Position numbers and translations under genes: made by a program
Part shown: positions 1 to 64,000 of the stretch, in pieces
Layout of the letters: the number at the start of each line of letters is the position of its first letter
Numbering within the stretch: position 1 is the stretch's first letter
The notes under the pieces: model-generated
What the model was told of the DNA's origin: nothing
The model's database searches: none
Seen by the model: only the letters and a program-made list of their open reading frames with translations
Source of the DNA: an uncultured Kiritimatiellota bacterium
GTDB taxonomy: Bacteria > Verrucomicrobiota > Kiritimatiellia > RFP12 > UBA1067
NCBI GenBank assembly: GCA_934675625.1
Contig: CAKURH010000005.1
Coordinates: 125 to 64,124, forward strand
Length of the DNA: 64,000 nucleotides
Direction of reading: 5' to 3'

Positions 1-2506
1 CAATGACGGACGCTTTCGCGATGACTTGCTCCGCCTCGGTCTTCGCGCGTTCGACCGTGATGGGGGCGCGGATGCGAAAGGTCTTCGCCGCAAGGTCACC
101 AACAGCCATTCGCCGCTCGACGGCGAAGTCGTCCAGCCGCACGTGGAGCGACTCCGCGAAGTCGGACACAAAACGGAACGCCCGCGCCGTGACGGGCTGT
201 GCGAACGGGAAGAAGCGCCGCCCCGTGTCCGACTGGCCGGATGTGCTCAACACGATCTCGCGCGTGACGAGCGGACGAAACGCCGATCCGTCGTCCGAGA
301 TCTCGACACCGAGCCGTCCCGCCCCCTTCCAGAGACGTGGATGGACAAACCGACACGAGAAGCCGCCGACCGTGACAGATGCAGGGAACGTAATCAAGAC
401 TTCCTTTCCGTTGCTCGTCATCCGCGCCCCGGCGTCCGTCATGTGCCACGTGTCGGCGGGCGGCACGGGGTAGGCGAAGACGGCGATGTCGTCGTAGAAG
501 CCGTGCGGGTTCGGTGGCGCGGGAAGCCGCCCCGCGAATCGCCCGGGGCCCTTCACCTTGGTCTCGGTCAGCGCCAGGAACTTCATGCCGTTCTCCGGCA
601 GATTCCACGGCCCGCCCGAATTGGCCCAGCCGCTGCAGTTCGGCAGGCACAGCTCAAGGCCGAGCCGCCGAGCCTCTTTCGCCGCGTGGCGGATCGCGTC
701 GAACCAGGCGGGCGTGTTGAATGCGACCGGGCCGGGCGGGATGTCGCAGCCCGCGTCGAAGATCTGCGCGCCGCCGAGGCCGACCTGCGCCATCGCCTCC
801 AGATCGGCGGTGATGCCCTCCTTCGTGACGTTGCCGTTCATCCAGTGCCACCACGTCTGCGGCTTGGCGTCGTGCGGCGGATCGCGAAAGCCCGCCTCCA
901 GCGTGTCTATGCGCGAAAAAACGTTTTCGCCGACCTTGACGGCGAATGCACGCCCATCGACGAGAAGCGAAAACGGACGGTTCGAGATGACCTTGACCGC
1001 ATCCGTCGTCGCAATCACCGAGCAGGTCACGCGACCGAATCGGTAGTTCTCAACGCCCATGCGTCCCTCGACAGTGCGGGGAAAGTCGCAGCGTAGCGTG
1101 TTCTCGAACGCATTGGCCTCCTTGATGCCGATCACGTCCTCCAGGAAAATCGAGATTGGCCCCAACGCCGACCAGCCGCAGAAATCGTATCGCACGAATT
1201 CGCCGCGCTTGTTGGTCGCCGGTTTCGGCTCCGTCGGCGAATAGCATTCCCAGATCGTGTGTGGCGAGAATTCACGATAGGTCCGGTACATGTGGTCCAC
1301 AAGCCGCGTCGCGACGTCGCGCGCCCGCCCGAAATCGCCGTAGGCATCGAGCGCCTTGATCGCCATGTAGGCCGTCGGCAACCAGACCGACCCGCGCCAG
1401 TAGCCGCCCGTCGCGATGAAATCCCGGTCGTGACGCGCCAGCGAGGGCAGGGGAACGCGTCCGCCGAACCAGCGGGCGTCCGCGAGCTTGTCGGCCAGGC
1501 GACGCCCCATTGCGTCCGTCGGCATTTCCGCCAGCATCGGCCAATACGAGGCCAAAGTCGGAACCTTTGTCTTCGCAAGGTTCGACGACAGGATGTCGTA
1601 GTAAAAGCCGTCCGATTCGTCCCAATACAGGCGATTGACCTTCTCCCGAACCGCCGCGTAGCGCGTCTGCCATGTCCGCGCCTCGTCCTCTCGCCCGAGC
1701 AGCGTGGCGATGCGCGACAGGTAGAGGGCGGAAAGCCCCTGCTGCGCGAGCGCATCCACCCAGAGGAGGTCCGGATTCTCCGGGCAAAGCCCCATCGGCC
1801 CCGCATCCTTCTCGCCCTTCCGTCCGCGCGGCGTGTTGTCCATGCCGCTCGGACACCCGCCCCAGCGGTAGCCGTCTGCCGCACGCTTGAGCGCGACCCG
1901 GGAGTTCGCGCCATAAGGCTTTGGCTTCGCGGGGTCAAACGCGTCGAAGAGTTCATACCACCGCTGAAGCCAACGCTTCTCGCCATACACGCGTTCCAAA
2001 CGGGCGCGATCCCCCGTCTGGAGCGCATAGACGTATTCCGTCCAGGCAAAAAGCGGCGGATTGTCCGGATGATGGATGCGGAAGTCGAGCATCTTGCCGC
2101 AGTCGGCGCCACACCAGACGTTTCCCTTCACCTTCGGCAACGGTGCATTCGTCGCCGCCAACATGACGCCGTAGAAGTTCTCCAGCGACTCGATGCCGGG
2201 GAATTCGTCCGGGCAGTACTTGCAGAAATGCGCCATGAGGCACGTATCCCAGATCCAGATCAGGCTGGAGGCATGCGCCTCGTCCATGTACCGCGAGGCC
2301 GGCAATCCCGGAATCTCGTCGATGCGCGCGTGCGCCAGTTCCCACGCCGTGTCGTAGAGGCCGATCCATTCGGGCTTCGCGTCGTAGACCGGACGCGGCA
2401 GCCGCGCGCGCCAGTCCGGAAACTTCGTCGCCTCGCCCTGCACCGAGACGGGAAACACTGCCGTCGCCGCCGAGGCCAGCAACAGGGTCAAAATCTCAAA
2501 ACGCAT
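1..2506 (-). CDS. Secreted two-module glycoside hydrolase, truncated by the window edge: N-terminal (alpha/alpha)6 GH63/MGH1-like module fused to a GH106-like (rhamnosidase-type) module
   Basis: Absent from the ORF track because there is no stop inside the window. Manual minus-strand translation from ATG at 2506 (GGAGG about 5 nt upstream) is stop-free to base 1. Product starts MRFEILTLLLASAATAVFPVSVQGE (signal peptide). N-half motifs YWRGSVWLPTAYM and IWECYSP. From about aa 530 (nt ~900) a second module starts PPHDAKPQTWWHWMNGNVTKEGITADLEAMAQVGLGG. No track ORF shares this frame. Confidence 0.7.
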   Translation of the reverse strand, partial: MRFEILTLLLASAATAVFPVSVQGEATKFPDWRARLPRPVYDAKPEWIGLYDTAWELAHARIDEIPGLPASRYMDEAHASSLIWIWDTCLMAHFCKYCPDEFPGIESLENFYGVMLAATNAPLPKVKGNVWCGADCGKMLDFRIHHPDNPPLFAWTEYVYALQTGDRARLERVYGEKRWLQRWYELFDAFDPAKPKPYGANSRVALKRAADGYRWGGCPSGMDNTPRGRKGEKDAGPMGLCPENPDLLWVDALAQQGLSALYLSRIATLLGREDEARTWQTRYAAVREKVNRLYWDESDGFYYDILSSNLAKTKVPTLASYWPMLAEMPTDAMGRRLADKLADARWFGGRVPLPSLARHDRDFIATGGYWRGSVWLPTAYMAIKALDAYGDFGRARDVATRLVDHMYRTYREFSPHTIWECYSPTEPKPATNKRGEFVRYDFCGWSALGPISIFLEDVIGIKEANAFENTLRCDFPRTVEGRMGVENYRFGRVTCSVIATTDAVKVISNRPFSLLVDGRAFAVKVGENVFSRIDTLEAGFRDPPHDAKPQTWWHWMNGNVTKEGITADLEAMAQVGLGGAQIFDAGCDIPPGPVAFNTPAWFDAIRHAAKEARRLGLELCLPNCSGWANSGGPWNLPENGMKFLALTETKVKGPGRFAGRLPAPPNPHGFYDDIAVFAYPVPPADTWHMTDAGARMTSNGKEVLITFPASVTVGGFSCRFVHPRLWKGAGRLGVEISDDGSAFRPLVTREIVLSTSGQSDTGRRFFPFAQPVTARAFRFVSDFAESLHVRLDDFAVERRMAVGDLAAKTFRIRAPITVERAKTEAEQVIAKASVI

Positions 2507-2516
2507 TTGCACCTCC

Positions 2517-3299
2517 TTACCGGGCCCCCTGAAAACTGACGCCCGTCTCCTTGGGCCACGGCTTCGGCAATTCGGAAAAAACGGTCTTCTCGCCCTGCAT
2601 CGGCTGGACAAAGCTCATGAAGCCCTCTGACTTTCCGCCATAATACTTGGCGGAATGCCAGCCGTAGAAGTCGGCGGACGCCTTGCGGCGACGCTCCATG
2701 CCGCCGTCGCGGTACTGGCATTCGTAGAGACGCAGGGACTGCCAGACTTTCTCCTCGACGGACGAGAAGTCCACGAACACGTCCGGCACGAAGCGCTTGG
2801 CCTGATAGGTCTCCTCAAAGAAGTAAATCTCCGGCTTGATTCCCGAAAGGAAAATCGCGCGCAAGGCCGCCGCGCCCGCCATCACATGGTCCGTATGCAC
2901 GTCAACCGGCCAGTGCGCAAACACGGCGCGGGGCTGGATCTCCTTCAGCAGGGACGCCAACCGTTCGCACGACTCGCGGTTCGCATAGGCCTCGCCGTCA
3001 ATCTCGTCAAGCCAATGCAGCTTCGCGCCGATCGAGTCGCAGACGGCCTGTTCCTCCTGCGTGCGCTTTTCCTTTGTCCAGCCGTTTCGGAACTTCTCTT
3101 CACCGCAGCCGCGTTCGCCGTGCGTGTAGTCGATGACATGGAGTTCAAAGACGTCGCGCGCGAGATGCGCGAATCCGAGACAGGCGATCAGGTCGTCCGG
3201 ATGCGCGGGAACGATGACCACGCGCTCCTTTGCGAATGCCGACGCGGACAGCGTCAAGGCCACGCCCACAATTCCTGAGATTTTCTTCATCTTCTGCAT
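2517..3299 (-). CDS. Secreted LmbE/PIG-L family (CE14-like) deacetylase, copy 1
   Basis: Motifs AHPDD and HTDH. Start chosen at MQKMKKISG (signal peptide ending AFA|K), preceded by TAAGGAG that overlaps the GH28 stop. The track ORF extends 19 codons further upstream. Confidence 0.85.
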   Translation of the reverse strand: MQKMKKISGIVGVALTLSASAFAKERVVIVPAHPDDLIACLGFAHLARDVFELHVIDYTHGERGCGEEKFRNGWTKEKRTQEEQAVCDSIGAKLHWLDEIDGEAYANRESCERLASLLKEIQPRAVFAHWPVDVHTDHVMAGAAALRAIFLSGIKPEIYFFEETYQAKRFVPDVFVDFSSVEEKVWQSLRLYECQYRDGGMERRRKASADFYGWHSAKYYGGKSEGFMSFVQPMQGEKTVFSELPKPWPKETGVSFQGAR

Positions 3300-3309
3300 T
3301 TTATTCTCC

Positions 3310-4563
3310 TTAGTCTTTCCTGAAGCCCTTGATGTTCTCCGCATGGTCTGGGCCACCCGTCCATCGGCGAACCTCCACGTTCGTGACCGTCACGCCTTCG
3401 ACCGGCAGCGCGGGATCACCCTTGAGCGAGTAGGCGCAGGCGGCTTCCGCGGCCACGATGTCCTTTGCCGTCACGTTGCGGATGCGCGTGCGGACGACCT
3501 CGCAGTTCGGTCGCGGCGCCGAATAGTAGGTATTGGCATCAATCTGGACCGGCGCACCGTCCAGGCAGGCTGCCCAAACGCGCTCGAAGCGGATGTCCTC
3601 AACGAAGCCGCCACGCTCCTTGTTCGTCTTGATCAGCAGACCGTTGGACGTCGCACCGGTCATTCGACAGTCGTGCAGCCAGACGTTGCGAATGCCGGCC
3701 GAAACCTCGCTGCCGAGCGCCAGGAGCGCGTGTCCGGCCTTGATCTCGCAATTCCGTATCTCGATGTTCTCCGAAGCGATCCCGACGCGTCGCCCGTCGG
3801 CATTCTTGCCGGCCTTTACGCAGATCGCGTCATCGCCCTGGCAAAATGTGCATCCTTCGACCAGCGCGTTCTTCGTCATCTCCAAATCAAGGCCGTCCGA
3901 GTTGTGCAGGTGCGCACAGACGTCCACATTTCGCACGACGACGCCGTCGCAGACATAGGTGTGGATGCACCAGAACGGCGAGTCGCGGATGCGCACACCC
4001 TCGATTCGTACGTTCCGGCAGCGGTTGAAGTGAAGGAACTGCGGGCGCAGACGGCAGCCGGGAACCTTCGTCATGTCGCGCGCCTCGACCGGACGGCCGC
4101 CCGTCGACCAGTCGTAGACGAGGTCGTCGAGAGCCTTGCGGCTGGCTCCGTTGTGCCAGTTCCAGGCGCACCAGAAGGCGTGTTCGGCCCGTAGCGTGCC
4201 TGTTCCCGTGACGGCGACGTTCGTCGCGCCGAAAGCGTAGACAAGCGGCGAGTAGTTCAAGCACTCGACGCCCTCGTAGGCGACACGCACCGACGGAAGG
4301 TAGTCCTTCGGATTGTCCGAGAAGAGAAGTTCAGCCCCTTCTTCAAGGTGCAGCTCACAGTCGCTCGCGAGGTGTACGGGGCCCTTTGACCGCCACACGC
4401 CCTTCGGCACGACGACACGTCCGCCGCCCGCCGCACGACACGCCGCAACAGCATCCGAAACCGACGGGTAGTCCCGCAAATCGAATGTCCGAGACGTCAA
4501 TTCCGCAGACGAAGCCGCAGATGCGCCAAGCAGGAGCGCCGCCACAAGTCCAAGCGCTCTCAC
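3310..4563 (-). CDS. Glycoside hydrolase family 28 (polygalacturonase-like), secreted
   Basis: The four GH28 signature motifs are present in order: NSDG, GDDAICVK, GHALLALGSE, LLIKT. GTG start at 4563 gives signal peptide MRALGLVAALLLGASAASSA, with GGAGG upstream. The GTGA overlaps the stop of the upstream gene. Confidence 0.85.
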   Translation of the reverse strand: MRALGLVAALLLGASAASSAELTSRTFDLRDYPSVSDAVAACRAAGGGRVVVPKGVWRSKGPVHLASDCELHLEEGAELLFSDNPKDYLPSVRVAYEGVECLNYSPLVYAFGATNVAVTGTGTLRAEHAFWCAWNWHNGASRKALDDLVYDWSTGGRPVEARDMTKVPGCRLRPQFLHFNRCRNVRIEGVRIRDSPFWCIHTYVCDGVVVRNVDVCAHLHNSDGLDLEMTKNALVEGCTFCQGDDAICVKAGKNADGRRVGIASENIEIRNCEIKAGHALLALGSEVSAGIRNVWLHDCRMTGATSNGLLIKTNKERGGFVEDIRFERVWAACLDGAPVQIDANTYYSAPRPNCEVVRTRIRNVTAKDIVAAEAACAYSLKGDPALPVEGVTVTNVEVRRWTGGPDHAENIKGFRKD

Positions 4564-5393
4564 TTCATGCCTCCTTCCGGCGTCCAGACGGACGGCTTGG
4601 CCATCGACCAGTCCTGCTTCCAGCCTTTCGGCGGCGGCAGTTCGCTGAAGATGCAGCGCGAACCCTGCGGCTTCCCGTCCCATTGCGCGAAGCGCTCCAC
4701 GCATTTGCTGCGCGCCGAACCGAGGACATTGAACGTCGCGCAACGCTGGGCACGCATTTCGGCGTCGAACATCTCCAGCGCACACATGCGGTCGCCCTTG
4801 TTCTGGCTGACGTGCTGGCGGATGAATGCTCGTTTCTGTTCCATGACCTCCGTGACATCGACCGTGTACGCCGGCATGAACGTGCGTGAGTCATACGACT
4901 GCTCCATGAAATAGAACTCGATGACTTCACGCATGCCGACAAGGCCAATCGCCTTCTGGATGCAGGCGCTGCTCATGGCATGATCTTGGTGGAAGTCGAG
5001 CGGCCACATGGCGACGATCGCACGAGGCTTCAGCTCCAGCAACAGGTCCGCAACCCGACGGCAGACATCGCGGTTGGGGTAGGCGTCGCCGTCGACCTCG
5101 TCGAACCAGTGCACCGTCGCACCGACCATTGCGGCGGCGGCCTCTTCCTCTTTCGTCCGCGTCGCCTTCGTGGAGCCGTCGCGATAGCCCTTCTCGCCAA
5201 GGCCGCGCTCGCCGTGCGTCAGCACGCCGACGTGCAGCTCGAAACGGTCCTTCATCAGGAACATCGTGCCCGCGCAGGCGATCGTGTCGTCCGGGTGCGC
5301 GACGAAGAACAGCACCTTCTCCTTCGCCTCCGTCAGGAGGGCCAAGGACAGGGACAGCAGCAGAATCAACGGTTTTTTCATTTTCTCTTTCAT
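4560..5393 (-). CDS. Secreted LmbE/PIG-L family (CE14-like) deacetylase, copy 2 (paralog of 2517..3299)
   Basis: Motifs AHPDD and HQDH. Signal peptide MKEKMKKPLILLLSLSLALLTEA. Aligns with copy 1 along its full length. An alternative ATG lies at 5381. Confidence 0.85.
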   Translation of the reverse strand: MKEKMKKPLILLLSLSLALLTEAKEKVLFFVAHPDDTIACAGTMFLMKDRFELHVGVLTHGERGLGEKGYRDGSTKATRTKEEEAAAAMVGATVHWFDEVDGDAYPNRDVCRRVADLLLELKPRAIVAMWPLDFHQDHAMSSACIQKAIGLVGMREVIEFYFMEQSYDSRTFMPAYTVDVTEVMEQKRAFIRQHVSQNKGDRMCALEMFDAEMRAQRCATFNVLGSARSKCVERFAQWDGKPQGSRCIFSELPPPKGWKQDWSMAKPSVWTPEGGMK

Positions 5394-5426
5394 TCCTTTC
5401 GTATGAAGAAATCACGGTGACGGCGC

Positions 5427-8400
5427 CTACCAGCAGAAATACCGATAGGGATCGTCCTCGAGGACGGGCGCGTCGGCGTAGTGCGCCCGGTGGTTGCGCG
5501 AGCCGGCGTCCATCGCGCCGAGGATTCGGCAGAAGAGCTGCCATGTCCGGCGCTTCGTCGTGCGCAGGTAGGGCTTCGCGAAATCGTCGATCTTCCACGG
5601 CGCCAGCTGCATGAACACGTAATGGCCCTTCCCGTGCCGGATGACGCGCAGGGCCGCCGTGCCTTCTCCGACGCCCGGTCCGATCGCCGCGAAGCTCATC
5701 GCCCCGTGCCAGGCCAGCTCGGCGTTCGAGACCCCGTTCAGCTCTTTCGGGAACTTCTCCATGCGCGTGAAGTGCGCACCGTTCGTGGTCACGACTTCGA
5801 GCGGGACCGGACTCCACCGGCGCGTCTCCTCCGCCGTGAGCCCGACGCAGAGCACGCGAAGTCCCTCACGGGCCACGCGGTCGTCGAACCCGTCCGGCTT
5901 CTCCGCGCCGGACGTGACGAGGTGCACGCGCCGTCCCGGATGCGACACCGCCTCCAGGACGCCCCAGTTCCCGTTGTGCAACGCCGTCCACGCATCCTTG
6001 CCATGCGGCTTCACCCAGACCGAATCCGGCAGCTCCTTCTCCTCGACCAGCCGCCGCACGAGGCGGCGTACCAGCTCGTCCGCCGCCGGCTCCGGTGTCG
6101 TGCGCCCCGTGACGTCGAACTGACAGAGCGTAACGCGGCCGAACTCCACGCGCCAGTCGATGAGCGGCGCGTACTGAAGGCCCCAGCCGCCGTCCGCAAG
6201 CGGACGGAAGTCGCCGCATGTCGGCTTTTCCGGCAGCACTGTCGCCACCGCGCCCCGCAGCCCCGCCCGATACGGACGCGCCACGGTGTAGCCGGCCCAT
6301 GTCGTTTCGGGATAGCGCGCGATCTGCCCCGGCCCGGCTTCCGCCGCCGACACGGCCGGCGGAATCAGCGTGGACGCGCCGGCCCAGTCTCGCAAAAGCC
6401 CCTCCGTCAGATTTCCGAGGGAAGCGTCCGCGAAACGCGGGAAGGCGTTCCGCAGCCCGTATTCCTGTACGCGGAAACCGATGGACTCCAGCGTATCCTT
6501 CGTCTGCTCGAACACGAGCAGACGCGCCCGCGACCACTGCTCGTACAGGACGGCGTCCAACAGCTCGCGCGTCAGCGATTCGCGCCCGACCACGAGATCA
6601 TGCGTCACGCACGCCGCCGTTCGCGCCTCCTGCACCGTCCGTATGCGCCGATAGGGGACGCCCAGCCGATCGAAGTTCGCCGCCGTCAGACCCTTCGGGT
6701 CGTAGAGTGCAACCGCCTTTGGAAACCGACCGGTGGCGGCGGCCAACGCCGTAATCTCGAAACTGTCCGTCGACGACCAGCCCGGTGCCGCGAACGTGGC
6801 CTTGAGCGTGTAGTCACCCACACTTGGCACCGTCAGCTCGACAGGCACCTCGCCACGCAGACCCGGCGCCACACGGATGCGCCCGGCCTGATGCGTCACC
6901 GTCTGTCCGCTCTCCGCGACAAGATTCACGCGCCATGCGTAGTCCGTTGCCTCGAAGCGATCGTTGACGATCACCAACCGCTTGCGGAACTTCTCGCCCG
7001 GCCGGACATGGTGCGCCTTGTCGGTGAAGACCTCGTCCCCGCCGATGAACGCGCAATCGTCCTGATTCCAACGGCGGATCACGTCGGCAATCGGCTGACG
7101 GCGCCACTTCTCGCGATCGCCGGCGTCGATGAAATACTGGTCGTACGCACCCAGTCGATCCGGTACGACACCGGGCCGCTTGAGACTCCGATAACGGTTC
7201 GGGTTCTCGCGCGGACGCGCGGGACGCGCCAGCCGGAACATCGCGCGCTTCTGATCCCACAGCAATGCGCCCGTCAGGCCCCAGGCCCGCATCGAACGCC
7301 AATTGTCAGCCATGTAGTAGCACAGCACCTCCTGATAGCCGCAATCCAGCTCCATGACTTTCTCGTGCATCTCCCGCATCCAGCTCCACGGACGGCCCTT
7401 CGCCCACAGCGCCTCCTCGGCGGCGAGAACGGCACGCGTCGCGGGCGCGTCGGAAAACATCGCATCGCCGAGGAAGGAACTGGCCGCCTCGGCCGCGACA
7501 ATCGACTGGTAGACGCGCGCATCCCAGATGAACTGCGGCCCCCGGTAGCTCGACCAGTTAGCGATGTGCGGCATGCCGTATTCGACCAGGATCCACGGCT
7601 TCGTCCCGCGCGTCGACCACGCGCCGAACCAGTCGCTCCGCTCCTGTCGCGGCACCCAGTCGAGATACGTGTTGGTCGTGATGATGTCGTCGAGATCGCC
7701 GCCGGCATGGTGATAGCAGGGGCGCGTCGAATCGAGCCGCCGGACAATCTCGTAGCCCGCATGCGCGACCCGCCGCTTGGGCGTGTCGTCCACCGTCTTG
7801 GGCAGACGCTTGCCGTCCACGTTCGCCAAGGGATCGAAGTCGCCGAGATACCCGGCCATGTTGTGGTTGATGGCGTAGGCGACCACGCTCGGATGGTTCC
7901 GATGCGCCTTCACGAAATGTCGCGCCACGCGCGTGTAGGTCGCGCGTCCCGTCTCGTTCGTCAGAAACGATTCGACACCGCCATAGTCCTTGACGTGCGG
8001 CAACGTGTGGACGTAGGCGATGCCAAACTCGTCACAGGCCTGCAAGATCGCCTCATTGTAGGTATACGACCCCGGAACCGACCCGTACTGATCCGTGATG
8101 CAGTTGTAGCCTTCCTCCTTCAGGCGGCGGCACGTCTCGCGGCACGCGTCCAGGTTCGACAGGTCGGGCCCCATGCAGGCGATCGGCACGAGCAGCATGC
8201 GCAGGTGGATCGGCACGCCGTTCATCAGCAGCCTGTTCCCCTCGATCGACATCTCGCGAAAGCCAAACGAGAACGGATGTGCCACGTCCAGCAGCTTGCC
8301 CGAAGCCGTCGACAGGGACAGCGTGCAGTCGTACAAGTTGGTCGCGGCTCGAAAGTTCCACTGCCGCGCGTCCTTCCACGCGGCCGAGAAGGACACGACG

Positions 8401-9149
8401 CCTTCGGCATCCGGACGGATGACGCCCGACTCGAACCGCTTCCGTGCGCCGCATCCCGTCACGTCGGCCCGCAAACGGACTCCGTCCGGCGGCAGGTGCG
8501 CACGCTCGGCCTTGAACGTGACGCGACCTTTCGCCACCGAGCATTCCACCCACGGGTCGACCAGACGGCTGTGCGGCGGCAGAATGTCCAGAAAGACATC
8601 GCCCGTCAGGCCGCCGCCGCGAAACGGGCGGCGGGCGACTTTCGCCGCCGCGCGAAATCCGGCGTTGTAGTCGAGCGTCTCCTTGTCGAGATGCGCCCCC
8701 ACGACCTCGATTTCCAAGACCTGCCGTGCGCCGGGGCGGACGGCTTCAGTCAGGTCGAACTCTGCCGACGGGAAATCGCCCTCGCCCATGAGACGCCCGT
8801 CCAGCCGCACCCACGCATGCGTGCAGAACAGGTCGAGCCGCAGACGAACGCGCCGCCCCGCCGTCTCTTTCGGCATCACGAAAGCGCGACGATAGACGCG
8901 ATGCGGATCGACCCCCTTCATCGCCAGCGGAACCTTCAGCCACTCCCACGCATTCGTCGCGCCGACCGCGCGCGACTGCCAAAGGCCGTTCAGGGAGTAG
9001 CGCACGCGCGTCGGCGTCCGGCTCGTCCAGGCGTCCGTCAGCGACATGACGTCTTCGGGGCTGCCGCCCACGCCGTCCGGCAACGGCGCAACGGGCCCAT
9101 CCAAAAAAGCCGCTCCCAGAAGGAGACCACTGAGCAACGTCGCGCTCAT
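5427..9149 (-). CDS. Large GH2-like glycoside hydrolase (sugar-binding jelly roll + Ig-like + TIM barrel + C-terminal extensions)
   Basis: The N-terminus has the GH2 sugar-binding pattern (VYRRAFVMPKE..RVRLRLD..AWVRLDGRLMGEG..FDLTEAV). The TIM-barrel region contains HRNHPSVVAYAINHN. Signal-like N-terminus. Its ATG overlaps the upstream stop (ATGA at 9146-9149). Confidence 0.7.
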   Translation of the reverse strand: MSATLLSGLLLGAAFLDGPVAPLPDGVGGSPEDVMSLTDAWTSRTPTRVRYSLNGLWQSRAVGATNAWEWLKVPLAMKGVDPHRVYRRAFVMPKETAGRRVRLRLDLFCTHAWVRLDGRLMGEGDFPSAEFDLTEAVRPGARQVLEIEVVGAHLDKETLDYNAGFRAAAKVARRPFRGGGLTGDVFLDILPPHSRLVDPWVECSVAKGRVTFKAERAHLPPDGVRLRADVTGCGARKRFESGVIRPDAEGVVSFSAAWKDARQWNFRAATNLYDCTLSLSTASGKLLDVAHPFSFGFREMSIEGNRLLMNGVPIHLRMLLVPIACMGPDLSNLDACRETCRRLKEEGYNCITDQYGSVPGSYTYNEAILQACDEFGIAYVHTLPHVKDYGGVESFLTNETGRATYTRVARHFVKAHRNHPSVVAYAINHNMAGYLGDFDPLANVDGKRLPKTVDDTPKRRVAHAGYEIVRRLDSTRPCYHHAGGDLDDIITTNTYLDWVPRQERSDWFGAWSTRGTKPWILVEYGMPHIANWSSYRGPQFIWDARVYQSIVAAEAASSFLGDAMFSDAPATRAVLAAEEALWAKGRPWSWMREMHEKVMELDCGYQEVLCYYMADNWRSMRAWGLTGALLWDQKRAMFRLARPARPRENPNRYRSLKRPGVVPDRLGAYDQYFIDAGDREKWRRQPIADVIRRWNQDDCAFIGGDEVFTDKAHHVRPGEKFRKRLVIVNDRFEATDYAWRVNLVAESGQTVTHQAGRIRVAPGLRGEVPVELTVPSVGDYTLKATFAAPGWSSTDSFEITALAAATGRFPKAVALYDPKGLTAANFDRLGVPYRRIRTVQEARTAACVTHDLVVGRESLTRELLDAVLYEQWSRARLLVFEQTKDTLESIGFRVQEYGLRNAFPRFADASLGNLTEGLLRDWAGASTLIPPAVSAAEAGPGQIARYPETTWAGYTVARPYRAGLRGAVATVLPEKPTCGDFRPLADGGWGLQYAPLIDWRVEFGRVTLCQFDVTGRTTPEPAADELVRRLVRRLVEEKELPDSVWVKPHGKDAWTALHNGNWGVLEAVSHPGRRVHLVTSGAEKPDGFDDRVAREGLRVLCVGLTAEETRRWSPVPLEVVTTNGAHFTRMEKFPKELNGVSNAELAWHGAMSFAAIGPGVGEGTAALRVIRHGKGHYVFMQLAPWKIDDFAKPYLRTTKRRTWQLFCRILGAMDAGSRNHRAHYADAPVLEDDPYRYFCW

Positions 9150-10522
9150 TCGATCACCACGGCATCCGCACAGGCATCGTGCGGAGACACCGCCCTGAAG
9201 TCAATCTCAAAGCCACCAGGAACGCGCGTCACGGGCAAGGTCTTGCCCGTCTTGACGTGCGTGACTTTCGCCACCTTGCCGAGCGCCGGATCGGCGGGGA
9301 GAATCGCTGTGGATGCGGCGGATTCCTTTTCGTCCCACAGGCGAATCGCATACGTGCGGTCGCCCGACTTGGACTGCGCAAACGCCCAGCGGTCACGGAA
9401 GAACGGCGCGCGCGGACGTGTCGCATAGACGGCCGAACCGTGCGCCTTGAGCCACGCACCGACCTTGCGCATGCAGGCGACGGCAGGAACCGGCAGACGC
9501 CCGTCCGGCATCGGCCCGACGCCCAACGCCAAGTTCCCGCCCTTGGCCACGACCTCCAGCAGCAGGTGGATGACCTCACGCGGCGTCTTGTAGGTATCGT
9601 CGTAATGATAGCCCCAGTATTTGCCGAGCTTGTAGCACGATTCCCAGACCTTGTTCGTGACGGCGGTCGGCGGCAGTTTCACTTCCTGCACGTCGATGTC
9701 GCAGTAGGGGCTCTTGCTGTCGAGCCCCACGGCCAGCAGGCCCGGCGTCCGAACACGGCAGGCGTCCAGAATGCCTTCGATGTCGATGTCCTGCCCGTTC
9801 TTCGGATTCACCCACCCCGAATCAAGCCAGAACATGTCCAACGGCCCATAGTTCTCGGCCAGTTCAAGTAGCTGTCCCCGGACGTATTTCCGAAACGCCC
9901 GCCACTTGGCCGGATTCTTCTTCGTGTCGTAGGTCGGATGTCGCGAGGTCTTGAACCCGATGCCGTGATTCTCCCAATAGCTCTCGACGTGCCAGTCGGC
10001 TTGCGAGAAATACGCGCTGATGCCAAGCCCGCGCGCCCGACTGGCGTCGAAGAAACGCTTCACGATATCCGCATTCGGGTTCTTCGCGTACGGACAGGAC
10101 GGATCCGTGACCTTGTAGTTCGTGTATTTCGAGTCATACAGGCAGAACCCGTCGTGGTGCTTCGTCGTCAGGAGCACGTACTTGAACCCGCCCTTCACGG
10201 CCTCGTCCGCCCACTCCTCGGCATTGAACCGCGTCGGGTTGAACCCTCGGCTCAGGTCGAAGTAGAAGCGGCGGTAGTCGTCGCCCTGCAGCTGCGGCGT
10301 CTCGAACCGCGACCAGCTCGAATCTGCGTCCGAAAGTCCCCACGACTCGACGATGCCCGCCGTCGCGTAGATGCCGAAGTGCAGGAAGAGGGCGAACTTC
10401 TGGTCCTTGAACCACTCCAGCCGATCCGAGAGAACCTGTGTTCGCGCCTCGACGGACACGGCCGACGCCCCCACGAGCGTCATCAGCAGAACGGTTTGTG
10501 TCGACAGTTTCTTAGCGAACAT
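9146..10522 (-). CDS. Alpha-L-fucosidase, GH29, secreted
   Basis: Motifs WFKDQKFALFLHFGIYA and TTKHHDGFCLYDS. Signal peptide present. The start overlaps the 3' end of the upstream gene by 11 nt. Confidence 0.9.
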   Translation of the reverse strand: MFAKKLSTQTVLLMTLVGASAVSVEARTQVLSDRLEWFKDQKFALFLHFGIYATAGIVESWGLSDADSSWSRFETPQLQGDDYRRFYFDLSRGFNPTRFNAEEWADEAVKGGFKYVLLTTKHHDGFCLYDSKYTNYKVTDPSCPYAKNPNADIVKRFFDASRARGLGISAYFSQADWHVESYWENHGIGFKTSRHPTYDTKKNPAKWRAFRKYVRGQLLELAENYGPLDMFWLDSGWVNPKNGQDIDIEGILDACRVRTPGLLAVGLDSKSPYCDIDVQEVKLPPTAVTNKVWESCYKLGKYWGYHYDDTYKTPREVIHLLLEVVAKGGNLALGVGPMPDGRLPVPAVACMRKVGAWLKAHGSAVYATRPRAPFFRDRWAFAQSKSGDRTYAIRLWDEKESAASTAILPADPALGKVAKVTHVKTGKTLPVTRVPGGFEIDFRAVSPHDACADAVVIE

Positions 10523-13500
10523 AGAAAACGAATCCTTTCTTCTGAATTTCCAGGTAAACCTTGTTGTCGTCCCGCATGAACGTGTAGATGCGGGCGTCTT
10601 GCCACGAACCGGTCGTTTCGTAGATCCAGTTCGCGGACGCGGCGTTCACGAGGTCGTCCGCCTCGAAGAGCAAGTAGGTGCCGGGCGCCGGCTTCTTCTT
10701 CGAGCGAATGTCGACCGCCAACGTCAGCGTGTCCGCCAGCGTGACGCGTCCCTTCACGCGAACCGGCTCAATCGTGCCGTCCGCCGCTATCGTGGCATCG
10801 AGGCGTGCGAGGCCCTCCACATCGCCCACATCGACCGTGCCGCCGCCCGTCAGCGTCGGCACGACAAACCGCTGCATCGCACCGCCGACCCGAAGCGAAG
10901 CACCGTCGGCCACCGCGAGCGGAAGCTGCGTGCCGAAGTCGCCGCCTTCGCCCAGGCCCTTCCATTTCTTCAGGAGATGCCTGTTGATTGCCGTCGCCGT
11001 GGCGGTGTCGTTGGTGCCGTCCGTGTAGATGACCAGTTCGCACAGTTTCAGGCCGCCGACGCCGCAGTTGCGGTCAATGGCGATGTTCCAGGCCTTGACA
11101 GCCTCCGGGAACGCGACGGAATAGACGACGAATTGCGTCGTCGCGTCCGTGCCGTCTGGACGGTAGGCGTTCGCCGTATACCAAGTCGAGCCGTCCGACA
11201 TCTTCGGTGCCGAAGCGGCCGTCGTGCAATCGGAGAAGTAGCCGCCAAAATCCTTGCCGCTCGGCACCAGTGCCGCAGCTCCTGGTCCGCTTTCTCCGCC
11301 TAGCGGCGTGCTGTTCTTGCCGGAAAACTGGAAGACCGCATGGAACTCCCGCACAGGAATCTGCGCACGCGCGCCGGTAGCCTCGTACAGGTACATGCCG
11401 GACGAGCCCGCGTTGTCCAAGTTGTTCTGATGGATGCCGAAATCAACGTAGGGCAAGCCCGCCGACAGTCCGTCCGAACCGTCGGAAACGGCATACTGGG
11501 CGTTCGTCATCCCGCCGCGATACCAAATGTTGTCGCCCGCCGCGATGAACGGCGTCGCCGCATACTTCCCGTTGTCCCGGCAGTCATACCAGCGCGCAAT
11601 CCGTCCGTCGCGCGACTGTCCCTCGCGCCAGGCAAACGACGACGCCCGGCTGGCGTCCAGGTGAAAGGTCGCCGAATCGAACGCCGTCGGCGTCAGGCCG
11701 CCCGCCAAATCAAGCGTGCCACCCGAAACGACAAGCCCCGTCACGGCGCCTCGGATCGGCGTCTCGACAGTGACCTTGCCGGTGCCGGTCTTCGTGAGCG
11801 TCCCGCCAGCTGGCAGCACGACTTCGCCAATCGTCGTGTCGGCATCGGCGACAAGCCTTGGCGCCGCATTGTCAGTTGAGAATTCCATGCGGAAAATTCT
11901 CGCCGGAGACCGCGCGAACGGTGCATCGACGCCCTTCCACTTCTTCATCAGGTAGGCGATCGTCTGCTGGCGTTCGGCGTCCGACAGAACCCGGTCGTAG
12001 AGCAGGACTTCGCCCAGCTGCGTGTCGCCGTATTCGTAGCCACGGTCAGTGGCCAGCCAGTGCGCACCCACGGCATCGGCGGACGAAAAACTGGCTATAT
12101 AATAGGCGTTCGTGTCAATGTCGAACCGCGCAAGGGGGTCGACGGCCTCGCCGTCCATCGTCCAGATGCCAGCCGCCGCCTTGCCGTAGGCATATGACAG
12201 GTGAAGCAGACGGGAAACGTCTTTCGCCTCACGGTTGAGAACCTGCGACTGGCAACCGAAGAGATTGGGACGATAGTTCGTGTCGTTTGTGATCCGCACC
12301 ACCTGGACAGCCTCGCGCACCGGGTAGTCGCCCCCGGCGATGTTCACGACCTTCATCCACGAAGCCGTGCCGCCGGTGCCGCCCGGTCCCGTCCCGAAAT
12401 CCAGGACCCGCTGCCCGTTGATGGCGTTCGCCACCAGCGTCGGATGACCGACCTGAACCCGCGCACAGGCGCGCACGTCCGCGCGGCAGTCGTTCCAGGC
12501 CACGATTGCGCCGTCCTCGGACACGAAGCTGTCCGCCGTCGCATCGCCCCAGAAGATCGCCCCTTCCGCCGGGCCGTCTGACGCCACCGCCGTCGCCTTC
12601 TCGTCGAACGCCACCGCGCCGCCATGAATCTCCAGCGACGGCGATGCGGGCTGGAATCGGCCGACTTTCAGCGTGCCGTCGCCTTTCTTGACGAACTTCG
12701 CGCCGCCGACCGCCAGATGGCGGACCTTCGCCGTGCGTCCGTCCGGCACGGACACGGCCACCGTCTCGTCCGAAGTCGCCAGCACGTTCACGTCGCTCCC
12801 GGTCATGTGTCCGGAATCGCCCCATTTTCGCCGCAGGTAGCGCAGCGTCGCCGTGCGTTCGGCATGGGTCAGGCGGTTGGTGTAGAAGACGGCCTCGGCG
12901 AGACGCACGCCGCCGATGCGACTGTCACGGTCGAGCGCGAATGTCGACGGCTTCAGGCCCTCGTCCGTCAGGACATATTCCAGAATGTGGAAACGTCCGA
13001 ACGGGACAGTCTGCCCGTATTCGACCTCGGCGCCGTCCAGATAAAGAATGCCGTTGCGAACCTTCGCATCCGTCCAGTCGCAGGCCACGGCGTTGTTCGC
13101 CCCGCGATGGAACTGATAGGCGCTCGTCTGCCCGACCGGAAATGCGCGCGCAACTTGCGTGTCCGCGAAGACGAGAATCACGTTCCGAACCTTCTCCCCC
13201 AGATCGTAGGTCATCCCCCCGCTCGGCCCCAGGCTGCTGTCCGCCGGATAGGTGCGGTCCCAGCCATAGGCGCCGAAATCGACAACGGGAAGGCCCCCCA
13301 GTGCCTCGAACGAAAGGAAAGGGCGATAAACGCCGTCCGCACCGCCGAAAGCCGTCGCGACGATCGACTCATGCCCCTCGCGGGCATCGCGCCAGGCCGA
13401 AACGTACGTGCGCCCGTCAGCCCCCTCTGCCAAGTCCATGCGGTTCGTGCGCGCCGCATCGACCCAAAAGACGGGATCGCCGCCGGGCGCATCCGAAACA

Positions 13501-14126
13501 TCCGGTGCCCCCTCCAGTTCCAGGACTCCGCCGTTGACGTCTATCCGCTGGGCATCCGCGTTGAGCGCGCCCCGCACGAGCAAAGAACCCGCACCTTCCT
13601 TGACCAGATAGCCGGACCCGCCCACCACGGCATCTATCGCGGCAGAAACGCCTGTCGGCACATTCACCGTCGGACGGTTCGCGGCATCGACCGCCGAAAG
13701 GCGCGGCGACGTCACGACGCCGGAGAAAAAGAGACTCCACTTCAAGGCATTGCCCGTCCACACGCCGTCGAACCCGGACGTGTCGCCGACCGTCACCATG
13801 CGCGGCGTGACGGAAGCCCCCGCACGGTCGTAAGTGGCGATCCTGTGCAACCACGTGCCCGCAACAGAGCCGATCGCGAATGCGCTCTCCGCCGGCAGTC
13901 GGACGGTCTGGACGGCAGAACCGTTGCCAGTGGCGACGGGTTCGTCCGGCAGAATCGCCGCGTCCGACGCACCTGACGGATACCCGCTTGCCCCCTGCCA
14001 GTTTGAGACGGTCGCCCAGTCCTGCGACCCGCTGTTCACGTTCGTCCAGCGGACTTCATCCGCCACGGCCCGCGTGCACAGGAACGCCGACAAGACCGCC
14101 AAGCATCTAATCGTTCGTTTCATCAT
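10512..14126 (-). CDS. Giant secreted beta-helix/LamG-repeat protein (three Laminin_G_3-like modules), probable surface glycan-binding protein
   Basis: Start MMKRTIRCLAVLSAFLCTRAVA with AAGGAGAAC upstream (the track ORF extends 61 codons further). Three modules each end in the LamG_3-type signature: LAEAVFYTNRLTHAERTATLRYLRRKWG, LGEVLLYDRVLSDAERQQTIAYLMKKWKG, LCELVIYTDG..INRHLLKKWKG. Confidence 0.75.
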   Translation of the reverse strand: MMKRTIRCLAVLSAFLCTRAVADEVRWTNVNSGSQDWATVSNWQGASGYPSGASDAAILPDEPVATGNGSAVQTVRLPAESAFAIGSVAGTWLHRIATYDRAGASVTPRMVTVGDTSGFDGVWTGNALKWSLFFSGVVTSPRLSAVDAANRPTVNVPTGVSAAIDAVVGGSGYLVKEGAGSLLVRGALNADAQRIDVNGGVLELEGAPDVSDAPGGDPVFWVDAARTNRMDLAEGADGRTYVSAWRDAREGHESIVATAFGGADGVYRPFLSFEALGGLPVVDFGAYGWDRTYPADSSLGPSGGMTYDLGEKVRNVILVFADTQVARAFPVGQTSAYQFHRGANNAVACDWTDAKVRNGILYLDGAEVEYGQTVPFGRFHILEYVLTDEGLKPSTFALDRDSRIGGVRLAEAVFYTNRLTHAERTATLRYLRRKWGDSGHMTGSDVNVLATSDETVAVSVPDGRTAKVRHLAVGGAKFVKKGDGTLKVGRFQPASPSLEIHGGAVAFDEKATAVASDGPAEGAIFWGDATADSFVSEDGAIVAWNDCRADVRACARVQVGHPTLVANAINGQRVLDFGTGPGGTGGTASWMKVVNIAGGDYPVREAVQVVRITNDTNYRPNLFGCQSQVLNREAKDVSRLLHLSYAYGKAAAGIWTMDGEAVDPLARFDIDTNAYYIASFSSADAVGAHWLATDRGYEYGDTQLGEVLLYDRVLSDAERQQTIAYLMKKWKGVDAPFARSPARIFRMEFSTDNAAPRLVADADTTIGEVVLPAGGTLTKTGTGKVTVETPIRGAVTGLVVSGGTLDLAGGLTPTAFDSATFHLDASRASSFAWREGQSRDGRIARWYDCRDNGKYAATPFIAAGDNIWYRGGMTNAQYAVSDGSDGLSAGLPYVDFGIHQNNLDNAGSSGMYLYEATGARAQIPVREFHAVFQFSGKNSTPLGGESGPGAAALVPSGKDFGGYFSDCTTAASAPKMSDGSTWYTANAYRPDGTDATTQFVVYSVAFPEAVKAWNIAIDRNCGVGGLKLCELVIYTDGTNDTATATAINRHLLKKWKGLGEGGDFGTQLPLAVADGASLRVGGAMQRFVVPTLTGGGTVDVGDVEGLARLDATIAADGTIEPVRVKGRVTLADTLTLAVDIRSKKKPAPGTYLLFEADDLVNAASANWIYETTGSWQDARIYTFMRDDNKVYLEIQKKGFVFYVR

Positions 14127-14190
14127 GTTCTCCTTCGTTCGTTTGATTTGCGTTGAGTTCAATAAGCACACGCCATGTGCCTGTGCGGGA

Positions 14191-14199
14191 ATTATAGCA
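14191..14199 (-). promoter_or_regulatory. Extended -10 promoter (TGCTATAAT) for the 14126->1 glycan operon
   Basis: Reverse complement of attatagca. Lies about 60 nt upstream of the 14126 start, in the divergent intergenic region. Confidence 0.55.
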
Positions 14200-14277
14200 T
14201 AACCTGTCCTGTGCGCGCTCAAAATTGCATATTGGTTTAAGCACAAAATCACTATCGAATCAAGACAATGTGAAATA

Positions 14278-14286
14278 TGGTATACT
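14278..14286 (+). promoter_or_regulatory. Extended -10 promoter (TGGTATACT) for the XylR-like regulator; implies a leaderless mRNA
   Basis: tggtatact is followed by 7 nt (ttgcccc) and then the ATG at 14294. No Shine-Dalgarno sequence is possible. Confidence 0.55.
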
Positions 14287-14293
14287 TTGCCCC

Positions 14294-15463
14294 ATGAAAC
14301 GAAGGGCAAAGAAGAGAACTGTCGTCGTCGTCCTGTGGCTTGCGGGGTCTGCGGGGCGCAAGCAGCTGACGGGCATATTGCAGTACGTCAACGCCGGGCA
14401 TCCCTGGAGCATCCGGCTTGTCACCGACCCCAAGGACTTTACGGACGAGGCCATCCGTCAGGCCGAAGCCGACGGCGTTCACGGCTTTCTCGTCCATGCC
14501 AATGCGCAGGTCGGCACCGCTCTCGCCGCCTCCACGGTCCCCACCGTCCTGCTGGACTTCCCGCCGCCCGCCCTGCGGTCGCGCAAAAACGCCATCGCCC
14601 TCATTCTCGACGGCGACGAGCAGATCGGGCGGACGGCCACCGACTACTTCCTTAAGCTCGGCAACTTCGCCTCTTTCGCGTTCGTGCCGGACGAGCAGAA
14701 CCGAGGATGGTCCCGCCTGCGCGAACGCGGCTACAAAGCGGCACTTGACGCAGCTGGTCGGGACTGTCTGATCTACGGACGCGGCAAGGGGAACTTGTCC
14801 GACTGGCTCAAGACGCTGACGCGCCCGACTGCCGTCTTCACGGCCTATGACCTGCGGGCGCAGGAGACCATTGAAGCCTGCAAGGCGGCGAAGCTGTCGA
14901 TTCCGGATCAGGTCGCCGTCCTCGGTGTCGACAACGACGAGCTCATCTGCGACTACACGACGCCGTCAATCTCCAGTATTCGGATCGACCATGAGACACT
15001 GGGCGCAGAAGCGGCCAAGATGCTTGACCGCATGATGCGCACACCGTCTGCCGCCAGCCCCAAGCCTGTCTTCATGCCGGTGGGAGAAGTCGTCGAACGG
15101 GAATCGACCGCGCCCACGCCACCGGCCGCGCATCTGGTCGCCCGTGCGTTGGCCTATATCCATGCCCATGCGGCGGAGTGCATTTCTGTGTCCGATGTCG
15201 TTCGGCATCTCGGCATTTCGCGCCGCCTCGCAGACCGCCGGTTCGGAGCCGCCACCGGCACGTCTCTCCGCCGCGCCATCGAAGACCGCCGCCTCGCGCT
15301 CGTGAAGGAACGGCTCGCCTCGACGCATCTTCCCATCAACAAGATCTCGCGCCTGTGCGGCTACGCCAACATCCAGCGGCTCAAATACGTCTTCAAGACC
15401 CGATTCGGCATGTCCATGAGCACCTGGCGGTCGCGCGAACACACGGACTGCCCTCAACCTTAA
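14294..15463 (+). CDS. XylR-type hybrid regulator (LacI-like periplasmic-binding fold sensor + AraC-family HTH)
   Basis: The C-terminus has a dual AraC HTH (ISVSDVVRHLGISRRLADRRF ... INKISRLCGYANIQRLKYVFKTRFGMS). The N-terminal ~270 aa are sugar-binding-like. Divergent from the glycan operon. Confidence 0.8.
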   Translation: MKRRAKKRTVVVVLWLAGSAGRKQLTGILQYVNAGHPWSIRLVTDPKDFTDEAIRQAEADGVHGFLVHANAQVGTALAASTVPTVLLDFPPPALRSRKNAIALILDGDEQIGRTATDYFLKLGNFASFAFVPDEQNRGWSRLRERGYKAALDAAGRDCLIYGRGKGNLSDWLKTLTRPTAVFTAYDLRAQETIEACKAAKLSIPDQVAVLGVDNDELICDYTTPSISSIRIDHETLGAEAAKMLDRMMRTPSAASPKPVFMPVGEVVERESTAPTPPAAHLVARALAYIHAHAAECISVSDVVRHLGISRRLADRRFGAATGTSLRRAIEDRRLALVKERLASTHLPINKISRLCGYANIQRLKYVFKTRFGMSMSTWRSREHTDCPQP

Positions 15464-15567
15464 CGCATTCGCCAAGCTCATCTCCGCCTAGAACATCAAT
15501 AACCCTTCCACGCCTTTTCCTCTGCCTCTTCAAGTTTTAAGAATTTTCCGCAATGAATTCTCATTTA

Positions 15568-15576
15568 TGGTATAAT
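15568..15576 (+). promoter_or_regulatory. Extended -10 promoter (TGGTATAAT) for the 15726 gene
   Basis: Perfect TGnTATAAT about 150 nt upstream of the ATG. Confidence 0.55.
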
Positions 15577-15725
15577 GTGCGGCATCGGCGCGGAAAGCGC
15601 GAAAATCTTGGAGAAATCAAGGCCTCACGCAACAAGCGCAAATGGACGACAAGCGCAAACGGGCAACACGATAACGAACGACACGACAACGAGCGACACG
15701 GCGAAACGCAGAAAGGAAGCAAGAG

Positions 15726-16679
15726 ATGGCACGGAAGACCTACGAGCACTCGGCGTACTGGTACGCGAAGAACTGCGGATGGACGCGCAGCGACAGGGCC
15801 TCGCACGTCGAGCGGCTTCTCGACGAGGTGAGGCGCGACCTGAAGTTCGGTGGCGGGCGCGTGGACGGGAACCTCTCGTGCGACCCCCTCGGCTTCGGCG
15901 TCTGCCTCGCCGTCTGCACGGCGATGGACATCGGCGCGGCGATGCGCGAGACCGCCCGCGCGCTCGCCGACCCCGCCGAGCGCGACCGCATGCGCCGCGA
16001 GCTCCTGCGCGACCTCCGCGCCGTGCGCCGCCCCTTCTACTACGCGCGCGAGACGGCCCGGCGGCGGGCGCTCGCCGCCGAACGACGCAAGATCACGCAG
16101 CGGACGACGCTCGCGCCCGAGCCGACGCCGGCGGACGTCCTTGCGGCGTGGGAACGGCGGAAGGACTCGAAGGAAGACATGATCCGCCTCGGCGGGATGC
16201 TCCACGACCTCGAGTGCTACGTCGACAACGCGCTCCGGTTCGACGCGAACGGCGACGTCGTGGGGCGCAACGGCGGCATCCGGGGGTGGCTGAAGGAGAA
16301 CCTGCCGGAGCTCTTCCCGAAGTACAAGACGCTCATGCGCTACAAGGCGATGGCGATCCGGCTGAGGCAGGCGACCGGGACGAAGGACCCGACGCCGACC
16401 AGCGCCCTTCTCGGCGACTGGGCGGGTGGGGCGAACGCGGCAGACGCGAAACGCCCCGCGAGAGGCGCGAGCGAGGCACCGCATGAGGTCGTGCAAGAAC
16501 TTTTGAAAGATTTCCGCATGACGTTCTCATCTTTGGAGGAGGGGCTAGCACAGAGGCTCGACCCGGAACGGGTGTTTCTGGATATGGCAGTATTGAAGCA
16601 GGGTAAGGCGCGGGGAAAACGGACAAGCCGCCTCCGTCACTCGCCGCACCAAAGCACCAACGTCCAAAACGACACATAG
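15726..16679 (+). CDS. Hypothetical protein (317 aa), no domain recognised
   Basis: Good SD (GAAAGGAAG) 6-8 nt upstream, plausible codon usage, own promoter and a shared terminator. No motif that I can assign. Confidence 0.55.
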   Translation: MARKTYEHSAYWYAKNCGWTRSDRASHVERLLDEVRRDLKFGGGRVDGNLSCDPLGFGVCLAVCTAMDIGAAMRETARALADPAERDRMRRELLRDLRAVRRPFYYARETARRRALAAERRKITQRTTLAPEPTPADVLAAWERRKDSKEDMIRLGGMLHDLECYVDNALRFDANGDVVGRNGGIRGWLKENLPELFPKYKTLMRYKAMAIRLRQATGTKDPTPTSALLGDWAGGANAADAKRPARGASEAPHEVVQELLKDFRMTFSSLEEGLAQRLDPERVFLDMAVLKQGKARGKRTSRLRHSPHQSTNVQNDT

Positions 16680-16719
16680 GTGTCGTGCGGGAAGTTCAGC
16701 GTTCAAACGAGATAAAACA

Positions 16720-16745
16720 AAAACCTCGATTACACTCGAGGTTTT
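16720..16745. terminator. Bidirectional intrinsic terminator hairpin (serves the 15726 gene and tRNA-Cys)
   Basis: aaaacctcga-ttacac-tcgaggtttt: a 10-bp stem flanked by A-run and T-run on both strands. Confidence 0.6.
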
Positions 16746-16748
16746 CAT

Positions 16749-16822
16749 TGGAGGTGGGAAGCGGAGTTGAACCGCTGTAAGCGGATTTGCAGTCCGCGAC
16801 CTAACCGCTCGGCCATCCCACC
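16749..16822 (-). tRNA. tRNA-Cys (anticodon GCA), CCA encoded
   Basis: Minus-strand sequence GGTGGGATGGCCGAGCGGTTAGGTCGCGGACTGCAAATCCGCTTACAGCGGTTCAACTCCGCTTCCCACCTCCA. It has a 7-bp acceptor stem GGTGGGA/TCCCACC, anticodon stem GCGGA/TCCGC with loop CTGCAAA, a T-loop GGTTCAACTCC, and discriminator U. Confidence 0.9.
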
Positions 16823-16839
16823 GTTGCTAAGTTGTGCAT

Positions 16840-16848
16840 AGTATATCA
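16840..16848 (-). promoter_or_regulatory. Extended -10 promoter (TGATATACT) for tRNA-Cys
   Basis: Reverse complement of agtatatca, 18 nt upstream of the mature tRNA 5' end. Confidence 0.5.
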
Positions 16849-16916
16849 AATCCGAGCGTTCGCCGTCAAGTGCCCTTCGGCAGGGAAACCGGAGCGCGCG
16901 TCCGAACTCGAAGCCA

Positions 16917-17651
16917 TCAGACCATGCCGCCGTTGACGGAGATGACCTGGCCGGTCACGTAGGACGACTCGTCGCCCGCCAGCCACGCGACGCAGTTCGC
17001 GATATCCGCACCCGTGCCGAACCGCTTCAGCGGAATCGACTCGGCGTACTGCTTCTTGAGCTCGTCAGGAAGCTGGTCGGTCATCGCCGAGACGATGAAG
17101 CCCGGCGCGACGGCGTTGCAGCGCACCTTGCGCGAGCCGAGCTCCTTCGCGACGGTCTTCGTCAGCGCGATCACGCCGCCCTTCGACGCCGTGTAGTTCG
17201 CCTGCCCCGCGTTGCCCGTGATGCCGACGACGGACGTGATGTTGACGATCGACCCGCCGCACGGCACGCCGTCCGCCCCCTTGTTCTTCATCATCGGACG
17301 CGCCACCGCGCGCGTGAAGAGGAACGTGCCCTTCAGGTTGATGTCGACGACGAGATCCCAGTCCGCATCGCTCATGCGCATGAGCAGCCCGTCCTTCGTG
17401 ACGCCCGCGTTGTTGACGAGCACGTCAATCCGCCCGAACTTCTCCAGCACTTCCTTGACGCAGGCGTCGACGTCCGCCGAACTCGAGACGTCGACCTTGC
17501 GGCAGTGGGCCGCGCCCTCGCACGACTCGATCGACCGCGCGACCGCGACGACCGTCGCGCCCTCGGCGGCGAGCTTCTTCACGATGGCCGCGCCGATGCC
17601 GCGCGACGCCCCGGTCACGATCGCGACCTTGCCCTTCAGCGTCTCGCCCAT
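16917..17651 (-). CDS. fabG: 3-oxoacyl-[ACP] reductase
   Basis: Motifs KGKVAIVTGASRGIGAAI and the SDR YxxxK region (YTASKGGVIALTK). Follows fabD with a 1-nt gap. Confidence 0.9.
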   Translation of the reverse strand: MGETLKGKVAIVTGASRGIGAAIVKKLAAEGATVVAVARSIESCEGAAHCRKVDVSSSADVDACVKEVLEKFGRIDVLVNNAGVTKDGLLMRMSDADWDLVVDINLKGTFLFTRAVARPMMKNKGADGVPCGGSIVNITSVVGITGNAGQANYTASKGGVIALTKTVAKELGSRKVRCNAVAPGFIVSAMTDQLPDELKKQYAESIPLKRFGTGADIANCVAWLAGDESSYVTGQVISVNGGMV

Positions 17652-17652
17652 G

Positions 17653-18573
17653 TCACAGCACCTCCAGCGTGGCGTCCAGCGACGCGAGGTCGGCGACGTT
17701 CGCCGTCTTCAGCGCCGCGTCGATCTTCTTGACGAGGCCCGACAGCACCTTGCCGGGGCCGAACTCGACGAACGTGTCGCAGCCGAGCGCCTTCGCCGCC
17801 GCGACGTCCGCCGCCCAGTTCGTCGTGCCCGTGACCTGTTCGAGCATGAGCGCCTTGATCGCGCCCGGATCGGCCGCATGCGGCTGGCCCGTCACGTTCG
17901 AGAGAACAGGAAACTTCGGCGCATGGAACGTGATCCCGTCAAGGACGGGCGCGAGCTTCTCGCGCGCCGGGGCCATGAACGGCGAGTGGAACGCGCCGGC
18001 CGTCGCAAGCGGAATCGCCCGCTTGATGCCGAGCTCCTTCGCCTTCACCGCCGCCGCCGCGATCGCGTCCTTCGAGCCGGACAGCACCTGCTGCGCCGCC
18101 GAGTTGACGTTCGCGACCGTGCAGCCCGTCGCCGCGCAGAGGGCCTGAAGCTGGTCAGGCGTCGCGCCGACGATGGCGATCATGCCGGACGGCGTCGCCG
18201 CGCAGGCCTCCTGCATGAAGCGGCCGCGCGCCTCCAGCACCTTCAGCGTCGAGTCGAAGTCGAGGACACCCGCCGCGCAGAGCGCACCCCACTCGCCGAG
18301 GGACAGGCCCGCCGCGCAGGCGAAGTCCGTCGGACGCCGCTTCTGGAGCGCCGTGTAGGCCGCGTAGCTCGTCACGAAGATCGCGGGCTGGCAGACGTTG
18401 GACTTCGTCAGCTCCTCCGCCGGGCCCTCGAAGCAGATCTTCTTCAGGTCGAAGCCGAGGACGGCGTTCGCCTTGTCGAAGAAGCCCATGATCTCGGAAT
18501 CCGCCTCGGCGAAATCCTTGCCCATGCCGGGGACCTGTGCGCCCTGTCCGGCGAAAATGCAGCACATGCTCAT
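17653..18573 (-). CDS. fabD: Malonyl-CoA:ACP transacylase
   Basis: Motifs MSMCCIFAGQGAQVPGMG and the active-site GLSLGEW. Start chosen at the conserved N-terminus; the track ORF has 46 spurious extra codons. Confidence 0.9.
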   Translation of the reverse strand: MSMCCIFAGQGAQVPGMGKDFAEADSEIMGFFDKANAVLGFDLKKICFEGPAEELTKSNVCQPAIFVTSYAAYTALQKRRPTDFACAAGLSLGEWGALCAAGVLDFDSTLKVLEARGRFMQEACAATPSGMIAIVGATPDQLQALCAATGCTVANVNSAAQQVLSGSKDAIAAAAVKAKELGIKRAIPLATAGAFHSPFMAPAREKLAPVLDGITFHAPKFPVLSNVTGQPHAADPGAIKALMLEQVTGTTNWAADVAAAKALGCDTFVEFGPGKVLSGLVKKIDAALKTANVADLASLDATLEVL

Positions 18574-18638
18574 TCTTTCTTTATCCTTTCTGGTTTCAGC
18601 CTTTTCAGAAATCTTTACTTCTGTTTTTCGTCTTGTGT

Positions 18639-18647
18639 AGTATACCA
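18639..18647 (-). promoter_or_regulatory. Extended -10 promoter (TGGTATACT) for fabD-fabG
   Basis: Reverse complement of agtatacca. About 65 nt of purine-rich leader lies before the fabD ATG. Confidence 0.55.
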
Positions 18648-18694
18648 CACCCCGCGCAGGGGCACAATGCCCGCCCTCGCGACCGTTGCGGACG

Positions 18695-20332
18695 TCATCC
18701 CCGGTAGCCATCGAGCACCGTCTGCTTCGGACGCTTGGACTGGCGGGGATAGTCGAGCGTGTAATGGAGGCCGCGCGACTCGTGCCGCTTCTGCGCGCTC
18801 TTCACGATCAACTCCGCGCAGACCGCGAGGTTGCGCAGCTCCAGCGTGTCCGGCGTGACGAGGTAGCGGAAGTAGTAGTCGTGGATCTCGCGGCGAATCA
18901 TGCGCAGACGGTGCGCCGCGCGCGCAAGCCGCTTGTTCGTGCGGACGATGCCCACATAGTCCCACATCAGGCGGCGAATCTCGTCCCACATGTGCGAGAC
19001 CAGCACCGCCTCGTCCGGCGGCACGGCGCTCCCGATCTTCCAGTCGGGAATGAGCGGCTTCCGCACGTCTTCCCCTCTTCCTTCTTCCTTCTTCCTTTTT
19101 CCCTCTTTCTCCCAAAACCTCTCCGGGTGCGGGCCGAGCCGGGCGGCGGTCAGGCGCGCGCAGACGAGGGCCTCCATGAGCGAGTTGGACGCAAGGCGGT
19201 TCGCGCCGTGCAGACCCGTGCAGGCGCACTCGCCGACGGCGGAGAGCCCGCGAATCGAGGTGCGGCCGTCCGTCGTCGCCTGGATGCCGCCGCAGGTGTA
19301 GTGCGCGGCGGGGACGACGGGGATGAGGTCCTTCGCCATGTCGATGCCGAAGGAGAGGCACTTCGCGTAGATGTTCGGGAAGCGCGCCTTCAGGTAGGCC
19401 GCCCCTTTCTTGCGGATGTCGAGGAACATGCAGTCGTCGCCCGTGCGCTTCATTTCGGAATCGATCGAGCGCGCGACGATGTCGCGCGGCGCGAGCGAAC
19501 CGCGCGGGTCGTACTTCTTCATGAACGCCTTGCCGTGCTTGTTGACGAGGACGGCCCCCTCGCCGCGCACGGCCTCGGAGATGAGGAAGCGCTTCGCCTG
19601 CGGATGGTAGAGGCAGGTCGGGTGGAACTGGATGAACTCCATGTTCTCGATCTTCGCCCCCGCGCGCCACGCGAGCGCGATGCCGTCGCCCGTCGCCGTG
19701 TCGGGATTGCACGTGTAGAGGTAGACCTTGCCGCAGCCGCCCGTCGCGAGAATCGTGTTCGGCGAGCGGATCGCGTAGATCTCGCCCGTCGGCTTGTCCA
19801 TGACGTACGCGCCGACGCACCGCTTCTCGCCCTTGAGGCCGATGCGGTTGGACATGACGAGGTCGATGACGATCGTCTGCTCGCGCACCTCGATCGCCTT
19901 CTCGCGCTTCACGCGGCGGATCATCGCCGCCTCGCACTTCTCGCCCGTGATGTCGCCGGCGTGGAAGATGCGCCGCGCGCTATGGCCGCCTTCGCGCGTC
20001 AGGTCCCACGAGCCGTCATCCTTCTTCGCGAAGCGGACGCCGCAGTCGATGAGGTCCTGAATGCCGGCGGGCGCGTTCTCGCAGATCTCGTGGACGACCT
20101 CGCTCTTGCCGAGCCACGCGCCGGCGATCATCGTGTCGCGCGCGTGTTTGTCGAAGGTGTCCTTCGGATCCATCACGCAGCAGATGCCGCCCTGCGCGAA
20201 GTTCGAGTTGCAGTCCTGAAGCCGCGCCTTCGTCACGACGACGACCTTGCCGTACGCGGCGAGGTGCAGCGCGCTCATGAGGCCCGCCATGCCGGACCCG
20301 ACGACGAGATAGTCGCAATCGACCGTCTTCAC
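18695..20332 (-). CDS. nadB: L-aspartate oxidase
   Basis: Motifs DYLVVGSGMAGL (FAD fold), NSNFAQGGI, RFHPT-type (IQFHPT) and GLHGANRLASNSL. GTG start with GGAAGGAG 6 nt upstream. The longer track ORF would begin on top of the promoter. Confidence 0.9.
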   Translation of the reverse strand: MKTVDCDYLVVGSGMAGLMSALHLAAYGKVVVVTKARLQDCNSNFAQGGICCVMDPKDTFDKHARDTMIAGAWLGKSEVVHEICENAPAGIQDLIDCGVRFAKKDDGSWDLTREGGHSARRIFHAGDITGEKCEAAMIRRVKREKAIEVREQTIVIDLVMSNRIGLKGEKRCVGAYVMDKPTGEIYAIRSPNTILATGGCGKVYLYTCNPDTATGDGIALAWRAGAKIENMEFIQFHPTCLYHPQAKRFLISEAVRGEGAVLVNKHGKAFMKKYDPRGSLAPRDIVARSIDSEMKRTGDDCMFLDIRKKGAAYLKARFPNIYAKCLSFGIDMAKDLIPVVPAAHYTCGGIQATTDGRTSIRGLSAVGECACTGLHGANRLASNSLMEALVCARLTAARLGPHPERFWEKEGKRKKEEGRGEDVRKPLIPDWKIGSAVPPDEAVLVSHMWDEIRRLMWDYVGIVRTNKRLARAAHRLRMIRREIHDYYFRYLVTPDTLELRNLAVCAELIVKSAQKRHESRGLHYTLDYPRQSKRPKQTVLDGYRG

Positions 20333-20416
20333 GCCGCGCTCCTTCCGGCCGGTCGCACGTTCCGGCGCACATTCTGGTGTCTGTTCATCTTCTGTTCCCT
20401 GTCTTGCACACCGCAT

Positions 20417-20425
20417 AGTATACCA
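20417..20425 (-). promoter_or_regulatory. Extended -10 promoter (TGGTATACT) for nadB
   Basis: Reverse complement of agtatacca, located between the jetD stop (20454) and the nadB start. Confidence 0.55.
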
Positions 20426-20453
20426 AAAAGTGCGCGCCGCTTCGGGGGTGGGC

Positions 20454-21617
20454 TTAAAACGAGAACGCCTCCTGTTCATACCAACGGCCCTGCTTGAGCA
20501 GAATGGCAATCTCATCGACATAGGGCATGTGCGGGGACTCCGCCAGAAAGCGTTGGGTGCGCATCTGCTGCGCTTCCGTCAACGGGATTCCGGTGATTTC
20601 TCCGGGATTGCGGACAACCTCCGCTGCGAGGACACGGCGTATCGTGAGGCATCGCCCCACCAATGCGGCAATGCGGAAACCGTCGAGATCGGCATCGCCA
20701 GCATGTTCGGCCGTCACGCCCACCGTATCGAGCATACGCAGAAGACGTTGGACGGCGTAATTCGGGTACCCTTCGGTGTAGAGCGCGGGACGCCTCAGCG
20801 TGACGTAACGCGCAAAGGGCGCGGCGTTCTCGCTTGTGATCAACGACCTGTCATCGCCCTGCCATGCGACCGAACGAATGCGGCCCACCGTTTCGCTCGG
20901 AAGCGTACAAGCCAGCCCCGCCGCAAAGAGCCGCATGGGAAAGTCAAACGTCTCGCCCGCATCCGTCGTGAAGACGAGCGGCGCAAAGAACGTTACAAAA
21001 CTCGTGTAGGGATTCTCGATGATGCCGTATGTTCCGAAAAGCGTTCGCTCGTCGATATCGCGTTCCTCCACGGCTGCCAACATCAACGCGAGCTGTCGCC
21101 GCAGGGGGCCTGTCCGCAGGGCCTTGCTGTCGTTGAGCCAGTCGGATCCCAACTGGGAAAGGGTCTTCGCCTCACCGACACCCCTCTTACGCACATGATG
21201 AAACACGCCCAACAACAAGCGCCTCCACGCCACACGATGAGCAGGGCTCCGCAAGAACCGCATCACCTCCGGCATCGTCTGCAAGGCGTCAATCAACGTC
21301 CGTGCCTCCGGCTCACGCCAAGCGAGGCGCGTCAGGAATGTCTCGGGCGATTCCGCCGCCGTGTCTTCCCGCGCCAGCCCCACTGCGGAAATGACCTCTT
21401 GCCACGCCAACGGTTCACGCCAGCGCGGCGGAAGCACCCCCGAAACCGCGCCATCCGCCTTCCGCGTCAAGGGCGTTCCCAAGAGACGTTCCAACTCGCC
21501 CTGTGCCGCATAATCCAGATCTCGCACCGTAAAGTGAGCGGGCAAGGGCTTTCCCTGCAACGCCCGTTTCGCCATCCGAATCAAAAACGGACGGAGCAAC
21601 GCATTCATTTGTGTCAT
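20454..21617 (-). CDS. jetD: Wadjet JetD (Toprim-type nuclease subunit)
   Basis: 387 aa and last gene of a JetABCD-shaped operon. The C-terminal Toprim-like acidic motifs are LITSENAAPF and HAGDADLDGFRI. The N-terminus (LLRPFLIRMAKRAL..FTVRDLDYAAQGELERLLG) resembles TIGR02679-type JetD. Confidence 0.8.
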   Translation of the reverse strand: MTQMNALLRPFLIRMAKRALQGKPLPAHFTVRDLDYAAQGELERLLGTPLTRKADGAVSGVLPPRWREPLAWQEVISAVGLAREDTAAESPETFLTRLAWREPEARTLIDALQTMPEVMRFLRSPAHRVAWRRLLLGVFHHVRKRGVGEAKTLSQLGSDWLNDSKALRTGPLRRQLALMLAAVEERDIDERTLFGTYGIIENPYTSFVTFFAPLVFTTDAGETFDFPMRLFAAGLACTLPSETVGRIRSVAWQGDDRSLITSENAAPFARYVTLRRPALYTEGYPNYAVQRLLRMLDTVGVTAEHAGDADLDGFRIAALVGRCLTIRRVLAAEVVRNPGEITGIPLTEAQQMRTQRFLAESPHMPYVDEIAILLKQGRWYEQEAFSF

Positions 21618-22257
21618 TCCCTTTTGCTTCTTTTCATCTGCCCACCCAATGCCACCTCTTCAAGGGCCGCTTGCTCGCGGCGGAGTTCGGCAAGGAGCTG
21701 TTCCTCGGTCGGCAAGACGAGCTTGTATTTCGCGGCAAAGATCCGCTTCTCGTTGAGCGGCAAGGTATAGCGGACAAGATCCGTTCCCTTGTCCGTGCAG
21801 AGAACAATGCCGATGGGCGGATTGTCACCCGAAGTTCGCGCACACTCCACAGCGACTTCCGACATTCTTCGGTGTAATACTGTCGAGCCTCCTCGTTCTC
21901 GACCGTGATCAAAAGGCGATAATGGCTCCAACTCAATTGTTCACACAGTGTCTGAACTTTTGGAAACGAAAGATAGAACTTTCGCATGGCAAAGAGATTC
22001 ACGCGCGTAAAGCCCGCGCCGAACTCGGCCGTCAACTTTTCAGCCAATGCGTCAATGAGTCCATCGCCATACGTTGCTTTCGCAGAACCGCCCTGCTGTT
22101 CGACAATCATCTTGCCGACGAGCCAGTACGCCTTGACCATCGCGGCATTCGCCGTCTTGTGTACATACCGTCGCGCTTCGACAATAACTTCGCGCACTTG
22201 CGCATAGAAAGCCGATTCGTTCCGCGCCAGACTTGATCCTTTGTTTTTTCTCATCAC
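21614..22257 (-). pseudogene. Decayed DUF1016/YhcG-family PD-(D/E)XK nuclease gene (internal deletion plus frameshift) embedded between jetC and jetD
   Basis: Frame A (from 22257) encodes the YhcG N-domain (VKAYWLVGKMIVEQQ..FTRVNLFAMRKFYLSFP..LSWSHYRLL..WSVRELR). At about 21830 the homology jumps to another frame, which carries only the extreme C-terminus (GDNPPIGIVLCTDKGTDLVRYTLP..AAKYKLVLPTEEQLLAEL). The nuclease core of roughly 150 codons is absent. Confidence 0.7.
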
Positions 22258-22276
22258 CCTATTGCCTCCTTATAAA

Positions 22277-25200
22277 TCAATTGGTCTCCGCCAACACCTT
22301 CATGCCAACGTCCGAATCTGTCGGCGTACCGAAGAAATCGCCTTGCGTGTTTACGTTTCGCCAGACAATCGGACTCAGATGAACGTCAAGATTCTCGTCC
22401 TTGATGACGATGAGCGAGACCGAATGGCTGATCTCGCGCTTGACGCCATCCTGATCGGGCGAGGAGACGAACAATTGGAGCCCAAGGTCGTCGGCAAACG
22501 CGAGCAGCTGATCTCGTCGCGCCGCATCAATGCCATAGAACGCCTCGTCAAAGAGCAGTGGCGCACATTTCGGAGGGTCATTGCGCTCACCGCCATGATA
22601 CAGGAACTCCGCCACCGTCAAAATGAGCAGATAGTTTGGCACGGCCTGTTCGCCACCCGAACCGAGGCTCTTGACCTTTCGGTCGATGATGCGACCCTCC
22701 TCGTTCTCCGTCAGCACCTTGAGCTGGAAGCGGAACCACCGCCGATAGTCGAGAATCTCTGGAATCTGGTCGATTTCGGCGTTTAGGATTTCGTCTCGGT
22801 GTTCTGCTAACGTCTCGCGCAGTTCATCCTTGTCCTCCCCTGAACCTACATTCACGTTGCGTATCTGCTTGACGAACCGCTCGTATGCGGGAACGGGCGT
22901 CAACTCGAATGTGTAGCGGTTCGACCCAAAGCGGCGCCCCGCCAGTTTTTGCTGAATCCGCCGTGCCAAGTTCTCAATCTGCAGAAGATCACGATAGAGC
23001 CGATTCATCACCTCGCCCATGAAGATGCGCTCGAAGACTTCGCGGCTCTTCTGGTTGATGGCACCCTTCAATTCAGCGAGCCTTCGCGTCTCATCCGCCA
23101 GAACCTCGTCCAGTTCGCTTCCGCGCCGATCTGCAAGCCGATTCGCCTCGGCATCGAAGGAAAACGAAAACGTCTCGCCCTTCTGCTCGCGAATCATTCG
23201 CCGTATTTCCGTCTCGGCCACACGCGCATCGCCAATGCACTGCTCACGCAAGGCCGCAAAATCCGTCGCCTGCACACAGGCGGGGCAAAGCCGCGCGGCA
23301 CCATCCGCGATGGACTCGCCCTCTTGCAGGCCATTCGCAAACGCCTCAGCCGACGCCGCCGCGCGTGCCTGTGCGGACGCCGCTTCGGCTTCCTGTGCTT
23401 GACGCATCTTCGTCAGGGTCTCCAGCCGTCCGCGCATCACACCGATTTGCTGCTGGATTCTTTGCGCAGCCTCATCCTTTTGGTGCAGGGTCTTTGTCGC
23501 CGCCGCAATCCGTTTCTCCAGCGATGCGTCGACGCCCTCGGCCCGCATCTTGAGCCGAAGGTCATCCAATTCTTCCTGGACGTCCGCCACCTCCCGCGCA
23601 CGCTCCTCGGCGACGGTCTGCGTCCGCGCCCGCAACGTCTCCTGCGTCGCCTCCTGTTCCCGTGCGCGGCGTACGTTCTCGACGGCTTCGCGAATCTCGT
23701 TCCGCACCGTCTCGACGACGGCCATCAGGCTGCGAACGGCTCGTTCGGACGCCTCGGCGGCCTGCAAATCCCTCTCCGCCGCCTTCTGCGCACGCCGGGC
23801 AACCGCCAAGTTCTCCTCGGCTTCGCGCTGCTGCCGCGCCAGTTCTGCCGCGCGCGCCTTGCGTCCGATGAGCCGGGGCCGCCCGTTCGGCAACGGGGCC
23901 GCACGGTCGCGGAACGCCCATGTCTTGATAGACAAGAACGTTCCGTCCTGCGGTGCGCCACTGGACGCCAATTGCCGCGCCAGCAACCTGACGGCCACAG
24001 GATCGGACTCTTCAAACGAGATGAAGTTTCCAAGCCACGGCGTGAGCGCCGTGACATCCCCGCTCACTTCTTCACACACGGCGACAGCAACAGAAGTTTC
24101 CTCCTGCCACGCGAGCTGACGGACGCGATCCGCCTCCTTCTCGTCCGTCACAAGCGTCGCCAAAAATGCCTCACCCACCAGTTGCTCCAGCAGCGCAAGA
24201 TGCCGCGCGTCACAGCCGGACGCCGGTTCCAGAAGCTCATACACGCTCCGTACCGAGAGCATATTCTGCCGAAGTGTCGCCTGAAGATCCGTAAAGCCGG
24301 GAATCGCAGGGACATTCTCCTTGCGCGTCCGCAACTGCGCACAGACCTTCTCGGCCTCCTCCGTTGCCGTCGCCGCATCCGTGGCGCGTTGTCGCGCCTC
24401 GTAGCTTCGCGTCATCCGCTCGTCACGAGCCTGACCGAGCGTCGGGCCAAGGGCCGCAAACGCCGGCGCACACGCGGCCGTCTTGTGCAGGGGATCTGCC
24501 GCGAAAAGCGCGTCCGTGAGTTCACCGCACGCAAAATCCGCTTCGCGGCTCGTTTTCTGAATCGTCTCGCCCGCGCGCCGCAAGGTGTCCGCACACAGGG
24601 ACACGGCCTGTACACGGGCCTTAGCCGCCATTCGCACACGGGCCGTCTCGTCGGAAAGGCGCGCCGCCTCCTCGTCGGCACGACGTCGGCATTCGACCAG
24701 ACGCGCCACGACGGACTTCTCACGCCCGAGAAGCCCCGTCGCATCCTTCTGCCGGAGATCGTCCAGCCGTTCGCGCGCGCGCTCCGTCTCGGCCCACGCC
24801 GCCTGAGCGGACGATTCGAGCGCCTTCACTTCCGATTGGCCCGCTGTCTCGGCAACCCCAAGCCTTTCGGCTTCCGTTGCCGCGCGGACACGCGCCGCTT
24901 CCGCTTCGGCCCACGCGATGACGGACGTCTGAAGCCGTGCATTCGCAAGCTGGTCTCGCCGACGTCTGAGATCCGTCAAGTAACGGGCTCGCTCGTCAAT
25001 CTGGTCGAGCCGCCCCTTGCTTTCCTCCAGTTCGCGCAAGCCCGTGAGAAGCGGCTCGAACGTCTCGCGCGCCGGATCTTCCAAAAGTTGCCGAAAGAGT
25101 TCATCGTAGTTCGTTGCGCGCGCGGCGATCTCCCGATAGGCCTTGCCCGTCCGCAAGAGCTTGCAGACATCCGCATACTTGGATTCGCCACCAAAGAGAC

Positions 25201-25771
25201 GCTTGGCAACCGCCTCGCGATAATCGCCGATGTGGCCAAAGTATTTGCCGCCCACAAAGTTTCCGCCCGTCAACGCACGCTTGAACTCGGCCTGTGTTGC
25301 GGCGCGGAGACGACCTTCTTCCGCAATCGTGAGCGGCAAGTCTCGAACCGGGACAGACGCCACGCCGCCCCAACTCTGGTAGGCGATATCCAACCCTTCC
25401 GCCGAAAAACCGACCGCGAACGAGACGACCTTGTTCGCATCCGTCATCGACCGCAGTTCAACGGCCGCGTAGGTGATGCCCGTCTCGCGCGCTGCGCGGC
25501 CCGTCACGGCGTTGTAGCGGAGGACGATGCCTTGGATTGTGCGTCCACCGGCATCCTTCGCCCCCGCGACACGTGCGGCGGAATTGAATTCCATGTCGCG
25601 TCCGGCAGAGAGGACAAGATGAATCGCATCGAGAAGCGTCGTCTTGCCGGATCCGTTGTCGCCCAGCAAAAAGAGATGCCCGCCTTCAGGAATGTCAACG
25701 GTCGTGGTGCCAAGATTGTGAAACTCCACAAGGCGAACGGCCGTGATGCGGTAGTTTTCCGAAACTTTCAT
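22277..25771 (-). CDS. jetC: Wadjet JetC (SMC-like ABC ATPase)
   Basis: Start MKVSENYRITAVRLVEFHNLG overlaps the jetB stop (ATGA). Walker A is LLGDNGSGKTTLLDAI. About 700 aa of Ala/Glu/Arg-rich coiled coil follow. The C-terminus has signature/Walker B (LGSGGEQAV, PLLFDEAFYGID). Confidence 0.85.
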   Translation of the reverse strand: MKVSENYRITAVRLVEFHNLGTTTVDIPEGGHLFLLGDNGSGKTTLLDAIHLVLSAGRDMEFNSAARVAGAKDAGGRTIQGIVLRYNAVTGRAARETGITYAAVELRSMTDANKVVSFAVGFSAEGLDIAYQSWGGVASVPVRDLPLTIAEEGRLRAATQAEFKRALTGGNFVGGKYFGHIGDYREAVAKRLFGGESKYADVCKLLRTGKAYREIAARATNYDELFRQLLEDPARETFEPLLTGLRELEESKGRLDQIDERARYLTDLRRRRDQLANARLQTSVIAWAEAEAARVRAATEAERLGVAETAGQSEVKALESSAQAAWAETERARERLDDLRQKDATGLLGREKSVVARLVECRRRADEEAARLSDETARVRMAAKARVQAVSLCADTLRRAGETIQKTSREADFACGELTDALFAADPLHKTAACAPAFAALGPTLGQARDERMTRSYEARQRATDAATATEEAEKVCAQLRTRKENVPAIPGFTDLQATLRQNMLSVRSVYELLEPASGCDARHLALLEQLVGEAFLATLVTDEKEADRVRQLAWQEETSVAVAVCEEVSGDVTALTPWLGNFISFEESDPVAVRLLARQLASSGAPQDGTFLSIKTWAFRDRAAPLPNGRPRLIGRKARAAELARQQREAEENLAVARRAQKAAERDLQAAEASERAVRSLMAVVETVRNEIREAVENVRRAREQEATQETLRARTQTVAEERAREVADVQEELDDLRLKMRAEGVDASLEKRIAAATKTLHQKDEAAQRIQQQIGVMRGRLETLTKMRQAQEAEAASAQARAAASAEAFANGLQEGESIADGAARLCPACVQATDFAALREQCIGDARVAETEIRRMIREQKGETFSFSFDAEANRLADRRGSELDEVLADETRRLAELKGAINQKSREVFERIFMGEVMNRLYRDLLQIENLARRIQQKLAGRRFGSNRYTFELTPVPAYERFVKQIRNVNVGSGEDKDELRETLAEHRDEILNAEIDQIPEILDYRRWFRFQLKVLTENEEGRIIDRKVKSLGSGGEQAVPNYLLILTVAEFLYHGGERNDPPKCAPLLFDEAFYGIDAARRDQLLAFADDLGLQLFVSSPDQDGVKREISHSVSLIVIKDENLDVHLSPIVWRNVNTQGDFFGTPTDSDVGMKVLAETN

Positions 25772-26436
25772 TCGGCGACCTCCTGTTCCGTTTTCGCCGA
25801 TTCCACTGAGCCCGAAATCGGCTCGGCGAGCTGCGCCGCCTGATAGTGCCAAAGGGCCGGCAGACACTCCCAGATCGTCTCCGCCTCGCTGACAGATTCG
25901 TCGGCGGACGGCTTCATCTTACGTAGGAAGCGATAGCGTTCCAACGTCGGCATCAGGCCACGCAGGATCTGCCGCACCTTCTCGTCCGTATACAGCGCGC
26001 GCTTCTCCGGCAGCAGTTCGCGGAACCGCGCTGCCGCGTATTCAAGCCAGTCGCCGAAGCGAATGCGCAGGTTGTCGCGATCATCCGCCGCCACGCCCTG
26101 TTCGCGAGCCTCCCTCTCAAAGAACTCCAACAGCAGCAGAAAGCCAAGACATTCATCACGGCGCGTGAAGCCGAACATGTCCCGATTCGGTGGCGTGATC
26201 GCCTCGTTGTACCATTTCGGCTTGTAGAGACGTGCGCATTTCGCATCCATCACGAGCGTCCATCCAAAGCACTTGTCGAAGAACGCCGCGAACGCCTGAC
26301 GATACCGCTGCAGCACGAGAAAGGTGCGTTCGTCGTCCGTCTTGTAGAAATACGGCGACTCCATCAGGATGTTCAGGGCCGTCTGCACGAGGACGGATGT
26401 CTGGTCGCCTCGGTCGAGCAGTTCTTCAATCTTCAT
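25768..26436 (-). CDS. jetB: Wadjet JetB (small KITE-like subunit, DUF4194-sized)
   Basis: 222-aa acidic protein in the canonical position between jetA and jetC. Overlaps jetA by 11 nt and jetC by 4 nt. Assignment rests on position and size. Confidence 0.7.
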   Translation of the reverse strand: MKIEELLDRGDQTSVLVQTALNILMESPYFYKTDDERTFLVLQRYRQAFAAFFDKCFGWTLVMDAKCARLYKPKWYNEAITPPNRDMFGFTRRDECLGFLLLLEFFEREAREQGVAADDRDNLRIRFGDWLEYAAARFRELLPEKRALYTDEKVRQILRGLMPTLERYRFLRKMKPSADESVSEAETIWECLPALWHYQAAQLAEPISGSVESAKTEQEVAE

Positions 26437-28036
26437 GTTCGGATTCCTTTTGCGCTTTCGCGAGAACCAAATCGTTGCAGGTCAACATACACCCGACACC
26501 AGTCAACGTCGCCGCTTCGGACAGTTCTCGCGCGGTGACATCAAGATAGCGGCGGCCTTTCTCGCCACGGCCAAGGCACGTGTATTCAATCAACTGGACA
26601 ACATTCGGAAAATCGTCGAACGTCTGCGGAACGAGGGACGAGAGTCGCGTTGTCGATTCTTCGGGATAAAGGGCGCATGTTTTGAGCCAGTCTTTCAGTC
26701 GCGCACCACGCACCTGGGAAATGGAGGCGATATCCGCCTTTTCGCCGACCGTTCGCGGCGTAATCCATGTGACGGTCTTTCTCGCCTTGACCTTCGCAGA
26801 GGCTTTCGGAAGCGGATGCACCGACTTCTCGCCGCCGGGACGGATCTGTGCATCGCCCCGCATCGCCGCCGTCTCCAGCAACCGGCGAAACCAGCCGTAG
26901 GGAACGACATCCTCCTCCATTTTCGCAAGTTCGGCAATCCGCACGCCAAGGTCTTCGAGACGGTGGTTGCGGCGTTCAAGTTCACGCAGTTTTGCGTTGA
27001 GCTTGCCCCAGACCTTGCGTGCCGAATCGACGATGCGTTGCATCAAATCGACAAGTGCGCCGTCGGGTGCATAGAATCGGGCGGCATCGGAAAGAATCGC
27101 GGCCGCATCGGGAATGCGCATGGACGCAATGTGGCGGAACTTCGACGCCTCGGCACGAAGGACGTCCGCACACATTGCCCAACGCGCCGCCTGATTCGGA
27201 CGCCGCAGTTCCGTGAGATCCTGGACAATCTCCTCGCGCAAGACACCGAAGCGCCGCCCGAATCGGTCCAGGAAGAGCGCGAGTTCATCGACAACAGGCT
27301 TGGCCGCGTCCGCCGCGAACGATTCCGCACCGAACGAGAGAAGCCGCAGGTTCAAGGCCTGCAATGTCCGCGCAGTCGCATCGACATAGACACGCATCTG
27401 CTCGACGCGGTAGAGGACATCACCGGCGGTATCGGCATCCGTCCCCGTCGGCGCCACCGTGCGGAGTTTGCGCCGAAGTTCATGTAGCAGAGAACACTGG
27501 AGGTCGAGGAGATTGCCGGTGATGTCGCCCCCACCCGCATCCAACGGACGGTCTCGCCGTTCCTCCAACCACGCGACAAATTGGGCGGCCTCTTCGCAAA
27601 GCCGATAACGGAACTTCGTGCGACGGTTGTCCCGATAGCCACGCAACCGCTCCTTCTCGATTCGTTCGGTGACAAGCCCCCAGTCCTTCAGCTGGCGAAG
27701 ATCGCTCTTGAGCGTCAGTTCGGCAAACGGATCGAGCGTTTCGCCGCAGACGGCGCGCGCAATGTCCTCATGAAGCGGTTCGGGTTCGTGATGCTGACGG
27801 AATTCGGCGAACGCCCGCAGAATCGCCACATACTCGACGGCGCGATCAGCGGCAAGAAGACTTCCAAGCTCCTTGATCTTGCCGCCGACCCATTCAGCGG
27901 TCGAGGCGACCAGCGGCGAATCGATGAGCCGCGCCGATTCGGACGCAGCAGACGCATCCGGCTCACGCGAAACGCCCACCCGCGCCTCCGCCGCCGCAAA
28001 CAAGTCATCCGACCAATTGTCCCGCCCCCTTTTCAT
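26426..28036 (-). CDS. jetA: Wadjet JetA (kleisin-like subunit)
   Basis: 536 aa and first gene of the operon. The N-terminal winged-helix-like segment (AVEYVAILRAFAEFRQHHEPEPLHEDIARAV) resembles the TIGR02677/DUF2397 type. Assignment rests on synteny plus weak motif memory. Confidence 0.7.
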   Translation of the reverse strand: MKRGRDNWSDDLFAAAEARVGVSREPDASAASESARLIDSPLVASTAEWVGGKIKELGSLLAADRAVEYVAILRAFAEFRQHHEPEPLHEDIARAVCGETLDPFAELTLKSDLRQLKDWGLVTERIEKERLRGYRDNRRTKFRYRLCEEAAQFVAWLEERRDRPLDAGGGDITGNLLDLQCSLLHELRRKLRTVAPTGTDADTAGDVLYRVEQMRVYVDATARTLQALNLRLLSFGAESFAADAAKPVVDELALFLDRFGRRFGVLREEIVQDLTELRRPNQAARWAMCADVLRAEASKFRHIASMRIPDAAAILSDAARFYAPDGALVDLMQRIVDSARKVWGKLNAKLRELERRNHRLEDLGVRIAELAKMEEDVVPYGWFRRLLETAAMRGDAQIRPGGEKSVHPLPKASAKVKARKTVTWITPRTVGEKADIASISQVRGARLKDWLKTCALYPEESTTRLSSLVPQTFDDFPNVVQLIEYTCLGRGEKGRRYLDVTARELSEAATLTGVGCMLTCNDLVLAKAQKESEHED

Positions 28037-28042
28037 GGGGAT

Positions 28043-28051
28043 ATTATAGCA
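28043..28051 (-). promoter_or_regulatory. Extended -10 promoter (TGCTATAAT) for jetABCD; implies a leaderless jetA
   Basis: Reverse complement of attatagca. Only 6 nt (ATCCCC) separate the -10 hexamer from the jetA ATG at 28036. Confidence 0.55.
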
Positions 28052-28075
28052 TAATGCGCATGAAAGCTGATCCGT

Positions 28076-29503
28076 TCACGCGCGATCCTCCGGCTCCTCC
28101 TCCAAGACGATGGCGGCTGTGCGGCCGGTCGACGACGCCGTGCCGATTGGGTTCACCGGATCGAAGTTCGCGCCGAGGACGACGGCGCGGCGCGGCGACG
28201 ACGTGTCGCCCGACACCCACGGACGCGCCTCTGACAGGAGATACGCGCTGGAGGCGAGATCGGAAACCGTGTCGTCGGGATGCTCCGCCGGAACCTGCGG
28301 CGGCAGCACCTTCTTGTGCAGGGCGAGCGCGACCTTCACCAGTCCCGCCGCCATCGCCGCGCGCAGCGTGTGCCCGATGTTGCCCTTGACGGAACCGACG
28401 CCCACGAGCGGCGAACCCGGCGTGTGCGCGCCCCACAGGAGGCGAATCGCCTCCAGCTCGCGCGCCTCGGCGTCCTTCAGCCCCGATCCGTCGGCCTCGA
28501 CGAGCCCAATCGAGCGGACGGGAACGCCGGCGCGCGCGGCGGCTTCGGCGAAGACGGCGGACGGATCGTTCGCCGGATTGTGCCCAATCGCGACGCCGCG
28601 CACGAGCGCGTAGATCCGGTCGCGGTCACGCAAGGCGTCCGCCCGGCGCTTCAGGACGAAGAACGCACCGCCTTCGCCGGGAATCGTGCCGTCCTGCTCC
28701 TGCGCGAAAGGATGAAGCTCGTTGCGCAGGGAGAAGGTCGTCTCGCCCGAAAGCCCCTCCAAATAGGCGCGCGCAAGCGGTGGCGTGAGCGCGCCCACAA
28801 GGGCGATGTCGGCGCGACCCGACACGAGGTCGTCCATGGCATCGGCGAGCGTCGCCGCGCCCGTAAGGAGCCCGGCGTCCATGATCGTCGCCGCGCCGTC
28901 GAAGCCGCATTCGCGCGCGATCCATGACGCCAGGCGATAGCCCGCACCCATCAGGAACGAGACCGCGTTCGGCGGCGGCAGCGAGTCGAGCAGCTTGGCC
29001 TTGACGGCCTCCAGCGCCTCTTCGGGCGCATGCGGGAAGAACCGCCGCACGACGTCCAGCGTCTGGTCGAGGATGGCCGTGTGCTGCAGCCAGTTCACCG
29101 TCGAGGCGTTGAACGGCGGCGCGTAGCCGAAGCGCACCGTGCCCCGGACGGACGGGTTCGCGTGCGGCTTCATGCCCGCATCGGCCAGCGCGTCGAACGC
29201 GAGCTGCGTCGCGAAGTAGAGATCCTGGTTCTCGCCCGCGTTCACCTGACGCGGAAAGTTCTGCATCGAGGGCACGCAGGCGTAGAGGTCGCCAAGCTGG
29301 CCGAGGCGCGCCGGATAGGGGCGCGCAAAGACGTTCTTCTGCCCGAACGGCAGTTCAGCCTCCGGGCCGGGCGGCGTCAGCAGCGCCCTGCGCGCCATGA
29401 CCGCCTCCCAGAGGGCGGCGGGCGACGGACAGCCGGCGAAGCGGCACGACATGCCGACGATGGCGACGGCGCCGCTCGCGCCCAGCTGCAGGGAGGTGGC
29501 CAC
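28076..29503 (-). CDS. Stand-alone PKS-type ketosynthase-like protein with degenerate active site
   Basis: KS fold motifs AIVGMSCRFAG, DGTIPGEGGAFFVLKR and GSVKGNIGHTLRAAMAAG. However, the catalytic Cys position reads Leu (IMDAGLLTG versus DTACSS) and the first catalytic His reads Asp (VEADGSG versus EAHGTG). Confidence 0.8.
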   Translation of the reverse strand: MATSLQLGASGAVAIVGMSCRFAGCPSPAALWEAVMARRALLTPPGPEAELPFGQKNVFARPYPARLGQLGDLYACVPSMQNFPRQVNAGENQDLYFATQLAFDALADAGMKPHANPSVRGTVRFGYAPPFNASTVNWLQHTAILDQTLDVVRRFFPHAPEEALEAVKAKLLDSLPPPNAVSFLMGAGYRLASWIARECGFDGAATIMDAGLLTGAATLADAMDDLVSGRADIALVGALTPPLARAYLEGLSGETTFSLRNELHPFAQEQDGTIPGEGGAFFVLKRRADALRDRDRIYALVRGVAIGHNPANDPSAVFAEAAARAGVPVRSIGLVEADGSGLKDAEARELEAIRLLWGAHTPGSPLVGVGSVKGNIGHTLRAAMAAGLVKVALALHKKVLPPQVPAEHPDDTVSDLASSAYLLSEARPWVSGDTSSPRRAVVLGANFDPVNPIGTASSTGRTAAIVLEEEPEDRA

Positions 29504-29509
29504 AGAACC

Positions 29510-30916
29510 TTACATCAGCGCGTACTTCGCGATGAAGACGACCGTCAGCACGTACATGATCCAGTGGACCTTCTTCGCCTTGCCGGCGATGAGGTTGACG
29601 AGCGTGTACGAGATGACGCCGGCCATGATGCCGTCGGAAATCGAGTAGGCGAACGGCATGAACGCGACCGTCAGGAACGCGGGAATCGCCTCGCTCGCGT
29701 CGCTGAAGTCGATCTCGGCGACGGACGAGAGCATCAGGTAGCCGACGACGATGAGCGCGGGCGCCGTCGCGAAGCCCGGCACTGCGAGAAAGATCGGCGC
29801 GAAGACGATCGCCGCGAGGAAGAGGACGGCCGTCGTCACGCCCGTGAGGCCCGTCTTGCCGCCGACCATCACGCCCGAGGCGGACTCGACGTAGGTCGTC
29901 GTCGTGGACGTGCCGAACACCGCGCCGACCGAGGTCGCGATCGCGTCCGCGCAGAGCGCGCCCGAAATGCGCGGGAGCTTTCCTTCCTTCGTGAGGAAGC
30001 CGCCCTTCATCGAGACGCCGATCAGCGTCCCCAGCGTGTCGAAGAGGTCGACGAAGAAGAACGCGAACATGACGACGAAGAAGTCGAGGCCCTTGACGAG
30101 CGCCCAGCCCGTGTTCGTGTCGCCTTTGTGCGTCCAGCCCGCCGGGTCAAAGACGGCGCAGCAGGTCTGCTTGAACTGCGCGAACGAGTCGGTGATGCCC
30201 GCGAACGAAAGCGCCGGGTAAAGCGAGAAGTAGCCCTTCTCCGCGTCCGGCACATAGACGCCCGCCGCCTGCGCGACCATGCCGAGGCTCCACGTCACGA
30301 AGATGCCGTAGAGGATCGCGCCCTTGACGTGACGCGCCATCATGACGCCCGTGAGGATCGTGCCGAGGATCGCGAGCACCGCGCAGATGCCCTGCGTGTG
30401 GAACGGCGCGTTCTTGAAGCTCATGAGGCCCACGAGCACCGCGTCGTTGTTGACGATGATCTTCGCCGTCTGCAGCGCGATGAAGCAGATGAAGAGGCCG
30501 ATGCCGGCCGCCACCGCCTTCTTCAGCGTGAACGGAATGCAGTCGAAGATCGCCTCGCGGACGGGCGTGAGCGAGAGCGCGAGGAAGACGAGGCCTTCCA
30601 CGAACACCGCGAGAAGCGCGAACTGCCAGCTGTACCCCATGCCGAGACAGACGCCGAAGGTGAGGAAGGCGTTGAGGCCCATGCCCGGCGCAAGCGCAAA
30701 CGGATAGTTCGACATGAACGCCATGAGCAGCGTGCCGACGACGGCCGCCAAGCACGTCGCGACGAAGACGCCGCCGCGCGGAATGCCCGCGATCGAGAGG
30801 ATGTTCGGGTTCACGGCGAGGATGTACGCCATCGTCATGAACGTGGTGAGGCCCGCGACGAGTTCGGTCTTGACCGTCGTCTTGTTCTCGTCAAGCTTGA
30901 ATAGTTTCTTGAGCAT
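29510..30916 (-). CDS. NCS2/AzgA-family purine (hypoxanthine/guanine/adenine) permease
   Basis: The N-terminus MLKKLFKLDENKTTVKTELVAGLTTFMTMAYILAVNP is characteristic of this family. Polytopic membrane protein. Confidence 0.85.
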   Translation of the reverse strand: MLKKLFKLDENKTTVKTELVAGLTTFMTMAYILAVNPNILSIAGIPRGGVFVATCLAAVVGTLLMAFMSNYPFALAPGMGLNAFLTFGVCLGMGYSWQFALLAVFVEGLVFLALSLTPVREAIFDCIPFTLKKAVAAGIGLFICFIALQTAKIIVNNDAVLVGLMSFKNAPFHTQGICAVLAILGTILTGVMMARHVKGAILYGIFVTWSLGMVAQAAGVYVPDAEKGYFSLYPALSFAGITDSFAQFKQTCCAVFDPAGWTHKGDTNTGWALVKGLDFFVVMFAFFFVDLFDTLGTLIGVSMKGGFLTKEGKLPRISGALCADAIATSVGAVFGTSTTTTYVESASGVMVGGKTGLTGVTTAVLFLAAIVFAPIFLAVPGFATAPALIVVGYLMLSSVAEIDFSDASEAIPAFLTVAFMPFAYSISDGIMAGVISYTLVNLIAGKAKKVHWIMYVLTVVFIAKYALM

Positions 30917-30958
30917 GTTGTTCCTTTTTCTTGGTTGGTGGTTGAATTCAAATGTTCC

Positions 30959-31579
30959 TTACAGCGTGCCGAAGATGCGGTCGCCGGCGTCGCCGAGGCC
31001 CGGCACGATGTAGAAGTGGCTGTTCAGCCGCTCGTCCTTCGCCGCGACGTAGACGGGCACTTCGGGATGTTCGCGCTCGAACTTCGCGATGCCCTCCGGC
31101 GCCGAGATGAGGTGCAGGCACTTGATGCGCTTGTAGCCGAGCTTCTTGAGCTGGGCGACGGCATCGCACGCCGAGCCGCCCGTCGCGAGCATCGGGTCGA
31201 TCACGATCGCCAGTTCCTCGCCCTTCGCCGGCGGCACCTTCGCGTAGTAGGGAATCGGCTCGGCCGTCTCCTCGTTGCGCTGCATGCCGAGGACGCCGAC
31301 CTTCGCGTACGGCAGCACGTGCAGCATCGCGTCAAGCATGCCCATGCCCGCGCGCAGGATCGGCACGAGGACGATGCGCTCGTCGACGAGCGCGCCGCGC
31401 GCCTTCGCGACGGGCGTCACGACGTCGACGCCCTTCAGGTTCACGTCCTTCAGGGCCTCGAAGGCGAGGAATTCCGTCAGCTCGTTGACGAGTTCGCGGA
31501 AGAGTTTCGGGGGCGTCGCCTGGTCGCGCATGAGCGTGACGCGGTGGGTGACGAGCGGATGGTTCAAGACGGTATGCAT
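30959..31579 (-). CDS. upp: Uracil phosphoribosyltransferase
   Basis: Motifs LNHPLVTHRVTLMRD, ILRAGMGM and IDPMLATGGS (PRPP motif). Confidence 0.9.
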   Translation of the reverse strand: MHTVLNHPLVTHRVTLMRDQATPPKLFRELVNELTEFLAFEALKDVNLKGVDVVTPVAKARGALVDERIVLVPILRAGMGMLDAMLHVLPYAKVGVLGMQRNEETAEPIPYYAKVPPAKGEELAIVIDPMLATGGSACDAVAQLKKLGYKRIKCLHLISAPEGIAKFEREHPEVPVYVAAKDERLNSHFYIVPGLGDAGDRIFGTL

Positions 31580-31726
31580 ATTCGTTTAAAACTTGATGTT
31601 GAATTTGCTGTTGAATATTGTTGGATATTTAGAATTTAAGATTTAAAATTTAAGATTTAGGACTTAGGATTTAAAATCTAAAATCCAAAATTTGAGATTT
31701 GATTTGAGATTGAAGTTTCTGTTCGC
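31580..31726. repeat. AT-rich low-complexity intergenic block with short tandem repeats (aatttaagattta x2, tttgagatt x2, tgttgaat x2)
   Basis: Sharp compositional break relative to the flanking GC-rich genes. Contains a 16-mer, aaaatttgagatttga (31687..31702), that recurs inverted at 33395..33410. Confidence 0.7.
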
Positions 31727-33385
31727 TCATTCCTTAATTCCGTTCTGCTGGGCGACGAGGCCCGCGCCGCCGTACAGCTGGCGGAGCTTGGGCTTCTCGA
31801 TCTTGCCGGTCGGATTGCGCGGCACGTCCGCGAAGATGACCTTGCGCGGGCGCTTGTAGCGCGGCAGGCCGAGGCAGAAGTCGTTGAACTCCTTCTCGTC
31901 CAGCGTCAGGCCGTCCTTGACGGACACGATGGCCGCCGCGATTTCGCCGAGCCGCGCGTCCGGGAGGCCGATCACGGCGACGTCCTTGACCTTCGGGTTC
32001 GCACGGATGAAGTCCTCGATCTGCACGGGGTAGAGGTTCTCGCCGCCCGTGATGATGACGTCCTTCGCGCGGTCGACGAGGTAGATGAACCCGTCACGCT
32101 CCTCGGCCATGTCGCCCGTCAGAAGCCAGCCCGGCTCCTTCATGATCTCGGCCGTCGCCTGCGGATTCTTGTAGTATTCGCGCATGAGGCCCGGCCCCTT
32201 GAGGGCGAGTTCGCCGACCGCGCCCGGCTTCACGGGCGTCACGCCGTCCGGCCCGACAATCTTCGTCTCCCAGCCGTAGCCCGCGACGCCGATCGCGCCC
32301 ACGTGGTCGATGTTCTCCACGCCGAGGTGCACGGCGCCCGGCCCCGTCGATTCCGAGAGCCCGTAGTTCGTGTCGTAGGCATGATGGGGAAAGACCTCCT
32401 TCCACCGCTTGACGAGCGCCGGCGGCACGGGCTGCGCGCCGATGTGCATGAGACGCCACTGATCCAACTTGTAGTCCGCAAGCTTCACGTCGCCGCGCTC
32501 GATCGCGTCGAGGATGTCCTGCGCCCACGGCACGAGCAGCCAGACGATCGTGCACCGCTCCTCGCTCACGGCGCGGATGATCCATTCGGGCTTGACGCCC
32601 ATCAGCAGCACCGACCGGCAGCCCGCGAGGAGCGAGCCGAACCAGTGCATCTTCGCGCCCGTGTGGTAGAGCGGCGGGATGCAGAGGAAGCAGTCGTCGC
32701 GCGTCTGGCCGTGGTGCGCCCGCTCGACCCTGCAGGAATGGAGAAGGCACTTGTGCTGGAGGACGATGGCCTTCGGGAAGCCCGTCGTGCCGCTCGAGAA
32801 GTAGATCGCCGCGTCATCTTCGGGCCCGATCGGGATGTCGGGACAGCGCGCGCTGCAGTAGCCGACGAGCCCACGATACGGCTCGGCGAAGCTCGGGCAG
32901 TCATCGCCCACGTAGAGGCGCGCCTTGAGGCGCGGCACGCGGTCGACGATCTCCTCGACGCGCCCGACGAACGCCGGGCCGAACACGAGCGCGTCCGCGT
33001 CGGACAGCTCCAGGCAGTACTTGATCTCGTCGGCCGTGTAGCGGAAATTGAGCGGCACGGCCATGCACCCCGCGCGGAGGACGCCGAAGTAGATCGGCAG
33101 CCAGTCGAGGCAGTTCATCAGCAGGATCGCGACCTTCTCGCCCTTCTTGAAGCCGCGCGAGAGCAAGAAGTTCGCGAAGCGGTTCGCCTGCTCGTCGAAC
33201 TCCTGCCACGTGATCTCGCTCCGGAACGCCGCGATCGGCGAGGCCTCGATCAGCGAATACTCGCGCCACGTCGTGTGGCGGTTCTCCAGCTCCTGCGGGT
33301 TGATCTCGACGAGCGCGACGTCGTCCGGCCATTCGCGGGCGTTGCGCGCGAGAATCTCGGCAATGTTGTTGAACGTCTCTTCCAT
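31727..33385 (-). CDS. AMP-forming acyl-CoA synthetase/ligase (class I adenylate-forming enzyme)
   Basis: Motifs SSGTTGFPKA, YGLSES and ITGGENLYP, plus the C-terminal GKIEK lysine motif. Confidence 0.85.
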   Translation of the reverse strand: MEETFNNIAEILARNAREWPDDVALVEINPQELENRHTTWREYSLIEASPIAAFRSEITWQEFDEQANRFANFLLSRGFKKGEKVAILLMNCLDWLPIYFGVLRAGCMAVPLNFRYTADEIKYCLELSDADALVFGPAFVGRVEEIVDRVPRLKARLYVGDDCPSFAEPYRGLVGYCSARCPDIPIGPEDDAAIYFSSGTTGFPKAIVLQHKCLLHSCRVERAHHGQTRDDCFLCIPPLYHTGAKMHWFGSLLAGCRSVLLMGVKPEWIIRAVSEERCTIVWLLVPWAQDILDAIERGDVKLADYKLDQWRLMHIGAQPVPPALVKRWKEVFPHHAYDTNYGLSESTGPGAVHLGVENIDHVGAIGVAGYGWETKIVGPDGVTPVKPGAVGELALKGPGLMREYYKNPQATAEIMKEPGWLLTGDMAEERDGFIYLVDRAKDVIITGGENLYPVQIEDFIRANPKVKDVAVIGLPDARLGEIAAAIVSVKDGLTLDEKEFNDFCLGLPRYKRPRKVIFADVPRNPTGKIEKPKLRQLYGGAGLVAQQNGIKE

Positions 33386-33454
33386 ACTTAGATTTCAAAT
33401 CTCAAATTTTCAGATTTCAGATCTTAAATTTTCCTCACTCTTCTCACGCTTCAT
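33386..33454. repeat. AT-rich intergenic block, inverted partner of 31580..31726
   Basis: Sequence agatttcaaatctcaaattttcagatttcagatcttaaatttt. Contains tcaaatctcaaatttt (33395..33410), the exact reverse complement of 31687..31702. Confidence 0.7.
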
Positions 33455-34309
33455 TCAAAATCCCGCCGCCGTCCACTTGAGATCCGCCAGCGCGTTCTTC
33501 GCCTCCTGCACGACGAACGGGTTCGCCGACTCCAGGAGCGGCTTGTACTTCGGGCTCGCGAGCGCGTCCTTCACCAGCTTCTCATAGCGCTTCTGCTTGC
33601 CCTGCTGCTTCTCGCCGAACTTTCGCATGTCCTTCGCCTTGCGCGCGAAATCGACGAGTTCGGCGAGCTTCTTCACGTCCGGGATCGCGTGCAGCTCGCG
33701 CTCCTTCTCGGCGTACGCCTTCGCCTCGTTCGGGAACTTCTTCTTGAACTCCGCGAGGCGCATGTACGCCTTGCCCGGCAGGTATTCAAGCTCAAAGTCG
33801 AGGAAACGCCTCCACTCATCCGCATTGCGCGGCGCCTCCATGTCGGTCAGGGCCGTCACGATCGCCTGCGTCGCCGCGCGCTCGTCATGGCCCTTGTAGA
33901 CGACCTTCCCCGTCTCGTCCACGACGTAGAGGAACGGAATCGCGTTGAAGCGCGGCTCCAGCGCGGCAAGCCCCGCGTCCTCGTAAATCGGATACGTGAG
34001 GCCATGCTCCTTGACGAGGGCCTTCACGCCCGCCGCGTCGCCCCAGCCCGCGCAGTGTCCGCCGAGGACGACGAACGGCTTCGTCTTGAAGCTCTGCCAG
34101 ATCTCCTCCACGCGCGGCAGCATCTGGCGGCAGGGCGGACAGTTCACGCCCCAGCGGTCGACGAGCACGACCTTGCCGCGCAAGTAGCCCTTGCTCGTCT
34201 TGCGTCCGCCGAGGTGGTGCTCCTCGTCAAGGTTCCGCCAATCGACGGCCAAGGCCGTCGCCGCGGCAAGGGCGGCGAAAAGGGAAAGGGGCAGATAACG
34301 CGTTTTCAT
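33455..34309 (-). CDS. Secreted thioredoxin-fold (TlpA/redoxin-like) protein with helical C-terminal extension
   Basis: Signal peptide, the active site WGVNCPPCRQ, and a thioredoxin-like core (FVVLGGHCAGWGD). Confidence 0.75.
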   Translation of the reverse strand: MKTRYLPLSLFAALAAATALAVDWRNLDEEHHLGGRKTSKGYLRGKVVLVDRWGVNCPPCRQMLPRVEEIWQSFKTKPFVVLGGHCAGWGDAAGVKALVKEHGLTYPIYEDAGLAALEPRFNAIPFLYVVDETGKVVYKGHDERAATQAIVTALTDMEAPRNADEWRRFLDFELEYLPGKAYMRLAEFKKKFPNEAKAYAEKERELHAIPDVKKLAELVDFARKAKDMRKFGEKQQGKQKRYEKLVKDALASPKYKPLLESANPFVVQEAKNALADLKWTAAGF

Positions 34310-34325
34310 CGTTCAAAGAGATGGT

Positions 34326-34364
34326 AGGTAGGACGAATAAGACAGGTAGGACGAACAGGACGAA
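34326..34364. repeat. Direct repeats aggtaggacgaa x2 (18-bp spacing) plus a third aggacgaa
   Basis: Copies at 34326..34337, 34344..34355 and 34357..34364. On the minus strand they read TTCGTCCTACCT, upstream of the 34309 start. Confidence 0.6.
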
Positions 34365-34390
34365 TGAACCATCGCATAGCTCAATTCAAA

Positions 34391-35209
34391 TTAGAAGCGA
34401 GACGACAGCCAGGGGATGACCTTCTCGAAGCTGACGCCGTACCAGTGGTCGGGCGATGTCGCCTCGATGGCGCGGCAGACGACGTCCGCCGCGAGCGCGG
34501 CCGCCTCGGCGGCGGTCTTGCCGCGCAGGACGGCCCCAGCGAAGACGGACGCGAACACGTCGCCCGTGCCGTGGAACGCGCAGGGCAAACGCGGATTGAA
34601 GTCGTACGCGACCGAAGCGCCGTCCGACACGGCAGAGCCCAGAAGCCCCGGCTCGAAGCTGACACCCGTCAGGACGACGTTCTTCGCGCCGAGCGCGTGC
34701 AAGTCGGCGATCAGGCCCTCCAGCTCCGCCTTCGAGTAGCCTTCGAGCTTCGGCGCACGCCCCGCGAGCAGCGCGGCTTCGGTCAGGTTCGGCAGGATGT
34801 AGTCGGCGCCCGCGACAAGCCGCGCCATCTTCTTCGGGAAGTCCGCCGCAAAGCCCGGATAGAGCGCACCGTTGTCGGCCATCGCCGGATCGACGATGCG
34901 CACGGCGCCAGGCCGCGCGCACGTCTGCATGATGGAGAGGATCGGGTCGATGTGGCTTTCGCAGACGTAGCCCGTGTAGAAGGCGTCGAACGCGATGCCC
35001 TGCCCGACCCACTTCGCCTCGACCTTCAGCAACTCGGCCGTGAGGTCGCAGAAGCTCCAGCCCTTGAAGCCGGCCGCCGTGTGGTTCGAGAGAATCGCCG
35101 GCGGCAGGACGGCGCACTCGACGCCGCACGCGCTCACAAGCGGCAGCGCGACCGTCGTCGAGCACTGGCCGACACACGAAATGTCCTGAATCGTCAGAAG
35201 TCGTTTCAT
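34391..35209 (-). CDS. pdxK: Pyridoxal/pyridoxamine kinase
   Basis: Motif LTIQDISCVGQCSTTVALPLVSACG and a ribokinase-fold C-terminus with GTGDVFASVF. Confidence 0.8.
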   Translation of the reverse strand: MKRLLTIQDISCVGQCSTTVALPLVSACGVECAVLPPAILSNHTAAGFKGWSFCDLTAELLKVEAKWVGQGIAFDAFYTGYVCESHIDPILSIMQTCARPGAVRIVDPAMADNGALYPGFAADFPKKMARLVAGADYILPNLTEAALLAGRAPKLEGYSKAELEGLIADLHALGAKNVVLTGVSFEPGLLGSAVSDGASVAYDFNPRLPCAFHGTGDVFASVFAGAVLRGKTAAEAAALAADVVCRAIEATSPDHWYGVSFEKVIPWLSSRF

Positions 35210-35219
35210 TAGGAACGGT

Positions 35220-35228
35220 ATTATATCA
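35220..35228 (-). promoter_or_regulatory. Extended -10 promoter (TGATATAAT) for pdxK
   Basis: Reverse complement of attatatca, 10 nt upstream of the ATG at 35209. Overlaps the EamA stop codon. Confidence 0.5.
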
Positions 35229-36143
35229 TATCCGCCGAAAGGCCGAGAGCAGCGAGGTCAAGACGGCGGCGACAAAAACAAGGGCGCAGCCGAGAAGCTG
35301 GCGCGGCGACAGCGTGTCGCCCAAGACGACGTAGCCCGAAAGCGCGCCGAAGACCGACTCCATTGAGAGGAGGATCGCCGCGAGCGCGGGCGGCGTCCGA
35401 GCCTGTCCGAAGTTCTGCAGCGTGTAGGCGATGCCGCTCGAGAAGACACCACAGTAAAAGACGGGGAGAATCGCCGCCGGATGTGGCGCGAGATCCGACA
35501 GGAACGCGAGGAGGCGCGGCCCTTCGGAATCGAGGAAGAGGAACGGCGCGCCGACGACCGAGCAGGTGAAAAGCTGCGCCGCGCTCATCACCAGCAGATC
35601 CGACGTCTTCGCGAAATGGTCGACGCACAGCATCTGCACCGAGAAGAGCGCCGCACAGAGGAGCGTCCACGCCTCGCCGCGCCCGACCGACAGCGTCTCG
35701 CCGTCGATGGACAGGAAGTAGGTCCCCGCGAGCGCGAGCGCGACGCCGACCCAGATGAACGGACGCGGCAGCGTGCGCGTCAGGATCGCCGCGCCGACCG
35801 GCACCATCAAGACGTAGTTCGTCGTCAGGAACGCGCAGATGCCCGGCGTCGTCAGCTCGACGCCAATCTGCTGCGTGACCATCGCGAGAAAAAGCGGCAC
35901 GCCACAGCAGACGCCTGCGACGACCGACCGCCACGTCGGCGGCGAGGCTTCCGGGGCGGGGCGTCGTCCCGCACGGTTTGCGCGCGCGCGGCGCACGGCA
36001 ATCCAGCCAAGCAGGAACGCGCCGCCGAGAACGTTTCGGAGAACGGTCATCGCAAAGGGGCCGAGCGTGTCCGCCCCCAGCTTCTGCGCGAGGAACGCCG
36101 TCCCCCAGATGAACGTCGTCAGGAAAAGGAAAATCGGGCCCAT
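35226..36143 (-). CDS. DMT-superfamily (EamA-like) transporter
   Basis: Ten predicted TM helices and a duplicated EamA-type pattern (FIWGTAFLAQK at the N-terminus). Confidence 0.8.
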   Translation of the reverse strand: MGPIFLFLTTFIWGTAFLAQKLGADTLGPFAMTVLRNVLGGAFLLGWIAVRRARANRAGRRPAPEASPPTWRSVVAGVCCGVPLFLAMVTQQIGVELTTPGICAFLTTNYVLMVPVGAAILTRTLPRPFIWVGVALALAGTYFLSIDGETLSVGRGEAWTLLCAALFSVQMLCVDHFAKTSDLLVMSAAQLFTCSVVGAPFLFLDSEGPRLLAFLSDLAPHPAAILPVFYCGVFSSGIAYTLQNFGQARTPPALAAILLSMESVFGALSGYVVLGDTLSPRQLLGCALVFVAAVLTSLLSAFRRI

Positions 36144-36158
36144 GGCAACTTCGGCCTT

Positions 36159-36777
36159 TCAGGTGTCATCCCTTCGCCCCAGGACAAGCGTCGCGTTGCT
36201 GCCGCCAAAGGCGAATGAGTTCGAGAGAATCGTGCGCACGGGCGACGTGTCGCCGACGACGGGAATCCGGAACGGCGCGAGCGCGGCGTCCACGGGCGCG
36301 GCGACGTGCGGCGGCAGCCCCGCCCCCCGGCGCAGGGCGATCCAGCCCAGCGCGGCCTCGATCGCCCCCGCCGCACCGAGGCAATGCCCCGTGAGCGGCT
36401 TCGTCGACGAGACGGCGACCGCGTCGCCGAAGACGCGGCGCACCGCCGCGCGTCGCCCCGCCCACGATCACCGCGTCGCTCAGGCCGTTCGCCAGAAGCC
36501 GCCGCGCCGAGGCGAAGACCTTCGCGGACGACGAGCACGCCGTCGAGACGCACCACGCGGGGCCGCCGAAGCCGCCCTTCGCCTTGACATACGCGGCGGG
36601 ATACGCCATGTCGATGCGGTCGGGGTTCGCCGTGAACTCCTCCATCGTCGAGTTGCTCGTGCCGAAGAGGTTGCGCTCCGTCTCCGCGACGCCGCAACCG
36701 AGGGCCGAGACGACCCCCAGATCCGTCAGGGACACGGGAAACGTCCGGCTGTCCACGTCCGAATGCTCGCGCGTCAC
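36159..36777 (-). pseudogene. Remnant of a FabF/FabB-like beta-ketoacyl-ACP synthase (two or more internal deletions and a frameshift)
   Basis: Frame 1 (GTG at 36777, GTGA overlap with the aldolase stop) gives VSLTDLGVVSALGCGVAETERNLF|GTSNSTMEEF..GGPAWCVSTACSSSAKVF..DAVIVGGA. At about 36445-36455 homology jumps frame straight to the C-terminus RRVFGDAVAVSSTKPLTGHCLGAAGAIEA..SNSFAFGGSNATLVLGR. The total is about 205 codons against about 410 for an intact KS. Confidence 0.65.
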
Positions 36778-37592
36778 TTCGACGCGACGCCCATCTTGTA
36801 GCCGTTGAAGCGGTGCGTGTTGTAGAGCGCCTGCTTCGGGTCGACCGGGAGGCCCATCGCCCGGCGGATCGCGAGGAAGTCCTTCACGGACTTGGGGCCG
36901 ACCTGCTGGAGCTTCGCGCCGTGCCCTGCCGCCAGGAGCAGCACCTGGCAGTAGGCGTCGGCGTTCTCGGCGAACCACTCGGCCTCCTCGATGTCGCGCG
37001 CGCCGCAGACGATGCCGTGGTTCTCCATGAAGACGACGTTCGACTTCTGCGACATCTTCGCGACGTTCGCCGCGACCTCGTCCGTCCCCGGCGTGCCGTA
37101 CGGCGCGAGCGGGATCTGGTTGAAGAAGATGTCCGCCTCGGGGTTGATGCCGTTCGGCGGCACCTGCCCCGCGAAGAGGAAGGCGTTGCAGTGCGGCGGG
37201 TGGCAGTGGACGCAGGCGTTCCAGCCGGCCGTTTTCATCATCGCGATGTGCACCTTCACCTCCGACGTGCGCGGACGGTAGCCGCAGAGCTGGCCGGCGC
37301 TCATGTCGACGAGGCAGATGTCCTCGCGCGTCATGAAGCCCTTGCAGCAGAGGGTCGGCGAGCAGAGCACGAGGTCTTCGCCGACGCGCACGGAGAGGTT
37401 GCCGCCGTTGCCGTCGGTGTAGCCGCGCGCGTAGATGCGGCGGCCCATCTCGCAAATCTGATCCTTCACCCGGTTGATCGCCGGCGAGTTGAAGAACTTG
37501 TCGAGGGCCGCGCGCGTCTTGGGCTGCGGGCCCTTCTTCCAGTCGTACGCCCGGTTCACGAGCGGCGGGTTGATGTAGAGCTTCTTGTCCAT
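36774..37592 (-). CDS. Class II aldolase/adducin-domain protein (fuculose-phosphate-aldolase-like)
   Basis: Motifs GNGGNLSVRV, HCHPPHCNAF (metal His cluster) and MENHGIVCGA. Confidence 0.8.
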   Translation of the reverse strand: MDKKLYINPPLVNRAYDWKKGPQPKTRAALDKFFNSPAINRVKDQICEMGRRIYARGYTDGNGGNLSVRVGEDLVLCSPTLCCKGFMTREDICLVDMSAGQLCGYRPRTSEVKVHIAMMKTAGWNACVHCHPPHCNAFLFAGQVPPNGINPEADIFFNQIPLAPYGTPGTDEVAANVAKMSQKSNVVFMENHGIVCGARDIEEAEWFAENADAYCQVLLLAAGHGAKLQQVGPKSVKDFLAIRRAMGLPVDPKQALYNTHRFNGYKMGVASK

Positions 37593-37593
37593 G

Positions 37594-39426
37594 TCAGAAT
37601 GTCCTTGGTGCGTGAATTATACCACAATTCGCCCGCCCTGCGCGCGCCACGCGCGGCGACAGGGGGCTGGTGGCCATCGCACGGAAGGAGCGGAAGTAAG
37701 TCCCCTTCGCGTCGAGCCCTTCGGCCAGCGTCTGGAGGTGCAGGTAGGAGAACCCGAACGGCGGCAGCGACCGAACCGTCGCCGTGGCGAGCGTGCGTCC
37801 GTCGCAGGTCAGCTCGGCGCGCCCGGTCCCGCCGTTCCACGTGCCGCGCAGCGTGTGCCACCCTTCGCCCAGCGTCTCCCGCGTGACCGTCCACGACACC
37901 GGCGCGCGCGGCGGGCTGTACTCGTCGCACGGATTGATCCAGTGGTCGGTCAGCGTCAGCCGGAAGCCCGCGCCGTCGATGCGGCAGTCGACCTCGACCG
38001 CCCCCGTCCGCGCCGCCGGGAAGTTCCAGGCCACGCCCTGCCGATCCGAGACGAGGCGCGGGTCGGGGATGCGGCAGAGCTGCAGGACCTCGCGGACGCT
38101 CCCCTTCCCCTCGTCCGTGTCGGGGTCGCGCGTCAGGACGGCCCCCGGCAGCCGGTTCCAGGCGCAGTGCCCCGCCCAGCCGCGCCAGCCGCCCGACAGC
38201 GACTTCAGGTAGAGATGGTTCGAGAGCCCGCCGAGCCCGTGGCGGAAGTCCTCCGTCCGCGTCGTCTCGAGCAGCCAGTCGGGGTCGAACCGCGCAAGCC
38301 GCCGCGCGGACGAGTTCTGTCCGTAGGCGACCAGCACCGTGCCGTCGCGCAGTTCGAGCGCCTGCGTCTGGTGCACGGACTTGTCGTGCTCGTCGTCCGG
38401 GTCGTTGCCGAGTTCCCGGAAGTCGGGCGCGTTGCGCGGCTCGGTCAGGGCGATCTCGCGGAAGCCCCGCCACGTCCGCCCGTCGTCGTCCGAAATCGCC
38501 GCGTGCAGCGCGTCGCGGTTGGTGAAGACCGTCTCCCAGACGCCCGCACGTTCGCCGGTCGAAAGTTCGGGGGACTCCGCCGCGTCGCGTGTCGGCAGCG
38601 GCGCCGTGTTGTTCCAGACGAAGAGCAGCCGTCCGTCCTTCAGGCGGAAGAGGAGCGGCATCGTGTTCGTCGCCCAGAACGCGGGGTTTTCGCGCGGCTC
38701 GCTCCACGTCTCGCCGCCGTCCCGCGACTCGCTGAACGCATGGTGCCCGCCGCTCGTGCGCAGGGCCATGAGCAGCGAGCCGTCGTTCCGCTCGACGACG
38801 GACGGCTCGCAGCCGTCGTTGTACCAGCGCGGCCGCCGGTCGCCCGGCCCGAAGCGCGGCACGTCCTTCAGCGGCGGCACCGGGACGTAGCGCCACGTGT
38901 CGCCGTCGTCGTCCGACAGCGCGACCGCCGCGCGGTAGCACGCGCCGCCTTCGCACCGCACGTCCGAGAACGCCGCGACCCACCGCCGCCGCGCCTTCAG
39001 CGCAACCAGCTGGCGCAGCTCCTGCCGCCGCCAGCCGAGGCGGCGGCGTTCGGGGCTTGTGTCGCCGGGGCCCGTCCTCGAGCGGACGAACACCGTCTCG
39101 CGTTCCGGCCCCTCGTCGGCGAAACAGATCCACTCGTCGCGCCACGGGCTCCTCGCCATCGCGCCGACGTCTCCGCGCGCCGCGACCCGGAACGTCCAGT
39201 TCGTCCCCTCGTCCCGCGACGCGACGTAGACGCGGCGCCGTTCGCCGCCGACCGTCTTCCAGCCGTAGTGGCGGATCTCGCCGTCGGCCGTCCGGCAGAG
39301 GTCGCGCACGGCGGCGGCGGGCGGCACGGCCACGACACGAGGCCCTTCCGCCGCCGCGCCGGCGAAGCCCGACAGCAGCACGAGCCCGACTGAGACAAGC
39401 GAACGCGTCTTCAACATCTTCTTCAT
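37594..39426 (-). CDS. BNR/Asp-box beta-propeller exo-alpha-sialidase-like enzyme (GH33-like) with C-terminal lectin-like domain
   Basis: Start MKKMLKTRSLVSVGLVLLSG (ATGA overlap with the upstream stop). Three Asp-boxes: SDDDGDTW, SRDGGETW, SDDDGRTW. The track merges it into a spurious 1358-aa ORF. Confidence 0.7.
   Translation of the reverse strand: MKKMLKTRSLVSVGLVLLSGFAGAAAEGPRVVAVPPAAAVRDLCRTADGEIRHYGWKTVGGERRRVYVASRDEGTNWTFRVAARGDVGAMARSPWRDEWICFADEGPERETVFVRSRTGPGDTSPERRRLGWRRQELRQLVALKARRRWVAAFSDVRCEGGACYRAAVALSDDDGDTWRYVPVPPLKDVPRFGPGDRRPRWYNDGCEPSVVERNDGSLLMALRTSGGHHAFSESRDGGETWSEPRENPAFWATNTMPLLFRLKDGRLLFVWNNTAPLPTRDAAESPELSTGERAGVWETVFTNRDALHAAISDDDGRTWRGFREIALTEPRNAPDFRELGNDPDDEHDKSVHQTQALELRDGTVLVAYGQNSSARRLARFDPDWLLETTRTEDFRHGLGGLSNHLYLKSLSGGWRGWAGHCAWNRLPGAVLTRDPDTDEGKGSVREVLQLCRIPDPRLVSDRQGVAWNFPAARTGAVEVDCRIDGAGFRLTLTDHWINPCDEYSPPRAPVSWTVTRETLGEGWHTLRGTWNGGTGRAELTCDGRTLATATVRSLPPFGFSYLHLQTLAEGLDAKGTYFRSFRAMATSPLSPRVARAGRANCGIIHAPRTF
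37616..37624 (-). promoter_or_regulatory. Extended -10 promoter (TGGTATAAT) internal to the operon, upstream of the aldolase gene
   Basis: Reverse complement of attatacca. Lies inside the 3' tail of the sialidase ORF, 24 nt from the aldolase ATG. Confidence 0.45.
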
Positions 39427-42400
39427 TTCTTTCCCCCTGTGCTCGTTGCTTCGATGCTGTCGGACAGGCGTTTCGCCAGCGCGGCCTTGTCCGGCGGATG
39501 GATGTCGGCCTTGGTCGAGATGTCGGCGGACTTCACGAGCGTGACGTGCGGGACGATTTCCGCCGCGCGCGCCTGCGCCTCCTGCACACCGTGCCACCGC
39601 GCGTCGTCCCGCGCCGCGAGGTCGGCAATCTGCACGAGCGAGAACGGCAGCGCGGCGTCGCGCAAGTCGGCCCGCCACCGTTCGGCGAGCGCCTTGAAGA
39701 GCGGCGCGTAATAGCGCGCGCCGCCGGGGCCGGTGTCGCTCTCGCCCTGATACCACACGACGCGCGAGAACGCAAACGGCACGACCGTCTCGAACATCTT
39801 CGCGTACAGGAAGCCGGGGCCGTTCCACGTCGAATAGACCGGATGCGTGAAGTCGCCATGTCCGTCGGCTTTCGCAATCTGCCCGGCCGGGTCTGTGCAG
39901 ACGCCCGCCGGCAGCCAGCTCTGCAGCGCCGACGCACCCTGCGCACAGACGACCAGGCCGACGGGCTTGCCCGTCTGCCGCACGCGCTCCAAGCCGAACA
40001 GGTAGGCGAGCGTCGACCACCGCGAGACCTCGTTCGAGGCGCAGACCCGCCAGCCGTCGGCGGACGTGAAGTCCGTCCCCGGCTCGACGCGCGAGACGGT
40101 GAAGCACCGCAGCAACGGCTCGTTCGCATAGTCGGCCGGACGCACGCGCGACCGCGACAGCGCGAACTGCATGTTCGACTGGCCCGCCATGAGATAGACC
40201 TCGCCCACGCACACGTTCTTCAGCACGCGCGTCTGCGCACCCAGCCGAACCGTCAGCTCGAACGGGCCGCCCGCCGTCCCCGCCGGCAGGTCGACCGTCC
40301 ACACGCCGCCGGACGAGACGGCCTTCGCCGTCCGCCCGCGAAACGTCGCGGACACGGCGCCGAGCCCCGTGCCGAAGAGGCGCACGGGCTTGCCTTCCGC
40401 GAACACCAGGCCGTCGGTGAAAAGCGGCGCGAGCCGCAGCTCCTCCGCCGCCAGCACAACGTTCGGATCGCCCGCGAACGCGAGGTCGTGCAGCAGCCCG
40501 ACGGACGGCTTGTCGCCGTTGACGCCCGGGCCGAGCGCGGGCGAGCAGTTGCCGTAGACGCGCACGGGCGGCACTGCGCACGATCCAGCCTCTACGCCGT
40601 CCACGAGCAGGCGGAACTGCCGTCCGTCGTTCACCAGCGTGAGGCGCACGCGGCGTCCGCGCACAAGCGGCGCGGCGGTCTTGACCTCGCAGGCGAACGC
40701 CGACGCGCCCTCCCCGCCCGCGAACGCGGCGACGAGCCGTCCGTCCGACGCGAGCGTCAGCGACGGCCCCTCGTTCCAGCCGTTCGGGGACAGGATCGGA
40801 TGCGCCGCGCCGTCCGCCGCCAGTGGCGTGAACGCGCACGTCAGGCGGAACGGCCCCATCGGCCACTGCCGCTGCGGCAGCTTCGGACGCGCCAGCGGCG
40901 CCCCCATGAAGTCGAATGCGGCGCGCCGCACGGCGAACGGCGAGACGCGGGCCACGACAATCCGCGTCCTCTTCACGGGCCACGCCGCCTCCGGCGTCAG
41001 GAACACGCGCGCGTCCGGCGTGCCCGACGCGCCGGACGTCTCGTCCAGCGTGACAGGCGTCTCGACGACGGCCATCGGAATCGGACGCCGATCCGTCGCG
41101 AACGGCTGCTGCACCTTCGACTCGGCAAACGTGCCGTCGGCGAACTCGAACTCGACCCAGAAGTCGTCCGTCGGCGCGGGTTGCGCCGCCCAAACGGACA
41201 CGAACAGACGACCCGCCTTCTGGTTGAGCGGCGGCAAGTCGTAGAGCGTGCCGTCCGGCGAAAGGCGAATCGTCCCCGCGCCGCAGCGCAGCTCGCCGAA
41301 GCGCACGAGGTCGCGCGGCGTGAACGTGCGGACGGCCCGGTTGTCCGTGAACGTGAGCTTCGTCTTCGCCTCCGTCTCGATGCGCGCCGTATGCTTCATC
41401 CACGACGGCGCCAGCTTGGACGTCAGGCGGGCGGGCGTCCAAGCGAAATGCGGCGCGCCGTTCGTCTCGAAGCTCTTGACGGCGTGCGCAATCCGTCCGT
41501 TCGCGACCTGCAGGTCGAGCCAGCCTTCCCCATTGAAGAAGACGGGCAGAATTGTCGAACGATTCGGCGTGAACGCCGTCACGGGACGCTCGTTGCGATA
41601 GAGGACGGCCCGCTTCAGGGGAACCTCCGTCTTGAACGCGCACTTTCCGGCGAGAATGCCGTCCTGCCACGTCAGGGCAAACCGGCTCTGGATCGGCCGG
41701 CGGTCATGGATCGAAACCTTGACCGTCTCGGGATTCGCGAGCCATCCCGTAAACTGGAAGACCGGCGGCAGCGTGACGACGCGCGTCTCGGACGGCAGAC
41801 GCACGACGAACTCGGGCGTCAGGACGTGCGACGCTGACAGCTTCGCCGTCGGCACGAGCCATTCGACCCGCGTCCAGTCCGCGTCCACCAGCCGCCGCTC
41901 GGACAACCCGGCGACGATTTCGCCGTCCTCGTCGAGAAGCCGGCCTGAAATCGAGACGTCGCCCTTCTCGACCGACGGCAGGCGCTGCGCCTCGAACTTC
42001 AGCACCGTGCCGGGGATGTTCTCGCGCAAGTAGGCGAAGACGACATCCGTCTTCTCCGCCGGACGCTCCCCCCGAAACGCGCGCGCCATCGCCCGCACGA
42101 TCGCCGGATTCCCCGTCGCGAGCCGCCGCGTCTGGAGCGTCGTCTCGTCGTGGTCGTTCCACGTCGTCACGTGCAGCCACTGCGCATTCAGCGCCTGCGC
42201 CGCGTCGAACCGTCGCTGCAGCGTGCCGAAGCCGAGAAACGGCTGGTAGTAGCTGCAGCGTCCGGGCAGCCAGCCGCCGTAGTAGCCGGGCCACAGGCAT
42301 GGCATGAACGCCGCGCCGTTCTTCCGGCAGAAGGCGTCAGCCTCGCGCATCTCCGTCTCGACGGACTTGAACGGCGACCGTCCGCAGCCCATGATCGAGA

Positions 42401-43025
42401 AGTGGAACGCGCCCTCGAACAGGCCGACGTAGGGCGCGAAGACCTTCTCGTCAAACGCCTGGAACGGCGTCTCGATGTTGGCGACGACGTGAATCGGATA
42501 GCCCGCGTCGGCACAGCCGGCGCGAATCGCGCGCCACTCGTCCGGCGTCCAGGCGCGGTAGGTGTAGGCGCAGACGACGAACCGGTCGCCGCACCGCGCG
42601 TAGTTCGGATGGTTCCCGTAGGTCGAGAGCATCCGCACAAGCTCCTTCACCTGATGGGCGACGCTGACGCGACGGTCGAGGCAGATGCCGAACTGGAACG
42701 GCGTGCCCTCGGCCGCCGCGAGGTAAGGCCGCAAGTCCCAGAAGGACGTCCTGCCGCCCTCGTGCGCAACCATGTCGTTGAAGAACCCGTCCACGCCCTG
42801 GTCGAGCGCGCGCCGGATCTCGTCGCGCAGCGGATGTGCCCCGACGTCCGTCTGCGGAAAGTCGTAGACCCGCTGCGACATCTGCGAGGCGTTCTCCGGC
42901 ACGAACCACGGCACGTAGTGCGCCCAGACCATCTTGCGGTTCGCGACGTCCGCCGCGCGCGCGGTCCCGCCGCCCCAGACGAGCGACAGAACCGCCACCA
43001 AAACCTTCAATCCCCGACCGTTCAT
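39423..43025 (-). CDS. Secreted multi-module enzyme: N-terminal GH71/GH99-like TIM-barrel-like module, LamG-like module, C-terminal sialate O-acetylesterase (SASA/SGNH) module
   Basis: Signal peptide present. N-terminal motifs VWAHYVPWF and HVTTWNDHDETT. C-terminal esterase motifs GEVYLMAGQSNMQF, VVCAQGASALQSW and VVWYQGESD. Confidence 0.75.
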   Translation of the reverse strand: MNGRGLKVLVAVLSLVWGGGTARAADVANRKMVWAHYVPWFVPENASQMSQRVYDFPQTDVGAHPLRDEIRRALDQGVDGFFNDMVAHEGGRTSFWDLRPYLAAAEGTPFQFGICLDRRVSVAHQVKELVRMLSTYGNHPNYARCGDRFVVCAYTYRAWTPDEWRAIRAGCADAGYPIHVVANIETPFQAFDEKVFAPYVGLFEGAFHFSIMGCGRSPFKSVETEMREADAFCRKNGAAFMPCLWPGYYGGWLPGRCSYYQPFLGFGTLQRRFDAAQALNAQWLHVTTWNDHDETTLQTRRLATGNPAIVRAMARAFRGERPAEKTDVVFAYLRENIPGTVLKFEAQRLPSVEKGDVSISGRLLDEDGEIVAGLSERRLVDADWTRVEWLVPTAKLSASHVLTPEFVVRLPSETRVVTLPPVFQFTGWLANPETVKVSIHDRRPIQSRFALTWQDGILAGKCAFKTEVPLKRAVLYRNERPVTAFTPNRSTILPVFFNGEGWLDLQVANGRIAHAVKSFETNGAPHFAWTPARLTSKLAPSWMKHTARIETEAKTKLTFTDNRAVRTFTPRDLVRFGELRCGAGTIRLSPDGTLYDLPPLNQKAGRLFVSVWAAQPAPTDDFWVEFEFADGTFAESKVQQPFATDRRPIPMAVVETPVTLDETSGASGTPDARVFLTPEAAWPVKRTRIVVARVSPFAVRRAAFDFMGAPLARPKLPQRQWPMGPFRLTCAFTPLAADGAAHPILSPNGWNEGPSLTLASDGRLVAAFAGGEGASAFACEVKTAAPLVRGRRVRLTLVNDGRQFRLLVDGVEAGSCAVPPVRVYGNCSPALGPGVNGDKPSVGLLHDLAFAGDPNVVLAAEELRLAPLFTDGLVFAEGKPVRLFGTGLGAVSATFRGRTAKAVSSGGVWTVDLPAGTAGGPFELTVRLGAQTRVLKNVCVGEVYLMAGQSNMQFALSRSRVRPADYANEPLLRCFTVSRVEPGTDFTSADGWRVCASNEVSRWSTLAYLFGLERVRQTGKPVGLVVCAQGASALQSWLPAGVCTDPAGQIAKADGHGDFTHPVYSTWNGPGFLYAKMFETVVPFAFSRVVWYQGESDTGPGGARYYAPLFKALAERWRADLRDAALPFSLVQIADLAARDDARWHGVQEAQARAAEIVPHVTLVKSADISTKADIHPPDKAALAKRLSDSIEATSTGGKK

Positions 43026-43031
43026 GGCACG

Positions 43032-43286
43032 TCACCGAATGGCGAAGAAGAAGCCGCGACAGGGCTTCGTGTTGAGGTAGATGCCCGGCCACGGCGACCA
43101 GTCCCACCCGCTGAGCACGGTGTCGAGCGTCACCGCCTCCGCCGCGAGGGACGTGCCGCCGAGCCGCGTGTCGAGGGACACGTCAACCGCCGACACGGCA
43201 GGCGCGGGCGGCGGCGGCTCGCGCGTGCCGGCGGACGCGGCGAGAACCGCCGCAACCGCCAATGAAAGACTCAGAATGCACTTCAT
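43032..43286 (-). CDS. Small secreted protein (84 aa) ending in GFFFAIR
   Basis: Strong GGAGGA SD that overlaps the upstream stop. Signal peptide MKCILSLSLAVAAVLAASAG. Sits between two real genes with gaps of 9 nt and 6 nt. Confidence 0.55.
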   Translation of the reverse strand: MKCILSLSLAVAAVLAASAGTREPPPPAPAVSAVDVSLDTRLGGTSLAAEAVTLDTVLSGWDWSPWPGIYLNTKPCRGFFFAIR

Positions 43287-43295
43287 GTTTCCTCC

Positions 43296-44573
43296 TCAGT
43301 CCAGAATGACGATTGGGCGGAAGCCGTTGTACGGGCGCCGCGCATCCGTCATGCCCTGCGCGCCGTTGTCGATGTAAAGGTTTTTCGAGCGCGCGCCCGA
43401 ACGGCAGTCCTTCGCATCGTCTTCCCACGAGCCTCCGCGCAAGACGCGATTCCAGGACGACACCGACCCAACATTCGGGTTGACGGGATCCGTAGCCTCG
43501 GCCGCACCGATGTTCTCGATCCGGTCAAACACCCACTCGCGCACATTGCCGTGCATGTCGTAGAAGCCCCAGCCGTTCGGCTTGAACGAGCCGACTTCCG
43601 CCACGCCCGTGCGGTCGCCGAGATTGCCCTTGTAGAGACCCAGTTCGTCCAGATGAGAATCCGTCTCGGAACTTTCCAAATTTGTCGTGCCGTCGTTCAG
43701 CGCACCCGTCGTGCCCGCGCGGCAGGCGTATTCCCACTGGGCTTCAGTCGGCAGGTCAAACCTGAAGCCCGTCCGCGTGCGGATCTTCTTCAGCCACGTG
43801 GCCGTCTGCGCCGCATTCCCGCCGGGATCCTTGGCTTCGTCATACGGCCAGTCAGTGCATGTGCCGTGCAGCAGATACCAGCGCATGCCAGAGGCCGGCT
43901 GCGCCGCGCTCTTTCCCGCCGGAATGGCGTCATCGACCAGATAGTATTCATAGCCGTAGGTGAACTCATAGACGCCCATGTAAAAGGGCTTCGTCAGATG
44001 CACCGTATGCTGAACTTCGCGCGTCGAGTGATAGCCAAACTCGTTCGGATGGGCGCCCATGACGAAACCGAGGTCATCCGTCGGATCGACACGGCGCAGA
44101 ATCATGTGCGTCGTCTTGTAGCGCATGTTGGTCACACCACCGGGGACGGCCTCTGCGCTTGTGTAATAGTAGGCCGACATTAGGTTGTCGGCGTTCGCCG
44201 ACTTCCCCTTGAGAAGATCGATGACAAGGTAGCGCGGCGGCGCGCTCTTCGACCAGGCCGTGACGCGGGCGCGGGCGTTGTCCACCTTGTGGTTCGGCCA
44301 CGACTGCGTGGCCTGCCACGTCAGGGACTTGCCCGTGCCGACGGCAATCACCTTGTTGACGTCACCCGAGAGGTTCGCGACCTCGCCTTCCGCCAGCGGC
44401 ACGCCGTTCGTCTCGATGCCGAGCGTGATGATCGCGTCCTCGCCCGCGAGGTCATAGGTGACGGTGACGCTGCGGTCGGCGTTCTGCGTCATGACGACAT
44501 TCGACACTTCAGGGGCCGCACACGCGACCGAAGCCGACAGGGCCGACAGCCCCGCAATCATGATTCTTTTCAT
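43296..44573 (-). CDS. Secreted FGE-sulfatase (SUMF1/PF03781-type) domain protein with N-terminal Ig-like domain
   Basis: Motifs LPTEAQWEYACRAGT, NGWGFYDMHGNVREW and LRGGSW. Confidence 0.85.
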   Translation of the reverse strand: MKRIMIAGLSALSASVACAAPEVSNVVMTQNADRSVTVTYDLAGEDAIITLGIETNGVPLAEGEVANLSGDVNKVIAVGTGKSLTWQATQSWPNHKVDNARARVTAWSKSAPPRYLVIDLLKGKSANADNLMSAYYYTSAEAVPGGVTNMRYKTTHMILRRVDPTDDLGFVMGAHPNEFGYHSTREVQHTVHLTKPFYMGVYEFTYGYEYYLVDDAIPAGKSAAQPASGMRWYLLHGTCTDWPYDEAKDPGGNAAQTATWLKKIRTRTGFRFDLPTEAQWEYACRAGTTGALNDGTTNLESSETDSHLDELGLYKGNLGDRTGVAEVGSFKPNGWGFYDMHGNVREWVFDRIENIGAAEATDPVNPNVGSVSSWNRVLRGGSWEDDAKDCRSGARSKNLYIDNGAQGMTDARRPYNGFRPIVILD

Positions 44574-44638
44574 TTTCGTAGCCTTTCTGGTTTTGAGTGA
44601 ATGTGAAGAAAGCGCCCTCCGCCTTTTTCACATTGCGT

Positions 44639-44647
44639 ATTATACCA
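44639..44647 (-). promoter_or_regulatory. Extended -10 promoter (TGGTATAAT) for the FGE-sialoglycan operon
   Basis: Reverse complement of attatacca, about 65 nt upstream of the ATG at 44573. Confidence 0.55.
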
Positions 44648-44723
44648 TTTTGGCGCGAAAGTAAAGAGACAAATCAAGAACAAAAAGAGAGACAGATCAG
44701 GAACTCGCCCGACAGCCAAGACT

Positions 44724-45929
44724 TCAATAGAGAAACCCGAAGAGCCACAGCGGAATGCGATTTCCGCGACCGACTTCCGTTTCATCGACCGCAAGGTAGC
44801 TGCGTGGGATGCCGGCAATCTGGTCGAAGCCCTTGCCCGCGCCACCGACTTCAAAGAGGTCTTGTCCGTTGGCAAGAAAATCCCCCTTTCGCGGATAGGA
44901 CAGCTCGTTGCGCAATCCAACCTGGTTATTGAAAAAGGCTTCGCGAATCGTCCCGGTGTCCGGCTCGCTGGACAGCGCGTACATCAGGTTCGGATTGTCG
45001 CAGAAGATCTTGTTGGGCGACCCCAGATGCTTGAGCGATTCCGCGTCTTCCGCCAGAAGCCCCAGCAACCCCGCCCTGCGCAAGGCATAAAGGACTTTGA
45101 CGCCGAGTTTCCGATCCATTTCGAGGTTGCGGCACAAGGCCGTGATGTTGGGCGTCTGCGGCGTTGACGCGGCGAGAATCGTGAGCATGCGCCGCGCCTT
45201 GCGCACGGTCTCGGGGGTTACGTCTTCAGTCTTCGTCAAGTCAACGTCAAGGGCTTGGTTGACGACCTGCAGCAGCCGTTGCGTGAAATGGCTTGGATCC
45301 TCGCGAAAGAACGGATAATAGCCGATTTTCAGGTATCGTTCAAACGCAGGGATGACCTTCAGGCGTGCGCTGATGCGTTCGGCCGTCGCGACATGCTCCT
45401 GGAGCAGCCCGTTCAGCGTCAGGGGTGCAACGTCAAGAAGGCCTTCGAGCTTGAGGTATTCGCGAAAGGAAAGGCCGGACAGCGCGTAGGCCACCTGTCG
45501 GCGCGAGAGGTCGCCTTGTCCTGCGGCAAGCCGCAGGATGGACGAGCCCGTGTAGGCGATGCGCAGCTCCTTGAAATTGTCGTAGAGATTCTTGACGAGA
45601 CGTTGCCAATCCGGCAGATAGTGTATTTCGTCAATCAGAATCCGCGTTCCGCCATGTTGCACATGATAATTGACGAGGTCATAGATCTCCAAGGCATTCA
45701 GCCACAGGTTATCCATCGAGACATACAGGGCTGTCTTGGCTTCGGACGGATTCTCCTTGAGGAACTGCAAGAACATCGTCGTCTTGCCGACACCGCGCGG
45801 ACCGCTCAGCGCAAGGAGGCGCACAGACCAGTCAAGTTCAGCCGTCAAATAGCGATGGAACGAGCAGTCCGTTTCGCGGACAAGCTTGTCGGAGATATCA
45901 TAGACAGCCTGAATTGCACGATTATTCAT
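44724..45929 (-). CDS. AAA_14 + DUF4143 family ATPase
   Basis: Walker A LSGPRGVGKTT and Walker B ILIDEIHYL. The architecture is typical of the PF13173/PF13635 family. Confidence 0.8.
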   Translation of the reverse strand: MNNRAIQAVYDISDKLVRETDCSFHRYLTAELDWSVRLLALSGPRGVGKTTMFLQFLKENPSEAKTALYVSMDNLWLNALEIYDLVNYHVQHGGTRILIDEIHYLPDWQRLVKNLYDNFKELRIAYTGSSILRLAAGQGDLSRRQVAYALSGLSFREYLKLEGLLDVAPLTLNGLLQEHVATAERISARLKVIPAFERYLKIGYYPFFREDPSHFTQRLLQVVNQALDVDLTKTEDVTPETVRKARRMLTILAASTPQTPNITALCRNLEMDRKLGVKVLYALRRAGLLGLLAEDAESLKHLGSPNKIFCDNPNLMYALSSEPDTGTIREAFFNNQVGLRNELSYPRKGDFLANGQDLFEVGGAGKGFDQIAGIPRSYLAVDETEVGRGNRIPLWLFGFLY

Positions 45930-45999
45930 CTTATCATCCGTTTTTGATTAGGTTTACAAACCATATATTTTTCAATAACATAGGGTTTCTGCACCCCAT

Positions 46000-46008
46000 A
46001 TTATCTCA
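46000..46008 (-). promoter_or_regulatory. Extended -10 promoter (TGAGATAAT) for the AAA_14 ATPase
   Basis: Reverse complement of attatctca. The palindrome ggttt-ac-aaacc (45951..45962) lies between it and the ATG. Confidence 0.45.
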
Positions 46009-46070
46009 TATTCTTCGTCATCCGACAACCCACCCAACGTTCAAAATAAGATTGTCGCGGGCTTGGCGTT

Positions 46071-46102
46071 AGATATCGTGGGGACAGATATCGTGGGGGA
46101 CA
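46071..46102. repeat. Tandem 15/16-bp direct repeat agatatcgtgggg(g)ac x2
   Basis: Seen directly in the sequence. Each unit contains a GATATC palindrome. The second unit overlaps a hairpin, ggggac-N12-gtcccc (46096..46119). Confidence 0.7.
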
Positions 46103-46182
46103 GACCTCAAAACGTCCCCAACACCAAAGACTTCGTGTGAGACAATAAAAACGGTTGTAAAGTTTGAGGACAGGCGTGCGCC

Positions 46183-46833
46183 TCAGCCGGCGCACGCCGC
46201 GACGAGGCGCCGCGCGACGTCGGCGATCCTGTCCCACGCCCCGGCGGCAATCCAGTCGCGGTTCGTTAGGTTGCCGCCGACGCCCACGCCGACGCAACCC
46301 GCCCGCAGGAAGTCCGCCGCGTTGTCCGGCGAAATGCCGCCGACGGCCAGGAACGGGATGTGCGAAAGCGGCGCAACGAGCGCCTTCACGTAGCCCGGGC
46401 CGAGCGAGCCCGCCGGAAAGATCTTCACGAAGCTCGCCCCCGCGTCAAAGGCCGCCACCGCCTCGCTCGGCGTCAGCGCCCCCGGCAGCGCGACCAGTCC
46501 GCGCCGCACGCAGTCCCGGATCAGCTCGACGTTCACGTTCGGCGTGATCATGTATTCGCCGCCCGCCTGTTCGCAGAGCGTCAGCTGCTCGGCCGTCAGC
46601 ACCGTGCCCGCGCCCACGCGCAAGACGCCCGCGAAGCGCGCGCGAATCGCCGCGATCGCCGCCGCCGTGTCCTTCCACGTCTCCGGCGCCTTCTGGTTGA
46701 ACGTCACCTCGACGAGCCCAAGGCCGCCCTGCGCATACGCCTCGGCCAGGCGGAGGCAGACATCCGGCGCATAGCCGCGAATGATGGCGATGACCTTGCG
46801 GTCACGCACGGACTTGATGATTTCTTCTTTCAT
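46183..46833 (-). CDS. eda: KDPG / 4-hydroxy-2-oxoglutarate aldolase
   Basis: Motifs KVIAIIRG, VEVTFN, GAGTVL, the catalytic-Lys motif FVKIFPA and LAVGGI. Start at MKEEIIKS with AAAGGAAAC upstream. Confidence 0.85.
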   Translation of the reverse strand: MKEEIIKSVRDRKVIAIIRGYAPDVCLRLAEAYAQGGLGLVEVTFNQKAPETWKDTAAAIAAIRARFAGVLRVGAGTVLTAEQLTLCEQAGGEYMITPNVNVELIRDCVRRGLVALPGALTPSEAVAAFDAGASFVKIFPAGSLGPGYVKALVAPLSHIPFLAVGGISPDNAADFLRAGCVGVGVGGNLTNRDWIAAGAWDRIADVARRLVAACAG

Positions 46834-46852
46834 GACTGTATGCTGTTTCCTT

Positions 46853-48109
46853 TCAGTTCGACACCAGCCCGACAAGGGCTTTCGCGCCCGTCAGGGCGAC
46901 CACGGCGGAAAAGGCCAGCGCCGCGACGAGCAGCGCGTTCAGCCCCCACCCCGCACGGTGCGCGCCCATAACGGACTTTCGGTTCAGGAGGACAAGAATC
47001 GCCGCGACCGTGAGCGGCAGCACGAAGACGTTCGAGATCTGCGCGGCGATCGTGACCGCCACGGGATCGCCCCCAAGAGCCGGCACGACAAGCCCCCACG
47101 CGGCCGCCACGAGGCAGACGATGCGGAAGAGCGGCGTCTGCGTCTCCATCTTGCCGTCCTTCCAGTCGCCGATCAGGAGCGGCGCGACCATCAGGATCGG
47201 GAAGACGGACGACAGCCCCGCCGCGAGCGTGCCGACCATGAAGAACGCGACGGCGAAGCGCCCCACCAGCGGCTCCAGCGTCGCCGCCATGTCGAGGATC
47301 CTCTCGATGCCCTTGCCCTGCGCGAAGAGCGCACCCATCGCGACCGCCATGATCGCGCCGGAGATGACGAACATCAGCGTCGCCGACACGGCCGCGTCGC
47401 GTCGCTCGACGCCGAGCGCACGCGCGTCCCAGCCCTTCTCGCGCACAAGGAGCGGACGCGTCACGAACGTCGGCGCGGCCATCGTCGTGCCGACGAACGC
47501 CGCGAGCATCAGGAGCGAGGCGCCGTCCGTCGGCAGCGTCGGCGGCAGCGCGCGCCGCACCGTCGCCGCGTCCGGCCACGTCACGAAGACCGAGACGACG
47601 AACGTGAGCGCCATCAGGAAGACGAAGAACGCCAGCACCTTCTCGAAGAACGCATAGCGCCCGACCATCATGAGCGCGACCATCACCGCCATGAGGCAGA
47701 CGGCAATCGGAAAGACGCCGAGATCCAGCCCGAACGCCTCCCGAATCGCGCCGGACGTGAGCATCATGATGCCGCCGAGGCACGTGTACTGCCCCAGGAC
47801 GACGCCGAGGAAGACGAGCGCCGCGAGAACCTGGCCGCCGGGCAGGAAGCGCACGAGGCCATGCAGCGTCGTCTCGCCCGTCACGGCGGCGAAGCGCCCG
47901 TAGGCCGTCATCAGCACGCCGGAGAAGAGGCACGACAGCGCGAGCACCCAGAGGAGGCCGAGCCCGTGGTCGGCGCCGGCCTTGGCCATTGACGTGACGG
48001 AGCCCGTCCCGATCGTGTAGCCGATCGCGAAGATGCCCGGCCCGACCGCCGAGAGCGCCGCAAGGATGCGCGCCCTCAGGATCTTGCCGACTGTCGTGCA
48101 TGAATTCAT
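46853..48109 (-). CDS. Nramp-fold membrane transporter lacking the canonical metal-binding motifs
   Basis: N-terminus ILAALSAVGPGIFAIGYTIGTGSVTSMAKAGADHG resembles Nramp TM1, but DPGN is replaced by TGS. The TM6 MPH position reads TMAAP. Start at 48109 (GGGAGA SD) or 48127. The track ORF is a 685-aa composite. Confidence 0.75.
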   Translation of the reverse strand: MNSCTTVGKILRARILAALSAVGPGIFAIGYTIGTGSVTSMAKAGADHGLGLLWVLALSCLFSGVLMTAYGRFAAVTGETTLHGLVRFLPGGQVLAALVFLGVVLGQYTCLGGIMMLTSGAIREAFGLDLGVFPIAVCLMAVMVALMMVGRYAFFEKVLAFFVFLMALTFVVSVFVTWPDAATVRRALPPTLPTDGASLLMLAAFVGTTMAAPTFVTRPLLVREKGWDARALGVERRDAAVSATLMFVISGAIMAVAMGALFAQGKGIERILDMAATLEPLVGRFAVAFFMVGTLAAGLSSVFPILMVAPLLIGDWKDGKMETQTPLFRIVCLVAAAWGLVVPALGGDPVAVTIAAQISNVFVLPLTVAAILVLLNRKSVMGAHRAGWGLNALLVAALAFSAVVALTGAKALVGLVSN

Positions 48110-48120
48110 CGAATCTCCCT

Positions 48121-48165
48121 CTTGCATACAAGTTGCGGACATTATCGCATAATCTTGTATGCAAG
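48121..48165. promoter_or_regulatory. Perfect 12-bp inverted repeat (CTTGCATACAAG-N21-CTTGTATGCAAG) bracketing the transporter promoter; candidate GntR operator
   Basis: 48121..48132 and 48154..48165 are exact reverse complements. The 21-bp spacer contains the minus-strand TGCGATAAT. Confidence 0.6.
48141..48149 (-). promoter_or_regulatory. Extended -10 promoter (TGCGATAAT) for the Nramp-like-eda operon
   Basis: Reverse complement of attatcgca. Confidence 0.5.
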
Positions 48166-48189
48166 TCAAGCGCGGGCCCACCAATTTTT

Positions 48190-48198
48190 TGCTATAAT
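48190..48198 (+). promoter_or_regulatory. Extended -10 promoter (TGCTATAAT) for the GntR gene; implies a leaderless mRNA
   Basis: tgctataat is followed by 7 nt (gtccgcc) and then the ATG at 48206. Confidence 0.55.
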
Positions 48199-48205
48199 GT
48201 CCGCC

Positions 48206-48940
48206 ATGACGCATTCGGACAAGAAGGACAACCTGAACGAGAAGGCCTATGCCTTCGTGACGGACATGCTGACGCGCGGCGAGCTGAAGCCCGGCCAGAA
48301 GCTTTCCGAGCCCTCGCTGGCCGCCGCCTGCGGCGTCAGCCGCACGCCGATGCGCGAGGCCGTCCGGCGGCTCGTGGAGGAGGGCGTGCTCTACCAGGTC
48401 GTCAAGTCGGGCACCTACGTCACGGGGTTCGGCGCCAAGGACGTCTGCGACGCCTACGAGATCCGCTCCGCCATCGAGTCCGCCCTGCTCGAACGCGCCG
48501 TCCCGAACCTCACGAAGCGCGACCTCGCCGAGCTGGAGCAGCACGGCAAGCGCATGTACCGCGCGATTCTCGCGATGCGCAAGGCGAAGATGTCCGTCAT
48601 GACCGGTCAGCCGGAGGCGGACTTCCTGACCGAAGACCTCGCGTTCCACCAGCTGCTGCTGCGCGTGAGCGGCAACGCGCTCGCGGAGAAGATCATCGCC
48701 AACACCTACCGCCGCAACCAGTTCTTCGGCACGCACTCGCACCAGCGCACGCTCCGGCACGTCGCGAACGCCTGGCGCTACCACTGCGAGATCCTGAAGG
48801 CCTGCCGCCGGGGCGACGCCGCCGACGCGGCCCTCTGGCTGAAGCGCCACATCGCGAGCTCCCAGCGCGACGCGCTCCAGGCGAAGGCCAAGCCACACGG
48901 CCACCGCCAATCGCCACCGGCGCGTTCAACGAGAGGCTGA
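48206..48940 (+). CDS. GntR-family regulator, FadR/FCD subfamily
   Basis: Winged HTH (LSEPSLAAACGVSRTPMREAVRRLVEEGVL) plus a helical FCD-like C-domain. The 3' end overlaps the convergent 48926 gene by 15 nt. Confidence 0.8.
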   Translation: MTHSDKKDNLNEKAYAFVTDMLTRGELKPGQKLSEPSLAAACGVSRTPMREAVRRLVEEGVLYQVVKSGTYVTGFGAKDVCDAYEIRSAIESALLERAVPNLTKRDLAELEQHGKRMYRAILAMRKAKMSVMTGQPEADFLTEDLAFHQLLLRVSGNALAEKIIANTYRRNQFFGTHSHQRTLRHVANAWRYHCEILKACRRGDAADAALWLKRHIASSQRDALQAKAKPHGHRQSPPARSTRG

Positions 48941-50149
48941 TCCGCGCTTCAGCCATGCGCCAATCGTCTGGCCCGTGACCTTCTTGAAGACACGGCGGAG
49001 GTCTTCCGGGGACGCGAACCCGCAGGCGTCGGCGAGCGCATACTGCTTCATCGCCGGCGACTGCCGCAGGACCTGACGGACGGCCTCGACCTGCACGCGC
49101 TGGATCTCCGCCAGGAGCGTCCGTCCGGTCACGCGCGCAAACACGCGATCCAGAAAGCGGCGGCTGCAGTCGAACTGCGCCGCGACATCCGCCGACGAGA
49201 TTCCCTCGCACGCGTGGACGCGGATGAACTCCAGCGCCATCGCGACGCGCCGGTCGCCGCAGCCGCCGCGGCTGGAGGACGCGCGACGCACAAGCCCGAC
49301 CAGGCCGAAGCGGACGCTTTCGAGCCGCCGACGCGGATGCGCCAGCCGCGCGTCCAGCAGCTTCGCAGCCAGGAATCCCGCCGCCCTCATGTCCTGCTGC
49401 ACGGACGAGAGCGTCGGCACCGTGTGTTCGCAGATCCGCGCGTCATTGTCCACCGCGACCACCGCCAGCTCGCGCGGGACGTCAATCCCCGCGCTCTTCG
49501 CCATCGCCAGCACCTGCCGTCCGATCAGGTCGTTCACGGCGAACAGGGCGCACGGACGCGGCAGACGCATGAGCCAGGCCTTGAGCTCGTCCAGATACGC
49601 CTGTTCGCCCGACTCCGCATGCGGACAGGCGAACACCGACACGTCGCATCCGCCCTGCCGCATGACGGAGACGAACGCCTCCTCCCGCTCGATGCTCCAC
49701 GTGCGCCGCCGGTGGACGCTCGGCACGATGGCGGCGTGCCGCCAGCCGAAGGACAGCAGCTCCTTCGCCGCGCAGCGGACGACCGCCTCGGAATCGCTCG
49801 ACACGCAGAGCCATTCGCCTTCCATGTCCTTCGGCGAGATGTCGAGAAAGACGGTCGTCCGCGCGTCGAACATCTGCGGCAAGTAGGCGATGGACTCCGT
49901 GCCGAGCTCGACAAGGCAACCGACCGGATTCCAGAACGCGAGCGCCTGACGCACGACCTCGGCCGGCGACTTCGACGGCGCGACCTCCCACGTGTCCCGC
50001 CGCGCGGCGCCGTGCTCGATCAGCTGAACCTGCCAACCGCGCTGGCGGGCGTAGTCGAAGATGCCGTTCATCATGTCGTTGCTCAGTTCGAAGAGCGACG
50101 ACTTGAACAGCAGGACGACCGGCGGCTGCGCTCTCTCGTTTTCCGCCAT
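48926..50149 (-). CDS. XylR-type hybrid regulator (sugar-binding-like sensor + AraC HTH), paralog of 14294..15463
   Basis: C-terminal AraC HTH (ISSADVAAQFDCSRRFLDRVFARVTG ... LADACGFASPEDLRRVFKKVTG). Its ATG shares one base with the permease stop (TAATG). Confidence 0.8.
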   Translation of the reverse strand: MAENERAQPPVVLLFKSSLFELSNDMMNGIFDYARQRGWQVQLIEHGAARRDTWEVAPSKSPAEVVRQALAFWNPVGCLVELGTESIAYLPQMFDARTTVFLDISPKDMEGEWLCVSSDSEAVVRCAAKELLSFGWRHAAIVPSVHRRRTWSIEREEAFVSVMRQGGCDVSVFACPHAESGEQAYLDELKAWLMRLPRPCALFAVNDLIGRQVLAMAKSAGIDVPRELAVVAVDNDARICEHTVPTLSSVQQDMRAAGFLAAKLLDARLAHPRRRLESVRFGLVGLVRRASSSRGGCGDRRVAMALEFIRVHACEGISSADVAAQFDCSRRFLDRVFARVTGRTLLAEIQRVQVEAVRQVLRQSPAMKQYALADACGFASPEDLRRVFKKVTGQTIGAWLKRGSASR

Positions 50150-51267
50150 TATTCGAGCCGTGCCGTCTGGCGCGGGTCAAAGGCGTCGCGCAGCCCCTCG
50201 CCGACCAACACCGTCAGCAGCATCACGACGAAGAGCGCCAGCGACGGGAAGAGGACGAGCCACCACGCAAAACGGAACTGCTGGGCCTCCTGCAGAAGCT
50301 CGCCGCACGACGGCGTCATCGGCGGCAAGCCGAAGCCGAGGAAGTCCAAGGCCGCGAGCGACCCGATCGCGCCCATCAGGAGGAACGGGAAAAGCGTAAT
50401 GAGCGGCGTCAGGGCGTTTGGGAGGATGTGCCCGAAGATGATGCGCACGGACGAGAAGCCGCTCACCTTCGCCGCCTCGACGAACGTGCGGCGGCGGAGG
50501 CGCAGGACTTCCGCGCGCATGTAGTAGCTCACGGCAATCCAGTTGAAGATCGCGTAGCAGACGAGCAGCACCGCAAAGGAACGACCGACCGTCGAGCCGA
50601 TGAAGATCATGACGTAGAGGAACGGAATCGCCGACCAGATCTCGGTGAACCGCTGCAACAGGATGTCCGTCACGCCCCCGAAGTAGCCCTCGACCGCACC
50701 GATGACGAGGCCGAAGAACAGGCCCGACAGCGCGAGCGCAAGCCCGAACAGCAGGGCGATGCGCAACCCATGGACGACGCGCGCATACACGTCGCGTCCG
50801 CCCGCGTCGATGCCGAACGGGTGTTCGGGAACCGGGCGGAACGGAAACGAGATCTCCGGCGCGGGCAAGACCGTCATCGTCTCCTGCGGCGGATCCTTCG
50901 GCTTCAGGAAGACGCGCGTGTAGCCGGGATGCCGCGTCGTTTGAATCTCGTATTCCTTGAGCCGCGGATTGTCACGGATGTGCACGGATGAGGCCAACTC
51001 CTCCGGGCCCTCGTAGTCAACGACCGTGCCGTCGTCCAGCACGCTGAAGCGCGCGGTCTTCACGTCGTACGTCTTTTCGACGACCGGCGTGCGATACTTC
51101 TCCAGCGTCGCCGTGTCGACGACGGCGCGCGGGTCGCAGGGGCAGACCCAATCGGCGCAAAGGCAGAAGACGAAAATCGCCCCCAACGCCCATAGCGCGT
51201 ACCACGCGCGCCGGATACGCCGAAACGCCCGCAGCCTTTTCTGGGTCAGGGGGGAGAACAGCATCAC
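50149..51267 (-). CDS. ABC transporter permease, YejE/OppC-like (long periplasmic loop), with no partner genes nearby
   Basis: BPD_transp_1-type core (FTEIWSAIPFLYVMIF, EAAKVSGFSSVRIIFGHILPN). Start is GTG at 51267 or ATG at 51264. Confidence 0.8.
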   Translation of the reverse strand: MMLFSPLTQKRLRAFRRIRRAWYALWALGAIFVFCLCADWVCPCDPRAVVDTATLEKYRTPVVEKTYDVKTARFSVLDDGTVVDYEGPEELASSVHIRDNPRLKEYEIQTTRHPGYTRVFLKPKDPPQETMTVLPAPEISFPFRPVPEHPFGIDAGGRDVYARVVHGLRIALLFGLALALSGLFFGLVIGAVEGYFGGVTDILLQRFTEIWSAIPFLYVMIFIGSTVGRSFAVLLVCYAIFNWIAVSYYMRAEVLRLRRRTFVEAAKVSGFSSVRIIFGHILPNALTPLITLFPFLLMGAIGSLAALDFLGFGLPPMTPSCGELLQEAQQFRFAWWLVLFPSLALFVVMLLTVLVGEGLRDAFDPRQTARLE

Positions 51268-51271
51268 AACC

Positions 51272-52111
51272 TCACGGCCGCCGTCGCAGCAAGCCCGTCG
51301 TCCACTCGCCCAGCGTCTTGCGCGAGACCTCGTCGAAGCCGCGCGCCACGTAGGCGGCGAGAACTTCGGGATAGAGCGTCGTCAAAATGCCGGAGATGAC
51401 GAGGTGCCGCGTCGCGCACGGCGCAATTTCGTCCGCAAAGCGAATGAGCAGAGGGCCGAGGATGTTCGCGACGACGAGGTCGGCCGTGCCGAGGTCGCGC
51501 TTCACGTTCGCGCCGAGGCCATACTTGAAGAACGTGACCGAGACGCCGTTCGCCGCCGCGTTTTCGCGCGAGGCGTCGACCGCCTCCGGGTCGACGTCAA
51601 AGCCTGTCACCGCGCCGCAGCCGAGCTTCGCGGCCGCGATGGACAGGATGCCCGAACCACACCCCATGTCAAGGAACGAGTCGACCGGCGCGAGCGCATC
51701 GATATACTCGAGGCAGGCGCGCGTCGTCTCGTGCTTGCCCGTGCCGAACGCCATGCCGGGATCCAGCACGATCGGCACACGGTCGCCGTCGGGCACCTTC
51801 TCCCACGCCGGCACGGTCACGAGCCGACGCCCAACGTTCTCCGTCTTGAAATGGCGGCGGTAGGCGAGCTTCCAGTCCTCGTCGGCGATTTCGCCCACCT
51901 CGATGGGCGCGTCGATGCCCACGATGTCCAGCGCGGCCTTCAGGCACGTCTTCGCGGCCTCGGTCGCGGACGGATCCTCGAAGTAGATCCGCATCCGCGT
52001 GAAATCCTCCTCGATGTCACGGTAGGAGGACAAAATGAAGTCCCCTCCATCGAAAACCTCGAAGAGGGGATTCACGAACCGTTCCGGGACGGAACAGCTG
52101 ACGAACGTCAT
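51272..52111 (-). CDS. prmA: Ribosomal protein L11 methyltransferase
   Basis: Motifs LDPGMAFGTGKHETTRACLE, DMGCGSGILSIAA and VVANIL. Its ATG shares one base with the upstream stop (TAATG). Confidence 0.85.
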   Translation of the reverse strand: MTFVSCSVPERFVNPLFEVFDGGDFILSSYRDIEEDFTRMRIYFEDPSATEAAKTCLKAALDIVGIDAPIEVGEIADEDWKLAYRRHFKTENVGRRLVTVPAWEKVPDGDRVPIVLDPGMAFGTGKHETTRACLEYIDALAPVDSFLDMGCGSGILSIAAAKLGCGAVTGFDVDPEAVDASRENAAANGVSVTFFKYGLGANVKRDLGTADLVVANILGPLLIRFADEIAPCATRHLVISGILTTLYPEVLAAYVARGFDEVSRKTLGEWTTGLLRRRP

Positions 52112-52323
52112 TACTTCGCCTTCTTGGCGACGAGCTTCTTGACGACCGTCGGACGCTGCACGAGGACGCGGACGTCTTCGTCGCCCATGAGAGCGACCTT
52201 CTCGGCGTCCATGCCGAACTTGACGAGACGCGCGCGCTGCGCCTTCGACTTGCGCGCCTTGCCGGCGGGCGTCTTGCACGGACGAACGTGAGATTCCTTG
52301 CGGAGTGTGCGACCAGTACCCAT
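52111..52323 (-). CDS. Small basic protein (70 aa), function unknown
   Basis: GAGG about 9 nt upstream of the ATG, own promoter, translationally coupled to prmA. Lys/Arg-rich with a KKLVAKKAK tail. Confidence 0.5.
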   Translation of the reverse strand: MGTGRTLRKESHVRPCKTPAGKARKSKAQRARLVKFGMDAEKVALMGDEDVRVLVQRPTVVKKLVAKKAK

Positions 52324-52371
52324 TTTTATCTACCTCTACTTTCTTCCTGTGGGAAAAATTTATTGGCGCGT

Positions 52372-52380
52372 ATTATACCG
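52372..52380 (-). promoter_or_regulatory. -10 promoter (CGGTATAAT) for the small protein-prmA-permease-regulator operon
   Basis: Reverse complement of attataccg, about 45 nt upstream of the ATG at 52323. Confidence 0.5.
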
Positions 52381-52435
52381 AATCCGCCGCGAGAACGCAA
52401 GTAGGGCCCGCACGTTTGCGCGCGCGCGCGAAAAA

Positions 52436-52444
52436 GACTATAAT
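52436..52444 (+). promoter_or_regulatory. -10 promoter (TATAAT at 52439..52444) for hisC; leaderless or 2-3 nt leader
   Basis: gactataat is followed by 9 nt and then the ATG at 52454. No SD is possible. Confidence 0.5.
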
Positions 52445-52453
52445 ACGCGCCCT

Positions 52454-53554
52454 ATGATGATTGCCCGACATGTCCGCAGGCTCGCGGCGTACGTCCCCGG
52501 CGAACAGCCGAAGGCGACGGACGTCGTCAAGCTCAACACGAACGAGAACCCCTACCCGCCCTCGCCGGCGTGCGCGAAGGTCTTGAAGGCGTTTGACCTC
52601 GACCGCCTCCGCCGCTACCCCGACCCCGTGTTCGCCGACCTCCGCGACGCGCTCGCGCAGCTGAACGGCACGACGCCCGACCGCGTCTTCGTCGGCAATG
52701 GATCGGACGAGATTCTCGCCCTCGCCGCCAAGGCGTTCGTCGAGGACGACGAGGCAATCGGCTCGCTCGATCCGAGCTACTCGCTCTACAAGACCCTCGC
52801 GGCAATCCGAAACGTGAAATGGGCTGGCCTTGAAGGCTCAAGCCCCTCTTGTCCCACGTCCCTCGCGTCCCAGGCCGCGCACCTTCCGCCGAACGTTTCG
52901 CTCTTCCTCCTGACGAACCCGAACGCGCCGACGGGCGAGTTCCGCGCGCCGGACGCGATTGCGGCGTTTGCGAAGAAGTTTCATGGCGTCGTTCTCGTCG
53001 ACGAGGCGTACGCCGACTTCGCGCGCGGCAACTGCATGGCCCTCGCGACCGCGCCCCGGAACCGCAACGTCCTCGTGATGCGCACGTTCTCGAAGAGCTA
53101 TTCGCTCGCGGGGCTCCGCGTCGGCTACTGCATCGGCCCGAAGCCGCTCATCGCCGCGCTCTACAAGATCAAGGACTCGTACAACGTCGACGCCGTCGCC
53201 CAGGCCGTCGCCCTCGCCGCCGTGAAGGATCAGGCGTGGATGAAGGCGAACGTCGCGAAGGTCGTGAAGACGCGCACGTGGTTCGCGAAGGAACTCGCCG
53301 CGCGCGGCTGGGACGTCATACCGTCCGAATCGAACTTCGTCTTCGCGAAGCCGCCGCGTCCGCAGAAGGCCGCCACGCTCTTCGCCGCGCTGAAGGCGAA
53401 GAACGTCTTCGTGCGCTACTTCAAGGGCCCGAAGACGGGCGACCGCCTACGCATCACCATCGGAACCGACGCCGAGATGAAGCGACTGCTGAAGGAAATT
53501 GACAACCGACAAAAGACAATCGACAAAGCCAATGAACCCAATCTCAGCAAATGA
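52454..53554 (+). CDS. hisC: Histidinol-phosphate / aromatic aminotransferase (class II)
   Basis: Motifs LNTNENPYPPSP, NPNAPTG and the PLP-Lys motif FSKSYSLAGLRVGY. Confidence 0.85.
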   Translation: MMIARHVRRLAAYVPGEQPKATDVVKLNTNENPYPPSPACAKVLKAFDLDRLRRYPDPVFADLRDALAQLNGTTPDRVFVGNGSDEILALAAKAFVEDDEAIGSLDPSYSLYKTLAAIRNVKWAGLEGSSPSCPTSLASQAAHLPPNVSLFLLTNPNAPTGEFRAPDAIAAFAKKFHGVVLVDEAYADFARGNCMALATAPRNRNVLVMRTFSKSYSLAGLRVGYCIGPKPLIAALYKIKDSYNVDAVAQAVALAAVKDQAWMKANVAKVVKTRTWFAKELAARGWDVIPSESNFVFAKPPRPQKAATLFAALKAKNVFVRYFKGPKTGDRLRITIGTDAEMKRLLKEIDNRQKTIDKANEPNLSK

Positions 53555-54833
53555 CTACCTGCCGCGCGCCGAACTCCAGGCGCGCCAGCTCGCGAAGCTC
53601 CAGAAGCTCATCCCCTACGAATACGAGCGCGTCGCGCTCTTCCGCCGCCGCTGCGACGAGAAAGGCGTGAAGCCCCGCGACCTCGTCACGCTCGCCGACC
53701 TCGCGAAGTTCCCCTTCATGAAGAAGACGGATCTCCGCGACGAGTATCCGCTCGGCCTCACCGCCGCGCCGATGAAGGAGATCGTCCGCTTCCACTGCTC
53801 GTCGGGCACGACCGGCAAGCCCATCTGCATCCCGAACACGAAGAACGACATCGCCGTCTGGGCGGACGCGGCGGCGCGCTGCCTCGTCATGTTCGGCCTC
53901 TCCGACGAGGACGTCCTGCAGGTCAGCTACGGCTACGGGCTCTTCACCGGCGGCCTCGGCCTCCACTACGGCGGCGAGACGCTCGGCTGCGCGGTGCTCC
54001 CGACCTCGGCCGGCAACACCGAGAAGCAGCTCATGCTCATGAAGGACCTCGGCTCGACCGCCATCGCCTGCACGCCGAGCTACTTCCTGCACATCATCGA
54101 GATCGCCCGCAAGCTCGGCATCGACTTCCGCCGCGACACGCGGCTGCGCCACGGCATCTTCGGCGCCGAGCCATGGACGGACGAGATGCGCGCGAAGATC
54201 GAGGAGGCGACGGGCATCGTCGCGCACGACATCTACGGCCTCACCGAGATCTCCGGGCCCGGCGTCGCCGGCTCGTGCGGACACTGCCGGGGCCTCCACA
54301 TCTTCGAGGACCACTACTACCCGGAGGTCATCGACCCCGAGACGCTGGAGGTCCTGCCGGACGGCACGGAGGGCGAGCTCGTCTTCACGACGCTCGACCG
54401 CTTCGGCACGCCCATGATCCGCTACCGCACACGCGACCTGACGACGCTCCACGCCGAGACGTGCGCGTGCGGCCGCACCATCCGTTGGATGGACCGCATC
54501 AAGGCGCGGTCGGACGACATGCTGATCGTCCACGGCGTGAACCTCTTCCCGAGCCAGGTCGAGACCGCCCTTCTCTCCGTGGCCGAGGTCGAGCCGCACT
54601 ACCAGATCCTGCTCACGCCGACAGAGACGCTGGACCTCTTCGAGATCAAGGTCGAGCTGAAGCCGGAGGCATTCTCGGACAACATCCGCGAGATCGAGGC
54701 CCTGCGCAAGAAGGTCTTCGCCGCCGTCAAGCAGATCATCGGCCTCTCGCCGAAGATCACGCTCGTCGAGCCCGGCTCCCTGCCGCGCAGCGAAGGCAAG
54801 ATCAAGCGCGTGATCGATTTAAGGAAAAAGTAA
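53532..54833 (+). CDS. paaK: Phenylacetate-CoA ligase family (PaaK-like)
   Basis: Motifs FPFMKKTDLRDEYP, SSGTTGKP and YGLTE. ATG at 53532 chosen; the track uses a TTG at 53499. Overlaps the hisC 3' end by 23 nt. Confidence 0.85.
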   Translation: MNPISANDYLPRAELQARQLAKLQKLIPYEYERVALFRRRCDEKGVKPRDLVTLADLAKFPFMKKTDLRDEYPLGLTAAPMKEIVRFHCSSGTTGKPICIPNTKNDIAVWADAAARCLVMFGLSDEDVLQVSYGYGLFTGGLGLHYGGETLGCAVLPTSAGNTEKQLMLMKDLGSTAIACTPSYFLHIIEIARKLGIDFRRDTRLRHGIFGAEPWTDEMRAKIEEATGIVAHDIYGLTEISGPGVAGSCGHCRGLHIFEDHYYPEVIDPETLEVLPDGTEGELVFTTLDRFGTPMIRYRTRDLTTLHAETCACGRTIRWMDRIKARSDDMLIVHGVNLFPSQVETALLSVAEVEPHYQILLTPTETLDLFEIKVELKPEAFSDNIREIEALRKKVFAAVKQIIGLSPKITLVEPGSLPRSEGKIKRVIDLRKK

Positions 54834-54853
54834 AAAGGAAGAGGGAAGAAGTT

Positions 54854-55909
54854 ATGAAGGACTTCTTTCGCGGCGTTCGTCGGCACATCGGCAAGCTGGA
54901 TGCGGGGCATCTGCGCGAGCAGTATCTCCTCATGTCGAAGGAGCTCGAATCCGTCGACACGCTGCTGGACGCAATCGACCGCGGCATCGTCGTCCTCGAC
55001 GAGACCGGCGTCGTGACGCGCTTCAACCCGGCGGCGGAGACCCTGCTCGGCGCCGACCCCGCCGACGCACTCCGCGCGCTCGACATTCCCCTCGGCGTCG
55101 GCTCGAAGCGCGAAATCGCCGTCTCCTACCCGGAACGCCGCGCGCTGGAGCTCCAGACGATTCCGCTGCAGTCCGGCACGATCGTCTACATCCGCGACAT
55201 CACGGCCGAGAAGGCCCGCACCGAAGAGGAGCTGCGCGCGGGCGCGACGAAGGCCGTGCAGGATCTCGCCGCCGGCGTCGCCCACGAGATCGGCAACCCG
55301 CTGAACGCGATCTCGCTTTCGCTCCAGCTCATCGAGCGCGACCCGACGGACAAGGAGACGATCCAGACCTGCATGCAGCAGGTCAAGCGGCTCGACGGCA
55401 TCATCCGCGACTTCCTCGCCGCGCTCCGTCCGCACCGCCCGAACCTCCGGCCCGGCTCGCCGGTCGAGCCGCTTAAGCGCTGCCTCGACACGCTGCGCGA
55501 GCAGTTCGTCGAACGCAAGATCCGCGTCACGCTCAACGTGCCCGCCGCCCTGCCGGCGGTCGCGCTCGACGCGAACCAGATCGAGCAGGTCTTCTTCAAC
55601 CTCATCAAGAACGCGCTGGAGGCGATGAAGGACGGCGGCGCGATCACGATCACCCTGTCGGCGGACGACGAGACAGTCGCCGTCGCGTTTCGCGACACGG
55701 GCCTCGGCATGTCGGCCGAGCAGCTGGCGCACCTCTTCGAGCCCTACCGCACGACGAAGGAGAAAGGCACGGGCCTCGGGCTCATGATCTCGAAGCGCAT
55801 CGTGCGCGACCACGGCGGCACGATCGACGCGGTATCGGCCCCCGGCGAGGGGACGACGTTCACCGTGCGCCTGCCGCGCCTCGAAAAGCGCGTGCGCGAA
55901 CTTGGATAG
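54854..55909 (+). CDS. Cytoplasmic PAS-domain sensor histidine kinase (orphan)
   Basis: H-box AAGVAHEIGNPLN, N-box FFNLIKNALEAM, G-boxes DTGLGM and GTGLGL. No TM segment and no adjacent response regulator. Confidence 0.85.
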   Translation: MKDFFRGVRRHIGKLDAGHLREQYLLMSKELESVDTLLDAIDRGIVVLDETGVVTRFNPAAETLLGADPADALRALDIPLGVGSKREIAVSYPERRALELQTIPLQSGTIVYIRDITAEKARTEEELRAGATKAVQDLAAGVAHEIGNPLNAISLSLQLIERDPTDKETIQTCMQQVKRLDGIIRDFLAALRPHRPNLRPGSPVEPLKRCLDTLREQFVERKIRVTLNVPAALPAVALDANQIEQVFFNLIKNALEAMKDGGAITITLSADDETVAVAFRDTGLGMSAEQLAHLFEPYRTTKEKGTGLGLMISKRIVRDHGGTIDAVSAPGEGTTFTVRLPRLEKRVRELG

Positions 55910-58853
55910 GCAAGAGGCGGGCAGCGCGTGCGGCGACCGTTCCGTCGACGAGGACGAACAGCCCCGTGCCGAGGCCATAGCGTGTGCCGTCGCGATCCCA
56001 GATGACCGAAAGGTCGTGCCCGCGCCAGCGGACGCCCTCGACGCGCAGATACGCCCACGCCGGCGGGAACAGCGGCGCGACGACGAACGAACCGTCCCGC
56101 TGCGGACGGATGCCGACCAGTTCGCCCAGCACAAGGTCGCAGAAGGTCGAATGGTTGTAGTCCTTGCCGCGCTCCGGGATGCGGTTCCTTGGGTCGCGCG
56201 CGAGCATCGTGCGCGAAATCCAGTCGCCCGTGTCGGGATTCTGCACTTCGTCAATCCACGGCAAAATGCGCCCGTCGCCCGTGCGGCGCACGTGGGCGGC
56301 GGCGTAGCGGCGAAGCGCCGCGGTGAAGTCCGCCGCCGTCAAGGCCCCCGCCGTGCCGACGCGCAGCGCCTCGCCGAGCGCCGAGAGCGCAATCGAGGTC
56401 GCGTACGGCCACGACGGGCCGTTCCACTGGCAGGGATGGCCCGCATAGGAAATCGCGAAGCCGGGTGTGCGCCGTTCGGGGAACGTGAGCCCCCACGGCG
56501 CGGCGAATCCGTCCGAATCGGCGAACGGTTTCCACGCGGCTTCGTAGCCCTTCAGGTCGAGGCCGAAGTACCACGGCGCATAGCCGTGCAGCTCCTTCAC
56601 CGTGCCGCGCACGCCATTCGTCGCGACCGTCATGAAGAAGCTCCGTTCCGCATCCCACAGCCGCGCCTTGACCGCCGCCGCCAACGCCGCCGCCTTCGCC
56701 GTAAACCGCACCGCCGTGTCCGCGTCGTCCGCTTCTGTCGCAAGCGCGGCAATCGCCCGCGCCTCGCCGCACATCGCCGCATTCACGAGCGGACGCGCCC
56801 CGTCGCCCGCGAGCGCGAGTTCGGATCCCTCGTAGTTGCACGTCGTCTCGAAGAGTCCGTCCTTCAGTCCCATCGGGAACGTGCCCGTGCCGGGGAAGAC
56901 GCGGCAGTTCCAACCCTTCTCCCACGTCTCGTAGTTCCGCACGAGCGCCGTCAGGTGATTCGTCGCATGCGCGATGTCCCCTTCCATTTCGGCGAGCTTC
57001 AGCACGGAGTCGGCAATCCAGTTGACATACGCGCCCGGCCCGTTCAGGCGACCGCCGTCCTTCGGACGCAGCCAGAACGCCGCGTAGTCTTTGAGCGGCG
57101 TGCGGTCGCGCAGCCAGCGGCCTTCGCGAAAGTGATGGCCGAGTGCGCAGCTGATCGTGTTGTACCGCCCCGCCCAGCCGACATTCGGAAGGAACTCCGT
57201 GACGACCCACCCCTCCGGCGTGTGGCGCAGGTGCTTGCGGTAGGTCCACCAGCGGAAGTAGTAGGTTCGTTCGATGTCCGCGTCGGGGCACTCGAAGCGC
57301 GGCGCGTTCTTCAGGAGAAACGCCTCCGCCGCCGCGTTCGGAATGGTGTTCGTGTAGCATTCGTCATCCGCCGCATTGAACGCCCGCACGTAGTCCGCAA
57401 GTTTCGCGTCCAGAGCGGGTCGTTTGTTTTCCGGCTCGATTTCGATGAACGCGAATGACGCCGGGGCGAGGCGCAAGACGAGCGAACCGTCCGCCGCGAT
57501 CTCGCACGGCACTTCGGTGTAAAGGAGGTCGTCATCGACCACGTGGACGCGTGCCGTGCGGAGCGGACGCCCCTTGACCGAGACGCGCACGTCCTTTTCC
57601 GTACGATGCCAGTTGCCGTTCTCGTCATAGCGCGTGACGAGCAGGGCGAGGTCGCCCTTCGCGCCCTTCGCCGCCGTCGCGTAGGCATCGGACGATCCGA
57701 CTACGGTCGTCCTCACTTGCGTACCGAGCGCGGCGAGCCGCCCCCACGCGAACAGGGCGAAGTAGGGCGCACGCGGCTGGCCGCCGTAGAGCGAGAAGAG
57801 CCCGTTGTAGACCGTGCCTGGACTTGCGTCGTAGTACATGAGCATGTCCACGCGGTCGTCCTGCATCGCGCTCATGATCGCCGCGACCAGGGCCGCGCCG
57901 CGCGGCGAACCCATGAACGGCCCGAGCTCTCGGCGGTCGTTCGTCCAGTGCGGCGTGGCATTCCATTCGTCAAGGATCGATTCCGTCTGCCTGTAGCCGG
58001 CTTCGTCCAGCGCCTCCCGCACCCAACGGGCGCGCGTGCGGATGTCACTCGTCGGGCCGATCTTGCTCGTGTAGCAGTGCCACGAGAAGAAGTCCATCGG
58101 CACGCGGCGGCGCGCCATCTCGCGAATGAACCGCCGTCCCCAGTCCTCGCGGTAGGCAAGCGCCGGGCCGCCGATCTTCAGGTGGGGGAACGCCGCCTTC
58201 AGGTGCTTCGCGGCAATTTCATGGAAGTCGAAGTATTCCGCTTCCGTGCCGCCCCAGCACCGCTTGTCCGCCGCGTCGTCCGCATCGAGGTCGGCCTCGT
58301 TCCAGATCTCCCAGTAACGGACGTCCCAGCGGAAGCCGTCCGCCCAGCCCTCGTTGTAGTGGCGAATGATGCGTTCGCAGATTCGCGCCCATTTCGCGAA
58401 GTCCTTGGGCGGACGCGTCCCGTATTTCCGCGCCTGATGCTCAATGCTCGCGCCGAGGCGATAGAATATCTCGCTCCCGGCGGCGCGAATCTCGCCGAGA
58501 TACCTGTCGGTGCAGGCGAAGTCGTAGTTCGCGGGATCCGTCTCGTCCGCGTCGAAGTTCGGGAATACGACGTGGACGTCCACCGTATGGGGGCCGCCGT
58601 AAGCGTCGGAGAAGTTCGCGTCATGCGTGCGGGCGAACGGAATGCGCGCCCCCTTGAACCAGCGGAACGAACCGTCCGCACCCCTCGTCGGGCCGTTGTT
58701 CACGGCGTTCATCGGCTTGATCGGTCCGACTTCCGCCGCCGCATCGACGCTCACGCCGATTGCGCCCGCCGGCACGTCAAACGAGACAGCCGCCGGATTC
58801 GTGCCTTGCGCGGAAACGGTCGCGGCGAAAAGAAGCGAAGAAAGAATCATCAT
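55860..58853 (-). CDS. Secreted two-module glycoside hydrolase: clan GH-A (GH39-like) TIM barrel + C-terminal (alpha/alpha)6 GH63/MGH1-like module
   Basis: Signal peptide present. N-module motif RYWEIWNEADL. C-module motifs YYFRWWTYRKHL, HPCQWNGPSWPYATSIAL and DYNHSTFCDLV. The 3' end overlaps the convergent kinase gene by 50 nt. Confidence 0.75.
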   Translation of the reverse strand: MMILSSLLFAATVSAQGTNPAAVSFDVPAGAIGVSVDAAAEVGPIKPMNAVNNGPTRGADGSFRWFKGARIPFARTHDANFSDAYGGPHTVDVHVVFPNFDADETDPANYDFACTDRYLGEIRAAGSEIFYRLGASIEHQARKYGTRPPKDFAKWARICERIIRHYNEGWADGFRWDVRYWEIWNEADLDADDAADKRCWGGTEAEYFDFHEIAAKHLKAAFPHLKIGGPALAYREDWGRRFIREMARRRVPMDFFSWHCYTSKIGPTSDIRTRARWVREALDEAGYRQTESILDEWNATPHWTNDRRELGPFMGSPRGAALVAAIMSAMQDDRVDMLMYYDASPGTVYNGLFSLYGGQPRAPYFALFAWGRLAALGTQVRTTVVGSSDAYATAAKGAKGDLALLVTRYDENGNWHRTEKDVRVSVKGRPLRTARVHVVDDDLLYTEVPCEIAADGSLVLRLAPASFAFIEIEPENKRPALDAKLADYVRAFNAADDECYTNTIPNAAAEAFLLKNAPRFECPDADIERTYYFRWWTYRKHLRHTPEGWVVTEFLPNVGWAGRYNTISCALGHHFREGRWLRDRTPLKDYAAFWLRPKDGGRLNGPGAYVNWIADSVLKLAEMEGDIAHATNHLTALVRNYETWEKGWNCRVFPGTGTFPMGLKDGLFETTCNYEGSELALAGDGARPLVNAAMCGEARAIAALATEADDADTAVRFTAKAAALAAAVKARLWDAERSFFMTVATNGVRGTVKELHGYAPWYFGLDLKGYEAAWKPFADSDGFAAPWGLTFPERRTPGFAISYAGHPCQWNGPSWPYATSIALSALGEALRVGTAGALTAADFTAALRRYAAAHVRRTGDGRILPWIDEVQNPDTGDWISRTMLARDPRNRIPERGKDYNHSTFCDLVLGELVGIRPQRDGSFVVAPLFPPAWAYLRVEGVRWRGHDLSVIWDRDGTRYGLGTGLFVLVDGTVAARAARLLPIQVRARAFRGAAGAR

Positions 58854-58864
58854 GTCAAACGCCT

Positions 58865-61800
58865 TTAGAAGTCAATCCAGTCATGGTGAAGATAGCCGTC
58901 CGCGCCAAGACCGTCGTTCTCGTAGACGAGCGTCCGTGCGGCCACGCCACCTCCGGACGGCAGGCGAATCTCAGCGCGGTAGCGCGTGTGCGTTCCCTCC
59001 CGTCCGAGACGCGTCGCCCACGTGCGGCGCACGTTGCCGTCCGAATCGCGGATCTCGACGGCCGCCGAATCGCCGTCCTCCGCCCCGAACGCCGCGCGCG
59101 GCGCGGCGTCAATGTCGTCCGTCACGTCAATGTCCACGGCCAACGAATCGCCGGCGCGCGCATAGCGAATGACGGCGGAGAGGTCGTTCGCGTCCTTCCA
59201 AAGCCGCACGACGGACGCAGGGTCGGGGTCGGCCTCGTAGTACTGGCGCATCGCCCCGACCGTGTCAAGCGTGACCGTGACGGGCGCGTGCGAGACCGTC
59301 TTCGGCGCACGCGGACGGCGGGCGGAAGCCGTCGCATCCGCCATCTCGGCCCCTTCCAGCGCCAGTGCCGTCGGCAGGACGCCCGGCGTCCAGACAACCG
59401 TACCATCCGCAACCGGCAGCACACGGCGGTTGCCCATGAGATCAACGGTCTCGGCGCGCGCCGCATCGGTCTTCACGCGCACCGGCTCGACGGCGACATC
59501 GAGACCGTCCCAACCGAAGAGGACGATGCGCCGCTGCGCCGCGCCCGCCGGACTCCTGACGCGGAACGCGAACCGTGCCGCGCCGTCGTGGTCGTTCCCC
59601 TCCTCGAAGAGAATGCCGTCGGCGACCAGGCCCTCCGCCAGCGCGGTCAGCGCGGAGAACGCCGCATAGCCCGCGCGGGGATGCCAGTCGGCCGTCATCA
59701 GCCCGTAGGCGCTTTCGACGCCCGCAGCGTCCCACCCCGTCGCGCGCAGGTTGTACCAAATGTAGTCCGTCGAACCGTGCGCCCAGGCGTAAAGCGGCTT
59801 CTTCCAGACGACCGTCGCGACTTCCTTCTCCAGTCCGCCGTAGCGGGACATCGCCGTCTCGTTCGAGAACCACGGCACGGACTCAATCCCCAGCTCCTTC
59901 CGCATCCGCTTCAGGTTCGCGACGCGCGGCACGTAGTTGCGGAACGAGCCGTGCAGGTGGACGGCGTGGACGTCATAAAGCCCTTTCGCCCGCGACATGA
60001 AATCCTCGATGAAGCCCGGCTGAGGGGCGCGTCCCGGCGGGAACTCGGACGAGACCGCACACGCCCAGCCGTTCACCGACACGCAGGCATCGGGGCACCC
60101 CGCCTTCAGCCCTTCCCAGGCTTCGCGCTGAAGCCGCAACGCCTCGTCAAGTCCGAACACGTTCTTCGGGATGAGATCCCATTCGTTGCCGATTTCATAG
60201 TAGTCGATCTTCGTGCCGTAGCGCGCGGCGATCCGCTGGCAGTGCCGCCTGAACAGTCCCGGCGCGGGCGGAATGTCATTCGTGCGGTTGCCGTCCGGCT
60301 CGTTGCGGCGTTCGGGCGCGCGCGCCCACCTCGTCGGCTGGTAGACGAGGGAGTCGATGGCGATTCCGTCCGCGCGCAGCTGCTCGACCCAGCGATCCTG
60401 ATCCTCCCAGTGCGGCTTGTCGAATCCCTCCCAGTGGATCTGCTCGAACGAGGCGACGTTCGAGCGGAGAATCTTCGCGCCGCACGCCACGAGCGCCGCG
60501 CGCGTCTGCGCGCGCACCCCCTCGTCGTAAGGCGGATAGCTCTCATGCAATCCGATGCGGTAAAACGGCTTCGGGAGAAACGGCGTCACGACATGCCGGT
60601 CAAGGAACGCGAACGCCGTCTCGTGCGCCGCACGCGAGCCGTCCGTCCCCTCAAGATCGCATCGCACGTTCCAGATGCCGCGTCCCGGAAGCGGCCACGG
60701 CAAGGCAACGCGCGCCGTTTCGCCGGGAGCGGCCTTCACGTCGAACCGCGTCGCGAACGTCCGCCCGAAATAGTCCTCGCCTCGCACGGCGCCCGTCCAC
60801 GCAAGCGGCGAATCCGACGGATTGCGCACCGTCAGGAACGGACGCTCGTCGTCGCCGCGCGTGATGTGCAGGGGATTGCCCGTGTCGACGTCGATGACCG
60901 CCGCATGCGCCGAGTCGGTCGCATGCTCCGCGAAGAGGCCCGTGAGCGCAAGCCGTCGCCGCGTCGGGCCCGAGGACAGGGAAATCGTCATTTCCGCAAA
61001 GCGGTAGAGCGCATTCGTCACCGCAAATCGCATCTCGTGCGCCAGCGGACAGGAGAACGTCGACCGCGTCCGCCCCGGAACGTCGGCGAGCACTAGGTCA
61101 AAGCGGCCTTCGAGCGGATGCCCGTCGAGGTCGGCCAACCTCACGACGAACGCCCCCGGCCCCTGCACGGGACGCAACCCCGGCGAAAGGAACGGACAGG
61201 CATCCACGCGAATCGTCCGCGCGTCCGTTTCAAAGACGGCCGTGTCGCGACCCGGCACAGCGGCGACGCGCCTCCAGGACACGGTCGCGGGCCCGGCGGT
61301 CACGCGGAACTTCGTGCCGGAGCAGTCCGTCTCGAACGCCTCTTCGCGCACGGTTATCGCCTGCGGCTCCAGATTCAGTCGTCCGAGCGCCGGGAAGAAC
61401 AGCCGCTCGAACGCATCGCGGCGCGCGAGCCAACCCGACTTGCCGCCCGTCCCGACGGCGAACAGCGCCCACGCGCGCCCGTCGGCCGCCCATATCGCGC
61501 CCGGCGCCAGCACAAGCGGCGTCTGCGCATCGACCGTCGTGAAGCGGAAGCTCGCCAGCGCGTGGGCATAGTTCTTCTGCGCATCGTAACTTGCGCCGAA
61601 GTAGTCCGCGAGCGGCGCCGCCGAGAGGGCGCCCGCCCAGGCGCCGTCCGGCGCGACCCATCCCGCCGCCCGCAGCGGCTTCCAGAGGATCGTCTGATCC
61701 CAGCGCTCGTTCTGCGGCTCGGCGACGGACGCGAACGGCGGCACGTGGCGGAAGCTGAGGCTTTCGATCATCACGGGCGCGTCGGACAGGTTGACGACCG

Positions 61801-63319
61801 CGACGACCTCGCCGAAGAACGCGTTGTCAAACCCCTTCGCCCGCCAGCGCGTGACGACAGCCGCCGCGAATCCCGCCGTGCGCGCCTCGTTCGTGACGAC
61901 GCGTGCGCCGTCCAGCTCGACGAACGCCCCCGTCTCGCGGTCGGCGAGCGTCCAGCGCAGCCCGCCGTCCGGCTTGCGCCACGTGAACGCGAGGGCGACG
62001 GGTTCGAGGGCGCGTTCACGCCCGCCCGTCTCCAGCTTCGCGCGCGCCGCGTCCGCACGCGGAAAACCCCGGTCGCCCGGTTCGCGGCGCTTCAGCCGCG
62101 TCCCCGCGCAGTGCTTCTCCAGCAGCGTCGGATTGAGCTGCGTGAACATCTTCGTCAGCTGCGGATACGGCGCACCGTCCAGATTGACCAGTCCCCAGTT
62201 GCAGTCTTCGAAGTTGCCGCCCCGGTTCGGCACGTTGTCGCGGTAGCGGAACCAGCTCGCGCCGACGAGGAACGGCCACGACGCGAACTCGCCGAGTATG
62301 GCCGCCGCCGCGCGCGTGCGCTCCTTCTGCGTGCGGAAGCGTTCGCCCACCGCCCGCAGACAGGGCAGCCCCGAATCGATCGCGCTCGTGCCCCACTCCG
62401 TCACCAGCATCGGACGTCCGCAGTCCGCGTGCCGCGCCGCCACCAGCGTCCGCAGGTCGCGTCCGTTCCAGAAGTCGCACCCCGACTTCACCCAGTTCGC
62501 GTCCAGATCGACCCACGGATAGACGTTGAACGAGACGACGTCGCAATACTTCCCCGCCGCGACCCACGCCTCGCGCGGCCCGCCCAGCCCCGCGAAGCGG
62601 ATGCCGAGGATGAGGTGGTTCGGGTCTTCCTTCCGCAGCGCCTCGGTCGCGACGCGGAAGAACCGCTCGCAGATCTCCGCGACGAACGCACGGCGCACGG
62701 CTTCCGGCGCGTCCGCGACCGTCGTCTGCCGCACCCGCACGAAGTCCGCGAGCGCCCGGCGCGCCGAATGCGTCTCCGGCAGCGCGGCGACGGCGCAGAA
62801 GAGGCCGTTCGTGTCGTTGCCGAACGCGCCCGCGCCCCACCACTTGAGCTCGTTGTCGAGGTCGTAGCCGACGAAGTTCGGGTCGTCCTTCACGGACGCG
62901 GCAGCAACCTTCGCCATCTTCGCCGCGCTGGCCGGCCACTTCGGCGAGAACACGTTCGGGAACGCCGAGCACGGCACGTGCGTGCCGCGCATCGGGAAGA
63001 TCGAATCGTCGGGATCGCCCGACGTCGTCAGGCCCTCCGACAGCCAGGCGATGACCGAATAGGGCAGGCCCTTCGTCCGCAGCGCGGGGACAGGCCCCGC
63101 GCCGAGGAAGTTGAAGTTCCACGCCGTCAGGTTGCGGACGACGTCGTTCTCCCAGTTCGTGTTCGCGAACTCGTGCGGTTGCTGCTTGAACAGGTGCTCG
63201 ACGCCGATCAGGAACGTCGGCGTGCCGTCCGGTCGCACGAACGTGCTGACGCCGTCGACGCCTGTCGTGACGGAGAACCAGCCGGCGGCAATCAGGGCGG
63301 AGGCGGCGAAAGCGATCAT
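58865..63319 (-). CDS. Very large (1484 aa) multi-module glycoside hydrolase with two clan GH-A-like TIM-barrel regions
   Basis: N-terminal module motifs NFVGYDLDNELKWWG and MLVTEWGTS. The second module has IDYYEIGNEWDL. GGAGGA SD upstream. Confidence 0.65.
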   Translation of the reverse strand: MIAFAASALIAAGWFSVTTGVDGVSTFVRPDGTPTFLIGVEHLFKQQPHEFANTNWENDVVRNLTAWNFNFLGAGPVPALRTKGLPYSVIAWLSEGLTTSGDPDDSIFPMRGTHVPCSAFPNVFSPKWPASAAKMAKVAAASVKDDPNFVGYDLDNELKWWGAGAFGNDTNGLFCAVAALPETHSARRALADFVRVRQTTVADAPEAVRRAFVAEICERFFRVATEALRKEDPNHLILGIRFAGLGGPREAWVAAGKYCDVVSFNVYPWVDLDANWVKSGCDFWNGRDLRTLVAARHADCGRPMLVTEWGTSAIDSGLPCLRAVGERFRTQKERTRAAAAILGEFASWPFLVGASWFRYRDNVPNRGGNFEDCNWGLVNLDGAPYPQLTKMFTQLNPTLLEKHCAGTRLKRREPGDRGFPRADAARAKLETGGRERALEPVALAFTWRKPDGGLRWTLADRETGAFVELDGARVVTNEARTAGFAAAVVTRWRAKGFDNAFFGEVVAVVNLSDAPVMIESLSFRHVPPFASVAEPQNERWDQTILWKPLRAAGWVAPDGAWAGALSAAPLADYFGASYDAQKNYAHALASFRFTTVDAQTPLVLAPGAIWAADGRAWALFAVGTGGKSGWLARRDAFERLFFPALGRLNLEPQAITVREEAFETDCSGTKFRVTAGPATVSWRRVAAVPGRDTAVFETDARTIRVDACPFLSPGLRPVQGPGAFVVRLADLDGHPLEGRFDLVLADVPGRTRSTFSCPLAHEMRFAVTNALYRFAEMTISLSSGPTRRRLALTGLFAEHATDSAHAAVIDVDTGNPLHITRGDDERPFLTVRNPSDSPLAWTGAVRGEDYFGRTFATRFDVKAAPGETARVALPWPLPGRGIWNVRCDLEGTDGSRAAHETAFAFLDRHVVTPFLPKPFYRIGLHESYPPYDEGVRAQTRAALVACGAKILRSNVASFEQIHWEGFDKPHWEDQDRWVEQLRADGIAIDSLVYQPTRWARAPERRNEPDGNRTNDIPPAPGLFRRHCQRIAARYGTKIDYYEIGNEWDLIPKNVFGLDEALRLQREAWEGLKAGCPDACVSVNGWACAVSSEFPPGRAPQPGFIEDFMSRAKGLYDVHAVHLHGSFRNYVPRVANLKRMRKELGIESVPWFSNETAMSRYGGLEKEVATVVWKKPLYAWAHGSTDYIWYNLRATGWDAAGVESAYGLMTADWHPRAGYAAFSALTALAEGLVADGILFEEGNDHDGAARFAFRVRSPAGAAQRRIVLFGWDGLDVAVEPVRVKTDAARAETVDLMGNRRVLPVADGTVVWTPGVLPTALALEGAEMADATASARRPRAPKTVSHAPVTVTLDTVGAMRQYYEADPDPASVVRLWKDANDLSAVIRYARAGDSLAVDIDVTDDIDAAPRAAFGAEDGDSAAVEIRDSDGNVRRTWATRLGREGTHTRYRAEIRLPSGGGVAARTLVYENDGLGADGYLHHDWIDF

Positions 63320-63334
63320 CGTCCGATTCCTCCG

Positions 63335-64000
63335 TCAGCGCAGAATGATGAGCGAGCCGGCCTGTCCGACCTTCACACGGCCCGCGCCCGCAAAGGCGTT
63401 CGGGAGCTTTCCTGCCGAATAGGAGCCGCTCGGCATCACCTGCCCGTCGACAACGAGCGCGGCGACCGACGCCTTCACGCCCTGCGCGATCTCGACCGTG
63501 CCGCCCGCCTCGATCGTCAGCGTCGCGGCGGACGACAGGTTGCCGTTGCCGTTCAGCTTCAGGAGGCCGCCGTTCTGCACGACAACCGGCCCCGCCCACG
63601 TGGCGTCCGCCGTCAGGGTCAGCGTGCCCTTGGCGACCGTCAGCACATTCGTCTCGACCGTGGACTTTCCGCGCAGTTCAAGCGAACCTGTGCCTTTCTT
63701 CAGCAGGGAGGCATCGACTGCGCCCGCGATGTAGGAGACAAAGCCACGGCCTTCGTCGTTTTCCTCGAACGTGAGGGTCCGCCCCGGCGCGGAGATATTG
63801 CCCTCGGCCCACATCGGGCCCCAGACGGACTGAATCAGAAAGTCCGAATCGGCTTCGATGTCGCCCGTCAACTTAATATTGTTGGCAATCCGAATGCGAT
63901 GGGTCGAAGTCGCGCCGACAAACCGGATTTTGTTCGGCAGCGTCACGTTCCATGTTCCGAACTCCAGGTAGGGCCGTGTGCCGTCCGCGCTGCGCGCGAG
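63335..64000 (-). CDS. C-terminal part of a PATR (autotransporter-associated beta-strand repeat) beta-helix protein; the 5' end lies beyond the window
   Basis: The frame is open from 64000 to the stop at 63335 (666 nt); the track starts it at an internal GTG. Repeats of the type GTGSLELRGKSTV..NVLTVAKGTLTL and VQNGGLLKLNGNGNL..TLTIEAGGTVEI. Confidence 0.7.
   Translation of the reverse strand, partial: LARSADGTRPYLEFGTWNVTLPNKIRFVGATSTHRIRIANNIKLTGDIEADSDFLIQSVWGPMWAEGNISAPGRTLTFEENDEGRGFVSYIAGAVDASLLKKGTGSLELRGKSTVETNVLTVAKGTLTLTADATWAGPVVVQNGGLLKLNGNGNLSSAATLTIEAGGTVEIAQGVKASVAALVVDGQVMPSGSYSAGKLPNAFAGAGRVKVGQAGSLIILR

Follow-up and report, generated by a model that had tools for sequence, protein, structure and literature searches.

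The window, that is, the whole 64,000-nt stretch of DNA that was analysed, carries homologues of JetA, JetB, JetC and JetD in one co-oriented operon, in that order, as identified with Pfam and PADLOC profiles. A fifth reading frame lies at the jetC-jetD junction, where an earlier note made from the letters alone had located it by an AAGGAGG motif 7 nt before GTG 22257 and ATG 22254; these signals are indeed present in the sequence. The features of the operon, in the order in which they are read, are the following:

28036-26426, minus strand: jetA, 536 aa (Pfam DUF2397, 2.3e-12; PADLOC JetA2)
26436-25768, minus strand: jetB, 222 aa (Pfam DUF2398, 9.6e-10; PADLOC JetB2)
25867-22277, minus strand: jetC, an SMC-like ABC ATPase, 1196 aa (Pfam AAA_29 and SbcC_Walker_B; PADLOC JetC, 9.4e-48)
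22279-22277, minus strand: TGA stop of jetC
22271-22265, minus strand: AAGGAGG, the SD of the slot, 7 nt upstream of GTG 22257, with ATG 22254 next (read from the sequence)
22257-21634, minus strand: open ORF of 207 aa, comprising DUF1016_N to 21832 and 66 out-of-frame codons, with stop TGA at 21636-21634
21832-21829, minus strand: deletion junction, allele A, CTTCG followed by GGTGACAAT; 427 nt lost, same in six assemblies
21829-21614, minus strand: C-terminal fragment of YhcG_C in the ancestral frame, GDNPPIG...KRSKRE and stop (Pfam YhcG_C, 1.5e-10, and alignments)
21623-21618, minus strand: AAGGGA, the SD of jetD, 9 nt upstream of ATG 21608 in the 3'-terminal part of the remnant
21617-20454, minus strand: jetD, Toprim nuclease subunit, 387 aa from ATG 21617 (PADLOC JetD, 3.9e-16; Pfam DUF2399)
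21607-21605, minus strand: ancestral DUF1016 stop TGA (alignment to relatives)

As in canonical four-gene Wadjet (JetABCD), all four genes are present, in the same order and apparently intact, and the Pfam matches DUF2397, DUF2398 and DUF2399 make the system type II-like. It differs from the canonical system in the short JetB, in the mixed PADLOC best matches (JetA2 and JetB2, but JetC1 and JetD1) and in the spacing of jetC and jetD, which do not overlap and lie 659 nt apart. The ATPase head motifs of JetC are present, with matches to AAA_29 (P-loop) and SbcC_Walker_B. JetD retains every residue that is invariant in an alignment of 13 homologues, the invariant columns including H305, G307, D308, D310, D312, G313 and E263-P267, with the motifs TSENAAP and HxGDxDxDG. 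The GC content in the window falls from 0.65-0.71 in the flanking housekeeping genes to 0.60-0.62 in the jet genes and 0.52-0.57 in the remnant of the fifth gene; for GC3 the flanks reach 0.89 and the jet genes 0.67-0.76. By these offsets both the operon and its cargo look acquired, and among close relatives the operon is hosted by at least four chromosomal neighbourhoods.

The 207-aa ORF contains at residues 20-147 a complete DUF1016_N domain (PF17761; E=1.5e-42, profile positions 1-131 of 137), and a second frame, 21931-21614, matches YhcG_C at E=1.5e-10 over profile positions 100-153 of 157 only. Both pieces also match the PADLOC models of PDC-S02, the best at 1.6e-48. The description of the frame as a broken DUF1016/YhcG nuclease gene is thereby borne out, with DUF1016_N complete, an out-of-frame join at about 21830 and the final ~55 codons of YhcG_C left. 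With the DUF1016/YhcG family (PF17761 plus PF06250; PDC-S02) the remnant shares the full-length N-domain and the last ~55 residues of YhcG_C; unlike the family, it lacks an in-frame, complete YhcG_C PD-(D/E)XK domain, the core being deleted and the frame broken.

Alignment of the remnant to the intact copies of L002, L009 and L015 (L numbers denote the loci compared) resolves the damage into a single gap of 427 nt, equal to 142 codons plus 1 nt, hence the shift of frame, with the junction at 21832-21829. The residues E217, D241, D256-x-K258 and Q269...Y273 (numbered as in P0001, the closest intact homologue) do not vary across 27 intact homologues, and all of them map to the deleted segment, about residues 143-285; the loss of the nuclease core claimed earlier thus stands. 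Since linker and catalytic core are lost in full and the frame is shifted, no nuclease is possible from this copy. Beyond the junction the N-terminal frame stays open for 66 codons, all out of frame, and closes at TGA 21636-21634, 25 nt before ATG 21608; the C-terminal YhcG_C fragment is unreachable from the start codon at 22257. As to translation of the C fragment by a programmed -1 frameshift or from an internal start, by-eye inspection of the window sequence revealed neither a slippery heptamer of the type X XXY YYZ around CTT CGG GTG nor a convincing SD for an in-frame ATG upstream of the junction. Scans of the remnant returned no internal promoter-like sites and no excess of terminator-like sites over shuffled sequences, and the repeats within it are short, chance-level matches only. 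A phmmer search of P0010 against PDB sequences for a solved structure of the family gave 0 matches, and the AlphaFold2 model of P0001 (27-sequence alignment), with a mean pLDDT of 55 and values below 50 in the nuclease domain, was deemed unusable. As an accessory gene the fifth frame is dead; the operon is to be annotated as a four-gene Wadjet plus a pseudogene.

For metagenome-derived sequence there is the general possibility, with nothing further in its favour here, that such a break is an assembly or sequencing error and that the real gene is intact. The junction, designated allele A, is identical in the window, L006, L010, L022, L025 and L037, that is, in six independent assemblies derived from different gut metagenomes, samples and projects, and this excludes an assembly artefact for practical purposes. 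ORFs of the same type, of 206-207 aa, were called in the relatives P0046, P0049, P0050 and P0057, and the product forms several protein clusters; the probability of an artefact is negligible. The shared junction also argues for a single ancestral deletion. The junction itself offers an imperfect 8-nt repeat only (CGAACTTC / CGAATCCC), together with one extra G without explanation.

The stop of the C-terminal fragment had been described as overlapping the start of jetD. The ATGA at 21617-21614 is real, but the start of jetD that relatives have kept is the in-frame ATG 21608-21606. In the window this codon overlaps the ancestral DUF1016 stop at 21607-21605; the earlier stop was created in the window by a TGC>TGA change. 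The SD of jetD is conserved, as AAGGGA or AAGGGG, in the intact L009 and L002. A doubt whether jetD is still efficiently translated is weakened by this conserved AAGGGA, 9 nt before ATG 21608: jetD has retained an SD of its own, and its product is probably still synthesised. With the N-terminal frame open to 25 nt before jetD and with the SD of jetD in place, the deletion is predicted to be non-polar, and the four-gene Wadjet probably still works.

Intact relatives of the gene occupy the same position. Full-length homologues of the reconstructed protein have 354-362 aa, are 85-97% identical to it and contain both domains. The synteny jetC-(intact DUF1016)-jetD was found in L002-L005, L009 and L038, where the whole order is jetA-jetB-jetC-DUF1016-jetD. 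In these loci the intact gene, of ~360 codons, is preceded by the same SD, starts 19-22 nt downstream of jetC and ends in a stop codon that overlaps with the start of jetD (ATGA or GTGA). The loci were recovered from gut metagenomes; those that belong to MAGs carry the label Kiritimatiellaeota or Lentisphaerae. The proposal that DUF1016 was formerly a co-oriented, translationally coupled member of the operon is supported by this conserved spacing and overlap.

The junction was also surveyed from the side of the core genes, by anchoring 63 loci on JetD alone and measuring how far the start of jetD lies from the stop of jetC. The two genes overlap or lie at most 152 nt apart in 42 of the 63 loci, the commonest overlaps being -4, -13 and -22 nt, from which a translationally coupled jetC/jetD appears as the ground state of the family. 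In 21/63 loci the junction holds 470-4156 nt of heterogeneous cargo; this is DUF1016 in 5/63 only, all of them in the closest clade, and other cargo in 16/63. The contents of the slot other than DUF1016, among them PIN toxins and a NERD-like nuclease, are:

L011 and L073: ATPase with AAA_14 and DUF4143 (PADLOC PDC-S01)
L092 and L060: SLFN_AlbA_2 with HATPase_c_4, of which a C-terminal relic occurs in L001
L060: T5orf172 and ApeA-HEPN
L069: PIN_3 with a small upstream ORF
L012, L068 and L073: PIN7
L006, L015, L017 and L022: NERD-like gene X, 295 aa
Further genes whose role is unclear, among them UPF0047 and a 23S_rRNA_IVP-like protein

ORFs with an HUH motif in L012 and L051 gave no Pfam match at E<=1e-3; from their motifs we take them to resemble REP-associated transposases (RAYT). 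The DUF1016 and AlbA_2 cargos have a common leader and common first ~9 codons, which indicates replacement of cassettes in situ. Whatever stands next after jetC uses one and the same leader, SD and start, whether it is DUF1016, the AlbA_2 gene or, in L007, jetD itself, which there comes directly after jetC. A second position of DUF1016 was found after jetD and an NYN gene; it is intact there in L001 and L008, frameshifted and truncated in L014, and reduced to a 120-nt relic in L007. Other close homologues (P0026, P0065 and P0072, 67-75% identity) lie outside Wadjet, with no jet genes nearby, and their neighbours are RhuM, DNA methyltransferases, a second DUF1016 copy and GmrSD.

These distributions bear on the suggestion of the earlier note that the locus descends from a five-gene Wadjet, in which a YhcG-type nuclease would have been a true auxiliary subunit or effector next to JetD and would have decayed in the window. 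Intact copies at the same site, with the same SD and the stop/start overlap with jetD, are what such an ancestor would leave, and in the clade with JetD identity of 75% or more, DUF1016 or its remains stand in or beside the operon at nearly every locus. The suggestion fails on the wider comparison. A jetC/jetD junction free of cargo is the ground state, DUF1016 is confined to five of the 63 JetD-anchored loci, and sister lineages carry unrelated cargo in the slot; L007 passes directly from jetC to jetD, the gene also stands after NYN in L001 and L008 and outside Wadjet altogether, and roughly half of the contigs with close homologues have truncated alleles beside an intact jetABCD. A five-gene ancestor is accordingly regarded as very improbable. 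As judged from comparison of the loci, DUF1016 is an embedded and exchangeable cargo of a variable slot, here lost, and not a fifth Wadjet component; its distribution suggests that the gene acted independently of Wadjet. The frequent embedding and downstream adjacency in the closest clade may nevertheless reflect a functional link between DUF1016 and Wadjet that is specific to that clade.

The explanation considered likely as a whole is therefore one of slot and cargo. In this type II-like Wadjet lineage the junction between jetC and jetD is a variable slot, in which accessory genes, mostly of defence type, would become embedded in the same orientation, and these genes would take the SD and start that follow jetC and pass ribosomes on to jetD. 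In the lineage of the window the slot would have gained a DUF1016/YhcG-type PD-(D/E)XK nuclease gene, the PADLOC candidate PDC-S02. In this genome a single deletion of 427 nt has eliminated linker and catalytic core and put the rest out of frame. It has left a 207-aa ORF, made up of the helical N-domain and a nonsense tail, which starts at a strong SD and ends 25 nt before jetD, in a four-gene Wadjet that probably still works.

Free-standing homing endonuclease genes between the operon genes of phages are known for intergenic insertion, preserved expression of the flanking genes, presence/absence polymorphism and frequent degeneration. DUF1016 shares intergenic insertion, polymorphism, degeneration and the preservation of flanking expression, so that it might be a selfish gene of this kind, entering operon junctions with minimal damage and passing through a cycle of invasion, fixation, decay and loss. 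Its presence/absence polymorphism at one site, its two positions in one locus, its repeated independent decay and the translation signals left intact downstream would fit such a cycle, as would the report that DUF1016 genes piggyback on conjugative elements (PMC4316617). However, the slot is shared with many unrelated cargos that are not nucleases, a pattern that speaks for some feature of the slot itself, or for recombination in the conserved flanks, rather than for homing. Cleavage of empty jetC/jetD sites, or homing into them, finds no support, and the free-standing homologues adjoin defence genes. A homing-like gene is thus an unlikely explanation, if somewhat less so than a five-gene ancestor.

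For the slot-cargo explanation there are closer precedents. Embedded defence genes within multi-gene defence systems have been described under the term "guilt by embedding", together with the PDC candidates (Payne et al., bioRxiv 10.1101/2024.01.29.577857), and examples are PrrC in EcoprrI and BrxU in BREX. DUF1016 genes themselves have been reported from within type I RM systems, where they separate core genes, and show an enrichment beside phase-variable RM and BREX genes (PMC9881135). Like the embedded genes of Payne et al., the DUF1016 gene of the window lies between core genes in the same orientation, on the minus strand; its family is likewise also free-standing and nested in type I RM, and its slot likewise takes diverse alternative cassettes, PDC-S01 and ApeA among them. 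It differs from them in being dead. Nesting in other defence operons is a habit of the PDC-S02 family, which is a defence gene candidate with a function at candidate level only: in the sole test found, one PDC-S02 representative gave no protection against T7, T5 and T4 (bioRxiv 10.1101/2024.09.26.614923).

Wadjet is absent from the hosts listed for embedded genes by Payne et al., and text searches of the literature found no report of Wadjet-embedded genes. A nested defence gene is a known arrangement; new are the Wadjet host, the defined slot between jetC and jetD and the independent series of core deletions. Wadjet is added to the list of defence systems that carry embedded genes, the slot of insertion is pinpointed to one junction, at which stop and start normally overlap by 4 nt, and the other occupants of this slot become candidates for discovery through guilt by embedding.

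The deletion of the window is not the only lesion of the gene. Allele B is an in-frame core deletion of 453 nt in an L009-type gene, at a GAC microhomology (3 nt); its junction reads RQI[D/G] followed directly by KGSDLV, and its products have 203-208 aa. Allele B is independent of allele A. With the 1-nt frameshift in L014 and the 120-nt relic in L007, the compared sequences indicate that the gene has been inactivated in at least four separate ways, and by contig counts a truncated allele is present in roughly half of the contigs with close homologues. Intact, allele A and allele B copies were each seen with and without the downstream NERD-like gene X. Together these copies form a natural allele series (intact, two core deletions, frameshift, relic and empty site) with which the role of YhcG/DUF1016 (PDC-S02), an uncharacterised and very common family, can be probed, and the question why its nuclease core is repeatedly discarded becomes testable.

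An alternative reading would be that the protein reduced to its N-domain, as encoded by alleles A and B, is kept for a function, such as DNA binding, regulation, or service as a translated spacer for the coupling of jetD or gene X and for protection from polarity. Two independent deletions have spared the SD, the start and the whole N-domain, both leave the frame open to ~25-30 nt before the next gene, and both alleles are found on several haplotypes. The dN/dS ratios in the remnant N-domain among truncated alleles are low (0.04-0.5), as they might be if the truncated protein were still in use; exchange with intact alleles by recombination accounts for them just as well. The ratios are equally low in the C-terminal frame of allele A, which is not translated, and in L022 the C fragment opens with ~60 nt that match L009 without a difference. 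The low values in the remnants are thus attributable to tracts imported by recombination from intact alleles. In the most recent comparisons of truncated with intact copies dN/dS is slightly higher (0.14-0.29), from very few changes. The open tail of allele A counts for little, for of the two wrong frames that are possible a single one is open. A retained N-domain is on balance doubtful, though the least improbable of the alternatives to an acquired cargo that has decayed in its slot; no observation made here calls for a function of the remnant, and we infer that it has none.

A bolder variant, held to be about as improbable as homing, would make the junction a dedicated exchange slot for second-line effectors wired to Wadjet, with the recurrent core-removing deletions, frame-preserving or non-polar and spread between strains, as selected switch-offs that leave a regulatory or dominant-negative N-domain protein. 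By analogy with PrrC and EcoprrI, the embedded nuclease may then have been restrained by JetABCD and freed upon inhibition of Wadjet.

The slot and its surroundings are mosaic, as nucleotide alignments of the window indicate. The N-terminal part of the remnant matches L015 and L010, the C fragment belongs to a haplotype found only in truncated alleles, and the last ~40 nt of the remnant, together with jetD, are L009-like. Allele A is, on this evidence, apparently old enough for homologous recombination to have spread it onto several haplotypes and jetD alleles. Allele B shows a similar pattern in L017, where it lies in a short L009-like patch inside an otherwise L015-like gene. Between the window and L010, JetC is 98% identical and JetD only 76%, which marks the junction as a recombination breakpoint across which deletion alleles have moved between backgrounds.

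The boundary between jetC and jetD in this Wadjet family is usually a 4-nt ATGA overlap, and inserted genes occupy it in 21 of the 63 JetD-anchored loci of relatives (numbered L below). The occupants of these cargo loci include PDC-S01 ATPases, Schlafen/AlbA_2 proteins, ApeA, T5orf172, PIN toxins and a NERD-like nuclease. The slot and two features associated with it lie as follows:

Window 21618-22276, minus strand: jetC/jetD slot, the counterpart of the insert site in relatives L002-L116.
Window 22225-22276; L002 9982-10035; L092 384-440; L001 7235-7290: common leader and start region.
L006 4843-5736; L015 5057-5935; L017 6632-7519: gene X, the NERD-like cargo gene, 292-297 aa and of low GC.

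The DUF1016 (YhcG-type nuclease) cargos and the unrelated SLFN_AlbA_2 cargos have in common the leader, the Shine-Dalgarno (SD) sequence, the GTG and the first ~9 codons (MxKKNKGSS), downstream of which the sequences diverge. One of the two cassettes was apparently substituted for the other in situ, which left a chimeric 5' end. In L001, the 470-nt gap between jetC and jetD is the C-terminal relic of an AlbA_2 gene. The contig carrying L001 and L008 (GCA_963653155.1, CAVJWR010000055.1) is labelled Limosilactobacillus gorillae and bears a Wadjet locus of ~60% GC, the proteins of which are 85-93% identical to their counterparts in Kiritimatiellaeota MAGs; the contig has probably been binned or labelled wrongly.

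Many relatives carry gene X after the DUF1016 gene and before jetD, and it is kept beside all forms of the DUF1016 gene, whether intact, with the 427-nt out-of-frame core deletion of the window (allele A) or with the 453-nt in-frame one (allele B). Its domain matches, to NERD (E=6.5e-5) and to CARF-PDDEXK/Csx1, are weak.

In a more distant subclade (L012, L068, L073, L051), comparison with the empty sites L013, L066 and L071 placed the cargo directly 3' of the ATGA overlap. In loci of this type the SD-ATGA motif (AAACGGAGGCAAAATGA) recurs just before jetD, and the translation-initiation motif is therefore present twice, once at each end of the insert. These inserts also contain GC-rich repeated tracts and an ORF with a HUH motif, which resembles REP-associated tyrosine transposases in its motifs and had no match in a Pfam search.

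JetD itself (window 20454-21617) looks like a member of the variable region, because it is only 76% and 85% identical to its L010 and L006 homologues, against 97-98% for JetC, and because its N-terminus occurs in two forms, with or without an extension of ~15 codons. The entire Wadjet operon (window 20454-28036) is lower in GC and GC3 than the adjoining housekeeping genes (flanks 18695-20521 and 28076-29503). A ketoacyl synthase gene borders it on one side and a FAD-binding oxidoreductase gene on the other, with ~40 nt spacing, and close relatives carry the operon in three or more further chromosomal contexts. Several relatives have an NYN/Zn-ribbon gene 3' of jetD, which the locus in the window lacks.

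DUF1016/YhcG genes also occur as a tandem pair in L031 (6001-8784; 368 and 365 aa), adjoining RhuM and several methyltransferase fragments. Each is followed by a 125-aa ORF, with which it may form a small repeated two-gene module.

Follow-up and report, generated by a model that had tools for sequence, protein, structure and literature searches.

Ketosynthase (KS) domains of the KSQ and chain-length-factor (CLF) type lack the active-site Cys and, with both catalytic His residues in place, can still decarboxylate. Covalently attached PPTase domains also have precedents, as the alpha chain of fungal FAS is arranged KS-PPT and CalE8 is ordered KS-AT-ACP-KR-DH-PPTase. Among defence systems, we know of no described Wadjet that includes a KS-like component. 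CalE8, an enediyne PKSE, has KS, AT, KR, DH and PPTase domains (PMC3107222). In PfaB, a KS' domain next to the AT has been proposed to be a structural scaffold or an ACP-positioning element (PMC12895367).

The gene that we compare here with these systems, and which we also call KS', lies at positions 28076-29503, on the minus strand, of a 64-kb stretch of DNA from an uncultured Kiritimatiellota bacterium (the window). It starts with GTG and has an intact ORF of 475 aa, including an intact C-terminus (...EEEPEDRA). The reading of the product as a type I PKS KS-like protein, put forward in the earlier note, is borne out by Pfam, PDB and NCBIfam matches. Specifically, both thiolase-fold KS domains are present (ketoacyl-synt N, PF00109, 2e-20; ketoacyl-synt C, PF02801, 5.5e-19), type I PKS KS domains head the matches among solved structures (7zma, the top match and a trans-AT-type PKS, 4.7e-39; mycocerosic acid synthase, 1e-30), and the best-matching NCBIfam model is that of the PUFA synthase PfaA. 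An AlphaFold2 model of KS' built from a 36-sequence family alignment has a pLDDT of 39 and is unusable, so that membership in the KS fold rests on sequence.

Active-site positions were assigned from HMMER alignments to active KS domains. Because IMDAGLLTG aligns under (V)DTACSSS, Leu212 (codon CTC, 28868-28870, minus strand) takes the position of the nucleophilic Cys. The segment VEADGSG aligns with EAHGTG, which puts Asp338 (codon GAC, 28490-28492, minus strand) where an active KS has its first catalytic His, and GNIGHT aligns with SNIGH, so that the second His is kept as His378 (codon CAC, 28370-28372, minus strand). These alignments confirm all three residue assignments proposed earlier. 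Measured against an active beta-ketoacyl synthase, KS' has the KS fold but neither the nucleophilic Cys nor the full pair of His residues. The companion claims, that the protein should be unable to form an acyl-thioester and that it is not a Gln-type CLF or KSQ domain, are likewise supported, position 212 being I/M/L/V in 120 of 120 close homologs.

CLF (KS-beta) and KSQ domains resemble KS' in being Cys-less KS homologs that do not condense but act as a partner or a starter. They carry Gln at the Cys position together with both His, however, whereas KS' has Leu, Ile or Met at the former and Asp in place of the first His (Leu212 and Asp338 in the window). CLF works with a KS-alpha encoded next to it and KSQ is built into a loading module with AT-ACP, whereas neither a second KS nor an ACP adjoins KS' in the window or at the orthologous loci. 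The KS0 domains of trans-AT PKSs are also type-I-PKS-like and incapable of condensation, but they have lost a His and kept the Cys, by virtue of which they can accept a chain; KS' has no Cys and is a stand-alone 475-aa product. Judged by its residues, the window gene is a real but presumably catalytically dead ketosynthase-like gene.

Orthologous KS' loci were surveyed in 80 GTDB species and on 80 metagenome contigs. At about 144 of these 160 loci KS' is directly followed by a partner gene, most often with the stop codon of the one overlapping the start of the other; the arrangement is found at about 70 of the 78 informative GTDB loci and at 74 of the 80 metagenome loci, and a KS' lineage of 49% identity also carries the pair. 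KS' is normally paired with this PPTase-bearing partner gene across gut and environmental Kiritimatiellia, and the loci lie in varied housekeeping contexts, not in ordinary lipid clusters. KS'/AT'-DH'-PPTase is best read as a conserved, undescribed two-gene unit of Kiritimatiellia. Public databases give its products no names beyond 'hypothetical protein' and 'PPTase superfamily protein', and a literature search found no description of the KS'/AT'-DH'-PPTase pair. Pseudo-KS proteins are already known, and it is the split pairing with a PPTase that appears to be new. In several species (L055, L065/66, L070/73, L082 and L159) KS' has no partner gene next to it, and it can therefore at least be expressed separately. 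The partner-less, stand-alone state originally ascribed to the protein is thus accurate for the window species and a few others, to which it is peculiar, but not elsewhere, where KS' is translationally coupled to the AT'-DH'-PPTase gene.

The partner gene encodes a protein of about 1100 aa made up of a KS-AT linker, an AT', a DH' and an Sfp-type PPTase, with Pfam matches to the CurL-like/RhiE-like KS-AT linker, Acyl_transf_1, PS-DH and ACPS. Its AlphaFold2 model has a pLDDT of 70 and can be aligned with KS-AT-DH modules (CalA3, MAS and PsoA) across about 900 columns, and KS' and the partner look like one type I PKS/FAS module that has been split at the boundary between the KS and the linker-AT-DH portion. 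In AT', GHSxG is replaced by GFAGG and HAFH by RPFNT, both invariantly, which leaves the Ser and the His dead. In DH', a DH-like double hot-dog, LxxHxxxG reads D-Y/F-A-L-G and the catalytic His is gone. The motifs of the PPTase, GVDVE and FWCAKEAxSK, are intact and do not vary, and this domain matches the PPT of the fungal FAS alpha chain (4v58). From these motifs, the KS, AT and DH active sites of the pair all appear dead, with the PPTase as the sole predicted live catalytic domain.

The partner thus shares with CalE8 and fungal FAS alpha a PPTase covalently attached in a KS/AT/DH-type synthase. Those enzymes are active and have an ACP and a KR, whereas in the KS'/partner pair the KS, AT and DH are dead, ACP and KR are missing, and the parts are divided between two genes. 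For PKS and FAS enzymology, the pair would represent a module, conserved class-wide at 60-97% identity, in which only the PPTase is live. A parallel for KS' itself is the PfaB KS' of bacterial PUFA synthases, which likewise combines the KS fold with loss of the Cys-His-His triad and is followed directly by an AT, as KS' is by the partner AT'. The PfaB domain, however, shows little conservation and is joined in one protein to a working AT, whereas here KS' is separate and highly conserved and the AT is dead; nor does PfaB share the terminal PPTase of the KS'/partner module, which has no Pfa genes nearby.

We propose that KS' is a condensation-dead, non-condensing scaffold subunit of the KS'/AT'-DH'-PPTase pair. 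By analogy with a KS within a PKS module, KS' may dimerise and bind the partner's linker and post-AT region, and a dimer so bound would serve as a scaffold or as a carrier-protein docking platform for the PPTase. We put forward this mechanism tentatively, as a little short of evenly balanced. If it is right, KS'/partner would clearly exemplify pseudoenzyme domains kept as a scaffold. A more specific version, which we consider possible but more doubtful, is that the pair constitutes a hitherto undescribed kind of housekeeping PPTase holoenzyme, in which a complete type I PKS/FAS module, all three of its own active sites lost but strong purifying selection acting on it throughout Kiritimatiellia, would form a dimeric docking platform presenting carrier proteins such as FAS AcpP to the fused PPTase; on this view the window species would amount to a natural split-operon experiment in which the subunits prove able to act in trans. 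The pair might also be the main carrier-protein activation route of an abundant bacterial group of the gut and rumen.

It is less probable, and in our judgement unlikely, that KS' retains non-canonical catalysis or ligand binding (acyl- or malonyl-ACP binding, decarboxylation or hydrolysis via Asp338, Lys373 and His378), still together with the partner and independent of Wadjet. Asp338, Lys373 and His378 are all invariant among 120 KS' homologs, with Lys373 shortly preceding the retained His, whereas position 212 is free to be I/M/L/V/A/N/T/G across the wider family, which would be unexpected for a catalytic residue. The change from His to Asp at 338 is fixed throughout the gut/rumen clade, the environmental clade having kept both His in the pattern A/T/G-H-H. 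A dN/dS of about 0.1 marks very high conservation for a mere scaffold, and the three invariant residues, taken with a mean column identity of 79%, could mean that the pocket still binds a ligand or retains some catalysis. Against such a role, the partner AT and DH are dead and an ACP domain is absent, so no route of substrate delivery is visible, and the PfaB KS' precedent favours scaffolding.

The window gene belongs to this Cys-less family as an ortholog, with 63-97% identity across GTDB species and the same substitutions, but at its locus the partner has been lost. We propose that the operon was broken directly after the KS' stop, with about 13 nt of the partner left. This remnant of the partner's first codons, GTGAACGGATCAG (28067-28079, minus strand), was recognised by comparing the window with L012, L001, L004 and L009-L011. 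L012-L014 have the same upstream synteny as the window (PfkB, AhpC, AMP-binding, UPRTase, permease, KS') and then the partner gene; L012 has ATGACGGAACTCG at the corresponding place, the partner start overlapping the KS' stop. In the window the partner gene ends after about 13 nt and a low-GC3 island takes over, with the strain-variable breakpoint between 28067 and 28066. The KS' of L009-L011 is 100% identical to that of the window, and the sequence diverges after 28067. Their tail was considered as an 'empty site' allele and rejected; no other part of the window matches it, and it is therefore different cargo. The break site has turned into a strain-variable insertion hot spot, at which a conserved operon chanced to be lost and which is filled here by a Wadjet island (jetABC, a DUF1016_N gene and jetD). 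At the island borders no convincing flanking att-like direct repeat was found, and a search there for a tRNA or integrase yielded only a tRNA (Cys, 16749-16822) that is not at a border.

Searching the 64-kb window with the partner protein by tblastn gave no match. A fabD-like AT (17653-18711) was also considered as the partner and rejected as an ordinary stand-alone malonyl transacylase. Four metagenome loci from samples other than those holding the window strain (L096-L099) have the partner without KS', and what is left of the 3' end of KS' lies in the spacer. Partner identity and dS there mirror the pattern of the window KS', and a divergence pattern that matches is seen at a metagenomic CstA-SpoIIE-partner-purN locus, as in L097, this match being the one observation that ties L096-L099 to the window species. 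Based on this comparison, the partner has probably moved elsewhere in the genome of the window species.

The absence of the partner from both the locus and the whole window could also mean that KS' is a decaying, functionless orphan of the destroyed operon. This we consider very improbable, as the ORF is intact, its C-terminus is identical to that of relatives, and an identical KS' protein occurs on contigs from many samples. Furthermore, dN/dS against the conspecific L015, whose locus is also without the partner, is 0.09 over a dS of 0.17 since the split, and lineages with an intact operon give 0.12-0.13. KS' in the window is still under purifying selection.

The neighbouring Wadjet operon is itself real, as had been claimed: it carries JetA, JetB, JetC and JetD homologs encoded together, which match Pfam and NCBIfam models and are called by PADLOC as JetA2, JetB, JetC and JetD. 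On the minus strand these are jetA (DUF2397, JetA2-type; 26426-28036), a short jetB of 222 aa (DUF2398/DUF4194/MksE-like; 25768-26436), jetC (an SMC-like ATPase with SbcC_Walker_B and AAA_29; 22277-25771, the called start at 25771 overlapping the jetB stop) and jetD (DUF2399/TIGR02679, Toprim; 20454-21617). Between jetC and jetD, in the window strain only, lies a DUF1016_N gene (21634-22257, minus strand; PADLOC candidate PDC-S02). The whole defence island (20454-28066, minus strand) is assigned as horizontally acquired on the basis of its GC3, 0.62-0.76 versus 0.87-0.95 in the flanking native genes, and its absence from relatives with the same upstream synteny.

This arrangement had suggested a possible role for KS' in the defence locus, as accessory or regulator, and in such a reading the protein would be a Wadjet accessory, sensor or regulator co-transcribed with jetA. 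The distance first reported, some 40 nt, is confirmed, jetA starting at 28036 on the same strand, 39 nt past the KS' stop; the gap holds no terminator-like site, and two diverged conspecific strains, those of the window and L015, share the KS'-jet arrangement. Jet genes are found downstream of KS' at only one of the 160 other loci, however, and that one is the conspecific L015; at the remaining 159 there are none, so that the proposed survey of ortholog neighbourhoods revealed no conserved Wadjet linkage. PADLOC has no model match for KS', whose codon usage is native where that of the island is foreign, strains with an identical KS' hold other cargo at the same site, and KS' shares with the PPTase gene a conserved operon of older date. 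In addition, jetA has an extended -10 box of its own by consensus match: TGCTATAAT (28043-28051, minus strand), found with a custom pattern 6 nt before the jetA ATG, is a candidate leaderless-type promoter for the Wadjet operon. Scanning 27600-30100 for consensus sigma-70 sites and terminators gave no hit, and a literature search found no paper linking Wadjet with a ketosynthase. We give the accessory reading next to no credence. Because a foreign island with its own promoter-like element has entered a hot spot, we consider the adjacency an accident of insertion and not functional coupling. For studies of defence systems this carries a caution, as a same-strand gene 39 nt upstream of jetA is not thereby part of Wadjet. 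We are highly confident of the ketosynthase-like identity of KS' together with its independence from Wadjet; the combination of these with the scaffold role proposed above is our best overall explanation, which we hold to be reasonably probable.

The neighbour on the upstream side is native. The NCS2 (Xan_ur) permease gene at 29510-30916 (minus strand), whose stop is 6 nt before the KS' start, keeps its synteny in relatives that still have the partner. The earlier note had placed KS' between a purine permease and jetA; these two genes do flank it, but the permease is more likely a uracil/xanthine than a purine-specific one, since a UPRTase gene precedes it. The statement that no PKS/FAS partner is adjacent holds for the immediate neighbours but not for the wider surroundings, where an AMP-binding enzyme gene lies 2.2 kb upstream of KS' and fabD (17653-18711) and fabG (16917-17651) lie just beyond the island. 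An extended -10 arrangement like that before jetA also precedes two further long ORFs of the window. Finally, a 94-aa KS_C-like ORF (36159-36443) was considered as a relative of KS' and rejected as an unrelated FabF-type fragment.

KS', the 475-aa product of a GTG-initiated open reading frame at 28076-29503 on the minus strand of the window, and the ~1100-aa protein whose gene follows directly in most relatives (the partner) together look like a single type I PKS/FAS module, cut exactly at the KS/linker boundary. KS' matches both ketosynthase domains in Pfam (2e-20, 5.5e-19), among solved structures it matches KS domains from type I PKSs (4.7e-39 for 7zma, 1e-30 for mycocerosic acid synthase), and the PUFA synthase PfaA is its top NCBIfam model, in agreement with the PKS-like motifs that the earlier note had read in this frame. 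When KS' is aligned by HMMER with active KS domains, Leu212 (codon 28868-28870, minus strand) falls at the nucleophilic Cys, Asp338 (28490-28492, minus) at the first catalytic His and His378 (28370-28372, minus) at the second, which bears out the claim that two of the three catalytic residues are replaced and one is kept. By these assignments, KS' is unable to carry out condensation.

When 5.8 billion proteins were searched for homologs, over 120 clusters of ~467 aa came up from gut and rumen metagenomes, 73-91% identical to KS', the few named members being labeled Kiritimatiellae 'hypothetical protein'. In their alignment no sequence has Cys at position 212, which is Ile, Met, Leu or Val; Asp338 and His378 do not vary, and the C-terminus of the window protein (...EEEPEDRA) is complete. 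The family is compact: past it, 1.8 billion representatives searched exhaustively with HMMER yielded a few stand-alone relatives at 42-52% identity and then, at ~30%, the KS domains of giant modular PKSs. Because the distant relatives of the family also lack the Cys, carrying Gly, Ser, Phe, Ala or Thr in its position, its loss is old; they retain the first His, and its replacement by Asp is a trait fixed in the gut/rumen clade. Active-site decay is uneven across the family, since one rumen-type KS' (contig L162, ORF end 6475) reads ALDGGCLSG ('C-D-H'), with a Cys where the nucleophile belongs, and the partner of a 49%-identity lineage (L102:3374-6682) has the AT Ser (GYSGG), with the AT His absent.

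In orthologous contigs the KS' stop codon overlaps the start of the partner gene. We scanned KS' neighborhoods in two collections, 80 loci from GTDB species representatives (63-97% identity) and 80 from JGI metagenomes (39-73% identity). The partner lies directly downstream in ~70 of the 78 GTDB loci with enough sequence and in 74 of the JGI loci; in a few species a sulfatase, an Fe-ADH or a 2046-aa G8 protein gene follows KS' instead. Jet genes adjoin KS' in a single GTDB representative, L015, which belongs to the window's own species (KS' 97% identical), and in none of the 80 JGI loci. The earlier suggestion that KS' could be an accessory of the defense locus does not survive this survey, which shows no conserved linkage to Wadjet, an outcome that the note itself had named as refuting; we give a Wadjet role almost no credence, and regard the adjacency as an accident of island insertion. 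No KS described in any Wadjet system was found in our literature searches. The genes around the KS'/partner pair are housekeeping genes, tRNA synthetases included. In the 49%-identical lineage a panB gene (ketopantoate hydroxymethyltransferase; L102:1129-1947) immediately precedes KS', and in another lineage (L001:18984-19760) panB is separated from it by a few genes; panB belongs to the pantothenate/CoA pathway, and its vicinity fits a PPTase/CoA theme.

Pfam divides the partner into an N-terminal KS-AT linker (CurL-like_PKS_C / RhiE-like_linker), Acyl_transf_1, PS-DH and a C-terminal ACPS (PPTase) domain, and ~900 columns of its AF2 model (pLDDT 70) align with KS-AT-DH(-KR) modules (CalA3, MAS, PsoA). 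Alignments to solved AT domains and within the family reveal an invariant G-F-A-G-G in place of the AT nucleophile motif GHSxG, an invariant R-P-F-N-T at the AT catalytic His motif and D-Y/F-A-L-G at the DH His motif. The motifs of the PPTase, G-V-D-V-E and F-W-C-A-K-E-A-x-S-K, show no variation, and the region consists of two ACPS-like halves, i.e. it is of the Sfp type. Judged by these motifs, the KS, AT and DH of the module are catalytically dead, ACP and KR are absent, and the PPTase at its end, predicted to be live, is shown to be the sole intact active site of the pair. A further match of the PPTase region is to the PPT integrated in the alpha chain of fungal FAS.

KS' is normally co-encoded, and translationally coupled, with a protein whose N-terminus is a KS-AT linker. 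In KS-AT didomains the KS dimer packs on this linker and on the post-AT peptide. By analogy, we propose that KS' would dimerize and bind the partner, and that in this complex it may offer the PPTase a scaffold or a platform on which carrier proteins dock. The main alternative is that a pocket of Asp338, Lys373 and His378, all invariant, has kept the ability to bind or process a thioester, acyl or malonyl, which we consider possible though rather unlikely. Known pseudo-KS proteins and domains comprise CLF, KSQ, KS0 and the KS' of PfaB; KS' differs from CLF and KSQ in having no Gln and in having lost the first His, and from KS0 in having no Cys. The PfaB pseudo-domain is a precedent for the scaffold reading, since a scaffolding role that aids ACP positioning has been proposed for it (PMC12895367), and the enediyne PKSE CalE8 combines KS, AT, ACP, KR and DH with an integrated PPTase (PMC3107222). 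In our literature searches, no paper described a stand-alone KS' that has such an AT-DH-PPTase protein as its partner. What makes the locus of interest is this conserved 'fossil PKS module plus PPTase' pair, split apart in the window's species.

The neighbors that the earlier note had described are in place: the NCS2 permease gene stops 6 nt upstream of the KS' start and jetA begins 39 nt downstream of its stop, with jetA, jetB, jetC and jetD all hit by the Pfam, NCBIfam and PADLOC models for Wadjet. Upstream, the order PfkB, AhpC, AMP-binding, UPRTase, permease, KS' is shared with three related loci (L012-L014, KS' 88% identical), in which KS' is followed by the partner, HK and TMP-TENI. Homology of the window to partner-bearing relatives ends 11 nt past the KS' stop, where GTGAACGGATCAG resembles the first codons of the partner, ATGACGGAACTCG; AT-richer DNA and then jetA follow, and the partner gene was not found anywhere in the 64-kb window. 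GC3 is 0.62-0.76 in the jet genes and the DUF1016_N gene against 0.87-0.95 in KS', the permease, AMP-binding and NadB-like genes, fabD and fabG, a contrast that delimits an island at ~20454-28066 and argues that the Wadjet block was horizontally acquired. Beyond it lie a NadB/fumarate-reductase-type flavoprotein gene, fabD and fabG (16917-20332, minus strand) and a tRNA-Cys gene (16749-16822); with the island removed, KS' would be ~1.8 kb from fabD.

The site after KS' is a strain-variable hot spot, because three contigs with a KS' 100% identical to the window's (L009-L011, which end within 65-151 nt past the gene) carry unrelated DNA exactly after 28067, and because the Wadjet of L015 is far more diverged than its flanks. 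The jet genes (window 20454-28036 versus L015:11469-18444) differ at dS 0.60-0.72 with 75-95% amino acid identity, and the flanking genes at dS 0.11-0.17 with 97-99%; this suggests allele replacement by recombination or old polymorphism. Past the 28067/28066 junction (L009:11429-11576, and likewise L010 and L011) a converging gene ends in EEFFAYLVRDLRQVDCAA and a stop. The L015 Wadjet lacks the DUF1016_N insertion, which in the window is a DUF1016_N-only gene of 207 aa (21634-22257, minus strand; PADLOC candidate system PDC-S02) between jetC and jetD; in L015 these two are 20 nt apart, and an NYN plus Zn-ribbon gene follows jetD. The island probably brought its own promoter, since TGCTATAAT, a consensus match only, precedes the jetA ATG by 6 nt (28043-28051, minus strand). 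At jetA and at the long ORFs that start at 35209 (minus) and 48206 (plus), an extended -10 box (TGnTATAAT) lies 5-9 nt ahead of the ATG, and promoter-like TATAAT boxes also occur close to where purN starts in L097 and the 2046-aa gene in L055. These boxes are a hint that leaderless transcripts may be common in the lineage.

That KS' is a decaying remnant is very improbable, as its frame is intact and its dN/dS against L015 is 0.09 (dS 0.17); intact-operon lineages give 0.12-0.13. By the available evidence, KS' appears to be still in use. A partner gene without KS' occurs in four contigs (L096-L099) in the order CstA, SpoIIE, 58 nt, partner, purN (in L097 the partner is at 3041-6346, downstream of CstA and the SpoIIE/PP2C phosphatase gene), and the 58-nt spacer contains a remnant of the KS' 3' end. 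The identities and dS of this partner against five reference species parallel those of the window KS', and in the remaining close KS' lineages (P0002, P0004) the partner is still attached. These features would fit L096-L099 being the partner that the window's species, or a sister lineage, has moved to another site; the link is tentative, because the samples differ from those with the window strain.

Elsewhere in the window, a 94-aa ORF between aldolase and EamA genes (36159-36443, minus strand; Pfam KS_C, 4.5e-7) encodes the C-terminus of a ketosynthase of the FabF/FabB type (STKPLTGHCLGAAG ... NSFAFGGSNATLVL); it looks like a gene fragment and has no relation to KS'. A 1265-aa ORF (10512-14309, minus strand) has a signal-peptide-like N-terminal region and no Pfam match.
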